A stretch of DNA of 64,000 bases. Origin: Monocercomonoides exilis PA203 (Eukaryota; Protista; Preaxostyla). The number at the start of each line of letters is the position of its first letter. The first letter of the stretch is position 1. The DNA lies in the NCBI GenBank assembly GCA_001643675.2, contig LSRY02000037.1, positions 186,001-250,000 on the forward strand, in the 5' to 3' direction. Position numbers and translations under genes: made by a program. This document shows positions 1 through 64,000 of this stretch, piece by piece. The notes under the pieces are model-generated. The model did not search any database. It was not told where the DNA came from and was given only the letters and a program-made list of their open reading frames with translations.

Positions 1-632
1 AATCGCTGGATGGTCTGAGTCCGCACATTGTGCTGTTCTCAGAGCACATGGTGATCTGCATTGCGATGCACTCAGACTGCTCGACAGACTCGGATTCATC
101 GTCCATCTCATCATCAACGACTGTTGTGACATCTGCCAGTGATGATGAAAGTGACTCCCTTCCTTCATCATCTTTTGAGGATGAGGAAGAATTCAAAAAA
201 GAGTGCCTTCGGTGGAAGGCGCCGGAGCTGGTGAGTGGAGCGAAGAAGCATGCGACGAAGAAGACAGTGGTGTTTTCGATTGGGATGATGGTGTGGGAGT
301 GTGTGACGCTGAAGATGCCGTTTGGGGAGTATGACGGGTCGGGGGCAGGGGAGCTGATTGTTGAAGGGGCGAGGCCTCGCATGGAGATGATGGAGGGGTC
401 GAGGCTGTCGGGATGTGTGAAGGAGTGTGTACTGCAGAAGGGCAGGGAGCGGCCAGAGCTGGGGAGGCTGAAGCGAGAGTTTTTTGGGTATTTCCCATCG
501 GGAGCAACGATGGTGACAGCGACAGACGCGATTTGGCTGTATGAGGGGAGCGATGTGTTCTATGGAAGTGGGGGTATTTGCAGCAGCAGCGACAGCGACA
601 GCGGCAGCACATGCACAGAAATGGGAGGATGA
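1..632 (+). CDS. 3' end (partial) of a receptor-like surface protein with a degenerate kinase C-lobe; paralogue of the gene ending at 36976
   Basis: Translation (LSPHIVLFSEH...RWKAPEL...VFSIGMMVWE...RERPEL) is nearly identical to the last ~210 aa of ORF 28664-36976; the frame runs in from before the window start. Confidence 0.85.
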   Translation, partial: SLDGLSPHIVLFSEHMVICIAMHSDCSTDSDSSSISSSTTVVTSASDDESDSLPSSSFEDEEEFKKECLRWKAPELVSGAKKHATKKTVVFSIGMMVWECVTLKMPFGEYDGSGAGELIVEGARPRMEMMEGSRLSGCVKECVLQKGRERPELGRLKREFFGYFPSGATMVTATDAIWLYEGSDVFYGSGGICSSSDSDSGSTCTEMGG

Positions 633-1134
633 TAAGTGTTGGGGCTTCTGAAAGACGGTGATGAAAAGCAGAGGAAGGAGAAATGAAGATGAGAGTATTC
701 TTTGATTGGTATTTGGTGAATGAGTGGTGATGGAGGGTGAAGGATTTGAAGGGATGTGATGGATGATTATTTGGGAGGCAGGAGAATGGAGCCATGGCAG
801 AATATTGGATGAGATGGAGGAGCCACAGGGGTGGGAAAAGTTTGTTGGGAGCGACTTCTGAGCAGCTGATGTGAAAGAGTGGTTGTTTCTTCCATTTTAT
901 TTTGTTTTTCAATCTTTTTATTTTTTAATTTTTTAATTTTTTTTATTTTTTTTATTTTTTTTGGAAATTACTCACCTCATGAACTTTTGGAGGCTATGCC
1001 CTATTTTCTGTTAGGTTTCAAATGATCTGTCGATTCTGATATTTTTTTGTATTCGGGATGTTTTCATGAGCCAGCGATTCGGAAATGAATATTGTTGGAT
1101 GAAGAAAATTTTCATGATCAAAGCGTTGAGTGAT
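1..1134 (+). repeat. Direct repeat copy 1 (gene tail plus ~500 bp 3' flank); copy 2 at 36348-37492
   Basis: Base-by-base near identity from AATCGCTGGATGG through GGAAATTACTCACCTCATGAAC to ...TTGAGTGA, then divergence. Confidence 0.9.
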
Positions 1135-1904
1135 GATTATCCCAAAATAAAATATATTTTGACACTGTTGAAATGTTTTCAAACACATTAATTGTTGTTT
1201 GCAGCTGGACAGAATTCTACCAAAAATTGAATGATCCAAAATGAAAAATTTCTTGATAGAAAGTGAATATTTATCTGTGAAACATTGTTTCTCAAGGATT
1301 TTTGCAGTTATTTCATCTGAAGTGGTGGAAATATCCTTTTCAAGATTTTGATACATATATTTTATCTATTTCCATCCATCCATTGAAACATGAATGGCGT
1401 TGTGATTTTGCAATAATCTGATAATCTTGAATAATTTTGTTTTAAACCCGAGTTACGAATTGAAATTTATTTGGTAAATTGAGCGAGAGTTTATTTTTTT
1501 TTTTAAATAATTTAATTTAATTTTATAATTTTTGAAATCTTTTGGTTTCAAAAGTGCAGATGATGCCTTAGTCAATAAAAGGGAGAAGATAATTTGTTTT
1601 TCATTTGTTCTAATTTTTGAATAATTATTAGGGTGGTTTTTTTTATCCGGACTTTTTTTTATCCGGACAAAAATTTAAAATTTAAATATCTCAACAAATA
1701 TTCAATATTAATTTCCAGCAATTTGCACAGTTGTATGTTAGCATATATGACATCGATTCATATACAAATTTTTAATTGCAGTGTTGTATTTTTTTTGAAA
1801 TAAATAATTATTATTTTTGAAAATCCGACTTTTGATGAATTTTTCTATTAAAATAAAATGAGTAAGTCATCTTTAATATACACAACTTATTTTTTCCCAT
1901 GATA

Positions 1905-3914
1905 GGGTTATCATTTAACCCCAACCCATTTTTTTATTCTGACCCAAATGTTTGAAGCGAAAAATTTAGAAAAATTTAAAAAAATACAAAAGAAGAATCA
2001 ATTCTTCGAATTATCTTTCTTTTTCCTGGTTTTCTTTGCATCTCTTCGTTTTCCTCTTCGTTTGGGTCATCGAAAACAACATCAGAGCGTTTTCTTTTGA
2101 TTTTATGTTTGAATTCAACCATTTCATCTTTTTCGTTTTCTATCACTTGTTTCATATCTTTTTCATTCTCCTTTTCTTCATTTCTCCCTAAAAATCTTTC
2201 CCAATCGTCGAGAAGTTCTTTTTTTGTTATTAACTTTCCAAAATAATCGAAACGGTTACGATGGGAAGGAAGAGGGTATTTTGATGACTCCGGTAGTTTG
2301 CGAAGAACTGGACAGAACGTATTATGAAGGACTCCACTTTGTTTAAAAGCTTTTTTAATGACAGAAGGAGTGAAAGCGGAGTGAATTGCTTGAGGAAGCA
2401 CGTCGACAAGTGCTTTTCTCGAAGCAGACGATGAAGTTGACGATGGAACATCAAAGGATGAAGAAAGAGAAGTTTTGAGAGTTGCAAATACTCCTCTATC
2501 GAGTGGCTGAGACAAATGAGTACTGTGGGGGATGAACGTTACGACGTCTATGTTATTTTCTGAGAAAGTTTTCCAAATTGAAGGATCACCGCGTGAAGGA
2601 TGAGAGTCGATGAAAAGAAGACATTTCTCTGTTTCCAGTGACATGCGCATTCTTCTTTCAACGATGGAAGGGAGAAGAACTGTTTCTGCATATTTCTTGA
2701 AGTTTTGCTTGTCCATCCAGCCACTTTTATTAGGCCAGATGTCCAGAGTTGGAGAGAGAAGAGCCTTCAGTTTGTCCTGTTGTTTAACGCTTGGCCAGAG
2801 AATGATGCATGGCAATGAATAACCATCTGCAGCCACGGCAGCAACAAGTGTTGCATTGTCCATTCTTTGCGCTTCCTTGCAGAACCCAGCGCTTTGTCCA
2901 GTTGGATGGATCACCTTAATATTAGCAGCAGATGGTACACGCAAAGATGATTCATCAACATTAAATATTAATGAAGGTATGTAATGATTTTTTTCATGAA
3001 AATCTGTAATCATGTTATACCAAGGCTTCATTACACTCTTGCAGGAAACAGCCAGTCTATTTATATTCAAACTTTTCGGTTTGCTCTTCGTCAACTCAGG
3101 GTGCCGCTTCAAAAACCCATATGCCGCAGCATTTGAAACTGTGATGTGTGGCTCGTTTTCTTCTTTTGTATCGTTTAAAACATTTTCCATCTTGCAAAAA
3201 AATAACATAAATTAAATATTCAAAGTGAACAAACCAATTCTCTTGTTTTCTTCATTGTTAAACTGCTCCCACAAATAGAATCAATTTTGATCACATCCAA
3301 AACTGTTTCTTCTTTCTCTTTGCTGATTGCCTGAGGTCTCCCTGGTTTTCCAACTTGCCTTTTTGTTCGCAACACCCGAACTGCGTTTTTTATACTACTG
3401 CGGCTGAATTGCTTAGAATTAATGGCGTCTGTGATCCTGACGACGCCATCATGCACAATATGTGCCATTCGTTCCAGTTTATTCTTGTATTTTCTATATT
3501 GAAAAGATAACATGGCATGCTTAAATTTTGTCTGCCCTGCTTTTCTTTTTTCTTTAACAAGTATTTTCATTATTTATTTTAAGGTTTTGATCTAATTTTC
3601 ATTTTTTTAAAAAAAAAATTGAATTTCAAAAAAAAAAAATTATTTAAAAATATATTTTGATTGAACAAAGTGGCTTTACACCCCTTGAAACCAACCAATT
3701 TCTCGTGGAAGCTTGATGGAAGGTTTTAAACCCCCATCTCCCCCCCCCCCCCCCATGAGAAATAGGCTTCATTTCAAAATACATTTTAAAAAATTCAATA
3801 TAGATTCCTTTTATTCAAAAAATTAAGTTAATATTTCATAAAGTGGGATATGAAACTTTTGTAATAAAAAAAAAGGTCAGAGTAAAAAAAAAGGAGGGGG
3901 TTAAATAATAACCC
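1905..3914 (-). mobile_element. pogo/Tigger-like (IS630-Tc1-mariner superfamily) DNA transposon with ~40-bp imperfect TIRs and TA target duplication
   Basis: TA|GGGTTATCATTTAACCCC...TCTGACC (1905-1944) versus GGTCAGA...GGGGTTAAATAATAACCC|TA (3875-3914); encodes a DDE_1-type transposase; removing it restores the continuous left arm of the outer element. Confidence 0.9.
1976..3570 (-). CDS. pogo-family transposase, 2 exons (3570-3235, 3190-1976), ~516 aa
   Basis: Motifs IFNVDES, FIDSHPSR, IPHSTHLSQPLDRGVF (D-D-D triad); N-terminal GRP/HTH-like region in exon 1; 44-bp phase-0 GT-AG intron at 3191-3234 joins the two ORFs in frame. Confidence 0.85.
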
Positions 3915-4867
3915 TATAAACAATTTAGGTTATTATTTATTTTCCACAATTTACTCTTTCTAACCGAATGAAAATCTGTCATTTTTGAAAAACCATTGTC
4001 AATTGGACACCTTTAAAACTATTTTTCATTAAATGAAGGAGCATCAAAGTGAATTTAACACATGCATAAATTAATATAATTGTTATATAATATTACCACA
4101 AAGTTATAATTAAAAATGATTCAGTAGGAATTTCAAAAGCTTCATTTGTTTCAAATTTAGATGATAAATAATGATCATTTTCATTGAATTATCTACTATA
4201 TTGAATTAAATGAAATGAAAATAGAATCATTAAAAATTTCATCTTATAAATAATTTTAATATAACAATTATATTAATTTATGCATGTGTTAAATTCACTT
4301 TGATGCTCCTTCATTTAATGAAAAATATTTTTAAATGTGTCCAATTGACAATGGTTTTTCAAAAATGACAGATTTTCATTCGGTTAGAAAGAGTAAATTG
4401 TGGAAAATAAATAATAACCAGAATTGTTTATATCATGGGAAAAAATAAGTTGTGTATATTAAAGATGACTTACTCATTTTATTTTAATAGAAAAATTCAT
4501 CAAAAGTCGGATTTTCAAAAATAATAATTATTTATTTCAAAAAAAATACAACACTGCAATTAAAAATTTGTATATGAATCGATGTCATATATGCTAACAT
4601 ACAACTGTGCAAATTGCTGGAAATTAATATTGAATATTTGTTGAGATATTTAAATTTTAAATTTTTGTCCGGATAAAAAAAAAGTCCGGATAAAAAAAAC
4701 CACCCTATTTGAATTTTTTTGTTGTTGCATCACTTCATTTTGATGAATCTGGATGATTAATCACTTTAAGCAAACATATGAATATTAATTTTTGTACCGT
4801 TTTGTGAAATGAATTGAAAAAGAAAATCAAAAATTGTGTGTCATGAAACTCCAAGTATCTCATTTTC

Positions 4868-6417
4868 TCAAACATTCACAAGATAATCATAAATATCCAA
4901 TGATAATTTACGATAACGTTTTCCTTTTAGATAATTCAACACTTCATAAAAGCTTGTGATTGCATCTTCAAATCCTTCTTCTTCCAACATATCAAAAACC
5001 TTCCTTTTGCTTGTCTCTCTTTCCTCTTTTTCCATTTCCTCTTTCTTCTTTCCTTTCAATTTCTTTGCAATCAAATCAAAGAATTGCAAACAATAAATTG
5101 TTTTTTCATCATTCAATGTCGATTGCTGAATCTCCTCCAAAATGAAATCAACAGCTCCGCCTTTCAATAAGTCATCACCTTTCACAGCATTTTGATCTGC
5201 GGCCTCTTCAAATGAACAAATGCACCAGTAGCTTATATCTCTATTGTTCTCTTTTGCTGCTCTGAACGCCCTTGAAATTCCGTCGATTAGTCCCACAAAT
5301 TCTTCATTCCACATTTTGCAATTGAGGAAATAGCACTTCAAAGTTCCGAGCCATCCGATCAAAGCAAACTCTTCTTTTATCTGTTTTCCTCTTTCATCTT
5401 TTTTTTCTCTTTTCCAATCTGCACATTTCGAAAGCTCTTCCATTTCAGTTGACGCTTCTTTAATAAAATGTAATTCATTCACAATCACTCCTTCCAAACA
5501 TTCTTCGTATTCGAATTCGTTCATCAAAAACTGCCAAGCAGACTGATAGGCAAGTCGAGTGAGGTTGTGATGCTCCTGATGATATTCGATGATCTCTTTG
5601 ATTTCATCCAAATACAATTCTTTATCACATCTCTAACAATAATAATATTGAGAAAAGAAAACAATAATATCAAAAATGAAATAGAAATGCTCAAACATAA
5701 TAGATAATGTTGCTCAAAGATAGCAAAGCCATTTCCACTTCTTTTTGAGATTCATCATCTTCCTCTTTCTTTGAGGCAGCTTTCAGAAAACAAGGCAAAC
5801 ATATTGAAGGAAATTCGTTTGGTGCAAGTGCACAATTCAACAGATAGCATTCACAAAGATTAACAAGTTGATATTCATCCTTTCCATCTTTTTTCTTATT
5901 TTCCTCAATTATCATCTTTTCTATTCTGTTGCTCAAAGAAGAAAACGAAAAACTGCAATCAAACGTCCTTTTCAACGTCATACAATATCCTATGTGCGTA
6001 AGAAGCAAAACGGCATTTTCCAAATGCATTTTCTTTTCTTCAATCATTTTGTCTATGCAATTGAATAGTTCTTCAGTGAAAATAGATTCGAATTCTTCTT
6101 TGCCCATCTCCTCCATTAGTCCATAAAGTTCCTCCATTTTTTGTTTCTGCTCACTTTCAGCGGAATGTTCAAGCTCAGAAAACAATTCTTCAAAGAAAAA
6201 AGAAAAAAATATGATCATCAAAAAATTTGTATGCAATATTAATTGCAAACCAGTGAATCTTTCAGTTGCATTCTTTGCCTGAATTAATGAAAATGAATTT
6301 CAATCAGACAACACAAGAATTGAGCCATTCAAGTGAAAAACAGGAAACACAGAAAGAAATGAAAAGCATATTGCAAAAAATTTGAAACAGTCATGAAAAT
6401 ATAAGTATTCATACCAT
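4868..6417 (-). CDS. Hypothetical helical (ARM-like) protein, probably from a lineage-specific expanded family; 4 exons (6417-6415, 6278-6251, 6187-5697, 5632-4868), ~428 aa
   Basis: ORFs 5691-6248 and 4868-5617 join in frame through GT-AG introns; no recognisable catalytic motif. Confidence 0.65.
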
Positions 6418-8604
6418 TCTTCTCTGTATTAGTATTTTTGACAAAGAATTGAAAAGAATACAAACTTTATCTAATTTAATTTGTTGTTATGGATTCTTTG
6501 ATCTCAATCTTTATCGGATTGTGTTGAATATTGCTAAAAATATAAGAACAGCGAGTGAATATGCATTCCTAAATAAGAAATATTATTTCCTGTTATGATA
6601 GCTGGATATGGTGGAGATACAAAAATTTTCAAATTATATTCGATGACTTTTTATAATTGGAAGACCAAGATGAATACAACAATTTTGTTATTTAATGAAA
6701 ATATCTGAATTCTTGCAATATATATTGCATTATTTGTTGTGAAAATATTTCCTTCTGCTTCCTTTTAAAAGCCCATGAATCCGACTTATTGTTTAAATGG
6801 GAAATCTCATCTTTGGAGAGCAAAATGATGAGAATGGAGCTGATTAATAAATAACAATTAGGAAACAAAGGAATATATGCAAACATCCAGCCTTTCATTA
6901 TTTTTATTCGGTGCAAGAGAAGAAAGCAACTTCAGCTTTCAATCAAATGAAAGAGGAAAAAAAGATAGAATTCAGTGAAAACAGTTCATTATTCAAAATA
7001 ACACAGAATTTTGTGGCTCAAGATTGGAGGAATTGCTTTGAGTATTTTTATGCAAGGAAATGGTGGATCAAATCAAATGAAGAAAACAAATACATCAAAG
7101 TTGCAATGAAAAAATGAAAAAAGAGTTTCACAATTGAATCTTTGATGATTTCTGTTTCTGAAGCTAATCCAGACAAATGTGAAATGAAAGAGTATACTTT
7201 TTATGATTCTTTTATTTTTCAAATCGTCTGAGGAATACCATCAACAAAGCATCTGATTATCAGAAAGTGCCACTGGGAAGATTTGAACTTCGTGTTTCAG
7301 CATTTTCTTTTCAAAATGTTAGTCATTTGAGAGAGATATACTACAAATGATTTAAGATCGATTTATTCAAAGTGCAGAATTTGAAAGAGAAAGAAGTTAT
7401 TATCTTTATTCGTTGTTTATCTTTCAACTCTTTTATTATTGAATTCTGTTTCATTGAAATGCATGGCCGTGGGTTTTTCTTTTTGATCATCGAAGAATGC
7501 CTCACAATCACATTGTCACACGCAGTATGAGTATTTTTTGGATAAGTTTCGACTTCTTTCATCTTTTTTTCTCGACATTGATGAAATATAGCAATTTTAT
7601 TTCATTTTGGCTCAGATGCTGTTTTCATCTTCCATGTCTTCGTAGTTTTGGGTTTCATTTCATTTCCACAAGCAGAAGCATATCATCCTCAAAACATAGA
7701 GACTTGAATGCTCCTGTTTCTTTCAGCAGCTTTTGTTCATTTGATTCGATTTGTGGTTATTTTATTCACAAATTCAAAAACAGTTATTCAAAAGAGAAGA
7801 AATGGTGAATGTTGTATGGGGCGTTCTTCGTTATTATTTCTGAGTGCATATGCATATCAGAATTTTGTTTGAAAATTAAGAGACAAAATGGATGAATAGA
7901 GCTATTTGACCAGCTGGATGATATCCATTTTTTATTTGCTTCAATTTCACACTGAAAGTTTCAATTCACCATCGATTCTATTGAACAATTGTCTGAAGAG
8001 AATGGTTGTTATTTGTTCTGTTGTATTCTCAGTTAATTGTCAACGAATGATGAATTAATTGAAGCGAAACGAAGAATGTGAGAAGTGTGAAGAAAAAGGC
8101 AAACGAGCAAAGAAATGGATTGTTTGTATCGTTGGAAAACATTTTCACTCCCAATCTCTGTTTTGATATTTTTTCTTGTTGACAGTCAATAAATTCGAAA
8201 CATTGTTTTTCTTACTTTCTGAGTTTCATTGTGTTTGAACAGTGATCTTTTGGAGATAGAATCTCAATCATCAACTGATTACTCTATAAAAATTGATAAA
8301 CTGATTCCAGTTGAATTGAGCAGATGAAAGGAAGAAAATGAAGAGTTTTCTTTCATTGAATAATTTTTAAATAAAGAAATTTTATTTATATTTGAAAAAT
8401 ACAGAAATAATCAGAAAAAGATAGCTTTTAAAATTGGAATTCACGAAAAAAATTAGGCAAAGATATAAAATTGGAGGAAGATGAAGAAAGCCTTGAAGCA
8501 AGAAGAAAGAAATAGAAGAGAAAAAGGCAAATGGAGAAGATCCTGTTACCTCATGATCAACTCCCTTAATTATTAATATTCTGTTATTTATTCTTATTGT
8601 GTTT

Positions 8605-8702
8605 TTTAGGTTTTAGGGTTTTGAAGAGTTAAACAATTTCATATTGGATAGTGTGATGGTTTAGGGTTTTACCGAGCAAATTTAGGGTTAGGGTTAACCC
8701 TA
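8605..8702 (+). repeat. Small cluster of interstitial telomere-like TTAGGG/TTTAGGG motifs ending in the palindrome TAGGGTTAACCCTA
   Basis: TTTTAGGTTTTAGGGTTTT, TTTAGGGTTTT and TTTAGGGTTAGGGTTAACCCTA within 100 bp. Confidence 0.5.
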
Positions 8703-9120
8703 GAAGAGATTTTCAAAATGAAAATGATATAAATAGTGGGTAGGATCACCTTGGTACCAGGATCTACTCCACTTGCCGAGAAAAACCAAGTTATTTCAAA
8801 ATAAAAAAAAAAAAAAAAAAGAGTACAATGTTGAAATCTTTATATTCAATGGACAAATGATTTTCCTTGATTTTCTGTTTTTTCACAAAAGAACAGTTGT
8901 GTAACTCGAATATCTGTCAAATTAACAATATCTTCACTTTTGCATATTTTTTTTTAAATGTTAATTTGAATATCTGATTTCTTCATTTGACGAGTTTTTA
9001 TTTTTTTTAGTGAATTATACTTTTGTGAAAATGAGAAATTTGTTGATTTGATATCAAAATAAATCGAAACAATAAAAGTACATATGGTATTGATCATGTT
9101 CATTTGAATAAAAGCACATT

Positions 9121-11093
9121 ATGAGTCTCTTAAGATTAGCCGAAAGATTCAAATTGTCTAGGGAGGAAACTTTGAGCGAATTGGGTCTGGAAATTTCTGA
9201 TTCAAGCGAGGAAAAGAAAGAAGGATTTTTAGCATTGATGAAAGAAACAGCTTTGCTTCTTCGAGGGATTGTACGTGGGGAAGTGGAAGAAGACATAAGG
9301 AACATTCTCAAGGAAGAATATGGAATGAGTGGAAGTGATGCGTCCAGGATTGCTGAGGAAGTTGTTGCTGAGAACTGTTTGTTTTCAAATTTTTCGTTTT
9401 CAATTTGAAAATTGAAATACCAAAACATTTTTTATGTATAGCTTCGAGTGCCCCGTCAAAGAATGCAGACGGAGAATTTTTTGGTTTTGGAGAAAAAACA
9501 ATACAAAGCTTGACAAATGAGAAATTGTCCTTTCCATCTCATTTATCTTCGAAAACAGCAAGTGTATCAGAAATTGACAAGGTTAATCCTTCTCTCGCTC
9601 GCCGAGTCATTCCTTCAAAAAGCAGTTTGCATTCATTTGCTCCAATGTGCAGTTCAGAGATTTCTGTTGGGTTGCCAAATTGTGTGCCGTGCTTTGAAAG
9701 TTCAGCAGCAGAGCCAAAGCCAATTTTTTCTTTCGGGCTTAAAGCAGCTGAGCATTTGCCGGTTGATATTTCATCAGCTGAACCATTTTTTGCCTCATCT
9801 TCTTCATTCGGTGAGCCTCCATCATCAAATATTTGGCGCAGTTTAGGTGAAGAAGATGGCTTCACTGAATTTCCAAAAAATGCTTTTGGAGAAGAAGATC
9901 AAGTGCTGAAAGGCAGAATTCAAAAGCAGGGAAAGAAGAACAAGGGAGAGCGCGAATCTGAAAAAGGAGACGAATCAGAAGACTCAAAAGATGAGAGCAT
10001 CTCCTATGAGAGTTGCTCTGATGAAAGCGACTCTGATTCCTCTTGCTCTTCTTTCGCATCTTCTTCTTCATCTGAAGGAGGGAAAGGAAAAGAAGGATAT
10101 AAGGAAAACAAAAAGCCTGTGAAAGGAAGTTTGCATTCTTTGTTTTTATTTTGATTTTTTGTTATTATTGCATCCGATATTTATTGCAAATATTATTTTC
10201 AAATTTTGAAACATTTCATTTTCCGTTGTTTATTTTTTTCAGAAATGAGAGGACCGCTTCATTTTCTTTCTGAAGAGACATCTGGGTATGATCCGACTCT
10301 TGACGAAAGGGCACAACTGTCGCAGAAGGAGCGGCTCATTCGAGTGAATAGAGCATCAGTCATTCCCATTTGTTTGGGAAATCCATTCAGCAAGGGCATT
10401 TGGCGGGTGGATCTGCTTTTGAAAGAGACGTTCGAGTTAAGAGGATTTGGCCTTCTGAGAATATACAAAAGCGACATGAAGAACGCAATCAAGAAGCGCG
10501 ATTCGTCACTGAAGCCAAAGAAGATGAAGGGGCATTCTTCTGTTCATGCAACATCGAACCCATTTGCTTCAACAAATCCATTTGCACCCTCTAATCCATT
10601 TGGATTCGCTTCGAGTGCGAATCCGTTTGCCTCGACAAATCCATTTGCAGCCCCAGTGGGAAGTGAGAGTCATTCCCCAATTCAATATGTTGCATTGGAT
10701 TCAGATGGAATTATCTCGAATCTAAATGGAGACATGAAAGATGGACAGAGGTTGACCAGCGAATGGAAGTCAAAGGGATCACAAGTTGCATGCGAGGTTA
10801 ACACAAAGAAAAAAATAGCGACATTCTTTGTGAATCGAAAAAAGCAACCCGTTCTTATTTCAAAGGTTCCGAAATGCGTTCAATTTCAGGTTTCTCTTTT
10901 TTTTTTTATTATAAATTCGAAAAAGGCTGAAGTTATTTTTTGTATATATACATGTGTTCCGTTTAAAACCTAGATTGTGATACATGCTAATGGAGCATCC
11001 GTAAAGGTGCTTCGGTTGGACAAGATAAAGAAGCCAACAGGTCCCAAAAAAATTAAAGGAGAAAAAAATGTTGAGTTTAATGAGCGTAGATAA
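9121..11093 (+). CDS. Hypothetical protein with a C-terminal SPRY/B30.2-like domain and NPF repeats; 4 exons (9121-9376, 9442-10128, 10243-10889, 10974-11093)
   Basis: Three ORFs plus a terminal exon join in frame through GT-AG introns; C-terminal EWK..GS.VACEVN..KK.ATFFVN..KQP pattern is shared with the gene at 59097-62381. Confidence 0.65.
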
Positions 11094-11392
11094 AAATCAA
11101 TTGGATAGAGAAAAAAGTTACTTGTTAAGGAGTTTGTCAATATTGAAATGGCAAACGAGAAACTCTCTCCTTACAAGAGACAATATGTTAATACGTATTT
11201 ATTAATTTTTGCTGTGAAATGATTACATCTTTTGTTTTGTTTTTAAATCTTAATTTGTGGATGTTTGTTTTTTTTTTCGGATATTTCTTTTTCTTTTCAT
11301 AAAATGTTGCATATTGGTGCAATAATTGAAATTTTAAATGAAAGTTATACTGTAATGTTTCAAAGAGATTTTTTTAACTGTTTTCTTAATTG

Positions 11393-11435
<43 letters not shown>

Positions 11436-13885
11436 GGGCTATCTTCTTATTGGATATTTTTGAATAAGGAAAAAGATTTTTTTGAAATTTTTAAGTACTT
11501 TGAAACGCACCATTAACATTTAAAACTCAAATCTCAAACTCTTTTCATTTTTCTTTTTCCATTTTTTGAATTCAAAGTTATCAAAAATGATCATAACTAT
11601 TTTCATTATCTTTTATGTATTATATTGGACTTTTCACTTTTTCATGAAGGCTATTGTTCCACGATTTCTTTTTTTTTCTCAACGATTTCTTCAATTTTCA
11701 TCTTGTCGTTTTCATTATATTTATCACATTCATCAAAAAGTTTTTCTTTTGTTATTTCTTTTCCGATGAAGTCAAAACAATGGAATGAGAAGGAATGAAG
11801 TATTGAGAAGACTTAGGAAGCTTCAAAAGAACCAACTCAGATCCATTGTTGAGGATTCCGCTTTTGAAGAAGGTTTTTTTGATCACCAATGGAGTGATTG
11901 CTTTGTGAAAAACTTATGGTTACGCATCTGCAACAGCTGTTCTTTTTAAAGATAAGGAGGTGGATGATTGAAAGCTGCAATTGTTAAAAAGAACCGACTT
12001 CAACACTGCAAATACGCATATGTCAAGCAGCTGTAATATGTGTGCTGAATGAAGAACAAAGGTAACGATGTTTATATCTGCTTCTTTGAACTGTCTCCAT
12101 ATTGTGGATCTGCTCGGTGTGAGTTCAAGTTCAAAAGAAGAACGTTGTTTGAAGATTCCATAAAGAAAAGTTTTCTTCTGTTAATAATTGCAAGAAGAAG
12201 AACTGTGATGTCTTATTTGCTGAATAATGTTTAATCCATCCATCTGTTCGAATTTCCATTTACGCCCTTTCTTGATGAAAATTCCATTACAAGTTCTTGA
12301 AAAATAGGTGTGTTCGGTCGCAGCATGACTGGTGCAAAATATTAACCATATACAACGAAACCTGCAATGTGAAAAGTTTTCGGAATCTTTTCAGTCGTTT
12401 TTGAACACAAAATGTTTATAAGTGATATAATTAATTTCGCGTCACCATGAAATCAAAAAATCAAATGATTCATCTTGGCCAAAGAATATTTTTTTCAATA
12501 TTTGTATTATTCTAACAGTTTATTCAAGCGATGTCCTCTAATTTCAGAACATTCTGTAAAAATGATGCTTATCTGTTGGTGTGAATTAATTCAAATTGTG
12601 ACAATTGCAAATCTGAAAGTGTTTTGTGCAATCGAACGTTTTTTTCAATGTGACATTCTTTATTTATCTTATTTTTTATCTTGTTTCAACTGTTTCGGAG
12701 TTGTGAATGATTCATTCAGATAAAAATCAGATTCGGATACAATTCGAATTAACAATGGAACCTGCATGATGAGCGTTTTCAACGGAAGGCTCATCATGAT
12801 TTTTTTCTTGAATCCTCCCATCGGAACATTTCTAGAAATGTGAAGAGGAATAAGAATTTGAAAGGCATATAATTTGAAGAATGCAGAAACAGAAAATTAA
12901 TAATTTCAGCTAATATTCATACGAGAAATAATAACCCCATCTTATTATTACATCTGATGAAAAATCAAAACTCCAATTTCATTTGCTTTTTTTCACAAAT
13001 CATGAAAAATTTTCTGCTCGTTGATATTTCTTTATTTTTTTTAATATCATTATAATTTAGATTCTAATATCTGAGAACGAGCATCATTTATTTCATTTTT
13101 TCAACACAGGATATAATAACTTCGAATACAATCACATTTGTTTCCAGTTTTGTTCTTCAATGCAAGAAGATTCTTTCCATTTTTTCATTTATTTTTTATT
13201 GCGTAATATCACAGGGACATATTAATATTTTTGTGAAGATTCTTTAAGTCATAACTTTTGAAAGAGTGTTGATTTTTTTCAAGGTTTCATATTTTTGGAG
13301 ATGAATTATTATTTTTAAAATAATTAAAAATCGTAGAAAATAAAAACGATGCTTGTGATTATTCTTTTGAAAAAGGAATCTTTGAAAGGAATTTTAATAT
13401 CTCGATGTTCATACATCAATATTCAAAGTTGACTCTTGAAACAATTATATATGATTGGAAAAAATAAACTTTGAAATTTTCACTTATATTTTCTTAATTT
13501 TCGGTTAAATAAACCACAAGACTTTAAACCAAAATTCAAAGTTTGAAGAGCATTTTTTTCCCAGTTTTCCACATAATATCCAAAACCTTCAAATTCAGCT
13601 TCATTTTAACAACAAGTTTTCATACTCCAGAGAACCATCTTAAAAAAGTTTTTGGATATTTGTAAAAAAAGAAACTGTTAAATATTCTATACTGAAAAAA
13701 GAACAAATTTCAAAAAAATGAGATAGAAGAAAAATATATGTTGTTGATATAATACATATCAATAACATATTATGACAATTCAAATGACAAGAATTTAATC
13801 AAAAGATTCAAACGTTCGAAATCAGATAAATATTTATTCTTCCGATTTTTATTAAGGTAATTGATCGTTTTATTTTTATTTTTTG

Positions 13886-15766
13886 ATGGGCTGCACCTCA
13901 AGTAAAAGTGCGACTTATTCCAATAAAACCTCGAACAAGTCACAAACAAGGCCCAGTGGATCTGTCGCAGCAAGTCAATCTCCTTTTAGAATTGCTGATC
14001 CTTCTGACTTTCAGGCAGGTGAAGATAAATTCGATGAAAAACCAAATTCATCTTCTAAATCATCTGAAAATGGAGATAAAAATGAAACTGTTGTAATGAC
14101 AGCAGGGCATTCTGTTGCTGAATATCAAATAATTCTTACTAAATTGAATACAAAAGAATCAAATCTTTTGGAGCAGCAGTGGCGGGCAAAAGAAGATGGC
14201 TACGGATCAAAATGGCTAGAATCTGAAATCGAAAAAGTGAGGTCGCAAAAAAGATTGATTGAATTAAAGATGGAAGTTGCAAAGAAAAACGAAGAGGAAG
14301 CTCTTCGGTCAACTGGTGAAGTTCCTTCTTCTGGAAGAAATACAGGCATGGGACTTACACGTTCTTATTCTACTTCGACTTCTCGACCTCGTTCAATGAG
14401 CGTTTCAAATTCATCTCGATTAAGCACTGGGAAAAATACAATACAAAGATCATATTCTTCTTCTGGCATGACAGCACCACAAAGACGAAGTGCTGCAACA
14501 TCTCCACTTGCCTCACAACAAAGGAGATCAGGTCTTCGTTCTTCCTCAAGCATTTACGATGACGACGACGATGATGACGATAAGATAAATCAAAAAGATG
14601 ATAGCGATGATGATTTATTCAATAAAAACAGAAGAAGACGACCAAATTCAAGTAGCTTTCAGGACCCAAGGGAGCAATCGAATCCTTCGACGATGGTTAT
14701 GTTCGGCTCTTCTTCTTCTTCTACACCCTCATCAAACGAATACAATTCACCGCCTCACTCAAGGGAGATTCCGCTGAAAAGCGAAGGGAAGAAGTTCAAC
14801 GTCACTCCCGCGACGAAGCAGCAGCTGATGGCGACAGAGCGGCAGCTGGACGACGAGAACCTGCTTGTGGCGTGGGGGGACTTCTCCAAAGTGACGCTGG
14901 TGAAGACGACGAACAACTCGAAGGTCTACTCGGCCGAATGGCGTGGGGCGCGTGTGTGTCTGAAGCGCTTCGACGACGCGTTCACAGATACGGTTGAGCT
15001 GGTGAAGGAGATCCAGGTGATGGAGTCTGTGCGGAACGACAACGTCATCTCGCTGCTGGGTGCGTCACTGAAGCCGCCGTTCATAGTGACGCCATGGATG
15101 GAGCGGGGCACGCTGGAGTCGGTGCTGGCGTCGGGCACGAAGCTGAACTGGAACACGAAATACGCCTTCATCTCGTCGATCGCGAACGCGGTGACGTTTC
15201 TGCACCAGCAGAAGCCGAAGCCTGTGTTCCACGCGGACCTGCGCTCGTCGCACATCCTCGTCGACCGCAACTGGACGCTGCACATCGGCGGCTTCGGCTG
15301 CTCTCTGCGGATGGCATTGCACAACCAGGCGAAAGGGGACGATGATGATGAAGATGAAGATGACGACGACGATGATGACACAGATAGCGACGACAGCTCT
15401 TCGTCGGGGAGGCAACCGGCGCTGGTGGTGCTGTCGAAGATTGCGGCGGTGGCGCCTGAAGTGCTGACAGGAACGGTGAAGAACAGGCGATACACAGACT
15501 ACTACTCGTTTGGGGTGATTGCGTGGGAGATAGCAATGTCGTCGGTGGCGTACAAAGGGATGAAGCGGGCGGATGTGATGCGGCGTGTGGTTGATGAGGA
15601 GCTGCGCCCTCCGCTGCGTGTGGAGAGAGGGGTGTATGTCTTTGAGGATGCGCAGATTCCGTCTGAGCTGGGGGCGCTGATTGAGGCGATGTGGGTGACG
15701 AAGCCGAGCGAGAGGATGAGGGTGGATGAGGCGAAGAGGAGGCTGGCGCTGATGGAGCCGAAGTAA
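13886..15766 (+). CDS. N-myristoylated tyrosine-kinase-like (TKL) pseudokinase, 626 aa
   Basis: MGCTSSK N-terminus; kinase fold motifs VCLK, E(alphaC), HADLRSSHILV, IGGFG, APE, DYYSFGVIAWE, LRPP. Confidence 0.85.
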   Translation: MGCTSSKSATYSNKTSNKSQTRPSGSVAASQSPFRIADPSDFQAGEDKFDEKPNSSSKSSENGDKNETVVMTAGHSVAEYQIILTKLNTKESNLLEQQWRAKEDGYGSKWLESEIEKVRSQKRLIELKMEVAKKNEEEALRSTGEVPSSGRNTGMGLTRSYSTSTSRPRSMSVSNSSRLSTGKNTIQRSYSSSGMTAPQRRSAATSPLASQQRRSGLRSSSSIYDDDDDDDDKINQKDDSDDDLFNKNRRRRPNSSSFQDPREQSNPSTMVMFGSSSSSTPSSNEYNSPPHSREIPLKSEGKKFNVTPATKQQLMATERQLDDENLLVAWGDFSKVTLVKTTNNSKVYSAEWRGARVCLKRFDDAFTDTVELVKEIQVMESVRNDNVISLLGASLKPPFIVTPWMERGTLESVLASGTKLNWNTKYAFISSIANAVTFLHQQKPKPVFHADLRSSHILVDRNWTLHIGGFGCSLRMALHNQAKGDDDDEDEDDDDDDDTDSDDSSSSGRQPALVVLSKIAAVAPEVLTGTVKNRRYTDYYSFGVIAWEIAMSSVAYKGMKRADVMRRVVDEELRPPLRVERGVYVFEDAQIPSELGALIEAMWVTKPSERMRVDEAKRRLALMEPK

Positions 15767-16744
15767 AAAGGAGGTGATGAGGAGGTGATGAGGAGGTGAT
15801 GATGATGAGGAGGAGGAGGGGGAAATGGATTGATGAAAAGAAAAGGGGAAAATTAAAAGGAGGAGGAGGAAGAAGAAGAGGAGGAAAGGAAAGGAAAGGA
15901 GAAGGGGAGAAGAGAATAAACATGCTTTAGAAAATGAGTGATGAAGATAGACTTGAACATGTTATTATGTACATTTGAGGTCACAAAATACTAATATTTT
16001 CTCTTTCTTTCTTTCTGTCACATACAAAAATTATAATTATTATTTAATAATAATAATAATAATCATTATCATAATCATCAAACTTCTATATGACTCTGAA
16101 AGGCATCATGTCATATGCACTTTCTGTTTATCCTCTTAGCCAGCAATGCATCAGCAGGCAGACGTGGGTGTGTGTATTTCTTTTGATGGAAGCGTCAAGA
16201 ATACTCTCAGAACAGTCTGCTTTACAAAGATTGCTATAAAATCCACGTTATGAAATGATATTTTTACTATTCTGATATTCCTATTATTTTTCTTGTTTAT
16301 TCTCAATCTTCTATTTTTCTTATTTTTTTTTCTTATTTTTCTTATTTTTCTTATTTTTCTTATTTTTTCTCATTTTTTCCTCAATTTTCTTATTTTTTTT
16401 TTTTCAATCAAAAATTTTGGCAAGTTTGTATGATGCATTGTTATGTTTCTCACTTATATATGTCTCTGCCATCAGAATGGCATTTTCACCAGGTTTGCTT
16501 TGAGCTTTCTATTCACATTCAAATTATTGTTATTATTTTTTTATTATTATTGTTTCTATTGTTATTTTTAATGCCAGTCCACAAACATCCATTTTCTTAG
16601 CGTTTTTATTTTTATTTTTATTTTATTTTTATTTTTATTGTTTATTTTTGTTTTTATTTTCTTGTTTGTATCACATTCAGTTTATTTTTTGGTTCTTTAG
16701 TGAGCCTTGAGTCGCTTTCAAAGCAAATCTTTCATTCATTTATT

Positions 16745-16861
16745 CTTTCTCTTTCTCTTTCTCTTTCTTTTTCTCTTTCTCTTTCTCTTTCTCTTTTTCC
16801 TTCTCCTTCTCTTTCTCTTTCTCTTTCTTTTCTCTTTTCTTTTTCTTTTCTCGATCTTTTC

Positions 16862-16900
<39 letters not shown>
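16745..16900. repeat. Microsatellite tract (TCTTTC)n followed by (CTAT)n
   Basis: Direct inspection. Confidence 0.8.
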
Positions 16901-16902
<2 letters not shown>

Positions 16903-17511
16903 TTGTCTTTTGCATATCATTTTTCACAGATATGTCTATTTGCCTTTTTTATTAAATTTGACTAAATCAATTAGACTTATTTTTATTGAATTTAATTGCT
17001 TTCTTTTCTCACAAAGAGTACGTTTTTTTAGAAACAGTATTTTCGTATTTTTATTTTGGTTTTTGTTTAATTGTTTATCAAAATAATTGCGTTTCTTTTT
17101 AATTTATTTATTTATAAAGCAGATGAATTTCTATTCCTGTTGTCAACAGATTAAATTCGTGGCAGAAAATAATTTTTTTATGATTTTAATTTTTAAAACC
17201 TTTTCTTTTCGAAAGAATTCTTTTCTTTATTTGTGTGCAACATTTTTCCTGTTTTGTTAATTCTAATGTTAATTCTTGGTCTTCGCTTCTGGCATTTCGA
17301 ATTTTTTCATTTCATCAATAATTTTTGTGTTTCTTGTTTTATTCACAATTATTTCGAAAATAATTTGTAAAGTTTTAAGACTTTTATTTTTTTCATATCA
17401 AAATTTAAACATTTTATTGATTCAATTGTTTCATATTTCTCAAAAGATGATCGAAGCAAATGAATTGTTTGCCATAATAAAATATAAGTTTTCAATAATT
17501 CATTTTATTTG

Positions 17512-18486
17512 ATGATTCAGACACAGTTAACTCAAAAGAAGGTTCCGGACATCAACGAAGAATTGGACTGGAAGTCATTCCGCCATGATGTTATATCGTT
17601 GGCGTGGAGCGTTTTGGAAAAGCGCGAAAAGTTTGTGGAGCCAATTCCGTATGTTGTGAAGAACCCGAAGGAGCAGCCAAAGCCCGAGGGGTATCTGCGT
17701 TTTGTGTGTATTTCAGACACACACGGGAGGCACGGGCACATCAGCGGAGGCCTGCCGGAGGGAGATGTGCTTCTTCACAGTGGGGATTTCACGATGACAG
17801 GGCAAGACCGAGAGAACGACAGTTTTGCAGAGTTCATGAGAAGTGTCCCGTTTAAGCATAAGGTTGTGATTGCGGGAAATCACGACATCTCGATGGAGCC
17901 AGGGTTTTATGAGCGGTCGTGGAAGAGATTTGGGCACAAAAAGCAGCTTGTGCCTTCGGAGGAAATTGCGAAGCTGGAAGGGTGCTGCACGTACTTGCAC
18001 GACAAGGAGACGTGCATCGAAGGGATCCGGATATATGGGTCACCGTATCAGGCGTGGTTTTATGATTGGGCGTTCAACTTGGCTCGTGGAGAAGAGTGCA
18101 AAAAGAAGTGGGAGACAGTTCCAGCAGGGATTGACATCCTCATCACGCATGGACCGCCGATGGGCAGAGGCGATACGATTCCATCAGGCACGCACAAAGG
18201 GGATGTGGATCTGCTGGAAGAGATTCGGACGCGAATCCACCCGAAAGTTCATGTTTGCGGACACTTCCACGAAGGACATGGTATCAGCTTCGATGGAGAG
18301 ACAGTCTACATCAACCCTTCGAGCGTGGATGAAGATTACAAGCCGACAAACCCGCCAATTGTGTTTGACTATCCGATTCCATCGTCTTCGTCTGCACCCG
18401 CATCAAAATCATCATCATCAACGATTTCTTCGAATGCTTCTTCAGAGTCCAGTCCAGATCAAACGGAAATGAAATCTGACAACTGA
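17512..18486 (+). CDS. Calcineurin-like metallophosphoesterase (MPPED1/2-like); 5' end uncertain (possible short upstream exon near 17447)
   Basis: Motifs ISDTH, HSGDFT, IAGNHD, LITHGPP, CGHFHE. Confidence 0.9.
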   Translation: MIQTQLTQKKVPDINEELDWKSFRHDVISLAWSVLEKREKFVEPIPYVVKNPKEQPKPEGYLRFVCISDTHGRHGHISGGLPEGDVLLHSGDFTMTGQDRENDSFAEFMRSVPFKHKVVIAGNHDISMEPGFYERSWKRFGHKKQLVPSEEIAKLEGCCTYLHDKETCIEGIRIYGSPYQAWFYDWAFNLARGEECKKKWETVPAGIDILITHGPPMGRGDTIPSGTHKGDVDLLEEIRTRIHPKVHVCGHFHEGHGISFDGETVYINPSSVDEDYKPTNPPIVFDYPIPSSSSAPASKSSSSTISSNASSESSPDQTEMKSDN

Positions 18487-19892
18487 ATTGCGTCAGCTCC
18501 TATTGGGCAACAACATGATATCTGCTTCAAAAGAAAAGAAAGAAAGAAAGAAAAAGCTGAAGTTTTTGCGTTTCAAGGATTGTTTGTTGAAATTGTCTTG
18601 AGTTCAGGGAAATGAAATCTTTTTGCATTGTGGCACAAAGATTCCTTCATTTTTAATGGTTGTACTTATTTTCTGTATTTTCTGAGAGAAAGTGAAATGC
18701 TTCGAGTTATGAACACATTTTTTCTTTTTTCACTTTATGTTGAATCTGATGGATTATTTTTTGTGAATGAAATAGACTGATTTATAAATTGCATTTAAAA
18801 AAAATTTTTGCAAATTAGTTCTCGCAAAATCAACACGAATGCCCATTTATTTTTGAAGATATTCATTGTCAGGCGAAGGAACAATATTCTAAATCTTAGG
18901 AAAATAATAAAAAAAATGAATTTTCTTCAAAAATCTTTGTTTCAAATTTTTTTGAAATGAATAAACTCTATATGAATAACATGCGTTGTTTTTTTTCTGG
19001 TCAATTGAAAGATAAAGTCATCTTTGGTTGCACCATAACATAAATAAATCAATCAAAGAAAAACGATTTATCGAAGATTCCGAGGCTAAAAAGACGAAAA
19101 ACAATTCACATGTGAAGAAAGAAGCATCTTTTGTTCTTGTCTGCTTATAATGAAGGGTTTGCAAAAGTTGCATGCGGAGAATCACAAAGAATAATTTTCT
19201 GATGTTTTTTTGCAGCATATAGAATCAAAAGGAGCAAATAAATAATTTTAAAAGAAAAGGAATTATGAAGTTTATTAAAAAATAAAAAAATACTTCTTCT
19301 TCAAGCATTTTATGAGCAAATAATGCGAAAAGCTTCATTTTTGGTAATTTTTGGAATGAGAATGTCCACATTCCTCACCTTCATATGATTCATCTCTAGT
19401 AATGAATGTTGTGTATGCTTTTCGTAACTGTTATCGATTGTTCATATTTTATTTATTTATTTTTTATTTTCTATCAAAATGCAAATAATTTCATTCGTCA
19501 TAGGGAGATTGAAGCAAAAATGGTTTGAACGAACGATATTAATTTCTCTGTAACTGCCATTTCTTATGGCTTTTGCAAGGGGAAAAAAAGGAGGATTTTT
19601 TAATTTTTTGAATTTTCTTTTTATTTTTGTTTATCTTGATTGTTCAAAAATTGTAAAGAATTCCACTCTAATTGATGTATTTGCCTTATTTAGCAGAGAA
19701 ACAGGTATTATTCATTTTTTGAAAAATTCTTTTGGATTAACAAAGATTTTCTTTATTTTCATAATTTTTTTTTGATTGCTTCAATTTTTAAATAAAGGGT
19801 ATTCAGGAATTCAAATCTTTATATTATATATCACAGGATCAGTCAAACAAATTGCTTCAAAAGTTGTCCTGCACTCTTTGCCTTCAAGAAAA

Positions 19893-22800
19893 ATGTGGCA
19901 TCCTTATGCTTTTCGATGTTCTATTTTGTTTTGTGTATTTTTTGTCTTTTCAAATTCGTTTGCATTCGAGGGACAAAATAATTCGAAATTTGCTGAAATG
20001 AGCTGGAAGGAAACCAATCCATCGAAATTGAACGATGATGAAAAGAATAATTTATATGAAAATGATTATGAAGGAAATTTGAAGAATGATTCTGTCGAAA
20101 TTCAACAGAGGAAAAATGATTGTCTGGAAAAAGCAATAATTTCGTCAAAGCTTGAGTCTTGCATAACGTTGGTAAATTCATCGATCTATTTTCACCTGAT
20201 AGCAATAAGAACTCATTTCAGTGGAATGCCAGCACTTAATGCCGAAAGGTCGATTCTTTTTCTTTCGAATTGCCTGTTGGAAATGTTCAGCAAAGAATAT
20301 TATTCGCCAATCTGCTGTGACCAAAGTGGAGTTGCAATGAACAACATTTCTGCAATTAATAATGAAAACTGCAATGCGTTCCCATGCCTTGTGTCAACAA
20401 CAACGGTCCAAGAAAAGAGCAAAATTGATGTTGGATTTGTTGAAATGGCTTCTTCAATCTTTTCAGACATTATGGTGTCCTCCACCTCTCCATTTGTGGG
20501 AAGCGAACTGTTTTCACAAGTTGATGTTCACATGTGCGAATTCATGAACATCACAGCGCGACAAAAGCCAGCATTTGCAGCAAAAAGTATTTTGAAGCAA
20601 ACTTTGCAGAAAAACGTTGTTTCTGGATGTATTTTTTGCTATTGTGCCAACACGTTCGATGGAGTGATTGTTGGAGCGGAAAGGGGAAGCGGATTTGTTT
20701 CGATGAACACCACCTTTTCTGAAGCCAAGAACTCATACAAAGATCAGCCTTTTACAAGTCCTTTGCCATCATTTATATCTGGAGATATTGTGTTTGTTGG
20801 ATGCACATTCACCAACTGCTCTTCTTCAGATCGAAATGGAGGAGCAATCTCAGTGAAAGGATCAGCCAATCTGAATGTGACAGATTGTTCATTTTCAGGT
20901 TGCAGCACAAGGAACGACAAAAATACATACACAAGAGGAGGAGCCTTATATCATGACAATCAATTTGTCTGCATCATTGTGAACACAAATTTTTCAAAGT
21001 GTTATGTTAATTTGACATCAGTTTCATTTGGAGGGGCTATGTGTTTATTTTATGGTTTGTTTAGCATTTATGGATGTATGTTTTTTAATTGCAACACAAA
21101 TAATTACTGTGGAGCACTAAATTGCGAACATGGAATTTTGAAGTTATGCTCAAGTTCATTTTCAAATTGTGAATCAGTAGTCTATGGTGGATCTATTCAC
21201 ACACACAATTTAAAAGAAAAATCTTTTGCAACAGATTGCAGAATTTCGAATTCTCACACCGAAAGCCATTCAGGTGCAATATCGCAATCAATACCATTGG
21301 ACGCATCCATTTTATGCATAAAATATTGTTTTTTTCAAAACAATTCTGCTGACTCAAATGAAGGACATGATATTCATTACTGGAATCCAGATAGCACCAA
21401 AGTTACTTCCGATTGCATCAGATATTCCTTTTCACGTTCGAATAAAAACAACAGAGTCACAACAAATGTTGACAGAAGTGAATGGCTTCCAGACCCAAAT
21501 GCAAGTCCAGATCCAATCCTTGTGAATTCAGCGAAGTCTGGAGGAGACCACAACGACTGTGGAGGAACCGATGATGAATGCCGAACAATTGGTTTTGCAA
21601 TGAATCAGTGGGTAAGTTTCAAGCACCATTCAATAAGATTGGAAAGCGAATGCTTTGAGGAAACCGAAATAGAAGTAGGCGGAAGAAGTGTTTTGTTGAA
21701 GAAGAGTGATGGATTGGACAGAGTGAACATTTCGAGTCACACAGAATCCGGATCATTGTTTTTCGTTGAATATGGATCACTTGAGATGGAGTTATTTACT
21801 CTCATTCACAGCTCAAGCATTTCCATCAATTCATTTCTTTTTCAGGTGACTGGAATGTTTGGATTTGTGCATCTGGATAAATGTGTAATCACAAGTGATA
21901 CGCCTGATGGTATTTTCAACAGGCCTTTTCTAAGTGCTGACGAAGGCAGAATCTTTCTCGATGATTGTGAAGTCAAGAACATTGTCTTTTCAGACTGCTG
22001 CCTTTTGTCGACGAGCAACTGTGGAGAGATATGTGTTCATGGGGGAAACATCACAGAGATTGTGAGAAAAGTTGGAGATGGTGCCTTGATATTGAAGGCA
22101 TTCAAAGGAGAGGAGCGCCTTGAATGGGAAAACACAACGGTTAGTGGATGCAGATGCTTGAATGGAAATGGAGGGATGGCTTCCTTGACGCTTGCTGAGG
22201 GAAGTCAATTGTCGATAGGGAAAGAAGGGTTGACAACAGCAATGAAAAACTGTGTGGCCAATGATGGAGAAGGAAATGCGCAAAATGGCAAAGGGAGAGG
22301 AGGATGCATCTATCTGAAGCTGACAAACGCAGCAGATGATTTTGTGATTTCGAATCCAGGGTTTGAGAATAACAGTGCGCTGTTTGGGAAAGATTTTTAT
22401 GTGTATTCTCCAAATCTGAAGGCAAGTGTCACAAGAGAAAGAATTGCATATTATTCCACATTATTCACTGTTGACGAAGCAATGGGCACAGATGAAGGAA
22501 CACCAGAGGTGGTCATCCCGCTTGTTTATTGCCTGAGAGAAAGAGGAGAAAGAGTAAATGTCGGAAGCAACGGAGTGGATGTTGGAGTGTGTGGCTTTGA
22601 AGACTATCCGTGCAAAACAATGCAGTTTTCTCTCGCTCAACAGGAAAAAGTGCACAAATTGACAATTGCTTCGTCGTATTCCCTTTCAGAGTGTTTGAGT
22701 TTGATGGGAAATGAAGAATACAGCATCAGAGGAGTGAATGGAAAATCGGAAATAAGTGTTGTTGGAAATGGGAGCGAGCAGAGTGGAGTGATTGAGGTGA

Positions 22801-24038
22801 TGAGTGATGTTGGCATTAGTCTTGTGAGCTTGTCCTTGGAGGCATGGCTACAATCATCGCAAACGGCAGTGTTTGTTGTGGGAGAGGAAGTCGAAGGAAG
22901 CCTGCAGATATCATCATCACTTGTGAAGGGAAGCAATTCAATTTCGGAGATTGGGTACTCTCTTGTTGTTGTGAAGAATGGAAAAGCTGAATTGAATGAT
23001 ATGGAAGTCGATAGTCTAGCATTCAAGGAGCCCATGATCATCTGCGCTCAAATGGGCACAAAAGTCAAAGCAGTTAATCTTGTTTGCACCGATGTGTTGA
23101 GCTCCGAATCTGGTCTGATAAAGGCAGAAAGTGATTCAGAATTGCTGATAAGTGGCTCGAAGTTTGAAAGCACAGGAAGGAACAAAGGGTCTGTAATCAG
23201 CATCAACAAGGCGAGAAACAGCATTGTCAATCGAACCATATTCAGTGGATGCTTGCTTTCAAGTGGAGATGGAGGAGCGATTCAGGGTGTTATTGGACAA
23301 GGCCAGAAACTTGAGGTTGAAGGAGGAGAGATGAATGGGGTCTGTGAGAAGGGAAATGGAGGAGGAATGAAGATAGTGATGGAAAAAGATTCTATCTTTT
23401 ATGTTGGAATCGAAGGATTGGCGAAGTTGAAAGGATGCCAAGCTGGAATGATTGGAGACAAGGGAGGATATGGAGGAGGGATATGGCTGGATTGTGTGAA
23501 ATCCACGGGCGACTTTCGGCTGAAAAATGTTGAATTTGCAGGTTGTGTTGCAAACAAATGTGGGAAAAACATGTTTGTGAAGACAGAAAAAATGGGGAAT
23601 GTGATTGACAGCATGAGGATTGGATTTGGTCCAGATCTTTTGAAAGAAGATGAGATTGCGGGAACAGAGAAAGAAGATGAAGGGTATGTGATTCCACTTG
23701 TGTTATTCTTGCGAGAGGATGTTTCAGAAGTTGCAGTTGGTGGGACAAATAAAAAAGATTTTTCCCGATGTGGGTATGCAGGGTATCCATGTGAAACAGT
23801 TCAGTTCGGGATTGCACAATGGAAAAAGGCAAGTGGAATAAGCTTGAAGATTAGTGAATCTGGAATTCTTGGATCAGAACTGTTATTGGCGAGTGGATCG
23901 AGCACATTCAGAGGAGCTGAGTTGGAGGCGAGGATGGATGTGTATGAAAACATAACAGTGAATCAGAGTGCTATGATTGAAGCGAGTTCAAATTGTTTGT
24001 TTGAGTCTCTTTTTTTGGTTGTTCCAGAGAGTCTTAAT
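19893..24038 (+). pseudogene. 5' part (1382 codons) of a giant receptor-like surface protein interrupted by the DIRS element
   Basis: Signal-peptide-like start MWHPYAFRCSILFCVFFVFSNSFA; GGAI/GGG..Y/F..N beta-helix repeats; CG....PC.T modules; the frame stops at the TGA formed by the first bases of the element. Confidence 0.85.
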
Positions 24039-24128
24039 TGAAAAAGAAAATGTGAATCTCACTTCCTTCTCTTCTATTTACGAGAGAGATCATCACTTAA
24101 GGGTCAGTCACCCAACTGATCTGAAATG
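24039..24128 (-). repeat. DIRS 3' inverted terminal repeat
   Basis: TCTCACTTCCTTCTCTTCTATTTACGAGAGAGATCATCACTTAAGGGTCAGTCAC is the exact reverse complement of 28649-28703. Confidence 0.9.
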
Positions 24129-24297
24129 CAAAATAGTAATAGATTACAACGGTGATGTGAAATAGCTAAAAAGGATAGAAACATTAAAAAACATAACAAT
24201 GTTATGGCGCTCATTACATATCACGCCTGAAGAAGAAGGAAGATGGGTCATTAACAGAATCTGTTTATAATAAGGGTGGGAGTGTATCGAGGCGGGA

Positions 24298-24404
24298 AGA
24301 AGAGAAGGAAGTGAGATTCACATTTTCTTTTTCAATCAAAGCGCAAGCACTTTGATTTAAAAGAAAACATTCTCTCACTTCCTTCTCTTCTATTTACGAG
24401 AGAG
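24298..24404 (-). other. DIRS internal complementary region (ICR): head-to-tail complement of both element ends, i.e. the circle junction
   Basis: 24298-24336 is the reverse complement of the left end and 24335-24404 of the right end; they overlap at the AT at 24335-24336. Confidence 0.9.
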
Positions 24405-24749
24405 TTCCATAATTGGGAGAATACTCTGCTGTTGTTATTATTTGATTGACCTCTTATTTGTCATCCCTCAGCAATTGTTCGAGTTGCTCACGTTTGGCTT
24501 GCGCTCTGGTTTTAATTGTTATCTCAATTGTTTTCTTCTGGACAACTTCTCCAACTAGTCTTTTCTCACGAAAATTCCTTCTTTCATACTCTTTATGACT
24601 GTTCTCGTCTGGCTCCTCCACGTAGTCTGGCTTTGATGGTTCTTCTTCGTCGTTGTAGATCGTTTGGCTTTTGTTGTCATATTGCAGATTAGGTTTTTCC
24701 AACCTGATCCTGATTCCTTTTTCGCTCTCGATGTTGTCAGACTTTGAGT

Positions 24750-27700
24750 TCAGACTGTAGTCCTCTCATCTTGCTCTTCGTCAGTTGACGAAGAGTCCTC
24801 AATATCTTCTGAACTTGAATTGTCATCAAAGGTAATTTTTGGTTTGCGAAGGGTTTGCAGACTTAAAGGTGATGACTGGGTCTGGGAGGAAGTTGCATTA
24901 ATAGCCGCTTGATCTGCAATCACTTTCGCACAGGATGTGGCGATATCTTTTTGAAAATAGTAATTAATAATGGTATCGCTTCGTGGAGACAGCCTTGCGA
25001 ACTTTGCCACTTGCGCTATTGGTAGTCCAGCCATTGTCAATGCAGATATTGAAGCATGCTTTATCGAGTAAGGACCAAAATAATTCGGTATACCTGTCTC
25101 GTGAAGGAGATTTGCAACAAGTTTTCTCAGCACTCTTGCGGAAAGTGGAATCTTTGTGCGATCGTTAATAAACAAGTGGTCAGGGTTGTCTTGAAGTTTG
25201 CTTATTCTGGACCACAATTCACACACTGCTGAGGCAGGACATATTGAAGGAGTATCTGTGAGAAACGGTATTATAATGTCTGTTCTTTCGGGTCCTGTTT
25301 TCAGCGAAGTATCCAATGCAATTGAATCTTCTCTCACTGCAGAATGTTTCAGACTGATCCGCTCGAGCTCGGTGAACCGGCAGGCGGAGAATAGCATGCA
25401 AAGACAAATTGTTTTCTTCGTGAGAGTAGTGAAGGATAAGTTCGCGTTCTCGCCTAGCCCCGATATATAATCAAGAAGTATTTTGGGGTTCCATATATCA
25501 GGCTTATTTTTCTTCTTCCTCCTTTCCAATCTTTTAAATGATCGGAAGAGAAGCTTCATAAGCGGGTAATCTCCCAAACTTCTCTCGAATAATAATTGAG
25601 AAATGAGAGAGATGGCAGATCGTATTTTACAAAGGGATTGCTCCTTCAGCCCCTTGTTGAAAAGCTTAAGGAAAACATCGGCACATCTAACGACCCAATT
25701 GAACCAATCTCCAACAGAAAGACCATAGCCGCAGTTTGTCCACTGGTCTCCGAAATGAGCATAACTGAGTAAGTACCCATGCCACGTCGAAGGCGAAAGA
25801 CTGGATTTGCACAGATCACATATATCCATTGGAAATCCTCTTGTTTGCAAAACTCCTTTGAACCAGTGTTCTCCATTGATCGCTAAGGATTCATCAGTAC
25901 AACTCGAAGCTTCCCTGGTGGCAGGCAAGCATCCATCCTCTTCATCCATGGTCCCGGGGTAAGAAGTTCGCTCTGGCTCTTCCACATCCATTCTATATGG
26001 GTCGTTCTTTTCAACAACGGCTCCCATATTTGTCCCTTCCAATCGGGAAGAAGGAGAAGACCTCGAGCTCGTTCGAGAATCATTTTCCTGATTGTCGGAA
26101 GAATGAGAGGAATTGGAGGATGAGCAAGAACTGTCTCTCCTCGCCAAGGCTGCTGCAGACCGTCTTCGTTTATCGGGCTTCCTGGCCCGCACCATCTGCT
26201 CACTTTCTTGTTTTGTTTTGTGGCGAAAGCGTCCAACGTTATGTTCAATCTCATCTTCGTTACAAGCTCCTTGTAGGATTCTTGCTTTATCTGATAGTCG
26301 CCTCCCCTTTCTAGCCTGGAAAGAGAATCGGCCCTTTCGTTTCTTTGACCGGGGATGTGTTGCGCTTTCACTTGAATCTGCATCGTGTGCGTTTGTTTCC
26401 AAATCTTCAATAGGAGTCTTCTCAAATTCGCTCCTGCCCGCCACCTGTTCAGGTTGAACACCGATGTTGAGTTGTCCGATCTGATAAGTAGTTTGTGGAT
26501 GCGATTGGATAACAGAATTGGGGAGAAGTGAGTTAGAGCTGACAAAATTGCGAACATCTCCCGATAGTTTGAACTTTGATTTCGTTGCCAATAGGGGAGT
26601 CTGCGATGAAAATCCAAAATACTGTTTCCGATTCTTAAATAAGCTCCAACAGCTTTTCTGGAAGCATCCGTCGTAAGTGTTGCATCTGGAAGAAAGAGTG
26701 GGCATAGTTGTCTTGGCGTGTTGGTTTTCAACCTCGATATCCATTTGGTTAGATTGGGGAGAATGGACTGGTTGATCCTCATCTTCCCTCTCCATCCTAC
26801 CATCGAAACCATTTTGTTTAAAGTGCGATAAAGATCTGAGAGAAACAGAGAAGCTTCTCGAACCACGAACCTTGTAGCGTTCAGCTTTCCAATGAACGCT
26901 GCAAGGTCTCTTACTCTCACTTCTTTCGCTCTGAGGGACCTCCTCCTCCATCTGGTACATTCCTTTATAAGTTCTTTCGTTCTCATCATTTCCAGAGCTA
27001 CATTGAACTGGTGCGTGTTCCACTCGAAACCCAAATAGGTGAAAGTTTGTGAGGGAATCAAATGACTCTTTTCTGTGTTTACCAGAAGACCAAGGCTTTC
27101 GAAAAGAGAAACGACTTTCTGAGTTATCCATTTTAATTTCTTTTGGTCTTGGTGAAGAAGAATAATATCGTCGAGGTACGCGATTGCTCTTACGTTCCAT
27201 TGCTCCCGGATGAATTGTATCACCTTCCTCATGATTTTTGTAAAGATTCTTGGAGAATCTTTGTATCCAAATGGCATTCCGTTGAAACAGTAGTAATTTT
27301 CGTTGAATTCGAACGCAAGAAACGGCTTGAAGTTGTCGTCCACTTTCACTAAATAGTAGGCCTGGCTTAGGTCTAAAGTTGTTGCATAATCTCCTCTTGT
27401 TATAATTCGTTCTAGTGACCTGTAATCCTCCAGTTTGAAATGGATTGACTTCGTTGCATTGTTCAACGCTCTGCAATCGATAATTTGTCTCCATCCCCCT
27501 TGTTTTTTCTTTATCACAAACACTGGATTTAAATGTTTCACCTTTCTTTTCTGTATTTTTTGTATTATGTTCGTTTCGAGCTGATTCTGGATCAGCTTTG
27601 CCATCGCTTTGGTTGCTTCCCCTGATTGATGGGGGCTGTATGTTTCCATTTTTGAGTTTAGTAATTTCTCCCTGGCTATCCTGTTTTTCCAAATTGGAAT

Positions 27701-28022
27701 GACGCCTCTTTTTACCAACTTCTCTCCATCTATCATTCTCCACGCTTCTCGAAAATATTCCGTTCTTCCTCCAACAATTGAAGGTGACTGGCTTAGTTGG
27801 TTCCCGTTCCCCTGGATCGCGTTTGAGAAGGACTTCTGCGGTATGTATTTGAGGTTTTTCTCCCTGCCCACGACCGGGGACCCGAACGAAAAAACCGAGG
27901 GCGTTGGTAGCTTTCATGTTTTCCATATCTGCTTTTGCCAAAGGATTTGGAATTAAATGAGAACGAAGTCCATCTTTTCGCTGTTGATTGTGAGGTTTTC
28001 CTGACCTCTTCCAATAAATCAC
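24750..28022 (-). CDS. DIRS ORF3: long N-terminal region overlapping pol, plus C-terminal tyrosine recombinase (first ATG at 27926)
   Basis: SAM-like N-domain, then CRFTEL, LKT, ICPASAV, GPYSIKHASIS, TIINYY. Confidence 0.85.
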   Translation of the reverse strand: MIYWKRSGKPHNQQRKDGLRSHLIPNPLAKADMENMKATNALGFFVRVPGRGQGEKPQIHTAEVLLKRDPGEREPTKPVTFNCWRKNGIFSRSVENDRWREVGKKRRHSNLEKQDSQGEITKLKNGNIQPPSIRGSNQSDGKADPESARNEHNTKNTEKKGETFKSSVCDKEKTRGMETNYRLQSVEQCNEVNPFQTGGLQVTRTNYNKRRLCNNFRPKPGLLFSESGRQLQAVSCVRIQRKLLLFQRNAIWIQRFSKNLYKNHEEGDTIHPGAMERKSNRVPRRYYSSSPRPKEIKMDNSESRFSFRKPWSSGKHRKESFDSLTNFHLFGFRVEHAPVQCSSGNDENERTYKGMYQMEEEVPQSERSESKRPCSVHWKAERYKVRGSRSFSVSLRSLSHFKQNGFDGRMEREDEDQPVHSPQSNQMDIEVENQHAKTTMPTLSSRCNTYDGCFQKSCWSLFKNRKQYFGFSSQTPLLATKSKFKLSGDVRNFVSSNSLLPNSVIQSHPQTTYQIGQLNIGVQPEQVAGRSEFEKTPIEDLETNAHDADSSESATHPRSKKRKGRFSFQARKGRRLSDKARILQGACNEDEIEHNVGRFRHKTKQESEQMVRARKPDKRRRSAAALARRDSSCSSSNSSHSSDNQENDSRTSSRSSPSSRLEGTNMGAVVEKNDPYRMDVEEPERTSYPGTMDEEDGCLPATREASSCTDESLAINGEHWFKGVLQTRGFPMDICDLCKSSLSPSTWHGYLLSYAHFGDQWTNCGYGLSVGDWFNWVVRCADVFLKLFNKGLKEQSLCKIRSAISLISQLLFERSLGDYPLMKLLFRSFKRLERRKKKNKPDIWNPKILLDYISGLGENANLSFTTLTKKTICLCMLFSACRFTELERISLKHSAVREDSIALDTSLKTGPERTDIIIPFLTDTPSICPASAVCELWSRISKLQDNPDHLFINDRTKIPLSARVLRKLVANLLHETGIPNYFGPYSIKHASISALTMAGLPIAQVAKFARLSPRSDTIINYYFQKDIATSCAKVIADQAAINATSSQTQSSPLSLQTLRKPKITFDDNSSSEDIEDSSSTDEEQDERTTV
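25883..27871 (-). CDS. DIRS pol: reverse transcriptase, RNase H and N6-adenine methyltransferase-like domain
   Basis: PVFVIKKK.GGWR.IIDCRALN, LDLSQAY, MPFG..DSP, YLDD; RNase H TDAS, NYRE, RSDN, HIPG..N..ADSLSR; MT-like DAFAT..NKK, DGL..PW, AHPP. Confidence 0.92.
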   Translation of the reverse strand: MGREKNLKYIPQKSFSNAIQGNGNQLSQSPSIVGGRTEYFREAWRMIDGEKLVKRGVIPIWKNRIAREKLLNSKMETYSPHQSGEATKAMAKLIQNQLETNIIQKIQKRKVKHLNPVFVIKKKQGGWRQIIDCRALNNATKSIHFKLEDYRSLERIITRGDYATTLDLSQAYYLVKVDDNFKPFLAFEFNENYYCFNGMPFGYKDSPRIFTKIMRKVIQFIREQWNVRAIAYLDDIILLHQDQKKLKWITQKVVSLFESLGLLVNTEKSHLIPSQTFTYLGFEWNTHQFNVALEMMRTKELIKECTRWRRRSLRAKEVRVRDLAAFIGKLNATRFVVREASLFLSDLYRTLNKMVSMVGWRGKMRINQSILPNLTKWISRLKTNTPRQLCPLFLPDATLTTDASRKAVGAYLRIGNSILDFHRRLPYWQRNQSSNYREMFAILSALTHFSPILLSNRIHKLLIRSDNSTSVFNLNRWRAGANLRRLLLKIWKQTHTMQIQVKAQHIPGQRNERADSLSRLERGGDYQIKQESYKELVTKMRLNITLDAFATKQNKKVSRWCGPGSPINEDGLQQPWRGETVLAHPPIPLILPTIRKMILERARGLLLLPDWKGQIWEPLLKRTTHIEWMWKSQSELLTPGPWMKRMDACLPPGKLRVVLMNP

Positions 28023-28632
28023 TTTGCCTTTTCGTTAGGAGCGGTGATGCTGAATCCTCTTTCATTCTCGCTGCTTCGGTAAATCCAAATCTCGCTTGGA
28101 TGCGAGCGTTTCTGGCTTCTTTCAAGGCTTGTGCAAGCAGTAAACATGCTTGCGCTACGGCACTCTGAGCTTCATCATCTTTTGTTTTCGTATGGGCAAA
28201 TAAAATAAGTTTCATTGCGGGGTAAAGAAACGTCTCACATCTTTCTCCTGCTTGATCTAAGGCGTCTTTGTACGGACTGGTAGTCCTTACAAAAGGTGGA
28301 GGCGCATTAGGGAGGAAAGGGGATAAGTCTTCTGTCTTCAACGAAGCAACCAAGTCATTTATCTCCTGTTCCGGTAATGGAAGATCATATAACGATAATT
28401 CCGGTGCTCTACCAAATATTTTAAGAAACGAATTTTCCAGTGTAATTTCTTCTTCTTTTTCTTCGCCAAGGGTGGTAGAAGGTGGGGAGAGTGAGGATGA
28501 AATAGAAGAAGGTTGGGAAGCGGAAAAGGGTCCGGGAAATGTCGGAAACCCGCTTGTTGGACCACCAGGCAGCGCAGCTGCGCTCGGTTCGGCCGCAAGT
28601 CCTGTTCCCAGAGGATTGTTAGGGATCATCAT
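27793..28632 (-). CDS. DIRS ORF1 (gag-like), 279 aa
   Basis: First ORF after the 5' ITR; Pro/Ser-rich N-terminus, helical core and basic C-terminus; assignment is positional. Confidence 0.7.
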   Translation of the reverse strand: MMIPNNPLGTGLAAEPSAAALPGGPTSGFPTFPGPFSASQPSSISSSLSPPSTTLGEEKEEEITLENSFLKIFGRAPELSLYDLPLPEQEINDLVASLKTEDLSPFLPNAPPPFVRTTSPYKDALDQAGERCETFLYPAMKLILFAHTKTKDDEAQSAVAQACLLLAQALKEARNARIQARFGFTEAARMKEDSASPLLTKRQSDLLEEVRKTSQSTAKRWTSFSFNSKSFGKSRYGKHESYQRPRFFRSGPRSWAGRKTSNTYRRSPSQTRSRGTGTN

Positions 28633-28741
28633 TTTTAGATCAGTGATCGTGACTGACCCTTAAGTGATGATCTCTCTCGTAAATAGAAGAGAAGGAAGTG
28701 AGAGAATGTTTTCTTTTAAATCAAAGTGCTTGCGCTTTGAT
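28630..28741 (-). repeat. DIRS 5' inverted terminal repeat with a terminal hairpin ATCAAAGTGCTTGCGCTTTGAT
   Basis: Reverse complement of the left ITR core; its outer end is matched by the ICR. Confidence 0.9.
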
Positions 28742-31700
28742 GGAAGAGAATGGCTGATGAAGATGAGTGCTGAAACACTGAACCTCACAAACTGCCAATA
28801 TTCAGCGAGATTTGCATCCTTTGTGAGCGTTGGGCTTGTGCTTTGTGTTGGAGGAAAGATGGAGATATGTGAGTTAAGTGTGAATGAAGTGGAGTTTCGA
28901 TTGCATCCATTGATGAGGATTGAAGAAGAAGCTGTATGCAATATGAATGAAAGTGTTTTGAATGGAGTTATTACGAATGGAGAAGTGAGTGTAATTGAAT
29001 TGCATTCGTCAGGGATACTGACATTGGCAAAAACAACAATGAGTGGGAAGAGAGAGAGAGCATCAGGAGGAGGGATGATCTGCGATGTGAATGGAAAGAC
29101 ATTGACTGTTGAGGATTGTTCGTTTTGTGGTATTTGTGTGAGCATGCAGAATGGAAGCGCCATAAACGGAAATATTGGTGATGAAAACAGTGTTGTTGTG
29201 AGAAACAGCACTTTTGATGATTGCTCTGCGAATGATGGGTGTGGTGGTGGAATGATGGTGACTTTGAGTGGAGAAGGAATGCTGCGAATTGGAGAAGAAG
29301 GGGAGAGAATGGATATAAAGAAGTGTAATGCTCGCGATTTGAGCGAAGAAAAAGAAGGAAGAGGATATGGGGGAGGAGTTTTTGTGAGAATTGTGGAAGA
29401 AGCATATGATGTGATCTTGCGAAGTATTTCATTTGGCCTGGGAGAAGAAAGTAACGGGGCAGACAATGGAGGGAACAATATTTTTGTGGAAGCGAATGAG
29501 CTGAAGAAGATTGCAGCAGACACTGCGTTCGATTTTTCGTTTGCCAAGAGCGAAGAAGAAATGCCAAACTTGAAGGATATGATGGGCTTTGAAAGTGGAA
29601 ACAAGTTCCAAGCAATTCCGTTGGTGCTGCTGTTTCGGAACTTTTCGAGTCCTGCATTTGTTGGAAATGATGGAATAAATGGGAAATTGTGTGGATTTTC
29701 TGATTATCCGTGTGCAGATGTGTTGTTTACTGGGAAAACAATTTTTGGTCAAGGCAGTGCAATAATACGGTTGCTTCCGCAATATGAAATCACGAACCAG
29801 CTGAAGATTGAAGAGCAAGAGATGAAGATAGATGTGGAAGAGATTGGGGTGGAGGTTGCGATTGCGAGTAACGGGAGTATCAATGGAGAAGGATTTATTG
29901 AAACGCGTTCAGCAACAACATTTGGGAAAATGATGTTCAGTGTTCCATCCTCGATGCCAGACAGAAAAAGTGCGCTGTTTGTGTGTTTCAGTTCATCGCT
30001 TGTGATGAACAATGTTTCGTTCATATCCAGAACGAACGTTGTCAGTTTCTCGCTCGTGAAAGTTGTTGGAGGAGAATCCAGTTTGGTTGGAGTGAAAGTG
30101 AGGGATATGAAATTCAGCACAAATAGCTTTTTTGTGATTCAGGGAAATGGGGCAAGTGCTCAGTTAAATGGAATGGAATTGGAGGGTGTTAATGGAGAAG
30201 ATGTTTGTGGGCTTATCCATGTGAATTCAGGAGGTTCAGTCAGTATTGTGAATTCGAGTGAAAAAGGAGCAGACATGAAGAATGGAGCAGTGCTGTGTTT
30301 TGATTGTTCGTGTGGAATTCAGCTGCAGAACAACAGTGTGACCGCAGTGAGCAGAGAGGTTGGGAGTGGAGGAGGAGTTGTGGGGAGGGCTGGGGAAGGG
30401 AAAGTGGTTGAGATGAAGGAATGTGCATTTGAGGCAATTGTCTGTGCTGAAGAAGGAGCAAAAGGTGGAGGATTGGTGGTGCATGTGGAGAAAGGAGGAA
30501 CACTGAAGTTTGAAGGGAACAGTGTGAAATTCAATGAGGTGAGTGAATCAGGAGGATATGGTGGAGGGATGTTTTTGGAGTTTGAGGATACTGATTTGAG
30601 CTATTCGATGCAAAAGAACAGATTTGGTGAGAACAAAGCATTGCTGGGAAGGGATGTGTATGTTGTGTGTGAGGATGTGAGGAGGATGCTGAATGAAATT
30701 CTTTGGGAAGGATCGGTGAATGAAGAAGATGAGAGAGAACGATTTTGGGTGTATGATGGCTCAGTTTCCCCAGCGATAAATGTGTCGATACTGGTGATAT
30801 TGTTTCCTGAATCTCCAAAGATAATGTTTGTGGATGGAGCAAAAGTGAACAAAGAGGAGTGTGGGTTCGAAGAAACACCGTGCAAGGATGTTGGATATGC
30901 CTTTTCATTGATGAATGACTCGCACTCGACAATCAGGGTGATTGGAAACACAACTTTGGATGCAGATATCGCAAGGAATGCATCGTTGGCAATTCAGGGA
31001 AGAGGCCTCACAAAGCCGATTATTGGAGTTGGAGGAGGCGGTCATATAACATTGGTCAGCAGCCCCATTTTCTTGAGCATACGGAGCTTGGCATTTGAGC
31101 TTCCAGCATCTCCCACAACAGCTGGTTATGAAGAGCTTCTGAAAATAGAAGGAGGGCAGTGTCTGATAAGTGAGTGTGTGTTTGGGGTTGAGAATGGAAT
31201 AGAGAGCATGATTGAAAAGGAAAGTTGTGTTTGGATTGTGAAAGAAACAGACGGAAAGCTGGAAATGAAGTCAGTGAGTGTTGTTGGGATTGGCTTTCAA
31301 ATGGGAAAGGGAATTGCTGATGTGGAAAGAGGAGTGATCAGTTTGTCTGAAGTGGAAATCAAAGGTGTTTCGACAGAAGGAAAGAGTTTGATATGTGGAG
31401 GAGAAGGAGCAGAAATAGTTTGGAGCAATGTTAGAGCAAGTGGGTGCAGCATTGAAAATGGTCATTTGTTGGAAGCGAAAAAGGCAGGAAATGTGGAAAT
31501 AGCGAATGAAAGCTGTTTTGAAGGGTGTGGAGTGAGTGTGGCGAATGGGGGGATGATGTGGTGTGAACTGGGAGGAAATGATAAGTTGTTGATGAAAAAC
31601 TCCACAATGAGGAATTTTTGTGTTGATGGTGAAGATGGGAGAGGAGGAGGAGTGTATCTTCACATCGGAAACGATTCGACTGACAATTTCGTGTTTGAAG

Positions 31701-34700
31701 ATTTGTTGTTCTCAGAGAATAGTGCGCGAGAAGGGAAGGACATGTTTGTTTTCTGCAAGGCATTGAACATAAGTGTGTCTCCCATTCGATTTTGTTTTGT
31801 GGCAGAAAATGAAGAAGAAGGAAATAGAGCTGATTTGTGGGGAAGTGATGAATCACATTATTTTGATCCAGTCAATTTGAGATTGTTTCTTGTTCAACTG
31901 CATACAGAATGTGTATATTTGTCAGTTGAAGGATATGATGCAATTGGATGTGGGTTGGAAGAGCATTCATGTCAAACACTATGGCGGGGTGTCCAGAACA
32001 TCAAATCTGGAAAGGATAACTCAGAGATTGTTATTTTGGAGAAGGCTCATGTGAAAGATGGGAGTGATGTGTCAGGAATTAGGATTCGATCAGCACAAGA
32101 TGAGGTGCATTCTTCTTTGCTGTTTGAAGAAAATTGTGAATTCAATGGGGATGGGGCTATTGTGAACAGCAAGAAATCAGAGTTTGTCTTTGTCGACTTT
32201 GCATTTCCGCATTCACTGAGAAATGGAGTGAAAGCGCTTATTTTGTCTGAGTCCACAAATGGTGACATGAAGATGAGCAATTGCATATTTGAATGTTCTC
32301 AACAAGAGACTGTCGAGTTTGTCTTGTTGGAAATGAATGGAGGAGAAGTGACTTTGGACCGGTGCAGTTTCAAAGGGCAGATGGTTTTTGGTTCTCAACC
32401 ACTGAAATTGACTGGAACAGTGAATATGAATAATTGCTCGTTTCAGGCAGTGGCCTCAGCACAAAATGGAAAAGGGGGATTGGCGAATGTTATTCTTGAA
32501 AATGAAGCAGAACTGCAAGTCAAGAACTGCGCAATTCAAAAATGTGAATGCTTAACTGAAAGAGGCAGGGGAGGCGGATTGTTCATTGATTGCAAGAAGT
32601 CCAAAATTGCTGGATCTGTCTTATTCAGTACTGTTATCTTTGAAGGGAACAAGGCAGATGTTGGAGAAAATCTGTTTGTTGAATCGTTTGATCTGAACAG
32701 CACTGTGACAACAGACACTTTTGATTTTGACTTTGAACCACTGAAGAGCAATGCAAATGGGTTTGTTGGAAGTGACAAGGTGTTCAATGAAACAGATTTG
32801 TTCAGATTTGTTGTGGGATACAGAAGCGAAAGGATATATGTGTCAGATGAAGGGCATGATGTGGCTCGATGTGGCTCAGCTGAAGATCCTTATCAGAGTT
32901 GGCGGAAAGGTGTTAGGCAGATGAGCGAAGGGACAGATAAGCGTTGGATATTTATTTTGGGGAAAGTTGAGCTGAATGAGGTGTTTGAGATGACTGATTG
33001 CTCGATCGAAGCATGGAATCCTGTGGGAGACGAGGTATCGAAGGTGAAGATGGTGATTGAAAACGATGTGAATGAGAGCAGAAAAGCGTGCCTTTGGAAC
33101 AAAAACACAGCAAGGATTGCTCGAGTCGAGTTTGAAATGGAAGGGGAATATGACAATGAAGAGAAGGCAGTGATTTTGAGCGAGAATGGGAGCTTGAGCC
33201 TGGTGAACTGTTCAATTGAAGGATTGGCAGAAAAGAGGATTCAGATGCTTGTGTCATTTGTCTGTGTGAGAGAAGGAGTCTTGGAGATAACGAATTTTGA
33301 TGTTTCGAATTTGAATTGTGAGAGAAGTCTTCTTGTTGTTTCAGAGAGATGTGAAAGCAGGATTGAGGAGCTTGTGATAAAAGGATTGAGTCTGAACGAA
33401 GGAAGTGTGATCGAAGTTGAGGGAGCAAGCAGGAGCAATCATGAGCAAGCAAAATCAATGAAAAGCACTCCAACTCTATTGCTGGAGAAATGCCATGTGA
33501 AAGATGTGAAGAAAGATGTGGGAGGGGCATGTGTGATTGATTCGAGTGCAAATAAGGAAAGTTTGAAGCTTGTGGTGAACAGAAGTGTGTTTGATGAATG
33601 CAGAAGCTCAAACAGTGAAGAAGGAGGAGCCATTCTGTTTGTGTTGAAGAGCGAGGGAAGTCTGAGGATAGAAGAGAGCACGCTGAGCCAATGCGGATGC
33701 TCGACAGCCAAAGGCAGAGGAGGAGGGATTTGTGTGGATGCAGCTGTTTCTGGGGATCTGAACATGCGATTTGTGAAGGATGGATTTGATTCCAATGTTG
33801 CGCGTGTTGGGCGGGATTTGTTTGTGAAGTGTGTGGATATCAAGAAGCAGATCAATGAAACACAGTTCAATCTGGATCTGAGAGAAGGATCATACAACAG
33901 ATACAATGCGATATATGGAGTGGATGAGACAGAGTTTGTGGATGAGCCGATGAATCTGATCGAGTTCATTGTCACATATCAAAATGATGTTATTTTTGTC
34001 ACGTCAAATATCTCCAAAGGCAGCGAAGACTCGAAGAACTGTGGCACACAAAAGCAGCCATGTGCCACATTGGAGTACGGTCTGCAGCATTTGTCATATG
34101 AGTTCAACAGCCAACTTGTGATAATCGAAGAAGGGCGAATATCGGCTGAGCTGGAGTTATGCAATGTGACCATTTCATCCCGTTCAGAGCAGCATGCCAA
34201 AGTCGGAGTGACTTCAGGAATTCATGAATCAGCCGAGAGCCTATTGAGCTGCGCCGACAAAGTGCTTTTGACTCGTCTGTTTGTTTTATTTGAGAGTTCG
34301 TATGCGATGGCGCATGGTTCATTTCTTCGAAGTGAAGCAGGAGCGGTTCAGATTGTTTCATGTTCATTTTCATGTGAAGAAACAACAAGAAATGATGAAT
34401 CAGATTTGTTGTTAATTCTGCTGTTGGTCACTGGAAATGGAAGCTTATCAATGGAAGAAGTGAACATTTCTCATGTTTCAGCAGTCAGTCAGTTAATTGT
34501 TGTGGAGTCAAATGCTTGTCTGAAGTGTTCATCTATTTCAATTCAGGATGTGAGTTGCAGAAAGAGATTGATATGTCTGAGCAGTCATGGAAAAGTGACT
34601 CTTGAAAAAATGGAAATGAGCAATGTTATGATCAGCGAAGAATCTGCCATTCAAGTGTATTCAAGTGATGCGAATAGAAATGGAGATGAGGAAGAAAGAA

Positions 34701-36976
34701 ATGAGATAGAGATAAGCCAATTGGTGTGCGAGAATATTAGCGTTGGGTTGATTTCCTCAGTCATTGCCTGTGATAGGTTGAAAGACAGCTTTGTGAAGAT
34801 TGAGAACAGCTCGTTTGTGTCATGTTCATCATCTGCTGAAAGAGGAAGTTTGGTGATGATGAGCGCCTGCCGAAATGTGTCAATGAATTTGTGCAGGTTT
34901 GGAGTGAATATGCAATCCTTTGATGAAACTGTGAATGATGAAGGAGAAGATATATGTGAATGGGATGGATCACTTGTTGATATGAAGGGCACAGTTGCAA
35001 GCATGAAAGACACAACCATAGAGAATTCAAGTGAAGGAGGTTTGTCTATTTCAGGAGGGCAGGTTATGATTGAAGAAGGAAGGTTCATGAACAACAATCC
35101 AGTGATAGGGAAATATCCATCGATTCGAAGGAACATTGTTTGCAGCGATGATGCGACAGTGAATGTTGTGAGCCTGAAGGGCGGAGATGGAGCGAAAGAA
35201 AACAGCTCGTTGTGGATGCTGAACAAGGGGTGCAAGGCGGAAGGGATGCTGGAAGGGCTGAAGTCTGTGCTGTTTATTCCTGTTCTGGATTCAGTGAGCA
35301 TGGCAGAGGAAGGGGCTGTGATGAGTCTGAGCTTCCGAGGGGCGCTTTTCATTCCGTGCAAGCTGGGGTTTGAGATAGTGGCAAGAATGGGAAGCACAAA
35401 GCTGATCGAGAAGTGGGAGTTTTCGGAGGGCGATTTTGCATCAGAAACAGAAGTGCACTCGTCGATTTCGTCTGCGATGGTCACTTCTTCACCCGATGAG
35501 TCGGAAGTGGCAGCAGCGATCATATTTGGAGAAAAGAATGCAGAAACGGATCTGTTCGTTCTGAAGAACAGAAGTGAACCTCAAACAAGGGGAGATGGAA
35601 AACTTGTTGAAGGAGGAAAAGAAGGGAAATCGTTTTGGCCAATCATTGTAATTGTTCTTGTTGTTATTTTACTGATTGTTCTTATTGTTGCAGTTGCATT
35701 TATTGTTCGATGGAGGAAAGCAAAGAATGAAGCTGAAGATCTGAGAGAGATTGTGAATGATAATATCAGAAAAGATCCGAAGGCATTTGAGATGGTGACA
35801 ATGGAGATGTCACCTGAGGAGCAGTGGAGGAGAGCTGAGAGAGAGGCAGAGAAGAAGAATGAAGAGAGGATAAAGAAGAGGGTGTATGAGAAAAGCTTGG
35901 GACACTCGGAGTCATCTGAGCATCTTCTGTCCGAGAGTGGCTCAACTGAATATATTTTGGGAAGAGATTCAGACAAGATCCCCGAATGGGTGCTGGAGAA
36001 GGTTGATGATGAGGAAGAGACAAGAAAGAGAACACCATCACCATCCATCTCATCCACCTCAACCAGTTCAACGACTGATTCGGATTCAACATTTGTTCGA
36101 TCAGAGTGTCTGTGTCCAACCACCTCATCGATGTCGAATCTGGTGGATGCAATGGCCTGCTCATCTCCACATGAAAAGCTGATTGTGGATCTGAGGGATT
36201 CGCTGTTCATGCTGCTTCATGGAAGGAACGAGAAGAAAGAGATGGCGATAGGCACACTGGAGGAGCGGGAGGTGACAGCTGCTCAGATCATGTTCTGGGT
36301 GGCGAACGGGGTGCTTCATTGCTTTGACGAGCTCAAAGTGGCGCTTCAATCGCTGGATGGCCTGAGCCCGCACATTGTGCTGTTCTCAGAGCACATGGTG
36401 ATCTGCATTGCGATGCACTCAGACTGCTCGACAGACTCGGATTCATCGTCCATCTCATCATCAAGGACTGTTGTGACATCTGCCAGTGATGATGAGGAGG
36501 ACTCTCTGCCCTCGTCAGCATTTGAGGATGAGGACGAATTCAAAAAAGAGTGCCTTCGGTGGAAGGCGCCGGAGCTGGTGAGTGGAGCGAAGAAGCATGC
36601 GACGAAGAAGACAGTGGTGTTTTCGATTGGGATGATGGTGTGGGAGTGTGTGACGCTGAAGATGCCGTTTGGGGAGTATGACGGGTCGGGGGCAGGGGAG
36701 CTGATTGTTGAAGGGGCGAGGCCAAGCATGGAGATGATGGAGGGGTCGAGGCTGTCGGGATGTGTGAAGGAGTGTGTACTGCAGAAGGGCAGGGAGCGGC
36801 CAGAGCTGGGGAGGCTGAAGCGAGAGTTTTTTGGGTATTTCCCATCGGGAGCAACGATGGTGACAGCGACAGACGCGATTGGGCTGTATGAGGGGAGCGA
36901 TGTGTTCTATGGAAGTGGGGGTATTTGCAGCAGCAGCTGCGACAGCGGCAGCACATGCACAGAAATGGGAGGATGA
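28742..36976 (+). pseudogene. 3' part (2744 aa) of the interrupted giant receptor-like protein: beta-helix/Cys-module ectodomain, TM helix, cytoplasmic degenerate kinase
   Basis: In frame with the 5' part once the element is removed (ESLN|GREW); TM FWPIIVIVLVVILLIVLIVAVAFIV followed by RWRK; kinase C-lobe motifs RWKAPEL, VFSIGMMVWE. Confidence 0.85.
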
Positions 36977-37492
36977 TAAGCGTTGGGGCTTCTGAAAGAC
37001 GGTGATGAAAAGCAGAGGAAGGAGAAATGAAGATGAGAATATTCTTTGATTGGTGTTTGGTGAATGAGTGGCGAAGGAGGGTGAAGGATTTGAAGGGATG
37101 GGATGGATGATTATTTGGGAGGCAGGAGAATGGAGCTGTGGCGGAACATTGGACGAGAGGGAGGAGCCACAGGGGTGGGAAAAGTTTGTTGGGAGCGACT
37201 TCTGAGCAGCTGATGTGAAAGAGTGGTTGTTTCTTCCATTTTATTTTGTTTTTCAATTTTTATTTTTTTATTTTTATTTTTATTTTTATTTTTATTTTTT
37301 ATTTTTTAATTTTTTTTTTTGGAAATTACTCACCTCATGAACTTTTGGAGGCTATGCCCTATTTTCTGTTAGGTTTCAAATGATCTGTCAATTCTGATAT
37401 TTTTTTGTATTTGGGATGTTTTAATGAACCAGCGATTCGGAAATGAATATTGTTGGATGAAGAAAACTTTCAGGATCAAAGCATTGAGTGAT
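36348..37492 (+). repeat. Direct repeat copy 2 (matches 1-1134)
   Basis: Near identity in the coding tail and 3' flank. Confidence 0.9.
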
Positions 37493-38005
37493 TGCCGAAG
37501 AGCAAAACACTCAATTCTTGAGGATTTACACGCTTCTCCACAGCATTTCCATTTGTGGAGCAAAAAACACAAATTCGTGTTTTCAGAAACACGTGATTTT
37601 TGGAAAAACACAGGGTGCATATTTCATCTTGACCACAAAAATATATCTCTACTCTTTTTTTTTTTTTAGAAACTTTTTTCTGTTTTTTTTTTATTTGCGA
37701 AAAGGCTTGAAACAACAAATAAATTAATAACTAATAAATTATTAGTGTTAAGCCATTTGAATAAAACACCGAGAAAGTCAAAAATAGAATAAAATTAAAT
37801 AAAAATTAAAATAAAAATACAGCTATGAGCAGATGACAAATTGATAGATGCAAAATTGTTGAAAAGAAAGGTTGATTGTCCAGTTTTTCGTTTATATCGT
37901 TTTTGTGTGAAAACTTTTCAATTTCTTCAATTTAAAAATGGATAGTGTTAAAAATTTTTCAATATTACATTTGAAAACCATTATTCCACATTTCAATATC
38001 TTTCT

Positions 38006-48227
<10,222 letters not shown>

Positions 48228-48450
48228 ATCAAATTATCACAGCAGATAAATATTGATAATAACAACATAAAGGGGAACGATCAATTAATTAAAATTGAAT
48301 ATTGAACTGAAAATGATTGCATTTGTTGTATTGTTGCTTATATATTCATATTGTTATAATATCCTGTTCACACAAAAAACCCAAAAGATTGACAACCCCA
48401 TAATATATTATTGTTGTTTTAGAGACAAATATTAGTTGTTAATTAATAAA

Positions 48451-49555
48451 ATGGATTACGTTTGTAACAAAATATTTCAGAAACTTTGATACATTTATAT
48501 GAATTCAATTAATTTTATAAATTTGAATCGAATATTATTGTTGTTAATTAATTTTTAGGATTATATATTCAAAATCTTGCTTATTGGTGATAGCGGAGTT
48601 GGAAAGTCAAGCGTGCTTCTGAGATTTGTTGTATGTATCGTATAATTTTAGAAATTAATGATCATTATTTATTTCTGAATGATTTTTGTATTTTTAGGAT
48701 GATGTCTTTTCTGATTCTTATGTTGCTTCAATCGGCGTTGACTTTGTATGTGAAATTTGTTTTTGTTTTTGCATTCAAGTTTTTTGATGTTTTGAAAATC
48801 ATTTTTTTTAACAATCAAAGAGAGTGCGAACAGTCAAAGTTGGTGATAAAATTGTGAAGCTTCATCTGGTTTGCAATAATTAATTGATAATTTGCGTTAT
48901 CCTAATTTTTTTGTTTTTATTCTTTTGTTAGTGGGATACTGCTGGCCAAGAACGTTTCAGATCAATAATTACGCAATTTTATCGTGGTTCAAGAGGAATA
49001 TTTGTGATGTACGACGTAACAAACAGAGACTCTTTCAACTCTGTGCAAATGTGGTTGAAAGACATTGAAAATTTTACAACAGAAGATCCTGTGCGTTTGC
49101 TTATTGGAAACAAAGCAGATTTGGCTTCTCGAAGAGTGATTCCGTTTCAGCTTGGAAAAGTGTGAAATTTTTTTCAATTCAAAGAAAATAATTTGAAATC
49201 ATTGTTTTTTTTGTAGCAACTTGCTGAAACTGTTGGAATGCCGTTCATTGAGACGTCTGCAAAATCTTCTCAGAATGTTGATGCTGCTTTTCAGATGTTT
49301 GGATATTTTATTAAAAATTTTTAAATAAGAGATTTATTTTTTTTTTAATGCATTTATGAACAAATGTGTAATTATTGTCATTCTTTAATCATCATGACTG
49401 TCATTCAATAAAATGCAATATTGTTCAATAGAATGGTGGATTGTTTGCTGGGCAGATTTGAAGATGTGTCCCACAACGAAATAGATGATAAACCTTTGCC
49501 TCCCGTTCCTGTTGACCCAACAGTTAAACGCAAGCTTTCCTGCCCTTGCAGTTAA
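48451..49555 (+). CDS. Rab family small GTPase (Rab1-like), 7 exons; missed by the ORF track
   Basis: Spliced translation DYIFKILLIGDSGVGKSS, IGVDF, WDTAGQERF, GNKAD, ETSAK and C-terminal CPCS prenylation motif; six GT-AG introns in consistent phase. Confidence 0.92.
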
Positions 49556-49713
49556 ACGCCTGTTAATCTCTTGTTTCTGAATGCTATTTCTGCTTCGACT
49601 TCTGCTTCTGCTTTTGTTGCTGTGTTCTTGAATGAGCATATGCTTCACCAACTTATTCTTCTATTTGCTGAATATCCGGAATCTGCATAAAGCTGTTCTC
49701 ATTATTCAATTGC

Positions 49714-49865
49714 TTTCTCTCTCTTTCTCTCTTTTTCTTTCTTTCTTTCTTTCTCTTTCTTTCTTTCTCTTTCTTTCTTTCTCTTTCTTTCTTTCTTTCT
49801 TTCTTTCTTCTCTCTTCTCTCTTCTCTCTTCTCTCTTCTCTCTTCTCTCTCTTCTTTTTCTCTTC
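49714..49865. repeat. Pyrimidine microsatellite (TTTC/TCTCTTC)n
   Basis: Direct inspection. Confidence 0.75.
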
Positions 49866-50679
49866 AAATGACTCATCCACAATCTCAAAGTCTGTTAAAT
49901 ATGAAGTCCTTGTCTTAGACCTTTCGACAAAAGACTTGAAGAGTCAAAAGTATTCACTCGTTTATTAATTGTTGAGCTTTTTCATTCAATTTTTGGTTTT
50001 TTTGTATGTTTTGTGTTGTTTCTAATTTTCTATTTGAAATATTTATGGCTATTACCTTTTTATTATTGTTTAGCATTTTTTTTTCGAAGTTTTTATTTGT
50101 TTTTTATTGTGAATGTTTGTTTTTTAAATCATCAAATGATTTGATTGTTCATTCTTGTTGTATTCTTACTTGCCCTCACATTTCGCCGAGAGATTATTGC
50201 CTTTGTAAATAAGTGTAATATTTGTTTGTTTGTCTTTTTCGGATTATGTATGTTAAAAGAATACATAAAGCAAAAATTACTTTTTGTGTTTTCTTTGTTG
50301 CAAAATGTGAAAATAAAAAAGGATACGACAGATGAAATTTTTCATAACTTCATATCGTGAGCATGATTTAATGTGTTAAATATTTGTTTGTCAAAATGAT
50401 TTTGAAAAGCACATGAAAAAAAAAATTTGTTCAAACTGAATGTGGGATTATCAAAAAGTGATTATATCTCGAGCCAGTTTTTCAAGGAATTTAAAAGATA
50501 TTTCATTGAAAATAGAATTCTTTTTGAAACTGTGGGTTCTCTATGTAAACCAATTCGGTTAAAAAAAATTATAATAAAAATGTGAGAATTATGATATGTC
50601 AAATTCAACAGACGTCAAAAATGTGAATGATATTTGCATTCATTACAATCAAACATTTTGTCATTTGTTCCATTCAAGT

Positions 50680-50710
<31 letters not shown>

Positions 50711-52787
50711 TTATCATTAAATATTTTTGAAAACAGATATTAATTTTTCGAATATCATTCAATTTTGTCACATAAATAACTTGTTCAAAAATAAGAGACA
50801 ATCAATTGTAAAAAAGAAGCAACTTCACAAATGTTAATCTTTTCGAATTTGTTTCCATCAAAAGAACTGTATTTGAAAAAAAGTTATTAATCAATATTGA
50901 AGAGAATCACTTCATGGATTCGCTATTCTTTTTGAAAAGTCGCGAATGCAAATTTCTCAAGTTTTATTGATATTTTCCATTTTTTCAACAATTTTTTTAA
51001 TTGATCTGTTAAATTTGAAGGGAATGAAAATAATTACACCATTCAGATTATTTTTTATTTTCTCAATTTGTTTATTGTGACATTTGACATATCGGTTGGA
51101 AGAATTCATGAAAAAATGCAAATAATTAACAAACCTTTAAACTAAACATTTGAAACTTTTCAAAAAGAATAACTCATATGTGAGATAATATTTGAAATGA
51201 ATGAATTTTTCTGATATCATGACTTTTTTTCGGAGTGTTGAACATTCCAAGGTTTTTGATCATTTGTTTCATAATATTCATCCAAATGTTGAATTCATCA
51301 AAATAACTGCAAAAGCTAAAGATGGATATGAAAAAATAACCGAGGAATAATTGAATAACTGTAACTCTTTTCAGTATCCATTAATTCATATTCAAAATAG
51401 CATTAAAACCAGAATTTTTTGAAAACACAAATATGATTTCTAAAACGACCACACAATTCAATAAATGATTGAAATAATAAATTGTAACAATGTGAAAATT
51501 CTTTGAAATTACATGAGGATTCAAAAATAGGTTGTTTAATATTTATAAGACTGCAATTTTGTCGTTAACGAATTTTTATTTAAAAAAATTTCCCTCAAGT
51601 TAATAATTCGAATAAAACAACAAATTTATTTTTCAAGAAAAATATCTGAAAATTTTCAAATGTCGATATTTTTTCGAAAAGTTCCTTTTATTTAATCTGT
51701 GAATATAATAAAATTTCATATTTTTATCAAATTTCTGTTCACACGTTCGAAAATACACAAAAATGGAAATAATAACATCGTTTGTGTTCTTTTTCCATTT
51801 CGGTGAAATTTGGTGAGTCGGAACAGAAAATTGATGAATTTATGAAATTTTAATTTTTATTGAAAATTAAACAAAAGGATCTTTTCAAAAAAATTTAAAC
51901 AAATAAAATGTAAAGATAAGCACGTAATATTGCATGTTGCAAAATATTTCACTTCATGCATTTTCATAGAAAATTTATTCACTTTTGATTAACTTTTTGA
52001 GATCAAAAAACATAATAAAAATGGATCCATTTTTTGACTTTCGTGAAATCTTGGAAAACTTGATGTTTTGCAGTCAATGATGCCTGTTTCCGGATATGAA
52101 AATCATATTTATTTCGAAATCTGAGAAAGTTAAATAAAGAAATGAGCGAAACGGTTTTAAATGCTTTGTGCAAAAAACGCTTGTAAATCTGTATTTGTTC
52201 TCACATTTTCATTTAATTAACTTTCAATGCAAATTATTTCTTTTTCAGTTAAATGAATGAAAAAATGAATTTTTGTGAAATTTGTTTTGTCTTCAATCTT
52301 CATACATGTGCAACTGACATAGATGATGGATTTTTGCAAAATAAAATCAAAATTTTTCTTTGTTCAAAAAAAATATTGTGATTATTAAAACAAAACAGGA
52401 AACAGAAACAATTCATTCATCAATCGAAACATTCACACTCATATTTATTAAATCGGTTTCAGCTTTTTTAATTTCAATTTCTTTTATTTTGAAATGCAGA
52501 TCACGAAACATCTGTGTTTAGCCATATTTTCTTTTCTTTCTTTCTTTCTTTTCTTTTTTTTTTTTTTTGACGAACTAGTTTTTTTTTTGTGCATTTCTTT
52601 ATTTTTAATTTTTTTGAAACAGAAAATAAATCTTAAAGCTTCTTCATTCAAAGGTTTTAAGGAATTTACGAGAAAAAAACAAATAGAAGTTCAAGGATTT
52701 AATGTTTGTCACTGAGAAAAAATATTTATGAAAAATCATTATTAATGGAGCATTGATCTTAATTGATCAAATTTGTTTTGTTGAGAA

Positions 52788-54384
52788 ATGAAGGTTTGAG
52801 ACATATTCATATAATAAGTACTTATTGCTTCGCTTTTTAAAATAACTTTTTATAACAAAATTTTCATCGTTGAAAACATTAGCTGAATATTTCGTACCCA
52901 GCCACTGGGCAGCAAAAGTTGATTGAGATCAACGATGAACAGAAGATGTTTGTTGTATTCATTGAAGATTTTTGATATTTGAGTTTTATTGCGTTTTTCC
53001 TATATGCAACGTTTAGCCATATCTTCATGGAAAAGCAGATGGGCCAGGAAGTTGATGGAAGTGCTTTGGGCGAAGAATTCAAAGGATACATTTTCAAGAT
53101 CTCTGGCGGAAACGACAAACAGGGATTCCCAATGAAACAGGGTATTTTGAGCGCAAACCGTGTTCGCATCATCCTCAAGAAAGGTATTGATTTTTACATA
53201 AATTTCATTTCAAACTGTTTTTATGCAATCTGTAATGAATTTTTTCCCAACGATAAGGTGATAAATGCTTCCGTGAACGTAGAGAAGGAGAGAGAAAGAG
53301 AAAATCAGTTCGTGGATGCATTGTGTCCAATGATATTTGCGTTTTGGATTTAGTGATCACAAAGAAAGGACCAAAGGATATTGAAGGAATCACAGATAAG
53401 CCAAGGCCCAGACGTCTCGGACCAAAAAGAGCTGGAAACATCCGTAAACTTTTCGGATTGCCAAAGACAGCTGATGTGAGGAAATATGTTATCCGTAGGA
53501 AGTTGCCAAAGGGAGGATCAAAGGCACCAAAGATCCAAAGACTCATCACTCCACTTCGCATTGCACGTAAGAAGTATCTCGCAAAGAAGAAGATTGCATC
53601 AGCAAAGAAGACAACAAAGGAGCTGCTTGCATACAAGAAGATGCTTCTTGAGAAGAGAAACGAGAAGAAGAAGGAGGCCATTGAGAAGGCAAGAAAGAAG
53701 TTGCAACTGAAGAAATTGAAGGAGAAGAAAGAAGCCAAAAAGAGATGGCTGAAGAAAATTGCCAACATCGAAAAGAAGACAGGAAAGAAATACGTTGTTG
53801 CTCCAAAGAAGCCAAAGACAAAGAAAGTTGAGGTTGTCCAAAAAGTTGATACAAAGAAATACGACATTGACAATGTTGATAAATCACACAAAGCCGCTCC
53901 ATTGCCAGCAATCTTGCTTGCTGAGCTCGACAAGAAATCAGGGAAGAAATCAAAAGCAACAAAGGGATCTGCAAAGACTGCCACAAAAGCCCCAGCAAAG
54001 ACAGTTGCTCCAGCAAAGAAGGCAACAAAGGAAACACCAAAAACTGTTACAAAAGCAACAAAAGTTGAGAAGAAAGTTGCGACCAAAGAAGCACCAAAGG
54101 CAGCAGCAGCTAAAGCCACAAAAGCAACAAAACCAGCAAAAGAAGCTAAGCCAGCTAAGCCAGCTAAAGTTGCAAAGGAAGCACCAAAAGCAGCTCAAAA
54201 GACAGCTCAAAAACCTGCACCAAAAGCCAAACAAGCACCAGCACCATCAAAATCTGCAGCTAAGCCAGCACAAAAGGCAACTCCCAAGGCAACTCCCAAA
54301 TCAACTCCAAAGGCTGCCCAAAAGCCTGCACCGAAGGCTTCTGGAAAGACTGCAGCAAAAACTGCATCGAAAAAGAAGCAGTAA
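52788..54384 (+). CDS. RPS6: 40S ribosomal protein S6 (eS6) with a long Lys/Ala/Pro-rich C-terminal extension; 4 exons (52788-52793, 52883-52947, 53017-53183, 53258-54384), 454 aa
   Basis: [84 protein letters not shown]. Confidence 0.95.
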
Positions 54385-54842
54385 AAAATGATTAAGATGT
54401 GTGTGTATGTGTATATGTTTCGATTGAAGGTATTTTTGAACATTTCTTTCACCTCAAACTCAACAAACTAAGCCTTTTGATTTTAAGCAAATCAAATGGA
54501 AAAAACAAATCAAAAAAAAAAAAAAAATTTTTTTTCCCCCCTTTTTTCTTCCCTTTGGATGAGCAAAGAGGCATTTGCAGTGTTTGTGCTGAAAGTGCTG
54601 TGAAGATTGTGAATGTGGGAGAAAACATAAAAAAAAAGATAAAAAAAAGATCGAATTCTTTCAATATAACATATGAACACAAAAACATACAAAACTCTAT
54701 GTTGTCATCACATAGTCAAAGAAGAGGTCGAAAAAGAAAGAAAGAAAGAAATATCCAAATCAATAAATAAATGCATAAAGAGAGATATAATTCAATAAAC
54801 ATTATTCTGTCATTCTCCAATCTCCAATCACAATTCCATTGT

Positions 54843-57800
54843 TCATTTATTCTTACCATTCAAGTTATGTCTTTGCAAACTCGAAGTGGAAGCAGAAAAA
54901 GCTGATCTGCGCAAAGAATTTGAATGAGAGGGGGAGGAGAATGACGATGTTGGTGTTGAGGGGAAAGAAGAAAAAGAAGAAGAAGAAGTCGAAGAAGAAA
55001 CAGAAGAATTCAAACTACTTCCCAATGAAGAAGCAGGTCTTTTCTTTGAAGCAGCAGCAGCAGAAGAAGAAGAAGCATTCCATCCATCTTCAGCTGGCTG
55101 AGCAGAAAAAGGGAATGATTCACCCACAATTGACAGAGAAAGATCAGTGTGCTCTTTGCCAATGGAGGAAAAGGGCCGTCGAATGAGATGAGGATTGGAA
55201 GGAGAACGAAGGGAGGAGGAGGGATAATTGGAAGGAGAAGAGGAAGAATGAGAAGGAGAAGAGGAGGAGGAAGAAGAAGATGAAGAATACGGATGTGGAC
55301 GTGAAGAAGAAGAAGAAGTAGAACGAGGAGGAGGAGGAGAACAAGGAGAAGAAGAGAAAGAAGAATTCATTTGAGAAGGCTGATGAAAGCGTGAAGGGAT
55401 GCGTATGAGCTGAGGTGAATACGAAGAAGGCAGCATGATGTGAGTGCGAAAGGAGGATGAAGTAACCTTTGGAGGAGGAGAAGAAAGAGAAGCTTTTTGA
55501 TATGAAGGGAAATCGAGATATGTTGGTGTGAATGAACGATATGGCGAAGAAGGAGAGGGAGAAAAAGAAGAAGAAAGAGAAGAAGGAGATGGAGAAGGAG
55601 AAGAGGCAAAGGATGAAGAAGAGCGAGAACGAGAACGAGAAGGAGATGGGGAAGGAGAAGATGCGATGATGATAGTTTTTCCGTATGCCGATGAATTTTT
55701 TGTGTTTTGTGAGTTGTTTTTGGCCTGTTTTGGAGCAGTTGAAGGACGCTGGTGAATTGGTGTGGATGGAGATGAAGTGTTTGAGGAAGTGCTTTGTGAG
55801 TGAGATGAGATGGAAGAAGAAGAAGAAGAAGAAGAGGAGGAGGAGGAGGAAGAAGAAGAAGTTGATGATGATGATGAAGTAATTACATTTTCCTTAACCA
55901 AAGAATCACTCGAACATTGTTTAATTGCTTCAGAACATTCATTTTCTGTTCCTTTATTTTGCATTTCATTCTTTTCTGCCTTCAGCTCATTCCCTTGTTT
56001 ATTCTCACATCCCAATTCAAGTGGCAATTCAGATGCGTTGCTTCTTTCGGAGGCAAAATGCATCGGAGAAATTGGAGAAGACGGAGGAGTAGGGGCACGA
56101 AGCTCAAGTTTTTTCGCCTTTTCGAAGGGAAGAGGAAGATGATTTTGTTGATTTTGTTGTTGTTCTTGTTGCAACTGCTGTTCATTGAGCTGTTGAAGAT
56201 TATCTGGAAGTTCTCTTACAAACAAATCATTTTCTGGAAGATTATTTTCTATAAAAGTTTTTTTCTGCATTTGTTTTTCTGTTTGTTGAGATTCAATGAT
56301 TGATGTGCTGGGAAACATATCATCATTGTCTTCGCTATATTCATCAGAAATATCTTCTTTGACTTCAATTTTTCCTTCTTTTTTAGCATTTCCTTTGTTT
56401 TCTTCTTCTCCCAATGTTAAAAGCGATTCATTGCTATTGCTGTTAGCACATTTCTGTTCAGTTTCAAACATTTGTGTTTTTAGCTTAATTGTACCATTTC
56501 CTTTTCTCTCTTTTTCTTCCTCTTCCTCTTCCTCTTCTTTTTCCTCATCCTCTCTTTTTTTCTCTTTCTCCTTCTCCTTCTTCTCCTCCTCTATTCCCTC
56601 CCCCTTTTCTTCTTTCTTCACATCTTTCTCTTTCTCTTTCTCTTTCTCTTTCTCTTTTTCTTCTTCCTCTTCCTCTTCTTCTCCTTTTCTTCCTTCTCTT
56701 TCTTCTTCTTCCAAATGAGGAGTAGGAGCCGATGACACAGTTGTATAGGCAGATGCTGTTGATTCTCTCAATTCGGGTGAAAGAGCAGGGCGGACAAGAG
56801 AAAGAGCAAGCATTTGAGGTGTGGAAGAGAAGGAGAGAGAAGCTGAAGATGGGCGAGAGGAGGAAGAAGAAGAAGAAGAAGGAGAAGAAGAAGGAGAAGA
56901 GGAAGAAGAAGAATCAGAAGGAAGAGTTTGACTCGTTTGAGTTGTGAGGAAGAAAGAAGGAACACTGTTGGAAGAAAAAGAAGAAGAAGAAGGAGAAGAA
57001 GAGGAAGAAGAAGAAGTTGATATTGTTATTGTTGTTGCAGTCTTTTCATTTGATTTTATTTCATCCTTTCTATTTTCTGTGTCTTTTTCATCAACTTCAT
57101 CTAAAATCCCCATCTTTCCATCATTTTCCCTATCATTTACTTTCTTATTCTCTTTCTCCTTCTCATTTTCCTTCGCTTTCTTCTTCGCTTTTCTCTCTTT
57201 TTCCTTTGTTTTTCGTGTCTTCACAAAAAAAACAGAAGAAGAAGACTCAAAAGAAGGTCTTAAACTCAAAAGAGAAGGAGGAAATGCTTCAGAATCTTGC
57301 AATGAAACATCAGAAGAATTGGAAGGGAAAGAAGAGAAGGAAGAAGAAGACAAAGAAGAAGAAGAAGGGGAAGAAGAAGGAGTGCGTACAGGAGGAATGG
57401 AAGAAGAAACAGAAGAAGAAGCAGAAGAAGAAGGCGAGAGAGAAAGAGATTTTTTTGAGAAAGAAAATGTGTTTTCAGTGAATGAAGGAGATGAGCCAAA
57501 GGGAGTTTGAGGCAGCTCATTTGCAGTTTGAAACCTGCTTTGCTCTTCTCCTCGTCTGTCACTGAAGAAATTGTTAGCACTTTTATTACTGTTAGTTCTG
57601 TTATTACTATTACTCGCATCACCCTCACCACCTCCTCCTCTTCCTTCTCCTTCTCCTCCATCACCTCCTTCTCCTCCTCCTCCTTCCCCTCTGAATTTCG
57701 GAGATTTCAGGTCACTCCCCCTTTGCGCTGTGGGAAACAGGCGGTGAATGGCGTGTGTGGGGATAGTCACAGGCGCCTGCGGAGTGAATGCCAAAGAAGA

Positions 57801-59055
57801 ATAAGCGGGTCGCTTTGGCTGAGAACCAGAGGTTTTCTCTAATTCCAGCAGGAATTTCAAAGAAGGAGGGAATGTGGGGGAGAGAGGAGAAGATTGAGAT
57901 GAGCTGTAAGAAGAAGAAGAGGAATAATAAGAGGGAGAAGAGGAAGAAGAAGGAGATGTGGATTTGCCAAAAGCAGAAGCAGCAGCAGCAGAAGAAGAAG
58001 AGGAAGAAGGAGATGTGCCAGTTTCTATTTCGAGTTGGGGCAGTGCTTTGATGAGCTCAATGCGTCTGTCACTCGGCGCGAGAATCTTCTTCCTCTCTTT
58101 CTTCACATCGAGCAGCTGAACACGCTCTGTCCATTTGGTTTCTCCCTCTTTTGCTTTTGACAGCTCTTTCCTCAAAATGACAAGCTCTTCATTCAGCCGC
58201 TTGATCTCTGACCGCACGCCTTCCATCTCACGGCACTGCTGCTTCAGTCTGTCGCGCTCTTTCTCCATTTTCTCTTGCCGGCGCTGGCCTTCTTCACGAG
58301 ATTTTTTTATTGATGCAACTGATCTTGTTCGAGAATTAAATTCATTGTCTGCTGCTTCTTTCTCAAGTTGTGCTTGCAAATCTCGTTGTTCTAGCTTTGA
58401 TAATCGATTTTCAACACTGGATAGATTGTTCTCTTGATTTTTCACAAGTGTTTGAAGAAACAAATTCGTTTCAGCAACTTGATGAATTTTTGTATCCATC
58501 TTCTTGTCAATCTCCTTTGTATATTGATCCTCAACGTATTCCACAGCTTCCTTGTATTTCTAAACAACGGTAATAAAATTGAATAACAATTATTTTATTG
58601 AATTGAGTGCATGTTTCAAACATCAACAAGAATTTGTTCCGTTTTCTTTAAAGATTCTTCCATCGAAATCAAGTTTCTGTGATGTTCAAGTTCTTTTTGT
58701 AATCTTCGTTGTTGAAACTCTCTAAAAGTCAATAAAATTACAAATTAATCAAATATCAAAATCAAATCATTTCGTACTTTATTTGTTCTTTTAGAAGAAT
58801 ATTTTCTTCTTCGAGTTGATTTTTTCGTTTTTGTTTTTCTTTAGCCTCATTGATACGAATTTTAAGGTTTTCAATTTCATGAGTTTGCCGTGATACGAAC
58901 TCCTCGTTCTCCATTTTTTTAATAATTATTGCATGATTGTTATTTTCATGAATGGCCGAAATTTGTTTGGTAAGCTCATCAATCTTTTTATCTTTTTCTT
59001 TGTTCTGCTCACGGATATACTTTAGAAGAGCTACATGAAATTCAGTATCCGTCAT
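54843..59055 (-). CDS. Hypothetical protein: N-terminal coiled coil with a long Ser/Pro-rich disordered region; probably 3 exons
   Basis: ORFs 58762-59055 and 54843-58544 plus a short middle exon (~58622-58721) flanked by GT-AG sites. Confidence 0.6.
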
Positions 59056-59096
59056 AAAATAAAATAAAAAATGAATTTGTTCTTCTTAAAAAGATT

Positions 59097-62000
59097 ATGG
59101 AACCTCAAATATTGTTACGGTGTATTTGATCGTAAAACTTTTTCCTCATTTTTGAAGTTTAATCAAAAAACATTTCCGTTGGATGCTTGACGGATTCGAA
59201 GAAAGTGATGTTTTGGATGAAGCAAATGATTTTTATGAGCCTGTTGGTCCAGATATAATTTTGGAAAAGCTTGATGTGTGCTTTTCAATCTCACTCGTTA
59301 TTTGTGAATCGTATTATTAACAAATTCAGATTGCAGAAATTCCTGATTTATTTTTGAGGATTCAGCAGGGTCAGGATAAAGAAAGGCTTCCGTGCTTGCA
59401 GAAGTTGTGCCTTCTCGCTTTGAGGAGTATGTTGATGCTTTAAAGAAACAAAATTTTTATAGTTGTTATTAAACGTATTTGTCTTAGAAAATGCAAGCAT
59501 TCCTCACATGATTGAATGTGGAGTATTGACATTAATTGCAGACTTGATGAAAGATCCACTTCCTGAAGATCTTTATGTATGATCTCTTTCAATTATCTTT
59601 TCATTTCGAGTATTTACATGAATTTAATTTTTAAGGTCGCATGCACTGATTTGCTTAGTATTATTAATCTTCGCTATTCTCCAGTAACAGAGGAAACAAC
59701 CACAAATTTTCTTGTTGAGCCCTTTTTAACAATATCTGAGGTGTGCAAAGAATGATGCTCACATTTTATTCATTATTTTGTCGACGCAGGAAGCTGATCC
59801 AGAGCTTTACATGAGTTTTCTCCCTGGCTTTGCTTCTATTTTGACATCCAGCCATTCACATCAACTGGCGCTTCTTTCAACCACATTCACCGACCGCCTG
59901 CCTTCCATCATTTCGTATTTGGGCACCACATCGCGGGTGACGGGCGACTACATGTCGGCTGCAGAATCGTCACACGACGACATACCAGACGACACCGACG
60001 GCTCTGCGATGTCTGCAGCCACACAGACACGCCTCCTCATCACTCTCCTCGAAGGAATCACCAGCTTCCTCTCCACTCCTGCTTCGGTACCTTCCACTTC
60101 AACATCTGCTGAGCAGGGGCTTCCAGGCACAACCCCGTCTCCTTCTTCGTCTGCTTTCCCCTTTTCCACAACACAACCATCAGGCTCTTCGTCTTCCTCC
60201 TCTTCTTCTTCTTCTGCAAACTCCCCCTTTTCCCCCATCCCATCTGCAGGGTCACCCAGCAATGTTGTCAATTCGAATGAGCCTCAGCACATCACACAGG
60301 CAGCCATTGACAACTGCACCATGCGTCTGTTTCCACTGATCCCAATTCTGCCTGCCTTTGCAGCGTCCAGCAAAGAAACAATCGCTGAGAATGCTGGTTG
60401 GATTCTGCGTTTCTTGAAGATGAAGCAGCGGAGTATGACGATGAAGAAAGCGTGGCAGTCACCTGCAGACGGCGATGGAAGCGGAGGAGGAAACAGAAAC
60501 AGCAGCGGCTCTTCAGCTGGCGATGGAGAATTCAATGACAACGATGACAACGATGACGACGATGATGAGGACGAGTTTGGGAGTGCGAGGGAGCGGAGCC
60601 GGGATGCACCGAAGGAGGCTGTGCCGGATGTGAGGGCAAAACCCATCCAAGTGAAAATGACGAGAGATGGAATGTCTGCAGCAGAGAAGCTGGTGCCGCC
60701 TGTGCCGCCACCTCCAGCGCCGACGATTCTTCCGGCGCTGATTGTGGATCAGGTGAAGACGAATGGTGTGGAGGAGAGGAGAGGAGAGAAGAGAGGAGAA
60801 AAGAGTGAGAGGAGAGAAGAGAGGAGATGTCTTGATGTGTTTGTGCGGTTGAATCAGTTTTCAGAGTTTCAAATTTCTATTACAATTTTTTTATTGTTCT
60901 TATCTTTCATTTATTTTTAAATTTCTTTTTTTTCATTGGTTTATTTTTTTTAACTTAATCTTCAACCGTCTTTGCAATTAATAACCCTTGACCCCCCTAC
61001 ACATAAAATTCAACCAGTGTTTGAATTCAACCTTCGTCGGGATCTGAACTTCATTCTCTCTCAGAAGATGAATGCAGTTGTTGATGGCTCTACAGTCACA
61101 CTCACCACTGCCTCTAACACAACAATTTTGCTCGATGCAATCATTGCTGAGGGATGCTGGCATTGCGCTGTGCAGTTTGAGAAGACAGGGAAGGGGAAAA
61201 GAGGTGTGATGAAATTTGAAAGTTTTTATTATTTTGTCTGTAACTTTATATATGTGTACTGGATTTAATTCTTTATTTTTTTCTTTCTTCTTCTTTTTTT
61301 CAAACGATACTTTTAATCTATTTTGCTTTCTTTTCTTTCTTTCTTTCTTCGTCTTCTTTGCTTTTATTAATTGAAAAAATAATTATTCATTTTCAATATT
61401 GAATTTCTGTGTCATTCTTCAAATTTATTTTTTGCTCATTTTGGTTTTTTTTCACAGCAATCGGAATTGTCAATGCAAATGCAACAGTCGAAGGCGATTA
61501 TCCATTAGGTGCTGATAAAGGTGTCATATTTGTTATAATCATATTTCATAACTTTTTATTTATTTATTTGATTTCTTTCACTTGTTTTTCCCACTTCTTT
61601 CATTCTTTGTGAAATCTCAGATAGTCTTGGCTATTATGGACAAACGTGTGATTTTGTAATTTTCATTCATCACAATAATATTTTGTTTTATTTATTTATT
61701 TATTTCACTTTGTGTTTTTATGAATTAACATTTATTTATGAATGAATCATAATTAATGCATAATGATCAAAATTTGGAAAAAAAAAATGGAAAATTCATT
61801 AATTTATTAATAACATTTCATAACACAACACAACACATCCTTCTTTCTCAGTGCCCCCGTCCGTCAGAACGGGCAGTGGGTGATTGGGAATGAAGAGTGG
61901 ACTGAAGGAGATGTGGTGCATGTTGAGGTGAACATGATGAACAAAGTGAAGACAGTTCATTTTTGGGTGAATTCACAACAACAGCCTATCTATTTTACTC

Positions 62001-62381
62001 ACATCCCGAGCAATATTAGATTTGCGGTGTGTATTTTGTATCAATGTAACATAATTATTTGTTTATATTTTGCATTTTATTTACAACATTTTAACCTTCT
62101 AATGTAATTTCTAAATTTTTTTCATTCAACTTATTTCAACAAACAAATTTTATTTTTTTCACTCTTTTTCTTTCTTTCTTATTTTTTATTTGTTTATTTA
62201 AATATAAAACAATGTTTCTATGTATTTTCATTTTCATTCACATATATATTTCTTTCATATTCCTCAGGCTATGCTAACAGTCCCTGGCTCCTCTATCAAA
62301 GTTCTTTCTCTCAAAAGGCTTTCTGCTCCTTCCGCGAAAATTGTTCTTTGGGAGTCAGCTGTTGAATGGATTGACATATGA
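59097..62381 (+). CDS. Multi-exon hypothetical protein: ARM-like N-terminus and C-terminal SPRY/B30.2-like domain
   Basis: Short exons at 59097-59740, ORFs 59778-60920, 60972-61268 and 61880-62107 (EWTEGDVVHVEVNM..KTVHFWVNSQQQPIYF), last exon ending TGA at 62379-62381; exact exon borders partly uncertain. Confidence 0.6.
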
Positions 62382-63354
62382 ACATCTTTCTCTTTTATGT
62401 CATTTATTCTATTTTTATTAAATTTACTTTATTTTTTGTTTATTTCTATGGAAATTCTATTTATTTATTTATTTATTAATGAATTTCAAAAAGATTGTGA
62501 AGTATTGTCTTTGTTGTATGAAAGCTCTTCTTCTTCATTGAAATATCATTTTTATTTAAGTTTGCATTTAACATGTCATTTTATTCCTCATTTCACTTCA
62601 CTTTGTTACTCTGCGCTGAGATCAAACTTTTGTTTGTTCAATTTCATTTCATTCTTTTCTTGCATTTTTGAAATTCCAGCTGCTTATTCATTGTTTTATC
62701 AAATGTTTTGTTTCATTTCTTTTTCATTGTTAGATTAACGTGTGTTATTTGCAGTAATTACTGAAAGAAAAATATTTTTTTCAGTTTTCAACGCAGTTTT
62801 TTGCACGAAATATTCTCATACAGATGTTGAATGAAAAAGAAAAAACAAATGTTTTATTGGAATTATTTTTATTTATTTATTGTTTTTATTGTTTTTATTC
62901 TATTCTATTTTTTATCATTCAAAAACGACTAAAAAAATATTTTTTTTAAGTTAAAGTAGATTTCATCCAAAATTAACTTAAGCTGAAAAAAAAGGAACTG
63001 AAAACGAAAGATTCTTGTACTTCAACAGTTTCATAAAAAGAAAACGATCACAGCAATAAAGTCTAAACAAAATATCAAAATGATACGAAAATAGCACACA
63101 AAAAACAATCAAACAGAACACTCATAACAATTTACGTCTCAACAAAACATAAATAAACAGTGAAACGAAAAAAAATAAATGAAAATAAATAAAAATTAAA
63201 AAACTGATAATAATCCAGAAATACTGTTGATAATTTCTTTCTTTTCTTTTTCTTTTTCTTTTTCCTTTTTTTTTAATTAAAAAGAAAAAGAAAAAGAAAA
63301 AGCGAAAGAAAAAAAGAAAAAATAGAAATAAACAAGTATAATCGCAAATTCAAC

Positions 63355-64000
63355 TCATAATTTGCGAAATTGTGAAGAAGGCAGTGAATACTGATAAGAA
63401 TTGGGTGTGTTAACTGATTGATAAGCCTCGGGAGAAAGAGAAAGAGAAGAAGAAGGAGAAAGAGAAGGAGAACTAGAAGAAGAAGGAGAAGGAAAAGGAA
63501 AAGGAGAAGGAGAAGGATAAGGAGAAGAATAATTTGAAGTTGAAGCCGAAGGGGAAGGAGAAGGCGAAAGCATAGGAGAAGTAGAAGGAGATATAAAAGA
63601 AGCAGGAATTGGTGACATTGCAGGTGAAGGCACGGGAGCAAGGGAAGGAGAAAGAGAAGGAGAAAGAGAAGGAGAAGAAGAAGATTGAAACGGAGATTCA
63701 GAAGAAGAAGAAGAAGAAGAAGCAGAAGAAGAAGATGTTGATGACGATGAAGTCATTGCAGTAGAACTGTCAGTAACAGTCTCATACCCATTCTTATCCT
63801 TCTTCTCCTTCTCCTTCTCCTTCTTCTCCCTCCTCTCTTTCTTCCTCCTCCTTCTGTTCTGACACTTAAACACCACCAGCATCGCCACAAACACCACAGC
63901 CGTCACACCTGCACAAACTGCACAGCCAACCGTCGAGAAGAAGATAAACCCACTCATTTGCTCTACTTTCAGCTTGTCGTCCCAGTCAAACTGCACCCAT
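63355..64000 (-). CDS. 3' end (partial) of a single-pass membrane protein with a Ser/Pro-rich cytoplasmic tail
   Basis: Hydrophobic segment FIFFSTVGCAVCAGVTAVVFVAMLVVF followed by a basic stop-transfer stretch. Confidence 0.6.
   Translation of the reverse strand, partial: WVQFDWDDKLKVEQMSGFIFFSTVGCAVCAGVTAVVFVAMLVVFKCQNRRRRKKERREKKEKEKEKKDKNGYETVTDSSTAMTSSSSTSSSSASSSSSSSESPFQSSSSPSLSPSLSPSLAPVPSPAMSPIPASFISPSTSPMLSPSPSPSASTSNYSSPYPSPSPFPFPSPSSSSSPSLSPSSSLSLSPEAYQSVNTPNSYQYSLPSSQFRKL

Follow-up and report, generated by a model that had tools for sequence, protein, structure and literature searches.

DIRS-1 of Dictyostelium discoideum and the DIRS1-like elements (Cappello 1985 model; Piednoel et al. 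2011, PMC3266345) are the closest described relatives of the element analysed here. They carry gag, RT-RH-MT and tyrosine recombinase (YR) ORFs. The YR frame overlaps pol at length, as in about half of the known DIRS1-like elements, and its catalytic domain lies in the non-overlapping 3' end. Their ITRs have a divergent outer part and a right extension, and an ICR near the 3' end sets the complements of both ends side by side. Integration is modelled without a TSD, and an NTT trinucleotide stands at the element ends (PMC3266345). Recombination at a 3-bp sequence shared by circle junction and target has been proposed, not proven, and does not define the group. Experiments in Dictyostelium have shown that the ICR is indispensable, and most of the cDNA found there is in a linear, single-stranded form (PMC7192593). 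Ngaro, VIPER and PAT-like elements also possess a tyrosine recombinase in place of a DDE integrase and replicate via RT, but have split direct repeats (A1-B1A2B2) instead of inverted repeats and an ICR. The 3-bp circle-junction model is based on element ends alone and, to our knowledge, target choice and cutting by DIRS recombinases have never been measured.

The window, a 64,000-nt stretch of the Monocercomonoides exilis PA203 genome (contig LSRY02000037.1), contains a full-length element with the gag, pol and YR ORFs, the long YR overlap, the ITRs, the right extension and the ICR layout of DIRS-1 and DIRS1-like elements (Table 1). The pol product matches the Pfam families RVT_1 (E=2.7e-31) and RT_RNaseH_2 (1.9e-6), as expected for an RT and RNase H of the Ty3/gypsy-related type; RT_RNaseH_2, RT_RNaseH and RVT_3 were found in 5/5 subfamily members, each near or just below its cut-off. 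The RNase H is followed, at the place expected for a methyltransferase-like domain, by a conserved DAFAT...HPPIP motif; a match to Dam (E 0.0076 in the window copy, 0.0011 at best) stays under the threshold and was seen in four of five subfamily members. A Pfam search with the gag-like ORF1 gave no match. The recombinase matches Phage_integrase at 3.3e-6, with a score of 27.4 bits that barely exceeds the cut-off of 27.1, and keeps the motifs ACRFTELERI, LKT, YS[IL]KHAS and NYYF across subfamilies of 50-58% identity. Its HxxR box is non-canonical, reading YS[IL]K where DIRS-1 and DIRS1-like elements have HSTR. A phmmer search of the recombinase region against the PDB returned chance matches only (E>0.5), and an AlphaFold model built from a 5-sequence alignment had a pLDDT of 36.6 and gave no confirmation of the fold. 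Over its upstream ~700 codons, the recombinase frame runs through the RT ORF in the +2 frame, which contains no stop over the RT gene in three lineages, compared to ~35 (33-38) expected.

Table 1. Predicted features of the element and its host gene (positions in the window)
Feature	Position	Strand	Remarks
Host gene, 5' part	19893-24038	+	signal-like N-terminus; beta-helix-like ectodomain with GGA[IL] repeats
Shared T (position 0)	24038	.	last host base at left junction; equals the element's last base, 28741
DIRS1-type retrotransposon, full-length	24039-28741	-	4703 nt, shared T counted once; boundaries common to ten full-length copies
Left ITR	24042-24126	.	~85 nt, 88% to right ITR; perfect core 24057-24111
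ICR	24298-24407	.	24298-24334, left-end complement; 24335-24407, right-end complement
Recombinase ORF remainder, out of frame	24454-24702	-	holds C-terminal motif conserved in subfamilies
Recombinase frame	24750-28022	-	1090 codons here, 1193 in siblings (stop to stop); catalytic domain 24995-25427
Private 1-nt deletion	24764/24765	-	siblings have one more C on + strand; CC context, not a long homopolymer
pol ORF	25883-27871	-	RT 27023-27514; RNase H 26315-26686; Dam-like methyltransferase region ~25886-26242
gag-like ORF1	27793-28632	-	279 aa; conserved at 50-98% in subfamilies
Right ITR	28633-28717	.	core 28649-28703
Right extension	28718-28741	.	palindrome ATCAAAG-N8-CTTTGAT
Host gene, 3' part	28742-36976	+	in phase with 5' part; one TM helix ~35636-35707; C-lobe-only kinase-like tail 36536-36826
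Empty site of sister copy L004	36301-36338, between 36319 and 36320	+	L004 flanks abut here, 2 mismatches

Because it combines ITRs, an ICR and a putative methyltransferase-like region, the element is, on its sequence features, a DIRS1-type retrotransposon (RT, RNase H, putative Dam-like MT, YR, ITRs and ICR). This agrees with an earlier note that had described a complete DIRS retrotransposon. Membership in Ngaro, VIPER or PAT was rejected, as the ends are inverted and not split direct repeats; moreover, Ngaro and VIPER both lack the MT, whereas a putative Dam-like region is found here. Cryptons are YR elements (DNA transposons) without a reverse transcriptase, and this class was rejected as well, since the element has a conserved RT. 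Splicing of the element as an intron was also rejected because its ends are not GT...AG. The host is an oxymonad, whereas DIRS1-like elements were unconfirmed in Excavata in 2011; literature searches on DIRS or retrotransposons in Monocercomonoides yielded nothing relevant.

The ITR cores are complementary at 55 of 55 positions, as the earlier note had read them. The ITRs as a whole are not unusually short, as had been suggested there, compared to the 32-202 bp of the conserved ITRs in published DIRS1-like elements (PMC3266345); in contig coordinates, the left ITR match spans 210042-210126 against 4595-4679 of the query. The first part of the ICR is complementary to the left end (24039-24075) at 37/37 positions, and the second part to the right end (28669-28741) at 72/73 (99%), with one mismatch at the inner end; the exact match claimed for both ends is thus limited to the left one. 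In the circle, T(+1)T(0) is the counterpart of the AA at the ICR junction (24334/24335). Only one long direct repeat is present (24057-24091 / 24373-24407), and it represents the ITR portion within the ICR; the layout of the ICR is identical in subfamilies L014-L016, L023 and L025-27. Joined to the left end, the right extension forms a 13-8-13 near-palindrome that exists in the joined form only, with a predicted DNA hairpin energy of -7.7 kcal/mol (z -3.3). The terminal palindrome was found at 31 sites in the genome versus 0 in the control. A crossover inside its 8-bp spacer was rejected, as the element boundaries lie 6 nt outside the spacer.

The ORFs had all been taken as open, which is true only in part: the private deletion, absent from the other 10 copies, closes the recombinase frame 99 codons early and puts these last codons, with the conserved C-terminal motif, out of frame. 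As its recombinase frame lacks the conserved tail, the window copy itself may be defective. The M. exilis assembly is Nanopore-based (PMC8767320), so that the frame-breaking single-base indels in several copies, possibly including this deletion, could be assembly errors.

In the 82-Mb genome, the element is present in 10 full-length copies and in one with an internal deletion. Among eight of these, differences amount to 0-4 substitutions, in support of a very young lineage, as had been proposed, and solely from this copy identity we infer that the lineage is active. Within each copy, the ITR variants at the left and right ends co-vary, as expected if both ends are regenerated in every cycle. 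The element ends are identical in every copy and form a single junction class; no different boundaries were seen among the ten full-length copies.

The host junctions of the window copy read CTTA-AT-TGAAAA and CTTTG-AT-GGAAGA, as previously described. The right end given in the earlier note was retained, whereas the left start was moved from 24037 to 24039, with T 24038 shared with the host. The sequence ...GAAT^GGAAGAG, with only one AT and hence one T at the shared position, was found at four empty sites in paralogs. Copy L004 sits in a paralog 200 kb away, and a search with a 38-nt pattern joined from its flanks located its empty site inside the window. The flanks of L005, which shares the T only, abut exactly in at least eight paralogous empty sites. 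These empty sites for three insertions reveal neither duplication nor deletion of the target, which agrees with the reported lack of a TSD; judged from these comparisons, insertion is conservative, with no base gained and none lost. Frame arithmetic on the two host pieces, which had been searched apart, shows that 19776-24038 continues in phase into 28742-36976 across the element, and the ORF is intact on both sides.

Analysis of 18 independent insertions of one clade (ten young and eight subfamily insertions) revealed a T at position 0 in 18/18 (P=3e-10), at -3 in 15/18 (P=3e-6), at +1 in 14/18 (P=3e-5) and at -4 in 13/18 (P=2e-4), and a purine at +2 in 16/18. The resulting 7-8 bp consensus, TTTCN|TTR, resembles the CTTTGA|TTG of the circle. 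By contrast, the A at -1 occurs in only 6/18, equal to the background (0.31). Only the middle T of the trinucleotide is therefore invariant, and the flanking A (6/18) and T (14/18) are not; as read from the junctions, one base of identity, the single T, suffices. Compared to the 3-bp identity proposed for DIRS-1 and DIRS1-like elements, the M. exilis element needs one matching base of the trinucleotide, and its junction is AAT in the sense orientation where NTT is usual. It is a further DIRS1-like retrotransposon that refines the 3-bp integration model.

The observations are most probably explained by an autonomous-type DIRS1-like element, present in about ten nearly identical copies, that inserted by conservative recombination at a T-containing host site. 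We propose that the end-to-end junction templated by the ICR (...CTTTGA-T-TGAAAAAG...) recombines conservatively with a site in a giant beta-helix/pseudokinase receptor gene, in which the recombinase would recognise a sequence weakly resembling its own junction arm. The strands would be exchanged immediately 5' of the T; since both partners carry this T, the sequence does not define the exact position. Most likely, only one strand would be exchanged, namely that with the polarity of first-strand cDNA, and replication would follow. The resemblance of the target to the element's junction leaves fewer mechanisms to consider and renders them testable, and the near-identical copies, exact paralogous empty sites, culturable host and public long reads form an unusually clean natural data set.

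Integration of a double-stranded circle, with both exchanges inside a 1-3 bp overlap as in the textbook 3-bp model with relaxed identity, is possible, though we lean against it. It would agree with the lack of a TSD, with the NTT at which published elements start and finish (PMC3266345) and with the ATT trinucleotide that is wholly shared in 3/10 young copies; however, identity is not required at the first and third bases. In addition, a stagger of 6-8 bp separates the two cuts of known tyrosine recombinases. The earlier note had regarded circular cDNA as established, which overstates the findings in Dictyostelium, where no circle junction was amplified and double-stranded circles were never detected (PMC7192593).

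A more doubtful reading is that folded single-stranded cDNA integrates much as integron cassettes or CTX phage do, possibly with active targeting of the receptor family. The ITR stem and the terminal palindrome would fold and thereby bring two TTTNN|TT half-sites opposite each other, with a 7-8 bp overlap between them; only the strand of cDNA polarity would be exchanged, 5' of the invariant T, with just T-T-R pairing with the target, and replication would complete the integration. If true, this would account for identity at one base, for the occurrence of one junction class and for the single-stranded cDNA in Dictyostelium, and would render integration effectively irreversible. The integron attC x attI and CTX-phage/XerC systems, which resemble it in working only, likewise have a tyrosine recombinase, a possible folded single-stranded site, 1-3 identical bases beside one cleavage point, one junction class and completion by replication. 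For DIRS, the likeness is suggested by the junction pattern, the hairpin and the Dictyostelium cDNA (PMC7192593).

Precise excision by the recombinase, which would make the insertion a reversible knock-out of the receptor gene, is unlikely, and we give it very little credence. As the insertion is conservative, the reverse reaction would restore the ORF exactly; however, neither an empty allele nor a footprint was found, all empty sites being in 92-97% paralogs, and the near-palindromic junction site is present in the joined form only. Moreover, the recombinase frame of the window copy is truncated, no report of DIRS excision was found in the literature searched, and there is no obvious need for reversal in a host with many hundreds of paralogs.

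Slightly less credible still is a recombinase-free route in which end-joining or microhomology captures linear cDNA. The mostly linear, single-stranded cDNA of Dictyostelium (PMC7192593) and an apparent 1-nt overlap that looks like microhomology would suit it, but the ends are identical in every copy, with none ragged, and targets neither lose nor gain bases. The junction-like 7-8 bp target consensus and the strongly conserved recombinase also argue against such capture.

The 2-bp AT core common to circle and target, at which the earlier note placed the crossover, is hardly tenable as a rule. AT is present at both junctions in the window copy and in three young copies (L004, L008 and L010), yet a C or T precedes the T in L002, L003, L005, L006, L007 and L011, the six remaining independent young copies, which refute it, and in 6/8 subfamily insertions. 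The background-level A and the exact empty sites of L005 point the same way. Nor do circle and target share AT only, as had been stated, since the window copy also shares the TT at -4/-3.

The least credible reading of all, in which the copies passed between receptor paralogs by segmental duplication or gene conversion instead of retrotransposition, would fit the 8/10 hosts that are paralogs of one family and the flanks common to L006 and L009, but is excluded except for this pair, as the other insertions occupy different gene positions in both orientations with unrelated flanks, and the closest paralogs are empty at the corresponding site.

The concentration of young insertions (8/10) in one giant receptor/pseudokinase family is new here, and the young lineage may actively target this family, or the count may reflect tolerance. 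Strong preference of a YR retrotransposon lineage for one genomic target class is seen in the type 1 Ngaro of Cafeteria burkhardae, 91% of which lies in virophage EMALEs (PMC8547959), although it belongs to another superfamily and the target is of another kind. Compared to DIRS-1 and DIRS1-like elements, the young M. exilis copies reside in protein-coding genes, not in other DIRS copies or centromeres, and their accumulation in the largest surface-receptor gene family of the host is relevant to the turnover of that family.

Each end of the element carries a perfect inverted core, the two being complementary at 55/55 positions and lying within terminal repeats that reach ~85 nt at 88% identity. 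The earlier note had described these ITR cores as identical, as found here, and the ITRs as very short; their length in fact falls inside the range of 32-202 bp published for DIRS1-like elements (PMC3266345). The ICR comprises the reverse complement of the left end (37/37) adjoined by that of the right end (72/73), and thus gives the sequence of the joined ends, ...GCGCTTTGA-T-TGAAAAAG..., its match to the termini being exact, as previously stated, for the left end but not for the right. All copies begin with T-TGAAAAAG and finish with CTTTGA-T. The motif AATCAAAG-N8-CTTTGAT has 31 sites genome-wide and none in a reversed control, nearly all of which are right ends or ICRs of this element's clade; two further sites are at C2:440363 and C20:130131.

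The minus strand encodes a 279-residue gag-like ORF that has no Pfam match, and a 662-residue ORF matching RVT_1 (2.7e-31) and RNase H models. A sub-threshold Dam-like match in the latter (E of 0.0076 here and 0.0011 at best, found in four of five subfamily members) occupies the methyltransferase place of DIRS and PAT elements. The terminal part of a long minus-strand frame is a Phage_integrase domain (27.4 bits against a cut-off of 27.1), strongly conserved between subfamilies at 50-58% identity, with the motifs ACRFTELERI, LKT, YS[IL]KHAS and NYYF kept. YS[IL]K stands in place of the canonical HxxR box, which is already known to vary in DIRS1-like elements (PMC3266345). This recombinase frame is open over the entire RT ORF, with 0 stops in the +2 frame in three lineages, compared to 33-38 expected from synonymous-codon shuffles, a trait termed 'long ORF overlap' (PMC3266345). 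The stop-free overlap is present in the window copy, in copy L008 and in the subfamilies L014 and L027; despite 0 stops versus ~35 expected, the overlapping peptide is conserved at only 34-53%. The N-terminal extension of the frame is basic and spans ~700 residues. As judged from sequence organization, the gag - RT/RH/MT - YR - ICR order, the inverted repeats and the right extension place the element in the DIRS1-like group, in agreement with its first assignment. Ngaro, VIPER and PAT were ruled out, as they carry split direct repeats.

The host ORF fuses in phase once 24039-28741 is taken out. At the junctions with the host the sequence is CTTA-AT|TGAAAA and CTTTG-AT|GGAAGA, as described before. 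In four paralogs that are 92-97% identical to the host gene, the flanks abut as ...GAGTCTGAAT^GGAAGAG with a single AT; the flanks of two sister copies, L004 and L005, also abut directly at empty paralogous sites, those of L005 in at least eight paralogs. Insertion is conservative, with no base gained and none lost, and the reported lack of a TSD is borne out by all three insertions. The empty site of L004 lies inside the window between 36319 and 36320, in the 3' part of the host gene itself. L004 sits at C33:411083-415783, in a close paralog (89-95% protein identity) on the same contig, so that two of ten young copies struck close paralogs on one contig.

Against the circle sequence C T T T G A T T G (positions -6 to +2, where 0 is the T common to host and element) we compared the targets of 18 insertions, ten of them young and independent and the other eight belonging to related subfamilies.

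Target bases at the crossover among 18 insertions
Position	Base	Count	P or background
-5	T	11/18	P 0.005
-4	T	13/18	P 2e-4
-3	T	15/18	P 3e-6
-2	C	9/18	P 0.002
-1	A	6/18	background 0.31
0	T	18/18	P 3e-10
+1	T	14/18	P 3e-5
+2	purine	16/18	P 0.001

The invariant identity between circle and target is one T, and the proposed 2-bp AT crossover shared by both is not upheld across copies. The frequencies describe a target that is a loose copy of the element's own junction, TTTCN|TTR; uninterrupted identity ranges from 1 nt (L005 and the deleted copy L011) up to 7 nt (L008). At -3 (24035), the occupied host gene has T, as do the circle and 15 of the 18 targets, versus G in all four empty paralogs. Since 800 nt hold 12 window-private differences, this match is no more than suggestive (p roughly 0.02-0.05); a mutation may have bettered the site, or a patch may have been copied from the element.

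The genome examined (82.3 Mb, 101 contigs) contains ten full-length copies at ≥98% identity in addition to L011, and older subfamilies that are 65-84% identical. Over 4.7 kb, 0-4 substitutions separate eight of the copies from one another, whereas L009, L008 and L010 diverge by 0.2%, 0.5% and 1.6%, respectively. L011 (G000:C8:329585-333971) has lost 316 bp between 35-nt direct repeats of the left ITR and the ICR, and with it the left half of the ICR. The (GA)n tract of the ITR has three states among the copies, equal in the left and right ITR of each full-length copy, which suggests that both repeats are renewed from one template every cycle and that ITR identity acts like an LTR clock. The near-identical copies, the ITR identity and the host ORF, undecayed on either side, support a very recent burst, consistent with the youth initially ascribed to the element. 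L006 (C57:481648-486349) and L009 (C95:1765-6463) are 0.2% apart and have their right flank in common, with left flanks that resemble each other; L009 is full of single-base indels, and the pair probably reflects duplication of a segment or an alternative contig left unpolished.

All ORFs had been regarded as open, which holds only in part; the recombinase frame of the window copy terminates after ...DERTTV because it has one C fewer at 24764/24765 than all ten other copies. The last 99 codons, containing a C-terminal motif kept in L014 and L027, are thereby out of frame; the break falls downstream of the putative catalytic Tyr (NYYF). The indel affects a CC dinucleotide and not a long homopolymer, whereas most other single-base differences among copies are in homopolymers; the assembly is Nanopore-based (PMC8767320), and the frame status of single copies is provisional.

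Only one junction class was found in all 18 insertions, with recombination at a fixed point: the target's -2/-1 bases are kept at the left junction and the element's at the right. A pair of strand exchanges spaced 6-8 bp, with no identity in the interval, is disfavoured, as it should yield two classes; one class implies that both exchanges fall within 1-3 bp, or that one strand is exchanged and replication follows. The former, a relaxed form of the textbook DIRS model with a short duplex overlap, is a possible though doubtful route. The latter, in which replication would finish the insertion, seems somewhat unlikely. The junction pattern is consistent with a cut 5' of the T on the + strand of the window, matching first-strand cDNA polarity; pairing after the strand swap would then require only T-T-R, and the recombinase would make contact with TT(T) at -5..-3, a weak match to its own arm. 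The joined ends, as read from the ICR, form a 13-8-13 near-palindrome, with a predicted DNA hairpin (-7.7 kcal/mol, z -3.3) that holds the crossover within its stem. In Dictyostelium, DIRS cDNA was detected in single-stranded form, and the ICR is essential, yet the circle junction could not be amplified (PMC7192593). A reversible knock-out, in which precise excision restores the receptor gene, is not supported, as every empty site found is in a paralog, the junction palindrome is present in the joined form only, the recombinase frame of the window copy is cut, and the host gene has many hundreds of paralogs.

Sequence features indicate that the host gene encodes a type-I membrane protein of ~4100 residues, with a signal-like N-terminus, GGA[IL]-type β-helix repeats, one TM helix and a C-lobe-only kinase-like tail. 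By first-look candidates (1447 for the tail, all 93 scored being ≥71% identical, and 5425 for an ectodomain piece), this receptor family is very large. Of the ten independent young insertions, eight fall within it (P ~1e-5 if the family is ~15% of the genome, ~2e-4 if 22%); they occupy different positions, with six running antisense to the host gene and two in the sense direction. 'Unclassified repeats', 35% of the M. exilis genome, overlap 'tyrosine kinases' (PMC8767320); the excess would be only borderline if the family made up to 35% of the genome and all other genes were insertion-intolerant. Among older subfamily insertions, only 3/14 adjoin family genes. Candidate explanations are a preference for the family, tolerance of insertion there, and fast turnover of the genes that are hit, and Ngaro type 1 of Cafeteria offers a precedent for locus preference by YR retrotransposons (PMC8547959). 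Across the genome, at least 93 scored copies of this receptor/pseudokinase family have cytoplasmic tails that are 71-79% identical, compared to only 22-37% for the ectodomains, and another member finishes at the window start (C33:185265-186629).

Coordinates of features in the window
Feature	Position	Strand	Remark
Receptor family segments	1-629, 19893-36976		
DDE_1 (pogo-type) transposase ORF	1976-3208	-	
Complete protein-kinase ORF	13883-15766	+	GC-rich island, GC 0.49
Host ORF parts	19776-24038 / 28742-36976		
ITR perfect cores	24057-24111 / 28649-28703		
ITR at lower identity	24042-24126 / 28633-28717		
(GA)n tract	24082-24085 / 28669-28672		
ICR	24298-24407		complements 24039-24075, then 28669-28741
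Direct repeats flanking L011 loss	24057-24091 / 24373-24407		
Out-of-frame recombinase codons	24454-24702	-	
Stop-free overlap with RT/RH/MT ORF	25883-28022	-	
L004 empty site	36301-36338		
Large ORF	38006-45628	-	no Pfam match
Kelch-repeat ORF	45869-47530	-	
Large ORF	54843-58544	-	no Pfam match
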